This document shows, in pieces, positions 1-64,000 of a stretch of DNA of 64,000 nt (position 1 is its first letter; each line of letters opens with the position of its first letter). The notes under the pieces are model-generated. The model saw only the letters and a list, made by a program, of their open reading frames with translations. It was not told the origin of the DNA and did not search any database. The translations under genes were made by a program, and so were the position numbers. This stretch comes from Macrostomum lignano (taxonomy: Eukaryota), in NCBI GenBank assembly GCA_002269645.1, contig NIVC01000189.1, forward strand, positions 62,001 to 126,000, given 5' to 3'.

Positions 1-57
1 CTTGTAAAAAAGAATCCAGGTTGCTCACACTGTATATAAAATTATCTGACCCTGTAG

Positions 58-3000
58 ACAACAGATGAGCAGCAGACAGTGCTTGAAGCAACGCAGTTAT
101 TTAGTCGAATTCCGGAGCTTCAGTGGATCCAGGAGGTTCCTCCGGCGGAGCGGACGAGACTGGCAGCGGCTGTGTGCGACAGCCTGCAGAGCTTCAGGAC
201 TGCGGCTTCTGACATCTCGGTAAGGCGGTTTGTTAACACACCATCGAATAAATTAATGTATGGTAAATGAGCTCAAGCAATTCTCATTCAACATTCGACT
301 TGCCTTAAGGCCGAAGATCGAGAAAAGCTTCAGGAAGCAGCGCGAGTGTTGAGATACGTTCCCGAGCTTCAGTGGCTGAGCAGTCTGTCACAGTCTGAGC
401 AGGTTGAGCTGGCTGCTGCTCTGGGCAACAAGATGCAGCAGCTGATCAAGGATCCACAGCTCAGGGCTAAGTATTCGGCAGCAGCTGCAGCACGAGAGGT
501 GAGCTTTTATATTCTAGAGTAATTGCCTCGGCTTAGGGTTTTACGTAAGCGCATGTAAACTTTGTTCATACTTGTATCACGAGAAAACCATTTTTATCAG
601 ACTTCGTTGCTTTAAAGCACTGTAAAAATTACTACTTCAGGCAGAAGAATCTGAGCTTCTTCAGCAAGCTCTTCAGACTATCGGCGAGTCGTCTCAGCTC
701 CAGTGGCTCGACGACCTGAGCCAGTTCGACAAGCAGCTGCTGGCAGAGGCCATGTGCGACTCGCTGCAGCAGCTCAGAGTCAGCCAGCAGCTGGCGGCCG
801 CACATCCGAAGGTGGTGCTTGAGGCGACGCAGCTTCTGAGCAGAGTTCCGGAGCTGCAGTGGATCCAGGAGGTTCCTCAGGCAGATCGAGCGCGACTAGC
901 AGCGACTGTGTGCGACAGCCTGCAGAGCTTCAGGACTGCGGCTTTTGAGACCTGGGTAAATAAGTTAATTGCATGACACAGTATTTAATAAATTGGAGGA
1001 TGAGAAGAAGTAAGAATGAGTACGTTCCGTTTACAGGCTGAAGATCGGGAGAAGCTCCAGAAAGCAACGCGAGTACTGAGTGACGTTCCCGAACTTCAGT
1101 GGCTGAGGAGTCTGTCTCAGTCTGAGCAGGTCGAGCTGACTACTGCTCTGAGCAGCAAGATGCAGCAGCTGATCGAGGATCCACAGCTCAGGGCAAAATA
1201 TTCAGCAGCAGCTGCAGCTCGAGGGGTGAGCTTTCATATTTTTGAGTAAAGGTTCTGGTTGCTGTTTTACGCCGCGTGCAACCTACGCTCGTACAAGGAC
1301 CACAATACAGATCATATATGTGGCATTTTTAATAAAGTAACGGTAGAAATCGAAAAGTGTTTCAATATGGATATTTTAGGCCGAAGAAGCTGAGCTGCTT
1401 CAGCAAGCGCTTCAGATTATCGGCGAGTCGTCTCAGCTGCAGTGGCTCAACGACCTGAGCCAGTCCGACAAGCAGCTGCTGGCTGAAGCCATGTGCGACT
1501 CGCTGCAGCAGCTCAGAGCCAGCCAGCAGCTGGCGGCTGCACATCCGGAGGTGGCGCTCGAGGCGACGCAGCTTCTGAGCACAGTTCCGGAGCTGCAGTG
1601 GATGAGCAGTCTATCTCAGGCTGAGCAGGTCGAGCTGACCGTTGCTCTGAGCCACAAGATAAAACAGCTGATCAAGGATCCACAGCTCAGGGCCAAGTAT
1701 TCGGCAGCAGCTGCAGCACGAGGGGTGAGCTTTTATACTCTTAAGTAACGATTCTTGCAGCATGTAACATGTAACTTACGTTTGTAAAAGAATGACGTGA
1801 TCATATTTTTTGAGGCAGCAAGTTTAGGAAATTCTTCTACTATTAATATTTCAGACCGAAGAATCTGAGCTGCTTCAGCAAGCTCTTCAGACTATCGGCG
1901 AGTCGTCTCAGCTGCAGTGGCTCGACGACCTGAGCCAGTCCGACAAGCAGCTGCTGGCAGAAGCCATGTGCGACTCGCTGCAGCAGCTCAGAGCCAGCCA
2001 GCAGCTGGCGGCCGCACATCCGGAGGTGGTGCTCGAGGCGACGCAGCTTCTGAGCAGAGTTCCGGAGCTGCAGTGGATCCAAGAGGTTCCTCCGGAAGAG
2101 CGATCGAGACTGGCAGCGGCTGTGTGCGACAGCCTGCAGAGCTTCAGGACTGCAGCTTCTGAGATCTTGGTAACTAAGTCGGTTCCATGTAGATTACATA
2201 AAATTGAAAAGAAATAGGTGACGAGAAGAACTATGAATAAATATGTTCCATTTACAGGCTGAAGATCGAGAGAAGCTCCAGGAAGCAGCGCAAGTTCTGT
2301 GCGACATTCCAGAGCTTCAGTGGCTGAGCAGTCTGTCTCAGTCTGAGCAGGTCGAGCTGACTGCTGCTCTGAGCAACAAGATGCAGCAGCTGATCAAGGA
2401 TCCGCAGCTCAGGGCCAAGTATTCGGCAGCAGCTGCGAATCGACATGTAGGGGTTCAAATTCTTTTCTGATGCAGGCTTATCGTAGCATAGAAACAAATG
2501 CCATTTGGGGTGTACGAGTGGGCTGTGTGAAAACCCTTCTAAAATATCCAAAGGCGTTACAGGCCGCCAACACAGAAATGCTTCAGCGAGCGCTTCAGAG
2601 TCTTGGCGAGTCGTCTCAGCTGCAGTGGCTTCATGACCTGAGCCAGTCCGACAAGCAGCTGCTGGCAGAGGCCATGTGCGACTCGCTGCAGCAGCTCAGA
2701 GCCAGCCAGAAGATCGCAGCTGCACACCCAGATGTGGCGTTCGAGGCGACGCAGATTCTGAGCAGAGTTCCGGAGCTGCAGTGGATCCAGGAGGTTCCTT
2801 TGGCAGATCGAGCGAGACTGGCAGCGGTTTCTGAGATCTCGGTAAGGCGGTTTGTTAACACACCATCGAATACATTAGAATGCGGTAAATGAGCTCAAGC
2901 AATGCTCGTTTGTAAATTCGACACGCTTTAAGGCCGAAGATCGGGAGAAGCTCCAGGAAGCATCCAGAGTGTTAAGCGAAGTTCCTGAGCTGCAGTGGCT

Positions 3001-6000
3001 GAAGAGTCTGTCTCAGTCTGAGCAGGTCGATCTGATTGCTGCTTTTAGCAAAAAGATGCAGCAGCTGATCAAGGATCCACAGCTCAGAGCTAAGTATTCG
3101 GCAGCAGCTGCAGCACGAGGGGTGAGCTTTTATATTCTTGAGCAAAGATTCTGGTTACTGGTTTAGGCCGTATGCACTTTCCTACAATCACCACGATCGA
3201 GATCAAAGCAGTTTTATAGAACAACCAAAAAAAATTTCTAACATTACTACTTCAGACCGAAGAATCTGAGCTTCTTCAGCAAGCTCTTCAGACTATCGGC
3301 GAGTCGTCTCAGCTGCAGTGGCTCAACGACCTGAGCCAGTCCGACAAGCAGCTGCTGGCAGAAGCCATGTGCGACTCGCTGCAGCAGCTCAGAGCCAGCC
3401 AGCAGCTGGCGGCTGCACATCCGGAGGTGGTGCTCGAGGCGACGCAGCTTCTGAGCAGAGTTCCGGAGCTGCAGTGGATCCAGGAGGTTCCTCAGGCAGA
3501 GCGGGCGCGACTGGCAGCCGCTGTCTGCGACAGCCTTCAGAGCTTCAGGACTGCGGCTTCTGAGATCTCGGTAACTAAGTCGGTTCCATGTAGATAACAT
3601 AAAATTGAAAAGAAATAGGTGACGAGAAGAACTAAGAATAAATATGGTCCATTTACAGGCTGAAGATCGAGAGAAGCTCCAGGAAGCAGCGCAAGTTCTG
3701 TGCGACATTCCAGAGCTTCTGTGGCTGAGAAGTCTGTCTCAGGCTGAGCAGGTCGAGCTGGCTGCTGCTTTGAGCAACAAAATGCAGCAGCTGATCAAGG
3801 ATCCACAGCTCAGGGCCAAGTATTCGGCAGCAGCTGCAGCTCGAGGGGTGAGCTCTTATATTCTTGAGTAAATGCTTTGTCCGAGAGTTTTACCTAAGTG
3901 TCTGTAAACTTTGTTTATGCATGTATCACACGATAAAACCTTTTTTTTGGATAACGTTTGCTTAAAAAGCACTGATAAAATTCATGTTTCAGGCTGGAGA
4001 CTCTGAGATTCTTCAGCGAGCGCTTCAGAGTCTCGGCGAGTCGTCTCAGCTGCAGTGGCTTAACGACCTGAGCCAGTCCGACAAGCAGCTGCTGGCAGAA
4101 GCCATGTGCGACTCGTTGCAGCAGCTCAGAGCCAGCCAGCAGCTGGCGGCCGCACATCCGGAGGTGGTGCTCGAGGCGACGCAGCTTCTGAGCACAGTTC
4201 CGGAGCTGCAGTGGATCCAGGAGGTTCCTCAGGCAGATCAAGCGACACTGGCAGCGGCTGTGTGCGAAAGCCTGCAGAGCTTCAGGACTGCGGCTTCTGA
4301 GATCTCGGTAAGGCAGTTCTGTTAAAAAGGGATCAAATAGAATAAGTGAATCTAGTTTCAAGAAATATAGTAGCATGCCTAGTCGATATTGAATCAAACA
4401 TTCGATGCTTCTGCAGGCTGAAGATCAGGAAAAACTTCAGGAAGCAGCCAGAGTGTTGGGCGAAGTTCCTGAGCTTCAGTGGCTGAGGAGTCTGTCTCAG
4501 TCTGAGCAGGTCGAGCTGACTGCTGCTCTGAGCAACAAGATGCAGCAGCTGATCAAGGATCCGCAGCTCAGGGCCAAGTATTCGGCAGCAGCTGCAGCAA
4601 GAAGGGTGAGCTTTTTTATCCTTGAGTGAAAGTTCTGGTCGCTATTTTACACTGCATGTAACTTACGCTCGTACAAGGACCACAATACAGATCATACATG
4701 TAGCATTTTTAATAAAGTAACTGTAGAACACGAAAAGTGCTTCAATATGGATATTTTAGGCCGAAGAATCTGAGCTTCTTCAGCAAGCTCTTCAGACTAT
4801 CGGCGAGTCGTCTCAGCTGCAGTGGCTCAACGACCTGAGCCAGTTCGACAAGCAGCTGCTGGCTGAAGCCATGTGCGACTCGCTGCAGCAGCTCAGAGCC
4901 AGCCAGCAGCTGGCGGCCGCACATCCGGAGGTGGTGCTCGAGGCGACGCAGCTTCTGAGCAGAGTTCCGGAACTGCAGTGGATCCAGGAGGTTCCTCAGG
5001 CAGAGCGGGCGCGACTGGCAGCAGCTGTGTGCGACAGCCTGCAGAGCTATGGAAGCGGGAGTGGTTTGGTAGGTTTATGCATGGCGGCAAACAATAGAAA
5101 AGATGAGATTTTAAAAAACTTTTTTGTTATATTTTTTCAGTCGCCTCACTTTGAAACTTTTATCGAAGCTACGGAGCAGCTGAGCAAAGTTCCTGAGCTG
5201 CGTTGGATTCAGGAGGTGCCCCAGGCTGACAGGGCTCGGCTTGCTGCTGCAGTCTGCGACAGTGTGAAGAAATTTCAAACTGGTGACGCAACTCACCAAG
5301 GACTTGAACTTGCGGTTCGTTTGATTTTGTTTTTTACACTGCCTACGTGTCTGCAGATGGATTGAGTGGCTCTATAGCAGTACGCCTGACTCGTGTGTTG
5401 TAAGCTGCTTTACACCCTATCTTAGTGTGCGTGTGTCCAGGAGTTAGCGAAATGGGAATCACTGCAAGGACCACTGACAGGACGTAAAACTCAAGGATCG
5501 TGTAATTTTTTTGGCCAATTTCTTAGAAAAATACACCGTCAGATATAAGAAAAGACATTTTTATTACATAATCAATTATTTAATTGATCTGGGGCAGTAC
5601 AGTGAAGATTACCGTTATTTCATTTTAGCATAATGCACAGCTGTGTAGTGAAAGTTTCATAATTATATTTGGGCTTATGAAATAAAAATAAAACAGTAAA
5701 AACAATTAAAAACATTTAGAAGAATGATCCCCAGATCAAATGCAATAAATGATTTTTCTTTCTCTGCAGTGTATTTTTTCCAGGAAACTAGCCTCCAAAA
5801 ATTACACGGTCTTGGAGCTTTACGTCCTGTTATACTACAGTGGTCCTTGCATGACTGCTGTGGGTGGGTTGTCTTCTTGATTTACGGCATCTGCTATTTA
5901 AGACACCTGAATCTGCTTGTTTTTGACTTTACGGTTTGAATTTCCCAATACTGCAGCCAACCGATATGCAAGTCGTGTTCGACGCCACGCAGCTGCTAAG

Positions 6001-6500
6001 TTCGGTCCCAAAGCTTCACTGGATTCAGGAGTTGCCTCCAGACGAGCGGTCAGGGCTGGCGGCTGCTGTGTACGGCAGCTTGCAGAGCATGAAGACCAGC
6101 GTAAAGTTTGGTACTGGTGAAGATGATGATGCAACGTTGTTCGTAAGTCTACTTGTTAGATGACAATTTGCATCGAATCATGTAAGTGAAGGCAACCAAC
6201 GCGCATACATTACAGACGCGCGACTCACGTACTGTTGTTGAAGCGACCGAACTTTTGAGCAGAGTGCCCGAGCTTCGCTGGATTCAGGAGTTGCCTGAGA
6301 CAGACGGGCGCGCTCTTGTCGCGGCCGCAATCACCCAGCTGCAACGAAGTACAGCAAAACAATCATCTCCTGAACAAAAGTTTTCGCCTACACCAGCAGA
6401 AGCAGAATCTTTGCAGGCAACGTCAAGACCAAACACTCGACTCGTTGTTAACGCGAGAAGTTTCTACATCGATCCGTGCTGGAAGTATCGAACAGTTGGG
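58..6500 (+). CDS. Tandem exon array encoding ~24 copies of a ~55-aa helical repeat (EATQLLSRVPELQWIQEVP / VPELQWLRSLSQSEQVEL)
   Basis: Exons, all phase 0: 58-219, 310-498, 641-955, 1037-1225, 1380-1724, 1855-2169, 2258-2446, 2563-2841, 2933-3121, 3256-3570, 3659-3847, 3993-4307, 4417-4605, 4760-5068, 5141-5314, 5957-6142, 6216-6500. 189-nt and 315-nt exon types alternate, with AT-rich introns between them. Confidence 0.9.
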
Positions 6501-9500
6501 GTAAGTGTCTCAGGTACTTCATGAGTGCATAGATGGCTTGCCGCAAAGTTCAATTTTGGTTTTGGCCGAGTTAACTAGAGGATGCACATCATTGAAGCGC
6601 CCTTGAAATTGGGGTAGTCGTATGTTGGTAATTGGTATCCCTTCGTGTGATAAATCAATGAAACAATGAAGACTTGACCCTAGCCCTAGCCTAATCCCTA
6701 GTACTAGCCCTAGCCAAAACCCTAGCCCAAACCCTAGCCCTAGCCCTAGCCAAAACCATAGCCGTAGCCGTAGCTCTAGCCCAGGTCCTAGCCCTAGCCC
6801 TAACCCTTTAACGCTAACCTTAATTGAAACAAGTGACATTGACAGCGGATATTCAACTTTTTAGACATTAAAACACTCAGCTCAATTCTTTACAGCCTCG
6901 AATTGCGATGGCATCTTCTACTGGAAGACCAGCAGACTCTGCAACAACCGCCGCAGCCGCCGCCCATTCATCAACAGAAGACGAAACTGATGAGTTACAG
7001 TTTTCTGGACAATCCAAAGCCGAAGAAAAGTCATTAGAAGTTGTTCAAAACCGAGACGAAGTTGATCAAGCGACTGCAGTTAAATTCAGCTACAATTCAC
7101 CAAGTACAGAAGCAGAGTTCACAGTCCCGCAACAGACAGATCCGCCAAAGGTATGCTCACTGATGCATCAAATCGTTGAGCATTCAAGACAGTTAATACC
7201 ACAGATACTAAAATAACTAGATGGGCCACTCAGGCACATATACTTAGTAAAGCAGCTTTCTACTTTCAGTTTAGTAGCAAAGAAGAATACATAAGCTATT
7301 TTATAAAAATAAAGGCAGCTTAAATGACTTTGATAAGTTTAGAACCCCAAGCTTACAGGCGTAAACAACTTGCTAATTCGTTCAGCAATAATGTACATTA
7401 GCCAGTCCACTGAAATGTACATGGCCGCTTTAGGCTGGAATTCCGAGAAAGGCAATAAAATTTGGATGGCGGGGCAGGGGGGGGGGTAATTTGGAAAGGC
7501 GCGGTTGGAGGGTTTAAGCTGGGGGGTAAGAGCCAATAAATTGAGCTTTAAAAATACATTAAAATGCTTCTGTTTAACTTACTACTGAACTGAAAGTAGT
7601 TTACACGCAAATGTGCTGACTAGCCCATCTAGTTATTTAACTTATTTTAAATATCTGTGGTGGTTAAGACAGCCAAATTTAATAAAAATTTTAATCAAGA
7701 ATCTATTTCAATCACCTTTATCGTTTCAGTGAAAACAAAAAAACACCCCCTTTGTCATTTTTGCACATTTTCTTCTATTTACTTTTCGGTTTAAGATCCT
7801 GGTGTTGGTTAATTTGTGTCGTTTTTTCAATCGATGTTTTCAGTTTTAGGCAAAATTAATGAACAAAGATTCGCGCTGATTGTAGGACGAGCGAGTAGAA
7901 ATGCAGAACCTGAAAATTCAACTCGAGAAAGAAATCGATGAACTTCGTCGAAGCAAAACCCTGGACGACAATTATCGCAGCAAAGTGGACGAGCTGAACT
8001 CCACGAACGAGCGGCTGCAGATGCAGAATCAGCAAGCTGAGGAGGCGATGGAGCAGATGGCGCAGAATGAGGCTGCTGTTAATGCCGCTGAGAAGGTGAG
8101 GCAGCTTTGACTCAGCTTTTTGAGTTTGTTGCGTTTCGGAGAAATAGATAATGTACTACTTTTTACCTACCACGAAGTACTTCGTTAGATGATTGCAGAT
8201 TAAGTTACATGTTGGATCAGAGAGTGTCACAGGTTAGATAATTACAGATTGTTACCTGTTGGATTAGAGAGTGTCACAGGTTAGATAATTGCAGATTGTT
8301 ACCTGTTGGATCAGAGAGTGTCACAGGTTAGATAATTGCAGATTGTTACCTGTTGGATTAGAGAGTGTCACAGGTTAGATAATTGCAGATTGTTACCTGT
8401 TGGATCAGAGAGTGTCACCGGTTAGATAATTGCAGATTGTTACCTGTTGGATTAGAGAGTGTCACAGGTTAGATAATTGCAGATTGTTACCTGTTGGATC
8501 AGAGAGTGTCACCGGTTAGATAATTGCAGATTGTTACCTGTTGGATCAGAGAGTGTCACAGGTTAGATAATCGCAGATTGTTACCTGTTGGATCAGAGAG
8601 TGTCACCGGTTAGATAATTGCAGATTGTTACCTGTTGGATCAGAGAGTGTCACAGGTTAGATAATTACAGATTGTTACCTGTTGGATCAGAGAGTGTCAC
8701 AGGTTAGATAATTGCAGATTGTTACCTGTTGGTTCAGAGTGTCACAGGTTAGATAATTACAGAGTGTTACCTTTTGGATTAGAGAGTGTCACAGGTTAGA
8801 TAATTACAGATTGTTACCTGTTGGATTAGAGAGTGTCACAGGTTAGATAATTACAGATTGTTACCTGTTGGATTAGAGAGTGTCACAGGTTAGATAATTA
8901 CAGATTGTTACCTGTTGGATTAGAGAGTGTCACAGGTTAGATAATTACAGATTGTTACCTGTTGGATCAGAGAGTGTGACAGGTTAGTTAATTACAGATT
9001 GTTACCTGTTGGATCAGAGAGTGTCACAGGTTAGATAATTGCAGATTGTTACCTGTTGGATCAGAGAGTGTCACAGGTTAGATAATTGCAGATTGTTACC
9101 TGTTGGATTAGAGAGTGTCACAGGTTAGATAATTACAGATTGTTACCTGTTGGATCAGAGAGTGTCACAGGTTAGATAATTACAGATTGTTACCTGTTGG
9201 ATTAGAGAGTGTCACAGGTTAGATAATTACAGATTGTTACCTGTTGGATCAGAGAGTGTCACAGGCTAGATAATTACAGATTGTTACCTGTTGGATCAGA
9301 GAGAGTCACCGGTTAGATAATTACAGATTGTTACCTGTTGGATCAGAGAGTGTCACAGGTTAGATAATTACAGATTGTTACCTGTTGGATCAGAGAGTGT
9401 CACAGGTTAGATAATTACAGATTGTTACCTGTTGGATCAGAGAGAGTCACCGGTTAGATAATTACAGATTGTTACCTGTTGGATTAGAGAGAGTCACAGG

Positions 9501-12500
9501 TTAGATAATTACAGATTGTTACCTGTTGGATCAGAGAGTGTCACAGGTTAGATAATTACAGATTGTTACCTGTTGGATCAGAGAGTGTCACAGGTTAGAT
9601 AATTACAGATTGTTACCTGTTGATCAGAGAGTGTCACAGGTTAGATAATTACAGATTGTTACCTGTTGGATCAGAGAGTGTCACAGGTTAGATAATTACA
9701 GATTGTTACCTGTTGGATCAGAGAGTGTCACAGGTTAGATAATTACAGATTGTTACCTTTTGGATCAGAGAGTGTCACAGGTTAGATAATTGCAGATTGT
9801 TACCTGTTGGATCAGAGAGTGTCACAGGTTAGATAATTACAGATTGTTACCTGTTGGATCAGAGAGTGTCACAGGTTAGATAATTACAGATTGTTACTTG
9901 TTGGATCAGAGAGTGTCACAGGTTAGATAATTACAGATTGTTACCTGTTGGATCAGAGAGTGTCACAGGTTAGATAATTACAGATTGTTACCTGTTGGAT
10001 TAGAGAGTGTCACAGGTTAGATAATTACAGATTGTTACTTGTTGGATCAGAGAGTGTCACAGGTTAGATAATTACAGATTGTTACCCGTTGGATTAGAGA
10101 GTGTCACAGGTTAGATAATTACAGATTGTTACCTGTTGGATTAGAGAGTGTCACAGGTTAGATAATTACAGATTGTTACTTGTTGAATCAGAGAGTGTCA
10201 CAGGTTAGATAATTACAGATTGTTACCTGTTGGATCAGAGAGTGTCACAGGTTAGATAATTACAGATTGTTACTTGTTGAATCAGAGAGTGTCACAGGTT
10301 AGATAATTACAGATTGTTACCTGTTGGATTAGAGAGTGTCACAGGTTAGATAATTACAGATTGTTACTTGTTGGATCAGAGAGTGTCACAGGTTAGATAA
10401 TTACAGATTGTTACCTGTTGGATCAGAGAGTGTCACAGGTTAGATAATTACAGATTGTTACCTGTTGGATCAGAGAGTGTCACAGGTTAGATAATTACAG
10501 ATTGTTACCTGTTGGATTAGAGAGTGTCACAGGTTAGATAATTACAGATTGTTACCTGTTGGATCAGAGAGTGTCACAGGTTAGATAATTGCAGATTGTT
10601 ACCTGTTGGATCAGAGAGTGTCACAGGTTAGATAATTGCAGATTGTTACCTGTTGGATTAGAGAGTGTCACAGGTTAGATAATTACAGATTGTTACCTGT
10701 TGGATCAGAGAGTGTCACAGGTTAGATAATTACAGATTGTTACCTGCTGGATCAGAGAGTGTCACAGGTTAGATAATTACAGATTGTTACCTGTTGGATC
10801 AGAGAGAGTCACAGGTTAGATAATTACAGATTGTTACCTGTTGGTTCAGAGAGTGTCACAGGTTAGATAATTGCAGATTGTTACCTGTTGGATCAGAGAG
10901 TGTCACCGGTTAGATAATTACAGATTGTTACCTGTTGGATCAGAGAGTGTCACAGGTTAGATAATTGCAGATTGTTACCTGTTGGATCAGAGAGTGTCAC
11001 AGGTTAGATAATTGCAGATTGTTACCTGTTGGATCAGAGAGTGTCACAGGTTAGATAATTACAGATTGTTACCTGTTGGATCAGAGAGTGTCACAGGTTA
11101 GATAATTACAGATTGTTACCTGTTGGATCAGAGAGTGTCACAGGTTAGATAATTGCAGATTGTTACCTGTTGGTTCAGAGTGTCACAGGTTAGATAATTA
11201 CAGATGTTACCTTTGGATTAGAGAGTGTCACAGGTTAGATAATTACAGATTGTTACCTGTTGGATTAGAGAGTGTCACAGGTTAGATAATTACAGATTGT
11301 TACCTGTTGGATTAGAGAGTGTCACAGGTTAGATAATTACAGATTGTTACCTGTTGGATCAGAGAGTGTCACAGTTTAGATAATTGCAGATTGTTACCTG
11401 TTGGATCAGAGAGTGTCACAGGTTAGATAATTACAGATTGTTACCTGTTGGATCAGAGAGTGTCACAGGTTAGATAATTACAGATTGTTACCTGTTGGAT
11501 CAGAGAGTGTCACAGGTTAGATAATTGCAGATTGTTACCTGTTGGATCAGAGAGTGTCACAGGTTAGATAATTACAGATTGTTACCTGTTGGATCAGAGA
11601 GTGTCACAGGTTAGATAATTACAGATTGTTACCTGTTGGATCAGAGAGAGTCACAGGTTAGATAATTACAGATTGTTACCTGTTGGATCAGAGAGAGTCA
11701 CAGGTTAGATAATTACAGATTGTTACCTGTTGGATTAGAGAGTGTCACAGGTTAGATAATTACAGATTGTTACCTGTTGGATCAGAGAGTGTCACCGGTT
11801 AAATAATATTGTTACTGTTGGATTAGAGAGAGTGACTTGTTAAATCCTGGTAGATAATCACAGGTTAGATAATTGCAGATTGTTACCTGTTGGATTAGAG
11901 AGAGTCACAGGTTAGATAATTACAGATTGTTACCTTTTGGATTAGAGAGTCTCAGGTTAGATAATTACAGATTGTTACCTGTTGGATCAGAGAGTGTCAC
12001 AGGTTAGATAATTACAGATTGTTACCTGTTGGATCAGAGAGTGTCACAGGTTAGATAATTACAGATTGTTACCTGTTGGATTAGAGAGTGTCACAGGTTA
12101 GATAATTACAGATTGTTACCTGTTGGATCAGAGAGTGTCACAGGTTAGTTAATTACAGATTGTTACCTGCTGGATCAGAGAGTGTCACAGGTTAGATAAT
12201 TACAGATTGTTACCTGTTGGATCAGAGAGAGTCACAGGTTAGATAATTACAGATTGTTACCTGTTGGATTAGAGAGTGTCACAGGTTAGATAATTGCAGA
12301 TTGTTACCTGTTGGATCAGAGAGTGTCACCGGTTAGATAATTACAGATTGTTACCTGTTGGATCAGAGAGTGTCACAGGTTAGATAATTGCAGATTGTTA
12401 CCTGTTGGATCAGAGAGTGTCACCGGTTAGATAATTACAGATTGTTACCTGTTGGATTAGAGAGTGTCACAGGTTAGATAATTGCAGATTGTTACCTGTT

Positions 12501-14503
12501 GGATCAGAGAGTGTCACAGGTTAGATAATTACAGATTGTTACCTGTTGGATCAGAGAGTGTCACAGGTTAGATAATTACAGATTGTTACCTGTTGGTTCA
12601 GAGTGTCACAGGTTAGATAATTACAGATTGTTACCTGTTGGATCAGAGAGTGTCACAGGTTAGATAATTGCAGATTGTTACCTGTTGGATCAGAGAGTGT
12701 CACAGGTTAGTTAATTACAGATTGTTACCTGTTGGATCAGAGAGTGTCACAGGTTAGATAATTGCAGATTGTTGCCTGTTGGATCAGAGAGTGTCACAGG
12801 TTAGATAATTACAGATTGTTACCTGTTGGATCAGAGAGTGTCACAGGCTAGATAATTACAGATTGTTACCTGTTGGATTAGAGAGTGTCACAGGTTAGAT
12901 AATTACAGATTGTTACCTGTTGGATCAGAGAGTGTCACAGGTTAGATAATTACAGATTGTTACCTGTTGGATTAGAGAGTGTCACAGGTTAGATAATTAC
13001 AGATTGTTACCTGTTGGATCAGAGAGTGTCACAGTTAGATAATTGCAGATTGTTACCTGTTGGATCAGAGAGTGTCACAGGTTAGATAATTACAGATTGT
13101 TACCTGTTGGATCAGAGAGTGTCACAGGTTAGATAATTACAGATTGTTACCTGTTGGATCAGAGAGTGTCACAGGTTAGATAATTGCAGATTGTTACCTG
13201 TTGGATCAGAGAGTGTCACAGGTTAGATAATTACAGATTGTTACCTGTTGGATCAGAGAGTGTCACAGGTTAGATAATTACAGATTGTTACCTGTTGGAT
13301 CAGAGAGAGTCACAGGTTAGATAATTACAGATTGTTACCTGTTGGATCAGAGAGAGTCACAGGTTAGATAATTACAGATTGTTACCTGTTGGATTAGAGA
13401 GTGTCACAGGTTAGATAATTACAGATTGTTACCTGTTGGATCAGAGAGTGTCACCGGTTAAATAATATTGTTACTGTTGGATTAGAGAGAGTGACTTGTT
13501 AAATCCTGGTAGATAATATCTGTAAAATAACCTTCAATCCACACAAAAGTTCTGCAAACATTTTAATTTCCTCAACTCTAAATTCAGCTTCTTATCAGCT
13601 CAAAAAATCTGCTCAAGTCATCTCAGGTACAAACGTAATCTACCCACGCCATACGGGCATATACAAGTCATGTATAATTTTGCGAATAACCTATTACTTG
13701 TGCCATTCAGTACTCTATTGATATATAGAATAGGTGTTCATTATATGCGTAGTATGTTTCATGATATATTACACTCGGTGCTGCATTGATGTCGTTCTAT
13801 CTATGGATGATGGACTAATCTGATCGTTATATTCCGGCTTGAGTCCCGCATATCTTATTTTTTGTATAATATTTTGTTAATTTCTTTAACAACAAAACTT
13901 GCATCACTTCAAAACCTCAGGCTGAAAATGAGTTTCTCAATATTGAGAAGCGTCACAACGAGTTGCTGCAGGTGAAATTATTGAGAAAAATAATTGAGTT
14001 TCTCTCATTTTTGTTTTAAATTGAGGTTTTGGATTTTTCCGGCTTTTTATGTGCCACATTTTAACAAAATAAAGCTTGAATTAATACTTGAAATGCCTAA
14101 AACTCAAAATTCAAGGCTGCCAACGAGAGATTCGCCAAAGAGAACAAGAAACTCGAAGAGGAACTCGAAGAGACTCGAAAGCGACTTAACGAGGCCGAGG
14201 CGGAATTAGAATTCAAAACGAACGAATGCAGCAGTCTCAAGGTAGGTGCTAATACGTAAATAAACACAAAAATTATAGTCCGTTTTGGAAGTGAATCTTA
14301 TTAAAGGGTATATTTAGTCAAATATCGATCCGTACGAAATTATTTTTATACACGAAATACACAGCATTACTAAAACTAAGATTAACGCGTATTATTACAT
14401 TATTGGTTTGTTGACTACTCAAGTAGTACTCAAAGTAGTTCTCATATACTAGTCAAATATTACTTAGAGTAACTTAAATTAGGGCTCAAATAGTATTCAA
14501 ATC

Positions 14504-14570
<67 letters not shown>

Positions 14571-17500
14571 AAGTAAGTCAATAAGTAAGTAAGCTAGTAA
14601 GTATGTAAAGTGAAGTAGTACTCAAAGTAGTACTGAAATAGTACTAAAGTAGTGCCTAAGTATTTTCTAGAATCATCTTGTTATCTTATTCGACGTTTTA
14701 TTCAATATTCAGAAATTGTCCTAAAGTTATAGTTATTATATAGAAACACATAATAAGAATTGAAACTCCAGGGAAATATCTTGCCTGCTTCTCAAGACGA
14801 TTGAAAAAGCGATAGGATTGTCAAATCAGTCTACTTGAGTAGTCTACGAGTATATTTCATTCTCTTATTAAATAATCATTTCCTGCTCTTTGGTTGTTTG
14901 AAAACGCATATATTAACACGCCACTATAATCTGATCTACGATTAATCCAATATTTTATGTCCGTATTATGCTACTCAAAGTAACACCCGAAGAATTTCTC
15001 TCGATCTGCCAGGAAAATCACGACAAATTGACCGATGCGGTTAGCAAGGGCCAGCAGAATTTGGAGAAGGAGATGGTCTATTGCGACATCAAGCAGAAAG
15101 AGATTGACGAGTTCAAGGTGCCATTGAAAAGGATTTCCTCGCATTTCTTGAAGTCAAGCCAGGAAAAAAAACAAAGAAATCAAATTTCAAAACTTGGCAT
15201 ATAGTTACTGAAATTTTCTGTCTGTATGTTTTAGAAAAATGTTGGCAAGCTGACCGCCGAGAGAGACAAAAACAAAGAGCTGCTGGAGCGAGTGCGCACC
15301 GACCTCGAGGATAAGACCAACGAACTGGATGAAGTCCAAGTAATTTCCAGTTTAAACAGAACTAAAATTATGCTTTAAGAAAAGTATATCAAGTAAAAAC
15401 GAGTTTTAGTTAGTCGTACGTTCGTAGAGTTAAATATGGGCACTCATATCTCATGGTGGGCTCCCTTGTTTCTTGGTGGGCGCCCTTGTTTCTTGGTGGG
15501 CGCCCTTGTTTCTTGGTGGCTCCCTTGTTTCTTGGTGGGCGCCCTTGTTTCTTGGTGGCTCCCTTGTTTCTTGGTGGGCGCCCTTGTTTCTTGGTGGGCT
15601 CCCTTGTTTCTTGGTGGGCTCCCTTGTTTCTTGGTGAGCGCCCTTGTTTCTTGGTGAGCGCCCCTGTCTCTTAGTGGGCGTCCCTGTCTCTTGGTGGGCG
15701 CCCCTGTCTCTTGGTGGGCTCCCTTGTTTCTTGGTGGGCTCCCTTGTTTCTTGGTGGGCTCCCTTGTTTCTTGGTGGGCGCCCTTGTTTCTTGGTGGGCG
15801 CCCTTGTTTCTTGGTGGCTCCCTTGTTTCTTGGTGGGCGCCCTTGTTTCTTGGTGGGCTCCCTTGTTTCTTGGTGGGCGCCCTTGTTTCTTGGTGGGCTC
15901 CCTTGTTTCTTGGTGGGCTCCCTTGTTTCTTGGTGAGCGCCCTTGTTTCTTGGTGAGCGCCCCTGTCTCTTGATGGGCGCCCCTGTCTCTTAGTGGGCGT
16001 CCCTGTCTCTTGGTGGGCGCCCCTGTCTCTTGGTGGGCTCCCTTGTTTCTTGGTGGGCTCCCTTGTTTCTTGGTGGGCTCCCTTGTTTCTTGGTGGGCTC
16101 CCTTGTTTCTTGGTGGGCTCCCTTGTTTCTTGGTGGGCTCCCTTGTTTCTTGGTGGGCTCCCTTGTTTCTTGGTGGGCTCCCTTGTTTCTTGGTGGGCTC
16201 CCTTGTTTCTTGGTGGGCTCCCTTGTTTCTTGGTGGGCTCCCTTGTTTCTTGGTGGGCTCCCTTGTTTCTTGGTGAGCGCCCCTGTCTCTTGGTAGGTGC
16301 CCTTGTCTTTTGGTGGGCGCCCCTGTCTCTTGGTGGGCGACCCTGTCTTTTGGTGGGCGCCCCTGTCTCTTGGTGGGCGTCCCTGTCTCTTGGTGGGCGC
16401 CCCTGTCTCTTAGTGGGCGCCCCTGTCTCTTAGTGAGCGCCCCTGTCTCTTGGTTGGCGCCCTTACCAATGCTGGTCATCTACAATTGTTTCTACATTGT
16501 GGATGCCTAATCAAAGAAGTAGCAAAAGTTGAGCTCGCATCAATAGTCGAGCTTAGTAGCTTCTTTAATTCAATCCTTGTGGGGGCGATTGTGGGAGGGC
16601 CAAGATCCCCTGTGCCTACGCCACTGAAGACTAGCACTATATCCTAGCTTCAATAGCTGTGAACTATGTCTGACGAGACCATAACAAATATTTTCACTAT
16701 CATTATCTTAGAAAAAACTGGACCAACTAAAAACTGACAAAGACCAGTTGGAAAAGAATCACAAAGACTTGGAATTGAAACTTGAAGCCGAGCACAAAGA
16801 GAAAGAGTCGCTGACAGAGGCCAACAACACCATGACGTCGGCGCTGGACCAGAGCAACAAAAGCTTGGAAGAGAAGGATGCCGAGCTTGAACGAAAAGAT
16901 GAACAGTTGAATGAAGCAAAAGTAAGATTCTGTTTTTTGTTAAAAGCTTGTTCCACATGACGTCATCAACAATCGAAACCACAGCTCGGAGAGGAAAATC
17001 TTCAAACTAACAGGAGGAAGCTTCGAAGTACAAGCAAGAGAATGAGGAACTGGAAAGAAAGGCGATCACTGCCGAGAAAGAGGTTGAAAAGAAGGACGAC
17101 GAACTGAAGAGTTTGCAGGTTGTAAAATTCCTCAACTTCCTCGCTGCTTAATTTCTTGTTTTTGTTTTTCCTTTTGTTAACTCCGAAGGTCGCCGCCGTT
17201 GGTTCGTCGGAGGGAGTTGGAATGGAGTTTTCTTCAGCCAACAATCAAACTTCGAAGAATGATTATTAATGAGACAAACGTTTTCCACTCTTCTAGACAA
17301 CCGTGGCAGATCTGGAAAGAGACAAGGAAGACCTGACTAAGCAGGTGCAAGAGTTGGATGAGTCGTTGAAAAACAAAGATCAGGAAATGAACACCTACAA
17401 GGTGCGGTTATTTCGTTCGTCGAATTCCTCCAATCGGATTTTTCTTAATCGGGATTTTCATCGGATTTAATTGTGGGAGACAGTATTTTCGTGTCTGTTC

Positions 17501-20500
17501 ATCCAATTTTCAGAAAGCACGATCGTCTTTTTCCTCCGTTTTTTTATTTTCAAAAACTTTTTGTTTTACTTGATCAATTTTTTGACGGCTTTACCCGGAT
17601 GTCATGCTTTGATTTGCGTTGGTGATTCGGATACTTATTTTCAATTTCGACAATTGCTAACTGGTGGAGCAGACTGGCTTTGGTAAAGAAACACCTGCTT
17701 GAACTCCACCGGCAGAGCAACAACGAGAAACTCTCGGCCAGCGTGGAGCAACAGGGCAAAAGCTTGGAGAAGAAATCGGCCGAAGTTGAAGCCAAGCAGC
17801 GCGAGATCGAGTCGCTCAAAGCCGAGAAGACCAAGCTCAACCAGGATCGCCGCGAGGAGGAGGCCCGACTCCAGGAGAAGGTCAAGGAGCAGTACAAGGA
17901 GACTCTGGACGCTAAGCGGGAACGCGACGATTTGAATCGAACCAAAGCTTCGCTTGAGAAGCAAATCGAAAAACAAAAACAGAAAATTGAGTCCTTGCAG
18001 AAGGACATTGGTCAGCTGAAGGTGAGACGCTGCAGTCAAACAAGGCTAAGGCAATATAATGAGAAAAAGAGATTATCTTGAACTAAAATAAATTCATGTT
18101 TAATTCTCCACCTGCATAGGAGAACACCGAAAATTTGACTTCATCATTGGAGACTGCGGAAAAGACGCAGGAAGACACGAACAATCATTGCAAAGAGCTG
18201 GAAGAGGAGCTCAATAAACTCAAGGTCTGAATTGAGCAATAAAACTCGTAGCAATTAGGACTTTTATCTCAATGGTGGCCTGTTGTGCCTTTTGGTAATG
18301 GATTTGAAGCTTTCCTATAGTTTTATAGGGTTTTTGGCACCTGTTGACTTCACTCCAAATCCTGCTACTCATTTTATTCATTTTATTCCTACGGTAAATT
18401 CCGCATACGAGATAACAGAATTACTTGTGTACTCTGCTTACCGAAGGAAAAAGTCTGTAAATTTTATCGATTCGAGCACTTTGCTCACAGACAAACTAAT
18501 CCTAATTTTTCAACTCTCAGGATGAGAAAAACCGACTGGAGAACGAGCGAGAGGAGCTCAGCCGCAAACTGGCCGACACAGAGGCCGACAAAGACCGGCT
18601 CCAGCAGGAAAGCGAGCAATTGAAGAAGTCAACAGAAGCGGCCGAGAAAGACAAAGAAGCATTGCAAAGAGAGTTCGACGATTATCGAAAAGAAGCCGAG
18701 GCGGCTTCCGATGAGCTCAAAAAGTCCAACGAGTCCGTGACAAAGAGTTTGGACAAGGCGATGAAGAATCTGGAGACTAGGAATCAAGAGTTTCAGGTGA
18801 GTTGCATAAATTACACTTGGACTCAGAGCATTCCTCCTGTGTCCAAAACTGGGACGCTTAAATACGAGCTAGGTAGACCAAGATTCTCAATTCTCTTCAA
18901 AGTGTGAATGCCAGAGAATGCAGTAAATATTTGCAGATTCACATGCCCGACCTCCTCTCGCTGAGTAGAGTAGCTGATATGCGCGTTTGGCACACCTCTT
19001 GCCTGAAAATTATATTTGTCTTTTTAGCATAAGACCAATATTTGCACTAACTATCTGAGAAGTTTATTTCCACCTTAAATACGACTGACTTAGGCCCTAC
19101 TTAACGCGTATGCAAGGCAGGCAGACTTCAGCAGAGAAAGATTAAGCTCACTTTCTCTTTCTATAGAAGTTGGAATACAAGCTACTTTATCAGATCAGAA
19201 GGTAGACAGTGTTAAAGCTGTTCGGAGTCTTATTCCATCGTTTGCTTATTCTCAGCTTTGCTTTCTCGGACTTTAAGGCCGGACGTCTCTTCATTTCCCC
19301 TGCTTTCTGTTTCTCACCCAAACTTCCTCTCTCCCTCAACCCCCTCTATCCCTCGATCCCCTCTCCTTCAACCCCCTCTGCCTCAACCCCCTCTCTTCCC
19401 CAACCCCCTCTCTTCCTCAACCACTTCTCTAACTCAACCCCCTCCTTCCCTCAACCCCCTCTCTCCCTCAACCCCCTCCTTCCCTCAACCCCCTCTCTCT
19501 CTCAACCCCCTCCTTCCCTCAACCCCCTCCTTCCCTCAACCCCCTCTTTCCCTCAACCCCCTCCTTCCCTCAACCCCCTCTCTCCCTCAACCCCCTCTCT
19601 CCCTCAACCCCCTCCTTCCCTCAACCCCCTCTCTCCCTCAACCCCCTCCTTCCCTCAACCCCCTCTCTCCCTCAACCCCCTCCTTCCCTCAACCCCCTCT
19701 CTCCCTCAACCCCTTTTCCTACACGCCCCTTTCCCTCAACCCCTCTCCCTCAACCGCCTCTATCCCTCTCCCTCTCTCTCCCCTCCCCCTCCCTGCTCGC
19801 CCTTCTACCTCCCCCTCCCTCTCTCTCGCTCCCTCAATCCTCTTTCTCCCTCAACCCCTCTCCCTCAGCTATCGTTCGTTCACCCACTCCAAGCTAACTA
19901 CGAGTAACTTCCCCCGTTCTTCCTTCCCCGCAGGCCAAAGCCCGTGAGGCGCAGTCCAGCAGAGAGGCCAAAGAAGCCCTGGCCCTGGAGAAGGACCGCC
20001 TCGATCACTCGCTTCGCAAAGCCAACACTGAATTGGAGAAACGAACTCAGGACCTAGCCAGAGCAAAATCGGACAAGGAACGAATCGAGGCCGCCCAGTA
20101 CGAATCTGAACGTCGAGCCAAGGACGCCGAGCACAGACTGGCGGAGCGAACTCGTGACCTTGCAGATCAGCGCTCGAAATGTGAGCAGCTGCAGGCTGAG
20201 AAAGCCGAATTGGAGGCCGGAGCTCGGGAACAGCGGGCTCGAACTCAGGAGCTGCAGAACGAAGTGTCATCGCTTAAACGAGACCGAGACAGACTGCAGC
20301 GAGAGCTTGAGGACACAAGACGTTCAGCTGACGGACTGGAGACTAAGAAGATGGACATTGAAAAGGAGCTGGATTCGGAGAAGGTAGGTTTACCTTGTCA
20401 GGAAGGTAGGTTTACCTTGTCAGGAATGTAGTTTTACCCTTTACCCTGTCAGGAATGTAGGTAGGTTTACCCTGTCAGGAATGTAGGTTCACCCTGTCAG

Positions 20501-23500
20501 GAATGTAGGTTTACCCTGTCAGGAATGTAGGTTTACCCTGTCAGGAATGTAGGTTCATCCTGTCAGGAATGTAGGTTTACCCTGTCAGGAATGTAGGTTC
20601 ATCCTGCCAGGAATGTAGGTTTACCCTGTCAGGAATGTAGGTTCATCCTGTCAGGAATGTAGGTTTACCCTGTCAGGAATGTAGGTTTACCCTGTCAGGA
20701 ATGTAGGTTTACCCTGTCAGGAATGTAGGTTTACCCTGTCAGGAATGTAGGTTCATCCTGTCAGGAATGTAGGTTTACCCTGTCAGGAATGTAGGTTCAT
20801 CCTGTCAGGAATGTAGGTTTACCCTGTCAGGAATGTAGGTTTACCCTGTCAGGAATGTAGGTTCACCCTGTCAGGAATGTAGGTTTACCCTGTCAGGAAT
20901 GTAGGTTTACCCTGTCAGGAATGTAGGTTCATCCTGTCAGGGATGTAGGTTTACCCTGTCAGGAATGTAGGTTCATCCTGTCAGGAATGTAGGTTTACCC
21001 TGTCAGGAATGTAGGTTTACCCTGTCAGGAATGTAGGTTCACCCTGTCAGGAATGTAGGTTCATCCTGTCAGGAATGTAGGTTTACCCTTTACCCTGTCA
21101 GGAATGTAGGTAGGTTTATCCTGTCAGGAATGTAGGTTCATCCTGTCAGGAATGTAGGTTTACCCTGTCAGGAATGTAGGTTTACCCTTTACCCTGTCAG
21201 GAATGTAGGTAGGTTTACCCTGTCAGGAATGTAGGTTTACCCTGTCAGGAATGTAGGTTTACCCTGTCAGGAATGTAGGTTTACCTTGTCAGGAATGTAG
21301 GTTTACCCTGTCAGGAATGTAGGTTTACCCTGTCAGGAATGTAGGTTTACCTTGTCAGGAATGTAGGTTCATCCTGCCAGGAATGTAGGTTTACCCTGTC
21401 AGGAATGTAGGTTCATCCTGTCAGGAATGTAGGTTTACCCTGTCAGGAATGTAGGTTTACCTTGTCAGGAATGTAGGTTTACCCTGTCAGGAATGTACGT
21501 TGTGTGGGGTTGACGTCAGAAATATAGGATACATTCTGTCACTTACTTTACGTTAGTACGTATTTTTAAACAGAAAAACTCCGGAAAATTGCGTCGCGAC
21601 GCGGAGAGTCTGCAGGACCGAATCCGAGAGCTGGAGGCCCGCTTGGACGGCAAAGACCGGGAGATCGCCGACGCCAAGGTAACGGGAAAAACCGGCCCAA
21701 TGCCAATGCAAATTACAGGGAGACTACTAGCGGTCATAAAGCACGTCAGGATTTCAAGAATGGGTAGTACGGACAATCAATTGAGCCTTAAAATTGTAAC
21801 GTCGAAAATTGAACTGCAACTTCATTTCCAGTTACTGTTGTTTTTTGACAAGTCATAAAATATCTTGACAGAGACGTCCCTGATATATTGATAAAGAAAC
21901 CTAGTTTTAGTGGCGTCACTAAAATCAATGACGCAGCCTAGTTTTAATGACGTCACTAGAATAGATGACGTCGCCTAGTTTTAGTGACGTCACTAATATC
22001 GATGCGACGCAATCTAATGTCAGTGACGTCACTAATATTGATGCCGAAACTTAGTTTCAGTGACGTCACTAGTATCAATGACGAAACCTATGTTCAGTGA
22101 CGTCACTAGTATCAATGACGAAACCTAGTTTCACTGATGTCACTAGTATCAATGACGAAACCTAGTTTCAGTGACGTACCTGGATCGATGACGCAACCTA
22201 GTGTCAGGGACGTCTTTAATGTCATATGAAAACTTTGTCAAAAAGCGTAAAGATAGCAATGACGTCATTCATTTGCCACGTCACAATCGATAACTCAATC
22301 GGAGCCTACATCGCCTACTATCTATTTTCCCTATCTCAAAGGCCGCCCAAGAAGAGGCCCAGAGGGAGCGCAAGAAAATGCAGCGCGATTTGGACGATCA
22401 ACAGAAATCGGCCGAGTCGTTGAAGAACACCAACGAACGGCTGGAAGAGGAGCTGCAAGAGGTCAGCAACAAGTTGGACCGGGAGATCGGCAAGTCGGAC
22501 GGTTCTGGTGGAGATCTTACCGATCAGCTCAAGGTATTCGAGATAGAGTTTTGCGGCCTTAGCAGTGGGACTTTAACTGAGGAATGTAGGGCTGTCTTAA
22601 CTGAGGAATGTAGGGCTGTCTTAACTGAGGAATGTAGGGCTGTCTTAACTGAGGAATGTAGGGCTGTCTTAACTGAGGAATGTAGGGCTGTCTTAACTGA
22701 GGAATGTAGGGCTGTCTTAACTGAGGAATGTAGGGCTGACTTAACTCAGGAATGTAGGGCTGTCTTAACTGAGGAATGTAGGGCTGACTTAACTGAGGAA
22801 TGTAGGGCTGTCTTAACTGAGGAATGTAGGGCTGACTTAACTGAGGAATGTAGGGCTGACTTAACTCAGGAATGTAGGGCTGACTTAACTGAGGAATGTA
22901 GGGCTGACTTAACTGAGGAATGTAGGGCTGACTTAACTGAGGAATGTAGGGCTGACTTAACTGAGGAATGTAGGGCTGACTTAACTGAGGAATGTAGGGC
23001 TGACTTAACTCAGGAATGTAGGGCTGACTTAACTGAGGAATGTAGGGCTGACTTAACTGAGGAATGTAGGGCTGACTTAACTGAGGAATGTAGGGCTGAC
23101 TTAACTGAGGAATGTAGGGCTGACTTAACTGAGGAATGTAGGGCTGACTTAACTCAGGAATGTAGGGCTGACTTAACTGAGGAATGTAGGGCTGACTTAA
23201 CTGAGGAATGTAGGGCTGACTTAACTGAGGAATGTAGGGCTGACTTAACTGAGGAATGTAGGGCTGACTTAACTGAGGAATGTAGGGCTGTCTTTACTGA
23301 GGAATGTAGGGCTGTCTTAACTGAGGAATGTAGGGCTGTCTTAACTGAGGAATGTAGGGCTGTCTTAACTGAGGAATGTAGGGCTGACTTAACTGAGGAA
23401 TGTAGGGCTGTCTTGACTGAGGAATGTAGGGCTGTCTTAACCATGAGGAATGTAGGGCTGTCTCAACTGAGGAATGTAGGACTGTCTTAACTGATGAATG

Positions 23501-26277
23501 TAGAGCTGTCTTAACTGAGGAATGTAGGGCTGTCTTAACCATGAGGAATGTAGGACTGTCTTAACTGAGGAATGTAGGATTGTCTTAACTGAGGAATGTA
23601 GGATTGTCTTAACTGAGGAATGTAGGGCTGTCTTAACCATGAGGAATGTAGGGCTGTTTTAACTGAGGAATGTAGGGCTGTCTTAACTGAGGAATGTAGG
23701 GCTGTCTTGACTGAGGAATGTAGGGCTGTCTTAACTGAGGAATTTAGTTTATTTAAGGTTAGCCTCTGGGGTAACATGTGCCTTTGGTTGCCACACCTGG
23801 TCACCCCTATTAAAACACCCATCTCCCATTCTCCGCAACACCAGTTCGAGAACTCCCGTCTGACCAAGCAGAAGCTCGAGTTGAGCCGCGAAGTCGCCGA
23901 ACTGAAAGACAAACTCAAAGCCGCCGAGATTAAAGTCGAACGCGAGAAGGTCAGCGCAATTTTTTTTAATTGACTATTCTAAAAACTATTACTTGTAGTA
24001 GAGTGATTTGAATATCATAACCGTTGAATCTAAACTCCTTTAATGACAAAACACAATACACAGGAAGAAAATGATGACCTACTAATGGAGACGAAAAATC
24101 TAAACGCTAAAATTAAAGAAGTTCAGAACATGCTCAACGCTCAAGAGCGGGAAAACAAAGAGCTGAAGGTATCGCAACGAAATATGAGTAGTATCTATTG
24201 AGTTTTGGTGTTGGTCAAATCTTTTCTATTTTGCATGCTTCATTTTGATAACGGTGACCGTCTTCTGAAATTTTGTCGCAATTCCAAACGTGAAACGTAG
24301 AGGGCCCGCAGCCCAGTGGTCTGGCGCGGCGCTCTGATGTGCCAGCGGCCCAGGCTCGATTCCAACTGCAGTCGCATTAATTTGGGGCTAAATTGGAATC
24401 TCGGCTTGGCTCTGCTCGTGCAATTAACGCCCAGCTTGAGAGCCAACCCCCCAGGGCACAGTGAAGTGTACATGCCTAACGATAAATAAAGTTAGGGCAG
24501 CTGTACACTCCTGTGTGAGTGTGTGCCTGTGCGTATGACTGCGTACGTATCCGCGCGCTTGTGTGCCTGCTGGGCAGTTGTGTGACAATGTCGCTTAAAG
24601 TGCACCAGGGTACACACAGCCCCCTGCCTGTAATAAAAAATATTGTGAGATTTCTGTTGCACAGATTCATACTTCCAAATCCAACAGAGATTCAACGACA
24701 ATCTCGAAGGCGCTATTCGAAGCAGCGAAGCCGAAGACAGGAGCAAAGCTGAACGCTTGGAGAGGGACTGCGAGCAGCGGGTGAAGTCTGCCAAGGCTCA
24801 GGTGGCGCAGAAGGAGGCGGAACTCGCCCAGCTCAAGGTTTGTGCTTGACGCTGTCTTGTCAGGGAAAGCAAAAAAGTCAGGGAATACTGTTTAACTGGG
24901 GAATATGGGATAGTTGTAGCCTTAGCGCTTAGAGCGTCGGACTCAAGACTGAAAGATCCGTGGTTCGATTCTCGATCCTACTCGGAAACAATTTGTGTCC
25001 TTGAGCAAGAGACACTTAAAACTCTGCATTGCTTCAGTTCACCCAGCTGTAGAATGGGTGCCAGCATTAGCTGGGGTAATTGAGGCTGTGTGTGGCGACC
25101 CATAGGCCAATTAATTCGGGGGGTTGTCGTGCGGTTCCCAGCCATGAGGGCCAAGCTCTAAGACTCACAGGGTGTACCGAAAGGAAGATCTAAATTCGAA
25201 TTTCGAACCTGTCAGGAAGACGCCGAGGGCCAATACTCGGCCAGGAAGGCTGCGGAAGAGTTCGCCAACCGGCTGGACAGAAATCTGCGCAAAAAGGAGC
25301 TCGAGGCGGAGAAGCTTCTGGATGAGAAGCGATCGCTGGAGGCTCAGGTGGAAGAGCTCAATAACCAGCTGCGCACAGACCGCACAGATCGCAACCGTTA
25401 CAACGAGCTCATTCAGAAGCTCAACGAAGCTCAAAAGAAAGCTGATACACTGGAGAAAGCGCTCAATATGAAGAATTCTGAGACCTCGAAGATGCTAATG
25501 AGTGAGTTGTTAATTTTTATTAGTACTGTAAATTACTGGTTGCAGGTACACAGTGATATAGTCAGTAGCGTTGGTTCAAAAAAAGTTCGTATCAAGTTGT
25601 ATAAGACTTTATACTTTTTTATTAATCATCTAGAGAGGGGTTGTAGACTTATTAGGGGTTAGAGCATCAGACTCACGACTTGAAGGTCTATGGTTCGATT
25701 CCGGATCCCCAATGAAACAATTTGTGCCCTTGAGCAAGGCACTTAACTCTGCATTGCTTCAGTTCACCCAGCTGTAAAATGGGTGCCAGCATTAGCTGGG
25801 GAAATTAAGGATGTGTGTGGCGACCCCCCCCCCCCCAGTCCTTGGACTGAACAGCCGTACGCAGCCTTCAAATGCACCGCGCAATAGCTGCGGCTGAGCT
25901 GTCGATTGTACATCTGGCCCATCAATTACAGTTATCATATCAAGTCCTGTACTGACTCCCTTGCAGACACCCAGGAAGGCTTCCAAAGGCAGGTGCAAAA
26001 TGAGCGTAGAGAGCGCGAAGAGATGCAGCAGAAGATGGAGCGCCAGCAGCAGTTGCTATCCGAGCAGACGGAGAAAATGAAGAAGCAACTTGAGCGAACG
26101 GCCAAGACCGACCAGCTGCTAAAAGAGCTCTACGCTGAGAATGCCCAGCTCATGAAGGCTCTGCAGGTCACCGAGCAGCGCCAGAAAGTGGCCGAGCAGC
26201 GCTGCCAGCAGCTTGACGACAAATGCCGCAGTCTGCAGAAAGTTCTCGGCAGAGTCAGCCAGGGGGCCGCTCACTGA
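58..26277 (+). CDS. NIN: Giant multi-exon gene (5' end outside window): helical-repeat array + long coiled coil + ninein/NINL-type C-terminus; ninein-family centrosomal protein
   Basis: 37 exons traced by hand with canonical AG/GT boundaries, an uninterrupted reading frame (7797 nt including the stop) and no stop until TGA 26275-26277. The last exon encodes LLKELYAENAQLMKALQVTEQRQKVAEQR, matching from memory the human ninein/NINL tail (LY.ENAQLLKALEVTEQRQKTAEKK). Joining the repeat block to the coiled-coil block is inferred from phase compatibility. Confidence 0.7.
6677..6815. repeat. Degenerate hexamer repeat (CCCTAG/CCCTAA, telomere-like)
   Basis: ccctagccctagcc...ccctaaccc run inside an intron. 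Confidence 0.75.
6896..7150 (+). CDS. Ser/Thr/Glu-rich linker exon of the same gene
   Basis: tttacag acceptor at 6894-6895, 255-nt open frame (PRIAMASSTGRPAD...PPK), gtatgc donor at 7151, phase 0 on both sides. Confidence 0.7.
7886..25501 (+). CDS. Coiled-coil exons (E/K/L/Q-rich heptads)
   Basis: Exons: 7886-8095, 13921-13971, 14116-14241, 15013-15117, 15235-15339, 16712-16921, 17014-17118, 17297-17401, 17716-18021, 18120-18224, 18521-18796, 19934-20383, 21574-21678, 22342-22533, 23845-23949, 24064-24168, 24688-24837, 25216-25501. All have AG/GT boundaries and are phase 0, except the last donor (phase 1). Confidence 0.88.
8187..13518. repeat. 47-bp tandem satellite, ~110 copies, intronic
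   Basis: Unit GATTGTTACCTGTTGGATCAGAGAGTGTCACAGGTTAGATAATTACA; period 47 measured at 9361/9408. Confidence 0.97.
14504..14567. repeat. (AAGT)n microsatellite
   Basis: Direct reading. Confidence 0.95.
15454..16461. repeat. 20-bp minisatellite (CCCTTGTTTCTTGGTGGGCT)n, intronic
   Basis: Direct reading; explains the spurious ORFs at 15.4-16.5 kb. Confidence 0.95.
19325..19868. repeat. 17-bp C-rich minisatellite (CCTCAACCCCCTCYYTC)n, intronic
   Basis: Direct reading; lies between exons 18521-18796 and 19934-20383. Confidence 0.9.
20380..21497. repeat. 21/22-bp minisatellite (GAATGTAGGTTTACCCTGTCAG)n starting at the splice donor
   Basis: The first two units read GAAG-GTAGGTTTACCTTGTCAG and include the donor at 20384. 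Confidence 0.95.
21899..22215. repeat. ~37-bp tandem repeat with palindromic AGTGACGTCACT core
   Basis: Perfect TGACGTCA at 21948, 21985, 22024, 22061, 22098, plus variant copies. Confidence 0.85.
22570..23743. repeat. 24-bp minisatellite (TTAACTGAGGAATGTAGGGCTGWC)n, intronic
   Basis: Direct reading; follows donor gtattc at 22534. Confidence 0.95.
24302..24640 (+). mobile_element. tRNA-derived SINE, family A, copy 1
   Basis: A-box-like CAGCCCAGTGG, B-box-like GGCTCGATTCC, A-rich tail. A homologous copy in reverse orientation lies at 59806-60162. Confidence 0.7.
24912..25145 (+). mobile_element. tRNA-derived CORE-type SINE, family B, copy 1
   Basis: A box TAGCCTTAGCGC (24917), B box GGTTCGATTC (24962), then TGTGTCCTTGAGCAAGAGACACTTAA...CTTCAGTTCACCCAGCTGTAGAATGGG, resembling the MIR/CORE domain. 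Confidence 0.75.
25637..25900 (+). mobile_element. tRNA-derived CORE-type SINE, family B, copy 2
   Basis: B box GGTTCGATTCC (25692) and TGTGCCCTTGAGCAAGGCACTTAACTCTGCATTGCTTCAGTTCACCCAGCTGTAAAATGGG (25723-25783); clearly homologous to copy 1. Confidence 0.75.
25967..26277 (+). CDS. NIN: Terminal exon with ninein/NINL/Bsg25D C-terminal motif
   Basis: Phase-1 acceptor ttgcag at 25965-25966. Encodes ...ERTAKTDQLLKELYAENAQLMKALQVTEQRQKVAEQRCQQLDDKCRSLQKVLGRVSQGAAH*. Similarity to ninein C-termini is recalled, not searched. Confidence 0.8.
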
Positions 26278-26366
26278 GATACCTGACCAATGAGTTTCAC
26301 AAGAGCACCAGACACGGAACAATCTCCTCATTTTCAACTTTGCATTCCTTTGCCATTCCTCTCAAC

Positions 26367-26372
26367 AATAAA
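26367..26372 (+). terminator. Candidate polyadenylation signal AATAAA
   Basis: AATAAA about 90 nt after the stop codon of the ninein-like gene. Confidence 0.5.
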
Positions 26373-26989
26373 GTATAAAATGCTTTAATTAGAGAAAATT
26401 ATTTATTTCCCTTGCACTTTTTTGACGCTCCAGAAACTACAAGACTCGTGAAAAACAGTTACTGCGCGGGTTTCGTTGTTGCTTTTGTTTAAATTTTCGT
26501 ATTACTTTTGAGAGCAGAAAAACAAAGTCGTTGAAACTTGCCGCTCTAGAAACATATTTTCGTTTAAGTTGACTCCTTGTCGAGTAACGAAGTGTTACTC
26601 AAACGTTAATAAGCTTAATGATTTTGAGTTATTTTTGTTTTCATTTACTGAGGTATCTTGTGTTTATTTTTCTTCCATTCATAACATACTTCATATTGAA
26701 GAGGCTGCGCCTTTAGTCTGAGTAAGTGGGACTCTCTAAAGAAACGATGGTGTAAGGGTTCTAACAGCAGGTATTAATCTCATCTGCTGCAACTTTTATC
26801 AGCCGCCATTTTTGCAAATAAAATTTTTAATGAAAATTAGTAACAGCTGCAGTAATTATTATTTTATAAACTATTAAAGTATTGCCTTGTATTAAAATCA
26901 AAATCAATAAATAAACTTTAAAACTAATTTATTACTTCTACCAAATTCAGATCGTGAATTTTTGTTGCTAAATTTGGCATGGAGTTGCT

Positions 26990-27525
26990 ATGGGGTGGTG
27001 GATTAAATGGGGTGGTGGATTAAACGGGGTGGTGGATTAAATGAAGTGATGGATTAAATGGGTGGTTGGTTTAATGGGGTGGTGGGTTTAATGGGGTGGT
27101 GGGTTCAATGGGGTGGTGGGTTTAATGGGGTGGTGGGTTCAATGGGGTGGTGGGTTTAATGGGGTGGTGGGTTTAATGGGGTGGTGGGTTCAATGGGGTG
27201 GTGGGTTTAATGGGGTGGTGGGTTTAATGGGGTGTTGGGTTCAATGGGGTGGTGGGTTTAATGGGGTGGTGGGTTCAATGGGGTGGTGGGTTCAATGGGG
27301 TGGTGGGTTCAATGGGGTGGTGGATTCAATGGGGTGGTGGGTTCAATGGGGTGGTGGGTTCAATGGGGTGGTGGATTCAATGGGGTGGTGGATTCAATGG
27401 GATGGTGGGTTTATTGGGGTGGCGGAATTAGTGGGGTGGTGGGTTTAATTGGCTGGTGGGTTTATTAGGGTGGTGGATTCAACGAGGTGGTGGATTCAAT
27501 GAGGTGGTGGATTCAGTGGGGTGGC
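26990..27525. repeat. 17-bp G-rich minisatellite (AATGGGGTGGTGGGTTY)n
   Basis: Direct reading; lies between the 3' ends of two convergent genes. Confidence 0.92.
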
Positions 27526-28428
27526 ACGTGGGCTGTACAACGGTTGAGTGCTGCGGCTGAGCAGGTGAAATTTGTTAATGCTAGCAAGGTTTAAGTTTTA
27601 ATAATTTAACAGTGAAAGCCACTCAACGAATTATATGAACGCATTTTAGAGAAAAATGGCATGAAAACTTACAAAAAGGGATTAACGCTTCTGTTAATCT
27701 TCTGTTCAACTAAATAAACGCGACTTATTGTTGAAATTATTTATTTTATTATTATTAATAATAAGTGTTGAGAGTAATGCATGATGTACAGTTAAAAGCA
27801 ACAATTTACAGTGTCCAGATGCCGTTCAAAAGCAGATAGTAAGTAAATTAGTCATTTAGTTAGTCACCAGGCAAAGGGAAAATGGTTTACTAATACAATA
27901 ATATTAATTATTGTCCACCATCAAGGGTGTGTGCGCTAAATGACATTCAGCTGTTAAACAGGTAGCACAAAAAATACAGCGGTTTGGTACAAGAATAGCT
28001 AGCACATGTTGAAAACTCGAGCTACACAAGTCAGACAAAAAAAATAAAATTTGCCATATCTCACAGCAGCTGAGTATTTGTAAGGCCAGAAAAACCGCTA
28101 TAGAAGTTCGCAGAGCAGTCTATTTGGGAGACGGAAAAATAAAAGACAAGCACAGCACACGCCTGTCTAATATAATCAGTAATGAATGCACAGAACTTCT
28201 ATTGCGCAACTGCTTTTTTTATTAATCGAGTAGAAACCAACACACGCACATATCCTACTAGAAGTAGTTAAACAAAATAGTGGACATTGTTAACAAAATG
28301 TTTGTTTTTGTCTAGAAAAGCTGCATTTGAAAAATGAGTCACTACACATGATTGGTAAAGACAGGCAAAGATTGATCTGCTAAATATTACCTGTGCAGTA
28401 CATACTGTACTTGCTAGTGTAAGTTACA

Positions 28429-31400
28429 TTAGGGCTTATGAAATCGAGTGAATCTCTTGCTTTCCTCGTGAACCGGCATTTCGTAGGCTTTGAAGTCGTT
28501 TAACTCTTTACGGATGCGAGCCTGAAATTGGAATTTTCCATTGTATGAGCTTAAATTGGGGTTGCATAAGTTCTATTACTGATCTGCTTTACCTGAGGAT
28601 CTGGGGGGCTGGTCATATCTGGGGATCTGGGAGGCTGGTCACCTGGGGATCTGGGAGGCTGGTCATACCTGGGAATCTGGGAGGTTGGTCATACCTGGGG
28701 ATCTGGGAGGCTGGTCATACCTGGGGATCTGGGAGGCTGGTCATACCTGGGGATCTGGGAGGCTGGCCATACCTGGGGATCTGGGAGGCTGGTCATACCT
28801 GGGGATCTGGGAGGCTGGTCATACCTGGGGATCTGGGAGGCTGGTCATACCTGGGGATCTGGGAGGCTGGTCACCTGAGGATCTGTGAGGCTGGTCATAC
28901 CTGGGGATCTGGGGGGCTGGTCATATCTCGGGATCCGGGAGGCTGGTCACCTGAGGATCTGTGAGGCTGGTCATACCTGGGGATCTGGGGGGCTGGTCAT
29001 ATCTCGGGATCCGGGAGGCTGGTCACCTGAGGATCTGAGAGGCTGGTCACCTGGGGATCTGAGAGGCTGGTCACCTGAGGATCTGAGAGGCTGGTCACCT
29101 GAGGATCCGGGAGGCTGGTCACCTGAGGATCTGGGAGGCTGGTCACCTGGGGATCTGAGAGGCTGGTCACCTGAGGATCTGAGAGGCTGGTCACCTGAGG
29201 ATCCGGGAGGCTGGTCACCTGAGGATCTGGGAGGCTGGTAACCTGGGGATCTGGGAGGCTGGTCACCTGAGGATCTGGGAGGCTGGTCACCTGAGGATCT
29301 GGGAGGCTGGTCACCTGAGGATCTGGGAGGCTGGTCACCTGAGGATCTGGGAGGCTGGTAACCTAGGGATCCGGGAGGCTGGTCACCTGAGGATCTGCGA
29401 GGCTGGTCACCTAGGGATCTGGGTGGCTGGTCAGTTAGGCATCTGGGAGGCTGGTCAGTTAGGGACCTGGGAGCCTGGTCACCTGAGGATCCGGGAGGCT
29501 GGTCACTTAGGGATCTGGGAGGCTGGTCACATGAGGATCTGTGAGGCTGGTCACCTGAGGATCTGGGAGGCTGGTCACCTGAGGATCTGGGAGGCTGGTC
29601 ACCTGAGGATCTGGGAGGCTGGTCACCTGAGGATCTGCGAGGCTGGTCACCTGAGGATCTGGGAGGCTGGTCAGTTAGGGACCTGGAAGGCTGGTCACCT
29701 GAGGATCTGGGAGGCTGGTCACCTGAGGATCTGCGAGGCTGGTCACCTGAGGATCTGGGAGGCTGGTAACCTGGGGATCTGGGAGGCTGGTCACCTGAGG
29801 ATCTGGGAGGCTGGTCACCTGAGGATCTGAGAGGCTGGTCACCTGAGGATCTGGGAGGCTGGTCACCTGAGGATCTGCGAGGCTGGTCACCTGAGGATCT
29901 GAGAGGCTGGTCACCTAAGGATCTGGGAGGCTGGTCACCCGAGGATCTGGGAGGCTGGTCATACCTGGGGATCTGGGAGGCTGGTCATACCTGGGGATCT
30001 GGGAGGCTGGTCATACCTGGGGATCTGGGAGGCTGGTCATACCTGGGGATCTGGGAGGCTGGTCATACCTGGGAATCTGGGAGGTTGGTCATACCTGGGG
30101 ATCTGGGAGGCTGGTCATACCTGGGGATCTGGGAGGCTGGTCATACCTGGGGATCTGGGAGGCTGGCCATACCTGGGGATCTGGGAGGCTGGTCATACCT
30201 GGGAATCTGGGAGGTTGGTCATACCTGGGGATCTGGGAGGCTGGTCATACCTGGGGATCTGTGAGGCTGGTCATACCTGGGGATCTGGGAGGCTGGTCAC
30301 CTGAGGATCTGTGAGGCTGGTCATACCTGGGGATCTGGGAGGCTGGTCATACCTGGGGATCTGGGAGGCTGGTCACCTGAGGATCTGTGAGGCTGGTCAT
30401 ACCTGGGGATCTGGGAGGCTGGTCATACCTGGGGATCTGGGAGGCTGGTCACCCGAGGATCTGGGATGATGTTTAGTTAAACAGCTAATGAACGTTGGAT
30501 CCCATAGGATCCAAATAAAGGCAGAAAGGCCAGTTGAGCACGGCAACAAACCTTATCCACCGCAGTCAGCCGAGTCCACGGCTTGTCTACAGCCCTGTCG
30601 TACTCCTCCGTGTCGGTGACCTCCACATAGTCATTGAATCGGATGATGCGCTTCTCTCGCAATTCCTGAATTGTGGGCCGGAAGCTCAGCTTCCTAGTCA
30701 GATATTTGATAATCTGCTGCTTCTCGGTCTCCAGAGCCGCTTCCGACTTGTTGTGCAGAATATTCCGACACTGCAGCTCCTCTGGCGTCGGTCTTTGACT
30801 CAGGCGACGTTCCAGCACGCTACCGATTCTGTCGCGCTCCTCGCGACGCTCCTGGGACGGCACTCGACGTACCGATAGAATCTGGCGACGTTCGACTTTC
30901 TGAGATTCTAGAAATCTGGCTAGAGAATCTTTGCGCTTGATTTTCGCTGCCAGGCCCGAGCGGGGAGCGGCGCCGGCGGTGGATGAGCCGCTTGACGTGT
31001 CGGCGGCGGCGGCTGAAGACGGCGACGTGTTGGCGGTGGTGACGGCTGCTGGACGGGTTCCGCTGCGGGAGGCCTGGAAGGGGTTGAAAGGTTTAGATGA
31101 TTGCTTTTTGACATAGTGGTTGGATCAAGTTAAGGATCTGGGAGGGGAGTTGGGTCAAGTTAAGGATCTGGGAGGGGAGTTGGGTCAAGTTGGGGATCTG
31201 GGAGGGGAGTTGGGTCAAGTTGGGGATCTGGGGAGGGGAGTTGGGTCAAGTTGGGGATCTGGGAGGGGAGTTGGGTCAAGTTGCGGATCTGGGAGGGGAG
31301 TTGGGTCAAGTTGAGGATCTGGGAGGGGAGTTGGGGATCTAAAGGGGGTTAGATCAAGTTGGGGATCTGGGAGAGGAGCTGGGTCAAGTTCGGGATCTGG

Positions 31401-34400
31401 GCGGGGAGTTGGGTCAAATTGGGGATCTAGAAGGGGATTTGGGTCAAATTGGGGATTTGGAGGGGGGAATTGGGTCAAGTTGGGGATCTGGAGAGGGGAT
31501 TTCGGTCAAGTTGGGGATCTGGGAGGGAGTTGGGTCAAGTTGGGGATCTAAAGGGAGTTAGATCAAGTTGGGGATCTAAAGGGAGTTAGATCAAGTTGGG
31601 GATCTGGGAGGGGATTTGGGTCAAGTTGGGGATATGAGAGGGTGGTTGGATTAAGTTGGGACAGCGATTGGAGCAAGTAGAGGGATCTGGAAAAATAGCA
31701 ACAGCCCCAAAGAGTGAAAATGGAGGATCTAGACAGATATACTAATAACAACAGCATTTCAACAGCTTACCTTATCCTTCCCCTTGCTTCCTGGCAGTTT
31801 AATAATGCCCCGCTCAGGCTGCCTGCTCAGGTCGGGCTGTTTAGCGGGCACCTGCTCGTAGCCTTCCATCCCGGGAACGCTGTCATCAGCTTCCTCATCA
31901 CCGTCGATGGAGCTGTCTTCATCGATGTCGTCGTCATCTTCATCGGCAACATCGTCGTAGAATCGATCGCCGCTTTGTTGATCAACATTAGCAGCCTCAT
32001 CGCTGTCCGAATCGCTATTATGATGATTATTATTACTACTACTATTATTATTATTAGTATTGGAGTCGTCTTCTTCGTCGCTATAATCGTTGGCAAGTGG
32101 CGACACGGGAACTGTAGCGGATGCGGAGGCTGCTAGCAGCTGTTGTTGACGTTGAATTAATTGCTTCTGCAGCATCAGGTGCTGAGATTGGCCAGCCGCT
32201 GATGAATATGACAGGTCCACTGTTGGCGCGGAGCTGATGCTCTGATTGTTGTTGTTATTGTGATGCTTCTGGTTGCTGTCAGCGCTGACAATGGCTGGAA
32301 TCAGGGACAAGTATCAGATTTATTATTTGTTGTAATAGTTTCTTATTTATTAATAGCAGTAGTTATCCATTCTACTGACAAGTATTTCATACTATTCCTG
32401 AGTTCTCCATGCTACTGATTAGTACTCAATACTACTCACGAGTACTCTACACTACTCACGAGTACTCTACACTACTCATGAGTACTCTACACTACTCACG
32501 AGCACTCATACTACCCATGAGTACTCAATACTACTCACGATCACTCATACTACTCATGAGTACTCAATACTACTCATGAGTACTCAATACTACTCATGAG
32601 TACTCAATACTACTCATGAGTACTCTACACTACTCATGAGTACTCAATACTACTCATGAGTACTCAATACTACTCATGAGTACTCAATACTACTCACGAG
32701 CACTCATACTACTCATGAGTACTCAATACTACTCATGAGTACTCAATACTACTCATGAGTACTCAATACTACTCATGAGTACTCAATACTACTCATGAGT
32801 ACTCTACACTACTCATGAGTACTCAATACTACTCATGAGTACTCAATACTACTCATGAGTACTCAATACTACTCATGAGTACTCTACACTACTCATGAGT
32901 ACTCAATACTACTCATGAGTACTCAATACTACTCATGAGTACTCTACACTACTCATGAGTACTCAATACTACTCATGAGTACTCAATACTACTCATGAGT
33001 ACTCAATACTACTCATGAGTACTCTACACTACTCACGAGTACTCCATACTCGTCTTGAATGTAAACGCTGCAACTCACCCAAAGGTCGATTGTCGCTAAC
33101 GCTGGTTTCTCCAGACTTTGGCGTCGAACTGACGTGACGAAGCAGTGACATGCCGGGAGGCTGACCGCCGCCGGCGCCGCCGAGAGTCGCTGGGCCAACA
33201 GGCAGTACCGGCACCCCGCCTGATACACGGGCAGTTGGCGAAGCTGCAGATAGTTTGAAAAGTTTCAGGAATGAAGAGGCTTTTGATGAAGAAGTTGGCT
33301 GATGAAGAGATGAAGGGGCAGATTACTCAGAGAAATATTCTTGAAGTAAGACACAAGGATTCTTATAAAATGTACATTGATTTCGACCACAAAGCAATCA
33401 TTTTAAACTCAAACTTCAAAGCAGATCGGGCAAAATGACGCGATGTGACGTGATGATAGACTAGCTTGGCATGCACATAGAGGGCTAAACCTATTAGTCT
33501 ATCACACAACAGGCAATGCTTACACTGAAAATTATAACAAATTTTAGTTCCGAGCAAATTAGAGATCTTGCCCAGCAACTGAGGATCTGGGAGGCTGGCC
33601 CAGCAACTGAGGATCTGGGAGGCTGGCCCAGCAACTGAGGATCTGGGAGGCTGGCCCAGCAACTGAGGATCTGGAGGGCTGGCCCAGCAACTGAGGATCT
33701 GGGAGGCTGGCCCAGCAACTGAGGATCTGGGAGGCTGGCCCAGCAACTGAGGATCTGGAGGGCTGGCCCAGCAACTGAGGATCTGGGAGGCTGGCCCAGC
33801 AACTGAGGATCTGGGAGGCTGGCCCAGCAACTGAGGATCTGGGAGGCTGGCCCAGCAACTGAGGATCTGGGAGGCTGGCCCAGCAACTGAGGATCTGGGA
33901 GGCTGGCCCAGCAACTGAGGATCTGGGAGGCTGGCCCAGCAACTGAGGATCTGGGAGGCTGGCCCAGTAACTGAGGATCTGGGAGGCTGGCCCAGTAACT
34001 GAGGATCTGGGAGGCTGGCCCAGCAACTGACACTCTGAGAGGCTGGCCCAGCATTGGGAGACGTAGCCAGAAACAAATCGTGCAAATCTGGTGGTAAAAA
34101 AAATAAAAAAACTTGCGGCAAGCACATTGGTAATAGTCATTAGTTTGCCATGCACTTTCCGACAAATAATACTTTAACAGCTGATACACTGCCGAAAAAA
34201 AACAAATTTTAGAAAAAAAAACTGAAAGCCACACCAAAGCTAAACTGCTGCTGGTCTGAGGTGGGCAACTGAGGCGACAGGATCAATAGAGGCTGAGGCC
34301 GAGCAGGTCGACTTTGATCAGCATTGTCAGCTGACAGAATCCGATGGAAAGGTCTGGGCCGCAGTGCCACAGACGATTGGTCAATCAGCTGATCAGAATT

Positions 34401-36556
34401 AGCGCCGGCCTTTCTACTCATTGGTTGCTGTTGTTGTTGTTGGTGCCTCGGCAACAACCGAATACGCGGAGCTGATCGATTTGTTAGCGTGCGTTCACAA
34501 AGATATATTAATACACAATCATAGTATCACGATAAAGAGGTTTCACAAGCCTCAGATTTTATAATTTCGAAAGTTCACAAGTTCGAAAGTTCACAAACTC
34601 GAAGGGTCACAAGTTCGAAAGTTCACAAACTTGAAAGTTCACAGACTCGAAAGTTCACAGACTCGAAGGGTCACAGACTCGAAGGGTCACAAATTCGAAA
34701 GTTCACAAACTCGAAAGGTCACAAGTTTTTTCAAGTTCACAAACTCGAAGGGTCACAAGTTCGAAAGTTCACAAACTCGAAAGTTCACAGACTCGAAGGG
34801 TCACAAGTTCGAAAGTTCACAAACTCGAAGGGTCACAAGTTCGAAAGTTCACAAACTCGAAGGGTCACAAGTTCGAAAGTTCACAAACTCGAAGGGTCAC
34901 AAGTTCAAAAGTTCACAAACTCGAAGGGTCACAAGTTCGAAAGTTCACAAACTCGAAGGGTCACAAGTTCGAAAGTTCACAAACTCGAAAGGTCACAAGT
35001 TCGAAAGGTCACAAACTCTAAAGTTCACAACTTTGACTTTGATGTTTTTGGCTACGTTTGATGAAAGTGATGAATTTTTATCATTACGCGTATATAAATA
35101 TAAATAATACTCGTAAAAAAATTGCCAGTGACATTAACATACAAAAATAAAATCTTGAAAGGAAGTTTTTTTTACTGGGAAAAAACTATTGATAGATTTA
35201 TTAAATAATCAAGTCTTGTATCTGTTATCTAAAAAGAACCGTAGTATAGTCTTAATCAATCGAATGAAATTCAGTATTAATTAAACAGATGTAAATTAAT
35301 AAGCTTACCGGATGGCAGGCCTGGTGAAGGCACAAAGTTACTATCGGACCCTGCTGTGTCAGGGGCGTCAACTGTGTCAGCGGCTGAAATATTAAAATGT
35401 ATGATTGAAGATTGTGGGTGGAAAGTGGGGGAGAGGGGGAGATAAGTAAGAGAGAGGGGGAGATAAGTAAGAGAGAGGGGTAGATAAGTGAGGGAGAGGG
35501 GAGATAAGTAAGAGAGAGGGGGAGATAAGTAAGAGAGAGGGGGAGATAAGTGAGGGAGAGGGGAGATAAGTGAGGGAGAGGGGAGATAAGTAAGAGAGAG
35601 GGGGAGATAAGTAAGAGAGAGGGGGAGATAAGTAAGAGAGAGGGGGAGATAAGTGAGGGAGAGGGGAGATAAGTGAGGGAGAGGGGAGATAAGTGAGGGA
35701 GAGGGAGATAAGTGAGGGAGAGGGAGATAAGTGAGGGAGAGGGAGATAAGTGAGGGAGAGGGGAGATAAGTGAGGGAGAGGGGAGATAAGTGAGGGAGAG
35801 GGGAGATAAGTGAGGGAGAGGGAGATAAGTGAGGGAGAGGGGAGATAAGTGAGGGAGAGGGGAGATAAGTGAGGGAGAGGGGAGATAAGTGAGGGAGAGG
35901 GAGATAAGTGAGGGAGAGGGAGATAAGTGAGGGAGAGGGAGATAAGTGAGGGAGAGGGGAGATAAGTGAGGGAGAGGGAGATAAGTGAGGGAGAGGGGAG
36001 ATAAGTGAGGGAGAGGGGAGATAAGTGAGGGAGAGGGAGATAAGTGAGGGAGAGGGAGATAAGTGAGGGAGAGGGGAGATAAGTGAGGGAGAGGGGAGAT
36101 AAGTGAGGGAGAGGGGAGATAAGTGAGGGAGAGGGGAGATAAGTGAGGGAGAGGGAGATAAGTGAGGGAGAGGGGAGATAAGTGAGGGAGAGGGGAGATA
36201 AGTGAGGGAGAGGGAGATAAGTGAGGGAGAGGGAGATAAGTGAGGAAGATAAGTGAGGCAGATAAAAGTAGATAAAGCAAGCTCACCCCCAGCGTTAGCC
36301 GCCTGCTCCTCCGGCAGCTTTGGTTGCTGGCCATTTTTCTTTTTTCGCTTCCATTTCCACGGCTTGAGCAGTTTGCCTAAACCGGCCAATTTGTGTCCTC
36401 GATGGACCCCAGCAGCTGCGGACTTGCTGTTGCCACTTGCGCTGCTGCCGGAAGTGGCCACAGGGAATGCTCCGTCACACCCGTCGCCGCTGCCATTTTC
36501 GGCTAGGGCTGCAGCAAGTTCTTGGGCTGATAGGCTGCCTCGAACTGCTGTGGTGC
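28429..36556 (-). CDS. PHACTR: Phosphatase and actin regulator (PHACTR family)
   Basis: Exons (minus): 36556-36287, 35383-35309, 34471-34235, 33243-33079, 32294-31771, 31073-30552, 28521-28429, with consistent phases. Motifs: LGKLLKPWKWKRKKK, KIKRKDSL, RPEL repeats RRLSQRPTPEELQCRNIL and RKLSFRPTIQELREKRII, PP1-binding tail [55 protein letters not shown]. Confidence 0.95.
28593..30466. repeat. 24/26-bp minisatellite (GAGGATCTGGGAGGCTGGTCACCT)n in last PHACTR intron
   Basis: Direct reading. Confidence 0.95.
31119..31700. repeat. ~30-bp minisatellite (TTGGGTCAAGTTGGGGATCTGGGAGGGGAG)n in PHACTR intron
   Basis: Direct reading. Confidence 0.9.
32425..33045. repeat. 20-bp minisatellite (TACTCATGAGTACTCAATAC)n with 12-bp palindrome
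   Basis: Direct reading; TACTCATGAGTA is self-complementary. Confidence 0.93.
33571..34050. repeat. 28-bp minisatellite (GAGGATCTGGGAGGCTGGCCCAGCAACT)n in PHACTR intron
   Basis: Direct reading. Confidence 0.95.
34565..35030. repeat. 32-bp (2x16) minisatellite TTCGAAAGTTCACAAACTCGAAGGGTCACAAG
   Basis: Direct reading. Confidence 0.9.
35426..36262. repeat. 20/21-bp purine-rich minisatellite (GAGATAAGTGAGGGAGAGGG)n
   Basis: Direct reading; explains the spurious minus-strand ORFs at 35252-36461. Confidence 0.95.
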
Positions 36557-39500
36557 CTGGTTGATTATAATATTGTTTAATATTGCTGCACAGAATGATG
36601 CATTGGTCATATTGGTATAAATTTGTAACCTTGTTTATTGACTTCTAATAACAATAATTTTATTAAAGCCAAAAACTCTATTCTAGAATCAAGATAAGCT
36701 AGACTGGTTTAGACAAATTTTAGTAATTAATATTTTCAATTCCTGTGGCTTACTGAGATGGAGAAAGAGAAGGAATGGAGAAGGAAGTTATATCAAGCAA
36801 TTATAACCAAATATTAGAAAATAGACCTTGAATAGTTTTAGGCCAAAAATATGGCCCATTTTTGTATTAATTTTTTTTGTATTTAAAATTGTATTAAAAA
36901 AACAAACAATTCAAAGTACCTTTTTAAATGATTTACTCAGTTTGTTTCTGTCATTATAGTAAAAAATTGTCAAAACAATATGTTATTAAAATCACTTATT
37001 ATCAAAATTATCTACATCTCTTGGCCTTGAATCGAGTTCTATTTTAGTAAGACTTAGACTTATAGTATAATAACAAAAAATTCATAATATTAATTAGTAA
37101 TAATATATACTATTAAAATCGACATGTCTATACAATTTGCTAGTAGGAAATCTGCTAGCTGAAGCTTGCTAGCAAGAATCTAATCAAAACCAGTGAGCAG
37201 CAATTTGGTTAGCCAAACTTAATATAATACAATTCAAAATTACAAGAATTTGAATGTACTTCATATACAAAATGTGTTTATTAAAAACACATTAAAATAT
37301 GGCTGCTTTGGTCAAGATAAAACCTATTTTCTTTTTTAAAGTATTTAGGAAAAGGCTGATCAGACTAAAATTATAAGCAGGTCCAACAAAACAATCATAA
37401 TTTTTTTCAAATCAGGTAGTTTAGGTAGTTAAGTTTTAACATATTTATATATAACTCTTAGTCTAAATAGCTAGCAGTAGCAGTATGAGCTATTTACTTG
37501 TATGAATCAAGGTGGCTCAAATTAGAATCAAAACCTACAATAGATAAAAAAGCAAAGTAGCAAGTTTGGCTAGCAAATTCCTGGTTGCTAGCATATTTTG
37601 GCTAGCCAGATTCCTACTACCGAATATTGGCTAGCCAAATATATTGTCATATTCAAAATTGTCATATGATAATGACAACTTGACCAAATCCATAAGACTA
37701 ACATTTAAATATGACAACCTTGAGTCTTGCCTACAGGGTAAGGGCAAGGAACCAGATTGGGAAAATAGATCAGTTAGTTAAGAAAATAATAAAAACTAAT
37801 GATGATAACCTCAACTACCAAAATTAAGTCAAATTCTTAGAAATGGAATCTAATTCAACAAAAAAGCCTATTTTTCAAACCTTAAAATTAATTTACATAT
37901 ATACAAGTAATTCATATTATTGCTAAGGAATATTATCCAAAATAAAGTTCCTATTTACATGTAAATTAACCTTGATTATTCAGTTAATAAACTATTAATT
38001 TTATTAAGAATAGGCTTCATATTTTCTATGCAAATAGTGTGGTAGGTGGGTGCCTCCCACTGAACTGTTTAAATTTTGTCCTGTTTTGGTCGTTAATTTG
38101 TCATTCATCCTGGGTTTGGCCCTCCTATGTCCACCTTAAGGTGCTGCCCTGACGTCATCCTCCCATCATCTCCCGCTCCCTGGTTCTAGCCTTTGTGCCC
38201 CTTTATCTGTTCACTGTTAATTTTGCCCATCTTCTCCGTCTTAATTTTCGTTTGGCCATAATTATGTCTGCAATGTCCATTTTAATTAATGTTTATCATT
38301 TTTATGTTTGTTATATGCCATTGTATAGACTGTTCTTTAGTATTTATAGCTCAATGTGAGCATTGTTGAAATAGTTAGTTGTTCGTTCATTTAGGTTTTG
38401 TTTGTTGCTATTTCTCCTTTAACTTTGAACTGTTAATTTCTCACATCCTAATACTTGGTTACCCAATTACTTGCGAGTTAATCAACAACTAATAGTGTCT
38501 AATTTATAGTCCCCTTTGCGGCACCATCTTGCGTCTTATAATATTTTGTCACATTAGCAATAATTATCTACAACTTATCCTACTTCTATTAATAAACAAA
38601 TTAAACTTATTACTCGTTGCTTATTAAAGACCATAGCTTATCTTGAGTCATTTGCTCGTGGGGCATAAAATGACCCAGTCTCATCTCAAAGAAAGCTCTG
38701 AGACTTCTACATTTTATAATATGTAAATTATGGTGGTGGCAGCGCTACTCTTCTAATAGTAATCAGTCAAGCAATCAAAGCGCATTAACTATGGTGTCTG
38801 AGGACCCTCCCCGAACGCTTGTGCCTAACGAAGACTGCTCGCCTACGACTTAAACTACCCTCCCCCTAGAATTGAGGACCCTGGGAGTCGGAGTAAAACA
38901 AGAGGAAGATTCCGTTGCAATTTGTTTGCGCGATATTTCTGGATTTAATTTGTGCCAATTCAATGTCAGTGGCAACACTGGCAATTCAAAGTAAAACTGC
39001 CCCACCTCATTTGTGTTAGCAAACCAGCAAAAATAAATTTATCGCCAAATTCCTCCCATACCCCTTTTATTTTGCTTTCTCCGCCCTACCTCAATAGCAT
39101 AAATTTAAATTAAAGTTGCAAATTGTTTTGATGGTAAACAAAAACATGTTGCCACTATGAGTTGAGATCCTTATGTAGCCAGTATAATATAATAATCAAT
39201 ATAACAATTTAATAAATGTAGCATTGTCCAATACTGAGAAAATGACAATTTAGATAATTGAATTGTTTTTCTTGTAAATCATAAATGACATCTCAAATCT
39301 GACAATTTCAGCTAGAATGGAACCCCTGAGATACCCTTGCCTTACCTTACTTCCCTCATTTTGCTCTGCCCTAGCCTAGGCTAAATTTGCCTTGAATTTT
39401 CAATGAAAAAGCCATCTTCCGAAGCATGGCAATAAGTTTTACTTTATATAACTTTTAATTTTAATGACAAAGTCATGCGTTTTTTTAAACAACCAAATTA

Positions 39501-39592
39501 TATGACTAGGCCTAGGGACCTATGGTTTTGGATATAAATATTAGGCCCTAGTATAAAAACGAAATAGAGCTTATAAATGCAATCATATTTAC

Positions 39593-39815
39593 CTGTTTGT
39601 TCAATTAACCCTAGACTGTTAACACAATTGCTGCATGTGTAATCACAATTGGCATGGCTGCATGGTACAATCTTATCAACAATACTTAAGGGTAGTTTTG
39701 AAGCTGCATCAGTTGGTTCTTCCTCAACATTTTTTAAATTTGAAGCATTCGTTTCTGCCGCTCCACTGTGAATGCCATTTAATCCTTGAGTTGGAACACT
39801 AGTACTCCTTTGCAT
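39593..39815 (-). CDS. Candidate first coding exon of PHACTR (MQRSTSVPTQG...CSHANCDYTCSNC...EQTG)
   Basis: ATG at 39815; 223 nt to a G|GTAAAT phase-1 donor that fits the phase-1 acceptor at 36557. AT-richer than the other exons, so tentative. Confidence 0.45.
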
Positions 39816-41023
39816 TGCAATAGCATAATATATCAATATTAGATTTTTAAGGTACGTCAAACGAATTTATTAACTCAAATATTTCAGTAGAAAAAGACAG
39901 CACTTTAAATAGTTGGATTGGATTTGGAACAACGAAGATTAGAGCTTGAATTTATACCATACAGTTTTACTAAGTAATTAAGGTCACGAAACTTGACAAC
40001 AGTAGCGCCTACAAGTTTTAACTTTAATCCAATTTGTGAGCCTATTTAACCGGCCTTTTTAACTGCTTTATTCTTCGGTTTTCACTACGATTTCTTTTAG
40101 ATTTCTATGAAAGAGATCTTCCGTATAATGTTTATGAGTTAATAACAACTATTAAAACCAAAATAGAAATAAGTAAAAAAAATTATTGCATTAAAGAAGT
40201 AAAACGTTAATTTTTATTCGTTTTAATTTTAAAAAAACTAGATAATAGCCATATATTAAAAGCATGGAAATGTAATAGATTTTTGTTTCGAATGAGAAAA
40301 GAAATTAACGAATATATCCTGTACATATTTGGATATTTCACAAATCATTTTTTGTAAGGATTATCGAGTTATGCGCGTGAAACTTCGGTTTTAAACTCAA
40401 AATCACTTTAGAATCGCAAAGCTAATGCAAATACAAACCAAAATGCAATGCAAATGAAAATTTACAAGGCAACCAATGTGCATTTTTACATGTACACCAT
40501 ATAACTGATGGTTTCCTTACATGATTTCGTTTGTACTGTACATTCCATAAGTAAAGAGGCGGCAGACTTTAAAAAAGACAGAAGTGGGGAGCTACAAGTA
40601 GTGAGATTTCAGTCACTCGAGAGCGTTAAATCATGTCCATGCGCACTTACATATGTAACTTGTTATTTTCAGTACAAAAAAGCAGTCATGTGACAATATA
40701 AATTCTGCTTTTCTAAAGCAGTATAGAGCGAGAAGTTCCACTTTAACTGAGCACACTTTAGCTAAGTCAGCTAGCTTTTTCTAATGTGTGCGACCAACCA
40801 ATATAGCTATATGAAATATGAATTTCAGCCATATGGCTGGCATATTTTTATTTTTTGACGAAACATGTAGATACACATTGTAAATCACATTGTCACCGTC
40901 TAATCGGCCACACCTCGATGCTTTTTCGTGTTCGTGCCATTAGTTCTGTTTGTACCCTCGGGTGACTGCACTGAAACGAAAACATGTATTTTTGATACCA
41001 GCTTTATTTCAAGGACCACACTG

Positions 41024-41800
41024 TACGAGGGGCACTAATAAAATTGGGAGCTACATCTAAACAGAAGCAGCTATGAATCTGAAATTTTCACAGCTTCTCA
41101 AAGTATTTTCTACCAGCCTGGATGCAGCGCCTCATCCTCTGAAAACCAGGTGACGAAGCAGTGGTGCCACTCGGAAGTCGACATCCCTTGGTCGACCATC
41201 TGCTTGCTGGTGCTCCTGCCTCGCACGACCTTCGTTAGCGGCACCTTGTCTGGAAACGCCCGCACCTACGACTGGCACTTGAACTTTGGCTCGTAGCAGT
41301 AGACTTAAGTCACGTCGCATGTCACGATGTCAGTGACCGCTTTCGACGCTGCATCGCTGTTCTTTTGTAGCATCTGGCGGCACCAATCGACCCTAGCCTG
41401 TTTCTGCTTAGGCTGCGCCAGGTGGGACACCCAGCGACTGGTCAGCTTGCGCAAGCCGATGTGGTCGTGAAGGATTTTAGCGATTGCCGGCGAATGGATG
41501 CTCAGGGATGCCTCGATCTCCTTGTAGTTTACCCGCCTGACAGCTTCAACCAGATGGCGGACACGAGCCACTGTTTCTGGTGTCGCGACAGTTGAAGGTC
41601 GGCAGCTGTACGCTCCTCATTTTCCAACGAGTCTCGGCCACAACGAAACTCGCGGAACCAGTTGCTGACAGTTGCAGGCGATGGAGCAGCTTCTGCGAAA
41701 GCCACTACTGACAGCCTTTCGTGGCATTGGTGGCAACCAAGGCCGCTGCGATAGTCATAAAAAAATTATAGCACAAAAGTGCTCGCGATTCAGTTTCATG
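41024..41800 (-). mobile_element. Degenerate Tc1/mariner transposon (frameshifted, truncated transposase)
   Basis: Fragments MKLNREHFCAIIFYDYRSGL, ATVSNWFREFRCGRDSLEN, RHLVEAVRRVNYKEIEASLSI..KILHDHIGLRKLTSRWVSHL..QKQARVDWC..DIVTCDVT, YCYEPK..KVVRGRSTSKQMV resemble mariner transposases. One TIR-like end TACGAGGGGCACTAATAAAATT at 41024; the partner TIR was not found. Confidence 0.85.
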
Positions 41801-42084
41801 AGCTCCGCCGGAAAGTGGGCAGAGGTGTTGAATTTATCTGGCTCTAGCGGCTGAATTCTGCAAGATATTTGCGTGAAGTTTTATCCAACCTTAGTTTATC
41901 TATTTAGTAATTTTTTTGTCTATACATGTAGTCAGAGACTATTTAACTATGTAATGGCGCAGATTTTTGTGAGAAACATCATTCATAACCATGTTGCATG
42001 CGGATGTACAATCGTAGTTGTTGGTATTTCTTTCGTGTCTACGAGTAACTTACACGACACATATTTAGCATTTTATATACAATA

Positions 42085-42425
42085 CAAACTTCTGCTACCT
42101 GGGGTTGCTTGCTATCTGGGGGATGCTTGCTACCTGGGGTTGCTTGCTATCTGGGGGATGCTTGCTATTTAGGGATGCTTGCTATTTAGGGTTGCTTGCT
42201 ATCTGGGGGATGTTTGCTATCTGGGGGATGCTTGCTATCTGGGGTTTCTTGCTATCTGGGGTTGCTTGCTATTTAGGGATGCTTGCTACCTGGGGTTGCT
42301 TACTATCTGGGGGATGCTTGCTGTCTGGGTTTGCTTGCTATCTGGGGTTTCTTGCTATCTGGGGTTGCTTGCTATCTGGGGGATGCTTTTTATTCAGGGG
42401 GAAGCTTGCTATCTGGGGGATGCCT
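42085..42425. repeat. ~17-18-bp minisatellite (TGCTTGCTATCTGGGGG)n
   Basis: Direct reading. Confidence 0.88.
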
Positions 42426-42612
42426 TCTACCTCGAAGTATTCAGAGGGAATGCCTGCTATCTTTAGTGACGGTTTTTTGGCTTTATTTTCTTCTATCCTT
42501 TTGTTACTTTTTGCAAAAAGAGATTCATAGCCAACATCTTTGTCCGTCCATGACAATTTTACTCGAATAAGGTGATTTATAAAACTGAAGAAGGAATTGG
42601 TTCTTAAGAACA

Positions 42613-43558
42613 TGTGCTTTTTTAATGGATTTGCAGGAATAATTTTGCTCCTTCCGTATTGAGCTTGCTTATAATCTAGTGCCCGAAGGTATAACGAGAC
42701 AAACGATTAGTAATAATGATTTAATTACGCACTGGCAAACGGATCCCAGCTTGAAGAAGAAAAAAAAGAGAAACCGAACAGGACCACGGAGAAGACTCCT
42801 AACCCCTGGCCTAAACCAGAACCTACACTCAAACGAGAGCCCTGCCGAATCGACCGTTCAACGGAGCACTGACTAAGTTCTATCAGCTCTGCCCTTCAGT
42901 GTGACACTGAGGCCCTCGGGGTCGAGGCCGCGTACTTGATCAGATCCGACAGTCTCTATCTAACCGCGCTTGATAGCGACGACTTCAGACAGAAATTTGC
43001 CGTAGACGTTACGCTACAAGGCTGGAGCGGTTGGGCGGGGGACAAAAATATGGACCGGGGTGATGAACTCAAGCGCCTCAAAGCGCGAACCAAAACAAGG
43101 GCAAGCGGCCGGAAAGCTGGACAAAACCAAGAACCGGGGAAAGAAGGCGAGATCCGATTGCCAAACACACTTTCATATATTGTCAGAGTCAAACCCTCAC
43201 AACCCCCTCAAGCCGGGTGGTGGTCGTCTGGCCGGCCGCCCGCTAAGCCGACTTGCACTGTGCCCGCGGCGCCGGGTAGAACTGGAACTTGCCGCGTGCC
43301 AGGGTCCAGGCCGGTTCTGATTGGCTGGCCGCGCAAAGCTGGGGTTCGCAGAAAAACTCAACCCTCCGCTGAGTCACAGAATTGGCGTCTAACTCTAACC
43401 TGTTTACAATTTTAGATTTTAACTAACAAGAAAAAGTACATCAAAAACGCATGACTAAACTAAAGCAAAATACAATAATTCAATAACAATAATGCAAAAC
43501 CTAACTAATAGAATACAAGGCTATCGCAAAAGATGCTCACACTACACTCCCCCCTCCT
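42613..43558 (-). mobile_element. PPT and putative 3' LTR
   Basis: PPT directly followed by TGT; AGCCAATCAG CCAAT box near 43320; possible ATTAAA...GCACA end near 42613. Confidence 0.55.
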
Positions 43559-44522
43559 AAAAGAAGTAGAGTACAAGAAGAAAAACTTGAAAAATTCGAA
43601 ATACGCGTAACATACTACTTCCAGTAAGCAAATGAGTACTATATAAAAGGTAGGGTGGGCGCTTCGACCCTCACTGTCTCCACAGCGGAATTCTTATCGC
43701 AATGTACCACGACGCTTATCTCTAATTAGGTGCCTCGACGATAATTAAGTTCCACCCACGCTCCCGTGGCGGACTAACACTCAGCTCGCGAAGACTATCG
43801 CCCATTGGCTGCAGTTTTCCGTCTTGCCCAGGACAATTATTTAAGCGCCCAACGAGGCTCAGACGGCGCCCCGATTCGCATCCAACTACTCTACTTCACC
43901 CGCTGCCCGAGCGATAACTTGACAAGACGACCTCGCGGAACCGTACAACCAATGATGACTAAAGCCTAGCCAACTACCAACAACAGTCGCTCGCCAGCTA
44001 CGGGTCCCGCTTAACACGTGGTGGGGTGCGCATATACAAGCACTCAAACCTGTCAGCAGCCGCGTGGGTGTCGACTCGAAAGCGCGCCACGCTGCAAACC
44101 GTTACTGAGCCGTCCTCTTCTAGCTGGCGGCGGTAACCGGCGCCGAACAACGACTCGCAGCGGCCAGCGGGCAAAACGCCCCCGATCGACGTTGACGCGG
44201 ACCCAGTGCCGTTGCGTCCCTTAAAGGCGAGCCCTTCCGCCTGACAGGCCGTGCGGATGTCGTCGATGCTCGTGTCTGGCATACGCTGGCGCGGTGTAAA
44301 AGCAATGGCCACCGACACGGCCGTCGCCATCGTGTCGAACAACTCGGGCATCGGCGAAGCCAGCGTGCTTTTCCAAGAGCCCAACTGCTCTGTAGTTCTA
44401 GAGAAACCCCAAAACTAGCGATTTACCCCCGCCCTAATTATTTCCCCGGGTTGAAACTACTGATAGTAGGCAAAAAGCAAATTTCAACCCACAATAATTC
44501 TCGTTCCTAAGATAATCCCCTA

Positions 44523-45572
44523 CTACATTAGTAAGCCTTCAGCAACATAGAATGGATGCGTAATCTCGCAATCCCCGAATCTAACGCGCAATGCTACTTG
44601 GCCTAATAAATTTGAAGTCTGGCCATTTGCGGATCGCATATTTACTGAGCATGGCTTCAAACTATGATTTGCTGGATAGAGGCGCTGATATAATTTATTA
44701 TCAATTAGGCAATTCGAGGCGCCGGTGTCAACTAATATTTTTTCGCTTAATCCGTTAATCTGGCTATCGAGCAATAATCCTGAGTTTACTAATAGGCTAG
44801 ATATGTCTGCTTCTACGGTCTTCTCTTGCTTCTCTGTTGCTTTCTTTTCAGTTGCCACATCTCGCTGGATGGCTGTCTCTAACTTTCTTAATTCCTGCTT
44901 CATTTCCCTAAGTTCAGCTCCAAGTTCTGCTGTCGTTGCACTCTTGTCAGGTTCTTCTTTCGCTGATTCTTCTTGGACTTTCCCTACCAAGCATTGGCGC
45001 AAGTCCTTCAATTCGGTTCTTAGATCTGATAATTCTTTTACTACTTTAGATTCGTCCGCTGAAGCTTTCTTTCCTTCTACTTCACTGAGTCGCAAGTCTA
45101 TGCTGTTCAATGCACTTCTCTGAGCTGCCGCAGCTTCGCTTCGTTCCTCTAATTCTTCTGTCAATTGCTCTGACTGTCTAGCTAAGCTCGCTGACTTCTG
45201 TTTATCGATTTCTGCTAATTTGCGTTCCTCGCTTGAGCAAATTTTAACATTGACTGCTCTCTGTTTTCTACTATGAGTAGTATCGCTAGTGCGGATAAAT
45301 TTTACTGTCGCCCTCTGGCGCAGAAAGTGCATAATTTCGTAATCAGTTGCTATATTAGTATTAATCACATGAAAGAAAATATCTCTATTATTGCTATCTC
45401 GCAGGAATCCGTAGCCTCTGTAATAATTATACCAAACTAAATTGCCATATTCTACATTGCCTGATCTAACTCGCTGGTCTTCTACTGCTGCGACTCTTCT
45501 ACTGGGAGCAAATCGGTTTAGTGGCTGGGGGCGGTTGGCCCTCCATTGGTGCCGCCCCGTCGGTAGTTTAAA
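44523..45572 (-). CDS. -1 frame ORF: cold-shock domain + coiled coil + retropepsin
   Basis: The frame is open from 45581 to the stop at 44523. It encodes YGNLVWYNYYRGYGFLRDSNNRDIFFHVINTNIATDYEIMHFLRQRATVKFIRTSDTTHSRKQRAVNVK (45449-45243), ~150 aa of heptad-rich sequence, and KILVDTGASNCLI (DTG at 44729-44721). Confidence 0.8.
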   Translation of the reverse strand, partial: FKLPTGRHQWRANRPQPLNRFAPSRRVAAVEDQRVRSGNVEYGNLVWYNYYRGYGFLRDSNNRDIFFHVINTNIATDYEIMHFLRQRATVKFIRTSDTTHSRKQRAVNVKICSSEERKLAEIDKQKSASLARQSEQLTEELEERSEAAAAQRSALNSIDLRLSEVEGKKASADESKVVKELSDLRTELKDLRQCLVGKVQEESAKEEPDKSATTAELGAELREMKQELRKLETAIQRDVATEKKATEKQEKTVEADISSLLVNSGLLLDSQINGLSEKILVDTGASNCLIDNKLYQRLYPANHSLKPCSVNMRSANGQTSNLLGQVALRVRFGDCEITHPFYVAEGLLM

Positions 45573-46367
45573 GAATTTCGTCTAACTGGGCAGTCTCTAG
45601 CCAGGTGAGTTTCTTCGCCGCACTCATAACAGGCCTTTCTCACATTTGGCGCGTTCGCCCCCGAAGGTTTGAACCTGTCATTGGCCCCTCCGGCCTCGTG
45701 ACCAAAGCGTGGCGGGCGTGTCATGGCGGGTTTGACAAATGGCGAAGACTGCCTATAGGGTCTTAAGTAACTGCTCATGTGATGCTGTGGCCGAAAGCTA
45801 TTCGGAGGCTGCACTGGTGCCTGTGGCCTATAGCTTCTGCGAAGGATAATTGGCTGGGGAAGCAAACTGAGGTCCAAATGACTGATGGCCTTGCCCCGCG
45901 CTGGGTGCTGGCTTTTTCTGCTCTTTTTCTACTTGAGCTGTCAAAGTATTTGAGCCCTCCTGCTTCCTCCTATTCTTTTGACTGCCGGGGTTGGCGAGCT
46001 CCTCGAGGATCTCCTCGTTTTTGGCTGCAGTCAGTAAATCTTGCGTCTGGTACTTCGATTCATGCGTTCTGCGATAGGCAATAACTGCGCGCCTGACTTT
46101 ATAATTTGCTATGCCGGCTTCAAATCGTTCAGAAACTCGCTCTCTGGCCTGACTCTCTAGTCCTGCTTTCCTAACTAATTCAACTAGCGCGTCGTAAAAT
46201 TCTTCTAATGATTCGTCTTCCTTCTGCTTCCGGTTCATCAGCTCTAGCTTCGCTTCTTCCTTCTGTCCTACAGGCTTAAATTTGTCCTTTAAAGTCTTTT
46301 CAATGCTTTTAAAAGGTTCGGTGCTCGCTAGGCCTAAGTTAATGTAAACCTTGTAGGCGTCTGTCAC
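45518..46367 (-). pseudogene. gag: Gag: retrotransposon capsid-like domain + CCHC zinc knuckle, interrupted by one frameshift near 45830-45877
   Basis: ELMNRKQKEDESLEEFYDALVELVRKA is a typical Retrotrans_gag segment (ORF 45828-46367). CYECGEETHLARDC at 45631-45590 lies in ORF 45518-45877. Confidence 0.85.
45527..45572 (-). promoter_or_regulatory. -1 programmed ribosomal frameshift signal
   Basis: T TTA AAC heptamer in gag frame (45572-45566), 7-nt spacer TACCGAC, then GGGGCGG-17nt-CCGCCCC stem. The -1 frame is the CSD-protease ORF. Confidence 0.75.
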
Positions 46368-46689
46368 GTTATTGGCGTAGTAGTGGCTATAGCCCTCAAA
46401 AGGGCCGTTTGACGAGGGTACTGACGTTATTAATTAGTCCCAAAAGGATGGTGAACTCAACAATGGCAGAGTAGATTTTGTAGCGGTAGCATTTGGCAAT
46501 GGCGGTAGATAACAAGACGCCAACTGGTTTATAATTATCAATGTTTAATATTAATACAGAAGCTTATGACGTTATTGGGCACTGGCGGCTGCAACAATGG
46601 GTTGATGTAATTTAGTTGTATAGATGAAAGTTGAGTAGATGATGATAATTGGGATGAAGCTGAGTAGCAAGTGATGGCTGTGAGCACAG

Positions 46690-47600
46690 TGATGGCTAAC
46701 TCGAACTTCAGAGACCGCATGATTCATTACCCGAGCCGCTTGGCGAACCTAGAGTGCACAAAGTACATCTCTGGCGCCGATTCTGCACTCCTGGCAGCTT
46801 CGCTAACTGATTTGATAGATTGATCGACTGAGAACTGCCTTGCCTGGTCCACTGTGACCGGCGCCTACTAGCTTAGCTACTCATCTGAGCCATCGGCGAA
46901 CAAAGAAATAAAACCGATAAAAATAACTGTTAGATTTAACCTTCTTCTTAGATCACTTCACACTTCAGATTGAATTGGAGTTTTAGACTACTAGAAGTAT
47001 TATTGAATGACTTCTGCCTCAGCAACAGCACTACTGAACAAAGTGAGCAAAAGTGTGCGCCTAATCCAGCTACTGAAACAGGGGACAGATAAGGAATCAC
47101 CCAATCAAGCAAGTCTAGGTAGCCTCTCACCCAACCAATCAGAAACTCAACAGCCGGAGACCAGGTAATCCACAGTGACCGAATTGGCTTGATGCTTCGC
47201 AGCTGTAGACTCGGGATGATGCTGACACAATCTTCGCTGATAGCTAGCAGGTGATGATCTTAACTTTGATGTTCGCTGCTGACGACCGGGGGAATTCGTC
47301 CTTGATGATGAGGGGGGAAGTCGCAATCCGGGGATCAAGAAACGACGGTCGCGTACTGGGCCCGAGCCAGTACCAGTTGAGGTCCGAGCGGGCCAAAAAC
47401 TCCGGCTTAAATAGCCGCCAACTGGACCCCAGTTTGTTATAATGGAACACGTCGATTCTGATTGGCTGAGCCGTTTTGTTAAAATGAGCGCCGAATTTTC
47501 TGATTGGCTGAGCTAGTGGCCACCCAGAATCACGTGACCGGGAGATCCTATCAGTTCCCACAGGGTCGTAAAAACATGACAGGTTTTAAAACATAAATCA
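46690..47600 (-). mobile_element. LTR-like repeat, copy 1
   Basis: TGAT...ATCA termini; two AGCCAATCAG boxes followed by TATTTAA on the minus strand; homologous to 51449-52563. No PBS or TSD identified. Confidence 0.55.
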
Positions 47601-48873
47601 ATCAAAATCGCAACAAAATGATTTATGACTGACTTTTCGCGTAGAATTGACAAAAATTAATGAAAAAATATACATTAGAAAGCTCTTATTAAATAGAAAG
47701 TGAAGATAATGAAGAGAAATCGCTAATCGCTAATCCCAAGGTACTTTTAGGGGTAAAACGCATAGCTGTCAAAGCTGTCACACGCTTGAGTGAACCCGAA
47801 CAATAGGCTCTGACCTCATAAATCTGATGGCCTGTCAAAAATGATGAGAAAAAAAGCTACTATTCGCATCCCCTCAGACCATCTGGCGCCAGCCTCAACA
47901 CTGAGTGAGGCGCAGGTGGCTGTCAGACCAGCTTCGAAAGCGATGATTTATGACCCAAAAAGCTGCGCCTATGTTATTATGACTACTAGTATGACCAAAC
48001 CATATATCTAGTATAAATTTTATGTTACTTCGCAGAAAAAGAATAAAAAATGCCCCTAGCCTACTGTTAGTAAGCAAGTAAGTTTAGAGCCCATGTGCTA
48101 GCGCGGGATTTGGAAAAAAGGGCGTCCTCATCAATATAATAAAAGCACCTGTAAGTAATGTGAGAGCTACGCACGAGTACGCTCAAAAATTCAATCCAAC
48201 TGTACATGAAACTGCTATGCGTTTAAAGCGTACTGCAGAATAATTTATACTACAAAACAAAAGAAAGAACTCTTGCACAAAACAAGACACTATTTGTCAC
48301 TTTTCGTTTTTCAAAGTATAGAAAATTACGAGATAAATATATTTAAAGTATAACAAGTTAAATTCCCGCCCGAACTCTGTAGAACATTCTAGTTTCGGAA
48401 ATGTTTCACGGCTAAAGACTACAAATATAAAACGTTTGCAGCCTTGCACTCTAGTTTGACGAGAGGCAGGTAATAAATATTTGACGCAAAAAAGTGCAGA
48501 ATTTTTATACATTTTGCTATAATTTCTTTTAGAACTTTTAGTATTTTGTTGCATTTCTGACAATACACCGAACAGAAATGTATCGATCTTTTTTCCTTTA
48601 CTTTAACTTCTCTGGAGTGTACTACATGTACATGTAAGTTACAACCAATATACAGGTTTGGCTATACAGATATACAGATTTCGAAAAAGTCAAGGTGTAG
48701 CGTCCTATTTTAGCCGTCCATGGGCTCGCCAATAACAACTACGCGAAACCAAGCCACTGAAGTGAAAGAATAATGGAAACTGTCGATTACTATACATTAA
48801 TTATAATCAAGTATAAAAAATTACTGTATGAAATTAACAAATTTTATTCGATTTCGCTCGATCAACACGTCTC

Positions 48874-49724
48874 TCAGCTGCTGATGAAACCGTTCAGCTG
48901 CAAGAATGCGCAGATTTTATCAACACCGTGGATGCAATTGTCCGAAAGCAAACGGTATTTAGAGCCACAAATATCGAATAGTTGTCTTAGCGTCACTCCG
49001 AAACTGAACCAGCTGAACATGCTGGCCTTTAACTCGCGAATCAGTTCCCAGCCGTACATATCGGATTTTTTTATTTTAACCAAGCGACACTCGCCCTTGC
49101 GATAGCACTCTCTGGACGTGCCGATTGCCTTATCGCTTTCTACTCCTGTGTAATTATATTATGCGGCGTAGTCATGGGGTGAATGTTGCATGGGGGCAGT
49201 TGCCCCCCCCCAAAAAAAAGAGGCTGGCAGAAATTATGGCACCCCCTTGCCCCGTTGCCCCCTTACTTGGCGCCCTCAATCACAACAGGTGCACAGCATC
49301 TCTGTTCCTGCCGTCATTTAGACTATATGTGCACAATATAGTTGGTAAAGAACTGTATGAATCAAACTAGTCTATTATCACGAACCCGAATCCTACATCA
49401 CTGACCTTTTTAAAAAAGAACGAGAAAAACTGTAACAATGACAGCCTCACCTTTCTCGATCAGGTAGAGCTCTCCACTCGTAGTCTTGGCTACCGCGGCT
49501 TGGTGCCCGGGCCCGAAGCCGCTTGAAAAGAGCGAACTACCGCCGGAGGCACTATCAAGTGGCCGTTTGTAAACTTTTACAGACTCTACTTGAGCGTCAA
49601 GATCGACGTCTCTAGTTTGAGTCCGAGTTGGCCATAAGCCTTGAATGGCTCGGCTTTGAATGTCATAGTCAACTGAATCAGATGATGCATCAGATTGAAA
49701 CTTCCTCTGCCTGCTGATCCCCAT
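48874..49724 (-). CDS. Permuted NlpC/P60 (PPPDE/DeSI/LRAT-like) thiol hydrolase, copy A (~181 aa)
   Basis: Exons 49724-49451 and 49145-48874 (phase 1 intron). His motif GPGHQAAVAKTTSGELYLIEKG precedes YRLLSDNCIHGV, matching the His-before-NC order and Y-x-L-L-x-x-N-C motif of permuted papain-like enzymes. The N-terminal extent is uncertain. Confidence 0.7.
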
Positions 49725-50727
49725 GACTTCGTGGCCTCCTGAAACAGTTGTGAGGATAAAAGTTTTGAAATATATCAGCACGCAGTTTCTGAAGGACAGA
49801 ATTAAGATTATACCTACCAGGTAGCTAATTGGCTAACAAATGAGGGCCAACTCCAAAGGCACAGAGTGAATATATTTACCGATTAGAGAAAGTCAAGGTC
49901 GCTATACAACTCTTTGCGGCTTTTACTGACTGTTTAAACTGACTATATACAAAATAGCGAGTTTGCCAGTGAAGCCTTACCAAATCCGTTGGGTCGGAAT
50001 TCACCAACAGCCTCAAACATTTGGCCTCTCATGGTGCCATTCGAACATTCGAGCGTCATTGCGCTACAATAGAAGCCACCGCTCATTGTGACTGCAAAAA
50101 TTTCGTTAGAGTTGTCGGTTTTTTCTGGAAAGTTTTCTGAATATGGATGCTTAATGAATGATTTGCCTTATTGCATATATATAGTGTGATATATGGCTTG
50201 AGTCGAGTTATACGGTACTGCAACGTACGTACGTGTACTCAACCAAAGGCCGTGCTATACGAGCTTTATATTGTACTCACAAGTATAGTTGCATTATATT
50301 TCTCCGTACAGTTCTACTTTCTGGTTTGAGACCCAGACAGACAGACAGATAGACAGACAGACAGACAGCTGTATGCAAAGAAGTAGACTGCAAGAAAAGC
50401 AGACAAATGGGAGCTACGAGTGCAGCGAAGTTCCACTTGAATTGAGTACAATTTAGCTATCTTACTGGCTATTTTTTGAGTTGTTCAAGTGTGTGCGACG
50501 AGTCATGCACTCGTAGTTGGTTGGCTGGCAGCTAGTTTCTCTGTGCAGCTGTTCCTGCTCATCCGTGTGTACAATTTAAGTAGGCATAATAAAGTTACAT
50601 ACTTGTTATCTGTACATGTCTGTACAATCATATAACTCCTATGACCAATATGCTTTTTTCCATTTTATTTATTGTTTATAGCTAAAGTATTTCGACTGCG
50701 ATTTAATTTAGAGAGCAGACAAAGGGC

Positions 50728-51142
<415 letters not shown>

Positions 51143-51448
51143 CAGATTAACAAACCCGCTGCCACCAGCCCGTGCGTCCTGGCTCACCAAACCGTAGCTT
51201 TCGAAATCGGACTTCCGACTAGAAGGGGCTTTGCACTTACCTGCCAACTAGTGTCATCTTTCTGTCAATCTCGAAGTCATAGCCGATGATAAGGGACACT
51301 GCTGGGACTTGATCGCATTGGCCATGCAGGGACAGAGGGGGCTTGTGGTGGCGGGACTATGGGGTAGCTACATGTACTATTACATTGCTAAATAATAAAG
51401 ATTCTACTTCTAGCCTTCAACGTGCTAACCAGCCTCTCGTAGCGCTGG

Positions 51449-52563
51449 TGATAGACTAACTCGAACTTCAGAGACCGCATGATTCATTACCCGAGCCGCT
51501 TGGCGAATCCAGAGTGCACAAAGTACATCTCTAGCGCCAATTTTGAACTATTGGCAATTTTGCTAATTGATTTGATAGATCGATCGACTGAGAACCGCCT
51601 TGCCATTGGTCCACTGTGACTGGCGCCTGCTAATTTAGTTCCTCACTGGAGCCATCAGCGAAAAAGTAAAAATCAGATAAAAATAACTGTCAGATTCAAC
51701 CTCAGAAAAACACTTCACACTTCAGATTGAATTGAGGTAATCAGACTACTAACAGTATTTTTTAATTATTTCTGCCTCAAATACAGCACTGGACTGCTAA
51801 TCACAATAAGCAAACGTGTGCGCTTAATCCAGTTCCTGAAATAGGGGATGAAGGCAGCGCCTACTATCGTGTGTGTTGGGGGGTTGTTAGCGGCTGCGCC
51901 GCGTGACTCTGCCAGCTCAACCCTTTGCGTACAAAATCAAATGTGCATGGTGCGACTTTAGCCACCATTCTGACTCAGCTCAATAATTCAATAAATATAC
52001 TGATCGCTATTATTCTCGCCTGCAAGCTTTCGGCAACTATCGACTACAACAAGCAGTCTAGCCTCGTTTCACTCACTACAGGGGACAGATAGGGTATCAC
52101 CTAATTAAGCAAGTCTAGGTAGCCAACCAACCAATAAAAAACTCAACAAGTAATCCACAGCGACCAAATCGGCTTAGTGCTTCGCAGCTGTAGGGATGGG
52201 ATGATGTCATCGCGACCTCGATGATGTCGACCGGGAAAGACGTCCTTGATGATGAGGGGAGATGTCGCAATCCGGGGATCAAAAAACGACGGTCGAACTA
52301 ACGCAACTCAAGAGAATAGAGGTACCGGAGGCCGGGTTCCCTTCCGAGCGGGAAAAAATCAGTGGTTTCAGTATAGGCGCCAACTGGACCGCAGTTTGTT
52401 AAAATGGAACACCTCGACGCTGATTGGCGGAGCCGATTTGTTAGAACTGACGTCGAATTTTCTGATTGGTGGAGCTAATTGTTACCACAGAGACTCACGT
52501 GATCAAAAGATCCTTTCAGTTCCCCCGGGGTCATAAAGATACGCCAGGTGCTAACATAAATCA
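51449..52563 (-). mobile_element. LTR-like repeat, copy 2 (with ~200-bp insertion)
   Basis: Colinear similarity to 46690-47600 from TAACTCGAACTTCAGAGACCGCATG to ACATAAATCA. Confidence 0.55.
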
Positions 52564-52599
52564 CTGTTCGACTTTTGCAAATGCTCGCGCTTCTTTGAA

Positions 52600-52745
52600 G
52601 GCGGCGACAAATACTGGAAGCTCAACATAACTGGAAGCCGATGCACCATATCAATACCTTTAAGATCAGGCAGCATCTTACTGTCCCAATAATCTACAAA
52701 AGCGCAGAGTCGCGTTGAAAGTTTTAGAAAGGCGGCGGCAAACTC
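52600..52745 (-). mobile_element. Short DNA-transposase relic (hAT-like)
   Basis: Translates as FVDYWDSKMLPDLKGIDMVHRLPVML, resembling the HWDGKLLPDLTG..VDRLPVL motif recalled from hATm-type transposases. Confidence 0.4.
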
Positions 52746-53555
52746 AAAAGCTCGATTTCCATGAAGAAATTAACGATTGCTGGAACGATTGGTGACTACC
52801 TGATGGAGCTGATGGGATTCGATGAGATGGGAGAGGGGAATGAAAGAATAGAGGAAAATAAATAAGAAAAGGGATGGAGAAAATGCAATCGCTACTGGCA
52901 GTAGTAGCTATAGTACAGGGGAAGGAGCTCATGTACCATCACATCAGTAGCTATTAATGCTCATCATAAGAAAATTTATACAAGTTTAAAAGAATCCTAA
53001 AAGCGTCTTTAGGAACCACTGCATGCATAGCAATGACATTTGTGTAGCTGTACATTCCATACGTAAAGAGCTGAAATTGCTTCAAAAAGGACAGACAGAC
53101 GGGAGCGACGATTCCAGTCAGTCAAGCGGCAATTCGCATAAATGTGCACTTGTTATTTTCACTACAAAACCGGTCATGTGACAATGCAGTACCTTTTATT
53201 GTTTTTTATTCTAAAATAGCGATTACAAACGGTTGCAATATACAAGTAGCTCGGTCGCCGGCGAAGTTCTAAACTGAGATATAAAACATTAACTTTATAC
53301 AGTGACGGCATTACAGTAGCTTTCATGGCTTGATATTAACCAATCACAATTAAAGCCGATCTGTGAGGAAACACCTTAAAGTGAAAGAAGAAAAGATACT
53401 TTTTAATGATCTACAACTATGAATAAACAATCGAAATAGGTGAAATACGGCATATGAGCCTAATGAAATTTTGTTAGTTATTAGTAAAAAACAAAAAGGT
53501 GATTCACGATTTGACGAGGAATCAACTGTCGTATAGCAGAGCTACTTTCACTCGA

Positions 53556-54518
53556 TCAAGACGCATTGATGAAATTGTTCTGTTCCAAGAAGTTGCAGAT
53601 TTTACGAACACCGTCAATACAGTTGTCCCGCAGTAAATTGTAAGCGGAGCCGCATCTATCAAGCAGATGTCTTAGCGTCGCGCTGGAATTCGGAAATTCG
53701 GCCTTCAGCTTGCGAACCAGCTCCCAGTCGTGGATATCCGATTTTTCTATTTTAACCAAGCGACACTCGCCCTTGCGATAGCACTCCTTGGACTTGCCGA
53801 TGTTACTTTCGCTGCTTACTCCTGGATAGAAAATTAAGAGCATAATTGAGGCGCTAATTAGGAAAAATTAAAGAAATTAGGAATAAAAATATAAATTGCA
53901 AAAGGATAATGTAGATCGTTTCTGCAAATCTAATTTTTAAATCTAGTCTAATCTAACCAATAACATTCCCATAGGTGACCACACGATGGCACCTCCCTCA
54001 GTGGCGCCGCCTCAGTGGCCTCCACTGACAAAAATTCTTGGCTACGCTCTTGCAGTTCTTGCTAGCTAAATTATAAAATTTCCCATCATGTAGACTAGCT
54101 ACGCTCGTATGTTTGAATCTGGGGATGAGAAATAACTGGCTTAAAATCCTGATCCCGAAAAGAAAGAAAAACTCGAACAATAAAAGTTAATTGCTAGCGT
54201 CGGAGCATCTTTACCTTTTTCAATCACGTAGCGCTCTCCGCTCGTAGTCTTGGCTACCGCGGCTTTGTGATCGAATCCACAGCAGCTCGAACTACTGCCG
54301 CAGAGTTTGTCAAGTTGCCGTTTGTAAACTTTTACAGACTTTACTTGAGCGTCAAGATAGAGGTCACTGGTTTGAGTCGGAGTTGGCTCAGCTCAACGAG
54401 ATGGAATGGAGCTTTGAATGGCCCGGCCAAAGAAGCCTGGAAATCCATCGTCATCAGAGTCGTCACCGGAATCAGAAGAAGATGCATCAAACTGTAACTG
54501 CATCTGCCTGATCCCCAT
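53556..54518 (-). pseudogene. PPPDE/LRAT-like paralogue, copy B, with one in-frame TGA (54395-54393)
   Basis: Exons 54518-54215 and 53821-53556. FDHKAAVAKTTSGERYVIEKG and YNLLRDNCIDGV are intact; the TGA lies in an ~18-nt insertion relative to copy A. Confidence 0.65.
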
Positions 54519-55447
54519 GACTTCGTGACGACCTGAAACATTTGTAAGGATAAAAGTTTTGAAAAATATCAACACGCGATTACCCAGAGGAACAGAGGAG
54601 TGTAGCTAGCTAAGTAGCTAACACACGAGAACCAATCCCAAAAGCACAAGGTGAATATCTGTATGCCGATGAGAGTTAAGGCTGCTGTACATAATCTGTG
54701 AGCAGCGTGGGTGCTCGTGCTCAAGGGTCAACAGTGCAAGCCATTACATTTAATTTCTGATTTGTGGCGCTTTTACTGACTGGTTTAAACTGTTTAAATT
54801 GACTAAGCACGCAGCAGTTGGAATTTATAGTTTGCCAATGAAATCTTACCAAGTCCGTAGCATCGGAATGCACCAACAGCTGTAAACGCTTCGACTTTCA
54901 TGATGCCATTTGAACATTCAAGCTTCATTGCGCTAAAGTATACAAAGCCACCGCTCATTGTGACTGTGAAAATTTTATCTACGTTTCGGCACAAAAAATT
55001 TTTGGTTGTTTTCTGATCAGTTTTTTAATATTGATGCTATTAAATGCTATATACAGTATAAAAATTACCTGAGTCGAGTAATAAGGTACCAAATGACGGC
55101 TATACGAGTATTTTCGACGAAACTCGAATTGTACTCACCATTATTATTGCTCTGTGCATTTCTCTATGCAGTTTGCTTTTCTGGTTTGAGACCAGATTCT
55201 AAGAAAATGTTTATGTGATGTGCTTTTCTTAGTACAGTGCACGTTTGTCCATAAGAAGTGTTTCTTTCGCTAAATCGCGGCCCAAATAAAGTGAACTCAA
55301 GATAAATAACAAAACTAGAGTGCAGAAAGTAGAACCACAAGATACGTTCATAACAGCTTAGAAAATGTAACAAATTAGACTAAAAGTTTATATAGCAGCG
55401 AATTTATGAACCTGACGGTCGCTTTTGACTGTCTGGGCTGACTGTTT

Positions 55448-55608
<161 letters not shown>

Positions 55609-58600
55609 TAACTGTCCTACCGATCTGCATTTCACTGTACTCAAGAGTTTAAACTTCATTACCAGTTAGACTTCTTTTCATTGTACGAGCCAAAAAAGGA
55701 CAGACAAGGACAGTATGCAAGTTTGCAAAATAGTCACACTCTTATGATATGCTATGGTCCTTGAACTAAAGTAGTCGCATTACAAAGTTATACAAATCGG
55801 GCATCTATTTAAAAGCGGTTGAAATTCTTCACGCCTGTCATAAGTTTTACCTGTCGATTTGCATGTAACCAAACCCGGGCTGCATGAGAATACCTGCTGT
55901 ACTCTGTCTGGGCTGTGGCGCTGAAAAATACAACCGCAAGGCCTCGTCCCCTATAGAATTTGTCCACTCTGGATGGTGCGGTAGCCGACGTTGCGGCCAA
56001 GATCTCATTATCTAGACAGTGGGCGGGCCTGGGTTGTTTGACCGTACACGCCAAAGACGTTGGCCGTCACACCTGTGCTCCTGGAACCTAGAGGAGTACA
56101 TCACCCGGTAAAAGCTTCCATGCTCTATTGCTAACGAGACGGGAATCCCGGTCTAGCTAGCTATACATGTATAGCAGACTGAGGTTCTTGACCCCTACTG
56201 TACTACTAGAACTGCAGATTAAGGGACTCAGCTATGCGCGGCATTCAAGGGACAGTGCTGGAAATGAGTACTTTAATTGCATATGGGGAGCTTTAGTTGG
56301 TAGACGACTTTAGGCTACTCCCTCCTAATCCCCAGGATCCCAATGGTGGATAATAGAAAACTCCATCTTAATGTCTTTCCCTCCTAGATGGGCTTGAATG
56401 ATGCAACAAGGGATGGGGAAGTGCAGGTTCCATATAACTCTCTCATGGTGCACATCTTACAGGGACTTACTTAGAAGTACTGTTGATTATTTGAATGCAT
56501 TCGGCTTATACTGGGTGATTTTCCACTCTGATCCTCAGCTTACATTCCATCCTGCGACAGGCACACTCTCTCTCACACTTCATGATTTCACGGTTCATGG
56601 CAAATGAGAAAATAGGCAGACCAAAATTTCTGGAAATGAACTTGACACTAATAGTCCGGTTAATTATTAAGGTGAGTTGGATTAAGAATGAGTATTAGAA
56701 GATGCGGTGAGCTTTTATTTATACCCCTGAGATCACGCGACACGCGATCATGGAGCGTGATGCGTGATATTGAAGGCCGTGACGTATCCTCGACCTCCGT
56801 TACCAAACAACCCTGATGAAAGTCACGATTGCCAGCCGCGCTGTGACTGGACGAGAAATTGGTTTGGGGCGCAGTGGAGAAAAATGATTTATGATGAAGA
56901 GCTGCACTACATAATAGGCGGGAAAAAGTTTGGAGAGATAGGGCCGTTCATAAAACTGTCACACGCATGAATCAGTTCGAGCAATAGATCCGAAGTGGGG
57001 TTGGGGTGGGCGATAACATGACATCATCACATCACATCACACAGGCGCAAGAATCACAGGGGGTGCACACAAAAGTTTGTGAGGAGGCCCATGTCACCAG
57101 AACGTGATTACATATATCGTAGATGTCACATGCACGTATATATGTTTATACTTACACTGGACAGCATGTACAACTGTACGTTGACGAAACAAAGTATAAC
57201 TTTTTGTCTCCATAACTAGAGGGAGATACGTGCTATAAAGTTTTTATTATTGAATGACAATCGCCAAGAAGAAAGTGAAAAATTGTGCTAAGTGCAGAGG
57301 TTGTTAAGGCAGTCAAACATTCAACAGAATTAAATAGAATAATTATACTGCTGTTTTTCTTGGAAGAAGCCGAATGACGATCAGTATCTATTTTTAGAAA
57401 CAATTCACAAATTGGTTCTGGTTCTGGAACCAGAACAAGCTGAAAAGGCCCATGTCTAGAAGGCGAGGTGACGTCAGTTCTAAAAATAGAACAGAGTCAT
57501 GAGGTCCGACGCACACTGGCGCAGCCGTGATTCCCTGCCTAGCTATACATGTAAATACGTGCCCTGTAATACGTGCCATGTAAATACATGTAAATTGGAC
57601 CCTTGGTTCAGTCAAAATCGGAGTCTAATTTTGTTTGGACCAGTTTTCCAGTTTTCGTTATTGTTCTCTAAGACTCAAGTCTTCTGTCAGTCCCAGTTGC
57701 CCATTCTAGCTATCTGTAATTGGCCTGACTAAACTTTGACGCCCAAGCCTAAAAGGAGCTAATACACAGCTGCCTTCCCATGCAACCACCCACTGAGCCC
57801 GGCAGGATCTGCTGACTTGCAGGACACCTTGTTCGTTAACTTGCAAATCTGCACGCTGTGCTGAGTTCGTTGACTTGTTTATTTCGTTCAGAACAGTAGC
57901 TCACCTCATCGAAGCCCGAGGCCTGAAGGAACTGGTGGCAGCACTACCTACGTACGCTACTGAGTTAAGGCTTCCGGTTAAGGAAGATGAGAGCTCAAAC
58001 CCAAATCACTGTGCCAGACGGCCGGAGAAACACGGGTCCAACATTGGTGGCAGCGGTGGGATTTTAAGACCAGGCCATCCCGACAAAGCCAACTGTACTT
58101 TCACATGTAGTTGGTTAATGGTTGGTTGACATGTTTTTGCTTCTAAATGGTCTTAATGTATATAATGTCGTCAATTCTACCGAAAATTTCTGTAGATAAA
58201 AATTTTTCAAAAGATATGTGCAAATAAAGTAGACTTAACATCATTATTTATATATGATGCTTTTATCGAAAATGTATCTGTTTAAATGCACTATTGAGGC
58301 GCTAATTCGAAGGTTAATTTGAGATCATGATGAACATGTCTTAAGATTTTTTATTTTAAAACTCTAGTTATTGGGTGCTGGTGCTGGGGCATTTTAATTG
58401 TTGTTGCATACTAGTTATTATTTGTTGCTGGCTGTTGGTTTCATTAGGCCTATCTAGAAAAGTAACATTGATATTTAACTTCTTCGACCGAAACAAATAT
58501 CGCCTTTAAATATTAAAATAATTGCAGACCATGCTTGCTTAGACAACAGACTGTCACACTGTCAAATAATAAAATAACTTCAATCGCAATTTGAATCCAT

Positions 58601-58985
58601 CATTCAATTTATCATGCTACGCTAGTTTTTTAAAAATAAACTTTTAGTTTAGTTTTTTAAAATACCTTTTGCAATTTTTTTCCTTACTAATTAGTATTTT
58701 TGTGGTTTTTAAGGTGCTTGTCAACTTTTTTTCGTCAACTGGCTTAGCTGTAAATTCGTCAACTGTTAAATTCATCAACTGGTAAATTTTTCAAATGGTA
58801 GGGCCTAAATTCATCAGCATAATAGGCCTACAGTATGTTCAGCTGTCTCAGTGCACAGATAAAACAGATTCATAAAAGCAATGAGCCAAGCCGTGTCATT
58901 GTAGGCCTAATGCTGGTTTTTAGGCACAGGACATGACAATTGTCAATTGTGACAATGCCTAGGCCTACCTTTATTGTTGCTAGAT

Positions 58986-59283
58986 CATACATGCGCAACA
59001 GTCGGCCGAGTCGGCCGATCCGGCCGACCGATTTGGCGGCCAATCAAGGAAGTCGCAAAAATGCCCACCCAAAAAATAACCTGAAGAGTAGTACTAAGTA
59101 GCTGACGAGGCATTTTAGCTTAATAAAACAGTCATAGTTACTCCTGCCGTTTACCCAAAGTTGCGTTAATTTTGCTTTCGGGTTTTTTTATATGTAAGTC
59201 GCATTTTTGGCCAAAAACTACGTCGCATTTTTGTTAAAACTAAGTCGCACGGCTGACCGAATTTTGGAGGTTGCACATGTATG
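58986..59283. mobile_element. hAT-type MITE (298 bp)
   Basis: TIRs CATACATGCGCAAC / GTTGCACATGTATG (13/14 match); 8-bp TSD TGCTAGAT at 58978-58985 and 59284-59291. Confidence 0.88.
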
Positions 59284-59805
59284 TGCTAGATCAGTAAATC
59301 ATCTATCGCTGGAATTTTTTTGCTAGATTGACTAGACAAGAGACAACAGTGCACTGCGGCACCTAGCAGTCTGCCATGTACAACATGATCAAATATGAGA
59401 TATGATAAAATTAAAAATGATGTAACCAAGAATCTTCTATCTTAACCTAGTTAGGGAACTGCAATTAATTGTTATAGGATCCCAATCCTAATCAATATTT
59501 ATTTTAATCAGTTTTGATAAATGTAATTTAAAAAAATTCTACTTAAGCTAATTACATACATGCCCAACCTCAAAATTTCACCTATCTGGTGCAACTTGGT
59601 TTTGTCTAGATTTGCAGCTTAGTTCTCCTAATTGTGACTTAATTTTCACTTTGTATATGACTTTTATTGTATTTTTTTCTTTTCCTCTCTTTTTCCCTCT
59701 CTTCTTTCCTCTCTTTCTCTTTTTTTCCTTTCTTTTCCTTTTCTCTTCCTTTCTTTTTTCTCCCAATTTTTTGTTTTTTTGCATTTTTGATCTTGCAACT
59801 TACCT

Positions 59806-60162
59806 TATTTATTAGAAGCAGGGGGTTGTGTGCACCCTGGCACACTTTAAGCGGCATAGGTATATAACTGGCAAGAGACATTACTGCCCAGTCCGCCGAC
59901 TCCCCTGAGCAGGCATACAAGCGCGCGGATACATACATAGGCACACACTCACATAGGAGTGTATAGCGGCCCTAACTTTTTTTTATCATTAGGCATGTAC
60001 ACTTCACTATGCCTTGGGGGGTTGGCTTTCAAGGCCGTTAATTGCACAAGCAGAGCCAAGCCAAGATTCCAATTCAGCCCTAAATTAATGTGACTACACT
60101 TGGAATCAAGCCTGGGTTGCTGGCACACTAGAGCAGCTGCGTTACCGCTAGGCTACGGCCCC
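59806..60162 (-). mobile_element. tRNA-derived SINE, family A, copy 2
   Basis: Reverse complement begins GGGGCCGTAGCCTAGCGGTAACG (A box)...GGCTTGATTCC (B box); colinear with 24302-24640. Confidence 0.72.
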
Positions 60163-61638
60163 TTCCTGCAACTTACCCCTATTAAAATAAGTTTCAAAAA
60201 CCTGTAGATGCGCGACACAGGTGCCAAAATTATGCCCTCAAAAGCTTGATACAACACCAAATTTTGTTGACTGGGGGGCGGCAATGCAACGCCAATGTCT
60301 ATTGACACAATGACCAGGGGGGGGGGGAGGACGCCATAGCAGCCACGTTGCAATTGACAATTCCTGTTTGGCCGTTCAATCCCGATACCAGGACCATGGG
60401 GCAAGTGATAAGAGTATTCCTTTCAATTTTGCGGAAAAAGAAATAAAATTTAAAAACAATAAACAGTAAAACAAAGGTACAACACTTAGAAAAACAGCAC
60501 ACACATTGTAACTAACAAGTAACATTTCTAAAAATTATATTTGAAGTATTAGTTACTTTACCTCAAAATAAAAAATAACAATTCAAGAACTTTTTATTAT
60601 CAAACATGTTTGAAACATTTAAATACCGAAAAAAACAGTGAACACAGTTTGCAAGGTTTTGGCTACAGGTCTAGGCCGCAACACGACACATGACATGCCA
60701 TCTATCAAGTTGCCACACTGTCACGACGCATGACGACACTAGGTTTCCACAGTGTCGCGCAACGCGACATACTACTTGACACCACTATTGCGCAACGCGA
60801 CACCAGGAGAATCCAAAAATGCAACGGACAGTCGTCCGAATTTTGTCAACTTTTTCCAATAGGGCAACTTACCTTAGCTAGTGGCCATTTTACCCATTCA
60901 GTTTGGACAGGTCAGACAGGAGTTAAGCATATATGCTTAATTAACTTTTTATATATGCATAAATTAAAAAAAACCTTATTGATTTTGCTTCTATTTGCAT
61001 CTCTTACTTCTATACACTTTGTTATACTGCATATCAGTTACACAATATACAAACCATGGTAAACTCATCAACACAGTTGACAAATAAAAAGTTGACAAGT
61101 TTACCTGGATCTGATTTTTGTGCTATTTAACTAACTAGGTCTAGTCTTATTTTTCATTGAAAATCTGGAAACTAATTCAGAATAAAAATCTGAATTTTGC
61201 TAGCCTAGGCTAGACCATACCTGTAGGGGACTAGGTGGCTAGGAATAGGCCTAGCTATTTTCTATTTTTTAGTCTGGATCATACTAAGTTGAGTGCATGC
61301 CAGAATACTAATGCACACCAATGCCAAGCAGATGCATGCCAACACTAATCACAGTTGCAACAATAAAGGACCCTATTGCAGTTGCAACAATAAAGGACTT
61401 TTTAGCCATTTTTAATTTCCATAATAAACTAACAATTTTAAACTAATTTAATGCTATAGCCAAGATATGTTTATATACTACATAAATGTATCTACTAAAA
61501 TGTGTATGTTTCTAATAATTTAAAAATATATATCTTACTATATATATCTTACTACTATTATATAACTCCAAAAATCACTTATCTAATTAATTAGGCCTAT
61601 TAATCCTCTAATTATCAAGACATTCTATTATATTTATA

Positions 61639-62424
61639 GGCTCATTCCATATAAGATGGACATTTTTGGAAAATAGAAAAAAGTCAATATTTTTGCTTGC
61701 CATTGCCTTATCAGCCATTTTTTTACCAAATGTTTTTTATGTGTAATATCTACAATCTAAGAATAAATGAATGATAAAATGTTAGATTAGTATGCTATCA
61801 AGTGGCAAAAAGTCATTTTTGTAAAAATTTAGACATTTTTCTAAGCAAAAGACATCATTAAGTTTGTGTACCTTTTAAAAACAAATAGAAAGCTTTGGAA
61901 GGTTGAAACAAACTATAGATAAAAGTATAGTACTTGCATCATCAGATAAAAGTATTGGTGACCAAATAATCTATTATATTTTTAATATATTGGTACCTCA
62001 AAGTTACTGAATTGACAGAAAAAAATATTTTACGACCATAATGTTACGACCATAAGGCTGCCTTTTCTTTTGTATCTTTGTTGCCTTTTTGAGTTTATAT
62101 ATTCTACAAAAAGAGTATGATTACTAAAGATGTTCTGAGTCAAATTTTAAAAAATGTATTGCAAAATATCAAAAATAAAAATGTTATAAGACTTTTACCT
62201 TTTAGTTTCTATATGTCAAAAATCCTGTTGTTACGACCATAAGTGCCATTCAAGGTTTAATAGCATCTATACTAATGATGATATCTACATGAAACTCTAT
62301 AAAAATATTTTTGACAAAATTATCTTTCATTTAAAATATTGGTTTAGTATATTCTATTATTATATTTCATTTTATAAGTAAAAATAGCCTGTCATGTTAC
62401 GACCATGCTTATATGGAATGAGCC
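61639..62424. mobile_element. Non-autonomous DNA transposon (786 bp) with TA/TATA TSD
   Basis: Perfect 17-bp TIR GGCTCATTCCATATAAG / CTTATATGGAATGAGCC flanked by TATA on both sides; internal TTACGACCAT(A) repeats. Confidence 0.85.
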
Positions 62425-62869
62425 TATATTACTTTATTATCAATCTATTATATGTCATAGTATACTATAAGGGCTTTATTGGCATGCCATAATGCATATT
62501 GCATGGCAATTATATATATTGACAATTATATATTCTTTTAGTTGCATAGGGCCTACCATATATATTAACACAAGCTGTTGAAACCCGCGGATTTTGAACC
62601 CGGGGAATTCCAATCCCCGGAACTACTTTTGCATGTATTCTGAAATCTAAGGCCATACACAAACAAAAACTTGTTAATAGTGAGTAGGATAGAGGTAGAC
62701 ATAAAATGAAGCACATTTGTGTAAAATTAGGATTTGAGGCAAACATTGATATTGTTGTCTGGGGTACTGCGCAGAATGTCAGGCAATGTCTGTCTGACTC
62801 TAAAACATGTATGGGCAAACTCTGGCCTCTCCCTGCCTCTCCCTACGTCCCTTGGATCCTTTAAAATTT

Positions 62870-63470
62870 CTATCGTCTCTTCTGTTTCCTCTCTTCTCTC
62901 TCGTCCCTCGTCTCTCCTCTCTCATCTCTCCCCTCTTCTCTCGTATCTTCCCTCATCTCTCTTCTCTTTCATCTCTCTTCTCTTTCATCTTTCTTATCTC
63001 ATCTCATGTCTCTTCTTTTCTCTCTCCTCTCCTCTCTCCTCTCTACTTTTTCGTTTTCTCTCTCCTCTCCTCTCTCCTCTCTACTCTTTCGTTTTCTCTC
63101 TCCTCTCCTCTCTCCTCTCCCATCTTTTCTCGTATCTTCCCTCATCTCTCTTTTCTTTCATTTCTCTTATCTCATCTCTTCCCTCTTCTTTTCTCTCTCC
63201 TCTCCTCTCTCCTCTCCCCCCTCTTCTCTCGTCTCTTCCTTCTCCTCTCTATTCTTTTCTCTCTTCTCTTAACTGTCTCCTCTACTCTCTCATCTCTCCT
63301 CTCTACTCGTTCCTCTCTCTCTCTCTCCTCTCATCTCTTCTTTCCTCTCTCCTCTCTCCCCTCTTCTCTCGTCTCTTCCCTCACCTCTTTTTTCTCTCTC
63401 GCCTTTGCTCTTTCATCTTTCCTTTCTTTTCTTTTATCTTTTCTCTCTTATCTCTTCTCATTTCTCTCTG

Positions 63471-63564
<94 letters not shown>

Positions 63565-64000
63565 GTCTTTCTCTCTTATCTCTCCTCCTCTCTCTACTCT
63601 CTCCCCTCTCCATTCTCCTCTTTCCTCTCCTCTCTCCTCACTCACTTCTCTACATTTGTCTCTCTTCTCTCCTCTCGTCTCCGTAATCTCTTATTTCTTC
63701 TCTGTTCTCTCTACTCTCCCATCTTTCATCTGTTCACTCTCGTCTCTGCTCTCTCATCCCCCTCTTTAATCTGGCATCTCAGTCTTATATGTTCTCTCAC
63801 CTCTCTCCTCTGTACTCTTTTCTTTCCCCTCTTTTGACTCCTCACTTTCCTTTCTCCTTACTTTTTTCTCTTCTCTTCCCTTTTCTATACTCTCTCTCCC
63901 TCTCTTCTCTCTCTCTCTCTCTCTCGAGTCTCCTCTCTCCTTTATCTCTCATCTCTCATTTCTCATCTCTCCTTCCACCTCTCTCATCTCTACAACCTTG
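62870..64000. repeat. CT-rich low-complexity tract with pure (CT)n core at ~63472-63558
   Basis: Direct reading; the long ORFs here are low-complexity artefacts. Confidence 0.95.

Follow-up and report, generated by a model that had tools for sequence, protein, structure and literature searches.

The window analysed here is a stretch of 64,000 nt of Macrostomum lignano DNA, to which all coordinates refer. Two features on its forward (+) strand are considered, namely an array of 17 GT-AG exons at 58-6500, defined by reading the sequence and rebuilding the exons by script, and a gene of ninein type at 6896-26277. The window opens within the intron preceding array exon 1, and the array exons are:

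58-219, + strand: array exon 1, 162 nt, a single C-type repeat, AG/GT edges, phase 0
310-498, + strand: array exon 2, 189 nt, A-type, one repeat, 79 bits against the unit profile
641-955, + strand: array exon 3, 315 nt, BC-type, two repeats, profile match
1037-1225, + strand: array exon 4, 189 nt, A-type, profile match
1380-1724, + strand: array exon 5, 345 nt hybrid, a B unit and a second unit that is C-type at its head and A-type at its tail
1855-2169, + strand: array exon 6, 315 nt, BC-type, profile match
2258-2446, + strand: array exon 7, 189 nt, A-type, profile match
2563-2841, + strand: array exon 8, 279 nt, BC-type minus 36 nt in frame
2933-3121, + strand: array exon 9, 189 nt, A-type, profile match
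3256-3570, + strand: array exon 10, 315 nt, BC-type, profile match
3659-3847, + strand: array exon 11, 189 nt, A-type, profile match
3993-4307, + strand: array exon 12, 315 nt, BC-type, profile match
4417-4605, + strand: array exon 13, 189 nt, A-type, profile match
4760-5068, + strand: array exon 14, 309 nt, BC-type with a changed tail, the final cassette copy
5141-5314, + strand: array exon 15, 174 nt, one diverged C-like repeat, 81 bits
5957-6142, + strand: array exon 16, 186 nt, one diverged C-like repeat, profile match
6216-6500, + strand: array exon 17, 285 nt, the final repeat and a tail of ~45 aa rich in S/T/P/Q, consensus donor G/GTAAGT

All 17 array exons are in phase 0 at both ends and have lengths that are multiples of 3 nt, AG/GT boundaries are kept at every exon edge, and the summed exons (4134 nt, 1378 codons) include no stops and no frameshifts, in agreement with an earlier note on this DNA that had described a 17-exon open array. 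The alternation of 189 nt and 315 nt exons reported in that note is real and has three exceptions (the 345 nt hybrid, the 279 nt exon with the deletion and the 309 nt exon with the altered tail), and its last units (5141-6500) are indeed more diverged, these three units being 44-62 % identical to the core C-type unit. The translation of the hybrid exon 5 runs from …EATQLLSTVPELQW directly into MSSLSQAEQVELTVALSHK…, and a separate A exon is absent after it. Read from its sequence, exon 5 arose when a C unit recombined, at the conserved PELQW, with the A exon that followed it, the intron being lost in frame. The alignment of exon 8 places its 36 nt deletion between two GCGGCT microhomologies.

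When the six-frame translation of the 64 kb window was searched with a profile of the repeat unit, exactly 24 copies were found at 64-6365 (+), scoring 57-84 bits each, with no further copies elsewhere in the window; about 24 helical repeats had been claimed. The unit is ~50-63 aa long and Trp-centred, with A, L, W and L invariant across units, and the three unit types, A, B and C, share 25-35 % identity with one another. A Pfam scan covered the cassette and the diverged tail as well as the coiled-coil exons, the M. lignano UniRef models P0001 and P0002 and the ninein-like C-terminus; at E <= 1 it gave nothing but sub-threshold noise for the repeat, which is similar neither to spectrin, ARM/HEAT, TPR or EF-hand nor to any other family. 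A profile search of PDB sequences gave a best E of 1.8, and a Foldseek search of the PDB, for which the query was a low-confidence predicted model, a best E of 7.7. Among 1.84 billion representative proteins, the profile matched only P0001 and three proteins from outside Macrostomum, which were rejected as spurious, their scores being sums of many 13-18 aa matches inside unrelated low-complexity repeat proteins. Word-indexed homology searches with the repeat returned P0001 and P0002 and nothing else, and the repeat is absent from 11 vertebrate ninein/NINL proteins. The term "unrecognised" used for it earlier is therefore apt, as the Pfam, PDB sequence, Foldseek and 1.84-billion-protein searches are all blank outside M. 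lignano, and by the measure of these databases the repeat is a lineage-specific orphan without known relatives. The window yielded no Rfam family and no tRNA when scanned, and no spliced leader RNA sequence was found in it.

Array exon 1 (54 aa) occurs exactly in both P0001 and P0002, where it is preceded by two further diverged repeats and ~300 aa predicted to be helical and to resemble a coiled coil. Hence, the gene starts before the window opens and has the array in its interior, and the proposal that the array was grafted on as an N-terminal part had to be given up. Of the 63 aa of array exon 9, the first 54 are exact in P0001 and differ by one substitution in P0002, and residues 393-452 of P0001 match window positions 4447-4626 at 98 %. 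Both models also include intron sequence and stretches in the wrong frame, and their UniProt-derived names, "PLU-1" and "DUF4201", were not reproduced by the Pfam scan. Comparison of the upstream part of P0002 with 11 family members using phmmer revealed no consistent or positive-scoring ninein similarity, and a BLASTP alignment between P0002 and ninein (512-571, E = 0.026) was rejected as coiled-coil noise after that comparison.

The features downstream of the array are:

6501-6895, + strand: intron (395 nt) or intergenic spacer, with a CCCTAG-type hexamer array at 6678-6807, ATTAAA at 6867 and the acceptor TTCTTTACAG
6896-7150, + strand: linker exon, 255 nt, phase 0 at both ends, acidic and of low complexity, first in-frame ATG at 6908
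7886-8095, 14116-14241, 15235-15339, 16712-16921, 17014-17121, + strand: inferred coiled-coil exons 1-5, phase 0 at both ends
17297-17401, 17716-18021, 18521-18796, 19934-20383, 21574-21678, + strand: inferred coiled-coil exons 6-10, phase 0 at both ends
22342-22533, 23845-23949, 24688-24837, + strand: inferred coiled-coil exons 11-13, phase 0 at both ends
25171-25501, + strand: inferred coiled-coil exon 14, phase-1 end
25967-26277, + strand: terminal coding exon with the ninein/NINL C-terminal motif …LLKELYAENAQLMKALQVTEQRQKVAE…, stop TGA at 26275-26277

The phase-0 linker exon is present as it had been described earlier. The model of 14 coiled-coil exons (7886-25501) is an approximation that may lack small exons; the introns between these exons are filled with minisatellites. 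An AATAAA lies at 26367, past the stop of the terminal coding exon. The earlier assignment of this coiled coil to the ninein family is confirmed at the C-terminus, where all 11 database matches at E <= 1e-5 carry the name ninein or ninein-like, the search of 5.8 billion sequences gave E = 2e-8, and the last 138 aa share 35 % identity with residues 1651-1788 of the 1791 in NINL (pairwise E = 2e-19). Judged by this similarity, the downstream gene does end in a genuine ninein/NINL C-terminus. The Pfam models PF27645 and PF27974 are listed for the ninein/NINL database matches, and the Pfam copy used here reports neither, even for NINL. The Pfam scan found no EF-hand in the window exons or in P0001 and P0002 and did show the EF-hands of NINL (P0004); the true N-terminus lies outside the window. 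No M. lignano protein covering either the ninein-like part or the 6500/6896 junction was found in the word-indexed homology database, and the supplementary tables of two M. lignano papers contain no NIN, NINL or ninein entries.

The best explanation, to which we assign a probability of about 0.55, is that the region forms the middle portion of a large M. lignano protein-coding gene in which the array is an internal module of a ninein-type protein. Exon 17 is probably cis-spliced from 6500 to 6896 and so joined, via a disordered linker, to a coiled coil of ~1100 aa that ends in the ninein/NINL C-terminal domain. The spliced product, a microtubule-anchoring protein of ninein type, would be ~2900 aa or more and would have the array as a module in its interior. 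The points in favour of cis-splicing are a perfect GTAAGT donor exactly in phase 0, which if unused leaves a frame that closes after 7 codons at a stop at 6522-6524, an acceptor (TTTACAG) at 6896 that is also in phase 0, and similar GC3 values in the array (0.63) and the downstream coding sequence (0.64). Moreover, as each downstream exon up to 25171 is in phase 0, any choice of acceptor keeps the frame, and a statement quoted in PMC8629364 holds that a cis donor upstream of an acceptor disfavours spliced leader (SL) trans-splicing there. Against a single gene stand the in-frame ATG only 12 nt past the 6896 acceptor, the ATTAAA at 6867, the atypical GC3 of the linker exon (0.32), and the upstream part of P0002, which is without detectable ninein similarity and in which, as in the window, an EF-hand is unseen.

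These last features would be accommodated if two genes lie on the same strand, an explanation that we rate somewhat short of an even chance. The array gene would then read through the GT at 6501 to the stop at 6522-6524 and be polyadenylated before 6896, and a separate ninein-like gene would begin at ATG 6908, driven by a promoter of its own or lying downstream in an operon that SL trans-splicing at the 6896 acceptor resolves. In M. lignano, 30-39 % of genes are trans-spliced and ~15 % are in operons, with conserved genes over-represented among those that are trans-spliced, SL acceptors are enriched for [T/C]TNCAG and the SL ends in ATG (PMC5730564, PMC8629364); the operon criterion applied is same-strand neighbours <1 kb apart (PMC8629364). 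The 371 nt between the stop and 6896 fall inside that spacing, the TTACAG acceptor fits the SL motif, an ATG carried by the SL would be in frame at 6896, and the open frame has its first ATG at 6908, with G at both -3 and +4. The ATTAAA would suit such a pair, the N-terminal part of the array gene shows no detectable ninein similarity, and the linker exon differs in GC3 from both of its neighbours. However, the cis donor at 6501 points the other way, as two genes would make a mere coincidence of the phase-0 GTAAGT that lies just 7 codons ahead of the putative stop (~1 % for that hexamer within ~24 nt), and with the ATTAAA just 23 nt before the acceptor AG there is almost no room between cleavage site and acceptor. 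The acceptor motif does not discriminate between cis- and SL trans-splicing since the cis acceptors of the array share the TTACAG-type motif. A ninein-family protein without any N-terminal domain would also be unusual, though short isoforms of NOCA-1 exist. In Caenorhabditis elegans, the large noca-1 locus produces isoforms with different N-terminal parts that share a ninein-homologous C-terminal coiled coil (PMC4608005), and by analogy NOCA-1, which unlike this locus is without a repeat array, may serve as a model for the coexistence of a long isoform with the array and a short one from ATG 6908. An internal start, at ATG 6908 or through SL trans-splicing at 6896, may add a short ninein-like isoform without the array to the long product of a single gene.

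The core cassette of the array comprises three repeats in two exons (189 nt for A, 315 nt for B plus C), is ~0.73 kb long with its introns and is present in ~7 copies. Self-BLAST offsets within the array are ~0.7, 1.4, 2.1, 2.7 and 3.35 kb. The locus thus has the features of tandem exon duplication, namely symmetric exons of the same phase, homologous introns, a period of ~0.73 kb and blocks of 1.4-3.35 kb. The copies show a history in two steps, in which single-exon C-like units first diverged into types A, B and C, and the cassette of A and B+C was then amplified ~7-fold by unequal recombination, which in part copied whole blocks of 1.4-1.6 kb. As every array exon is in phase 0, the duplications, deletions and exon fusion all stayed in frame. 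The array had been called actively expanding, which the divergence of its copies does not bear out: the best long blocks are 83-89 % identical, the top one reaching 88.6 % over 863 bp, exons are at most 96 % identical with dS of 0.13-0.35, and near-identical pairs are absent. Turnover is evidenced by the one recombinant hybrid exon and the one microhomology deletion, and gene conversion among the copies is possible. The symmetry of the exons, correctly noted for the whole array, is not special to it, since phase 0 at both ends is also found in 14 of the 16 exons inferred downstream, and it is better seen as the condition that lets exon duplications survive than as a sign of exon skipping.

The number and order of the cassettes could in principle be an artefact, the true locus having fewer or rearranged cassettes that were inflated by mis-assembled alleles or homeologues, M. 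lignano being described as a hidden polyploid in PMC10468722. In P0001 and P0002, which derive from an older assembly and have chimeric pieces inside, exon 1 is joined straight to an exon resembling exon 9. Nevertheless, we consider such inflation very unlikely, as each cassette in the window is distinct (divergence of 4-14 % in exons and 3-30 % in introns) and cassettes have individual marks such as the hybrid exon and the 36 nt deletion. The two models are more simply explained by collapse in the older assembly, which dates from the short-read era.

Between array copies, exons are 86-96 % identical and introns mostly 70-80 % (range 70-97 %), and dN/dS is 0.24 for the 189 nt exons and 0.43 for the 315 nt exons. 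Of the six frames, the annotated one has the lowest pN/pS (0.28 and 0.45, respectively), followed by the codon-aligned antisense frame (0.43 and 0.69), with the remaining four at 0.75-2.6. The conservation of exons above introns, the dN/dS values and the pN/pS minimum in the annotated frame place the array beyond chance, and these comparisons among copies show that it is real and coding, as the earlier note had it, with copies kept by purifying selection. That it is a non-coding or pseudogenised satellite-like duplication, open through composition and recent copying, is scarcely credible, for although GC-rich exons are open over ~100 codons in other frames too and the M. lignano genome is very repeat-rich, with minisatellites filling the neighbouring introns, there are zero stops despite 4-14 % copy divergence, the indels are all in frame, exon conservation is well above that of introns, dN/dS (0.24-0.43) is lowest in the annotated frame only, and GT-AG sites are conserved at each boundary.

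Each unit is predicted to be all-helical, with a helix of ~13 aa, a short helix of ~7 aa that includes the invariant Trp (PELQW) and a helix of ~25 aa. AlphaFold2 models of 231 aa without an alignment (pLDDT 46.7, pTM 0.25) and of the 105 aa BC exon with a 17-row unit alignment (pLDDT 60.9, pTM 0.30) are usable for secondary structure alone, and any role as rod or platform is speculative because the tertiary models are of low confidence. Tentatively, and less likely than not, the array could link the two coiled-coil parts as a long rod or spacer of helical repeats, or else offer a platform for multivalent docking, and it would then determine how far the protein reaches, or its valency, at microtubule-organising sites, centrosomal or otherwise. 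The broader proposal of a new Trp-centred three-helix domain family, found only in Macrostomum or the macrostomids and amplified inside a ninein orthologue to give a tunable rod or docking platform of ~1400 aa, with a length that could vary by allele or homeologue and, between isoforms, through skipping of symmetric exons, appears improbable.

Like ninein/NINL (NIN, NINL and Drosophila Bsg25D), the downstream frame has the extreme C-terminal coiled-coil motif (LLKELYAENAQLMKALQVTEQRQK versus LLKDLYVENSQLMKALQVTEQRQK) and a long coiled coil of >1000 aa; unlike in those proteins, neither an EF-hand nor any further N-terminal region of ninein can be seen in the window or the upstream fragment. 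The statement that characterised ninein/NINL N-termini have EF-hands and no such array is correct for the vertebrate proteins, and if there is one gene, the array of 24+2 units would be an insertion of ~1400 aa without counterpart in described ninein/NINL members. Proteins built of super-repeats encoded by exon cassettes are known, examples being the nebulin super-repeats and spectrin-repeat rods. As in arrays of the nebulin/spectrin type, tandem helical modules lie here on symmetric exons, a higher-order cassette has been amplified as a block, and gain and loss occur in frame via unequal recombination; a ruler, rod or scaffold role would be a further likeness. In contrast to spectrin, ARM/HEAT, TPR and EF-hand units, the unit is ~52-63 aa with the PELQW Trp motif, and sequence or profile similarity to them is absent at E <= 1.

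The array is a lineage-specific curiosity rather than a major surprise. If the genes are separate, it amounts to an orphan repeat protein, of local interest only, in a genome rich in repeats. With one gene or two, the repeat merits its own family entry because it is unrecognised by any database, and the array, with its old divergence of A, B and C and its later cassette amplification, offers a clean two-tier history in which the in-frame growth of repeat proteins can be studied. Localisation and knock-down are feasible in M. lignano, a regenerating model with transgenesis whose centrosomes are reported to have been retained. If the array belongs to a ninein orthologue, a conserved microtubule-anchoring scaffold would have gained a large lineage-specific module through the amplification of an exon cassette.

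On the forward strand, reading of the sequence from 1 to 7200 and a scripted rebuild of the exons yielded 17 exons with canonical AG/GT boundaries, all 17 being in phase 0 at both ends and divisible by three in length. Together they make up 4134 nt (1378 codons) with 0 stops. A profile of the repeat unit found exactly 24 copies (57-84 bits each) on the + strand at 64-6365, and no further copy when the 64-kb window was translated in all six frames. The array described in the earlier note (17 exons, phase 0, no stop, ~24 units) was therefore recovered almost to the base.

Exons and repeat units of the array (window coordinates)
58-6500, + strand: 17 exons encoding Trp-centred helical repeats
Exons 1-9, + strand: starts at 58, 310, 641, 1037, 1380, 1855, 2258, 2563, 2933
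Exons 10-17, + strand: starts at 3256, 3659, 3993, 4417, 4760, 5141, 5957, 6216
Type A unit: 63 aa, a single 189-nt exon
Type B (~55 aa) and type C (~50 aa) units: fused within one 315-nt exon (BC)

The three unit types share only 25-35 % identity, and only four residues (A, L, W, L) are invariant in every type. The units run in the order C / A B C / A B (C/A hybrid) / B C / A B C' / A B C / A B C / A B C / C C C. Hence, the core of the array is a cassette of three units in two exons, ~0.73 kb long and present in ~7 copies, flanked on the 3' side by three more diverged, single-exon C-like units.

Between cassette copies, the A exons are 86-93 % identical and the BC exons 91-96 %, while mean identity is 76 % and 79 % in the two classes of intron, with a few pairs at 88-97 %. 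Nei-Gojobori estimates gave dN 0.08, dS 0.35 and dN/dS 0.24 for the A exons, and dN 0.055, dS 0.13 and dN/dS 0.43 for the BC exons. When pN/pS was calculated in all six frames as a control for the coding frame, the annotated frame had the lowest values (0.28 and 0.45), followed by the codon-aligned antisense frame (0.43 and 0.69), with the other four at 0.75-2.6. The array thus genuinely codes for protein, and purifying selection acts on it.

Self-BLAST of the array revealed offsets of ~0.7, 1.4, 2.1, 2.7 and 3.35 kb, the longest blocks being 79-1629 versus 3430-5009 (83 %) and 1583-2436 versus 2980-3837 (88.6 %), and thus amplification also went by multi-cassette blocks. The exon at 1380-1724 (345 nt) is a recombinant, in which the head of a C unit is joined to the tail of an A unit at the conserved PELQW and the intervening intron is gone, and from the exon at 2563-2841 a 36-nt stretch flanked by two GCGGCT microhomologies has dropped out; neither change disturbs the frame. 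Although A and BC exons belong to one cassette, their dS values are 2.7-fold apart, which points to gene conversion in the BC exons. The dS contrast, the hybrid exon and the deletion show turnover rather than current growth; the array had been called actively expanding, but there are no near-identical copies and the youngest detectable blocks differ by ~11 %.

Searches for relatives of the repeat returned only sub-threshold noise in Pfam at E <= 1 and a best E of 1.8 when PDB sequences were searched with the profile. HMMER, run in full over 1.84 billion cluster representatives, found only one of the M. lignano protein models discussed below (A0A1I8I9H7) and three further hits that were rejected as spurious, being sums of many 13-18 aa fragments inside unrelated repeats. 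The unit is absent from 11 vertebrate ninein/NINL proteins. AlphaFold2 models were of low confidence (pLDDT 46.7 without an alignment; 60.9, pTM 0.30, with a 17-row alignment of units) and usable for secondary structure only; they predict a helix of ~13 aa, a short Trp-bearing helix of ~7 aa and a helix of ~25 aa that passes, almost without a break, into helix 1 of the following unit. Foldseek with such a model found, as expected, no match in the PDB. Membership of a known family thus failed throughout, as the label "unrecognised" had implied, and judged by its sequence the repeat is an orphan.

When the spliced array was compared to 5.8 billion proteins, the only two matches were M. lignano UniRef models, A0A1I8I9H7 and A0A1I8JLS9. 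The former contains the 54 aa of exon 1 exactly and also matches 4447-4626 at 98 %, intron read-through included, which makes an M. lignano origin of the window almost certain. Over 58-4626 the models are chimeric: exon 1 is joined to an exon-9-like exon, there are mid-exon jumps between cassettes, exon 13 is read out of frame and the reading continues into the intron after it. This probably reflects collapse of the array in an older assembly, though the exon 1 junction could equally come from a shorter allele or homeologue without a 2.7-kb block. Their automatically assigned names (PLU-1 and DUF4201 domain-containing) were not reproduced in a current Pfam scan. Upstream of exon 1, the models carry two more diverged C-like repeats (56 and 61 bits) and ~300 aa of predicted helical, coiled-coil-like sequence with no start codon. 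The gene therefore begins outside the window and the array is internal, not the N-terminal graft that had been proposed. A suggestive BLASTP match of the upstream fragment to ninein was lost in phmmer against the ninein family, and was discarded.

Downstream, 16 exons could be chained between 6896 and 26277 (+), 14 of them in phase 0 at both ends. Exon symmetry, correctly noted for every array exon, is thus gene-wide and not special to the array. The product (1110 aa if translation begins at ATG 6908, 1114 aa if read from acceptor 6896) consists of ~80 aa of acidic low-complexity sequence, then ~1000 aa of coiled coil; the stop lies at 26275-26277, with AATAAA 90 nt further on. All 11 database matches at E <= 1e-5 are ninein or ninein-like, and the last 138 aa share 35 % identity with the extreme C-terminus of NINL (pairwise E = 2e-19), where the motif LLKELYAENAQLMKALQVTEQRQK is nearly identical; the match thus falls in the C-terminal region that NIN and NINL have in common. 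The assignment to the ninein family made in the earlier note accordingly holds for the C-terminal part. Nearly every intron of this gene is occupied by a different minisatellite, and further repeats and mobile element remnants lie beyond it.

Other features of the window
6678-6807, between exon 17 and the linker exon: degenerate CCCTAG/CCCTAA-like hexamer array, ~22 copies, 36-bp higher-order period; resembles telomere repeats of the complementary strand
8184-13466, 15454-16464, 19326-19862, 20440-21501, 22573-23747: long minisatellites, each different, in several of the larger introns of the ninein-like gene; a 47-bp unit (~111 copies, 95-96 % identity) fills 5.3 kb of one intron, others have 20-, 17-, 22- and 24-bp units (~30-50 copies each), the 22- and 24-bp units having the core GGAATGTAGG in common
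26990-36265: at least seven further minisatellite arrays in the 10 kb downstream of the stop; a common core, GGATCTGGGAGG, in those at 28591-30466, 31119-31660 and 33570-34053 suggests a related satellite family
41308-41765, - strand: remnants of a mariner/Tc1-type transposase N-terminus in two overlapping frames (HTH_48, E = 7.7e-6; HTH_Tnp_Tc3_2, E = 2.5e-4), probably a decayed copy
44526-46433, - strand: LTR-retrotransposon-like fragment; gag ORF with a weak, sub-threshold Retrotrans_gag match (E = 1.9e-4, 22.0 bits, cut-off 24.1), zinc-knuckle-like CX2CX4HX4C, and an aspartyl protease ORF (E = 4e-8) whose N-terminal part has a near-threshold cold-shock-domain match (PF00313, 26.0 bits, cut-off 27), an uncommon feature in elements of this kind; neither an RT nor an integrase ORF seen in the ORF listing
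48877-50167 and 53559-55024, - strand: two tandem paralogous ORF sets (for example …ECYRKGECRLVKIKKSD… and …KVYKRPLDSASGGSS… versus …KVYKRQLDKLCGSSS…) with no Pfam match, each with a (CTGT)n microsatellite behind it (50728-51142 and 55429-55600); resembles an orphan gene duplicated at a ~5 kb period
62876-63991, window end: low-complexity sequence rich in CT (~1.1 kb), in which GC and AT skew are both strongly negative, opening long spurious S/L/P-rich ORFs

Whether the array and the ninein-like gene are one gene depends on the end of exon 17, which is probably cis-spliced to the downstream exons (probability roughly 0.6). Exon 17 ends in a perfect G/GTAAGT donor exactly in phase 0, and if this donor is ignored the frame closes seven codons on. 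The next good acceptor, TTCTTTACAG at 6896, opens a phase-0 exon, and later exons up to 25171 are all in phase 0, so that any choice of acceptor would be in frame. Taken together, the tail of exon 17 and the linker exon (6896-7150) resemble a single uninterrupted disordered linker, and the array and the downstream coding sequence have the same GC3 (0.63 and 0.64). The odd GC3 of the linker exon itself (0.32) favours two separate genes, a reading that we consider less probable but a serious one. It is also favoured by the first ATG of the open frame lying 12 nt past the acceptor, by the 371 nt from the stop at 6522-6524 to 6896, by an ATTAAA at 6867, by an upstream fragment with no detectable ninein similarity, and by the spliced leader (SL), which ends in an ATG that would be in frame if joined at 6896 (PMC5730564, PMC8629364). 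Against an operon, however, just 23 nt separate the ATTAAA from the AG of the acceptor, and the cis acceptors of the array have this motif too. Moreover, it is acceptors without an upstream cis donor that are predominantly SL trans-spliced (work cited in PMC8629364), and the one at 6896 does have such a donor. The two forms could also occur side by side as isoforms, for which C. elegans noca-1 is a precedent (PMC4608005).

Besides its cassette structure, the array shows helical content, purifying selection and rearrangements that were tolerated in frame. Its 26 or more units (~1400 aa) would make up a long stretch of helical repeats, which may be flanked on both sides by coiled coil in a scaffold that is probably dimeric. 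The simplest roles for it would be a rod or spacer that determines how far the protein extends, or a multivalent platform on which a single partner meets the conserved PELQW surface many times over. Should the array be fused to the ninein C-terminus, its context would be the anchoring of microtubule minus ends at centrosomal or non-centrosomal sites, a putative role that we regard as rather doubtful.

Amplification of symmetric-exon cassettes is a well-known genomic mechanism, and the M. lignano genome is known for its repeat richness and lineage-specific genes, which also lowers the weight of the finding. The array is less remarkable than had been proposed, as it is internal and not demonstrably expanding, its exon symmetry is gene-wide, and the fusion is one that we infer. 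What is new is an orphan repeat module that lies either within a ninein-type gene or adjacent to one.
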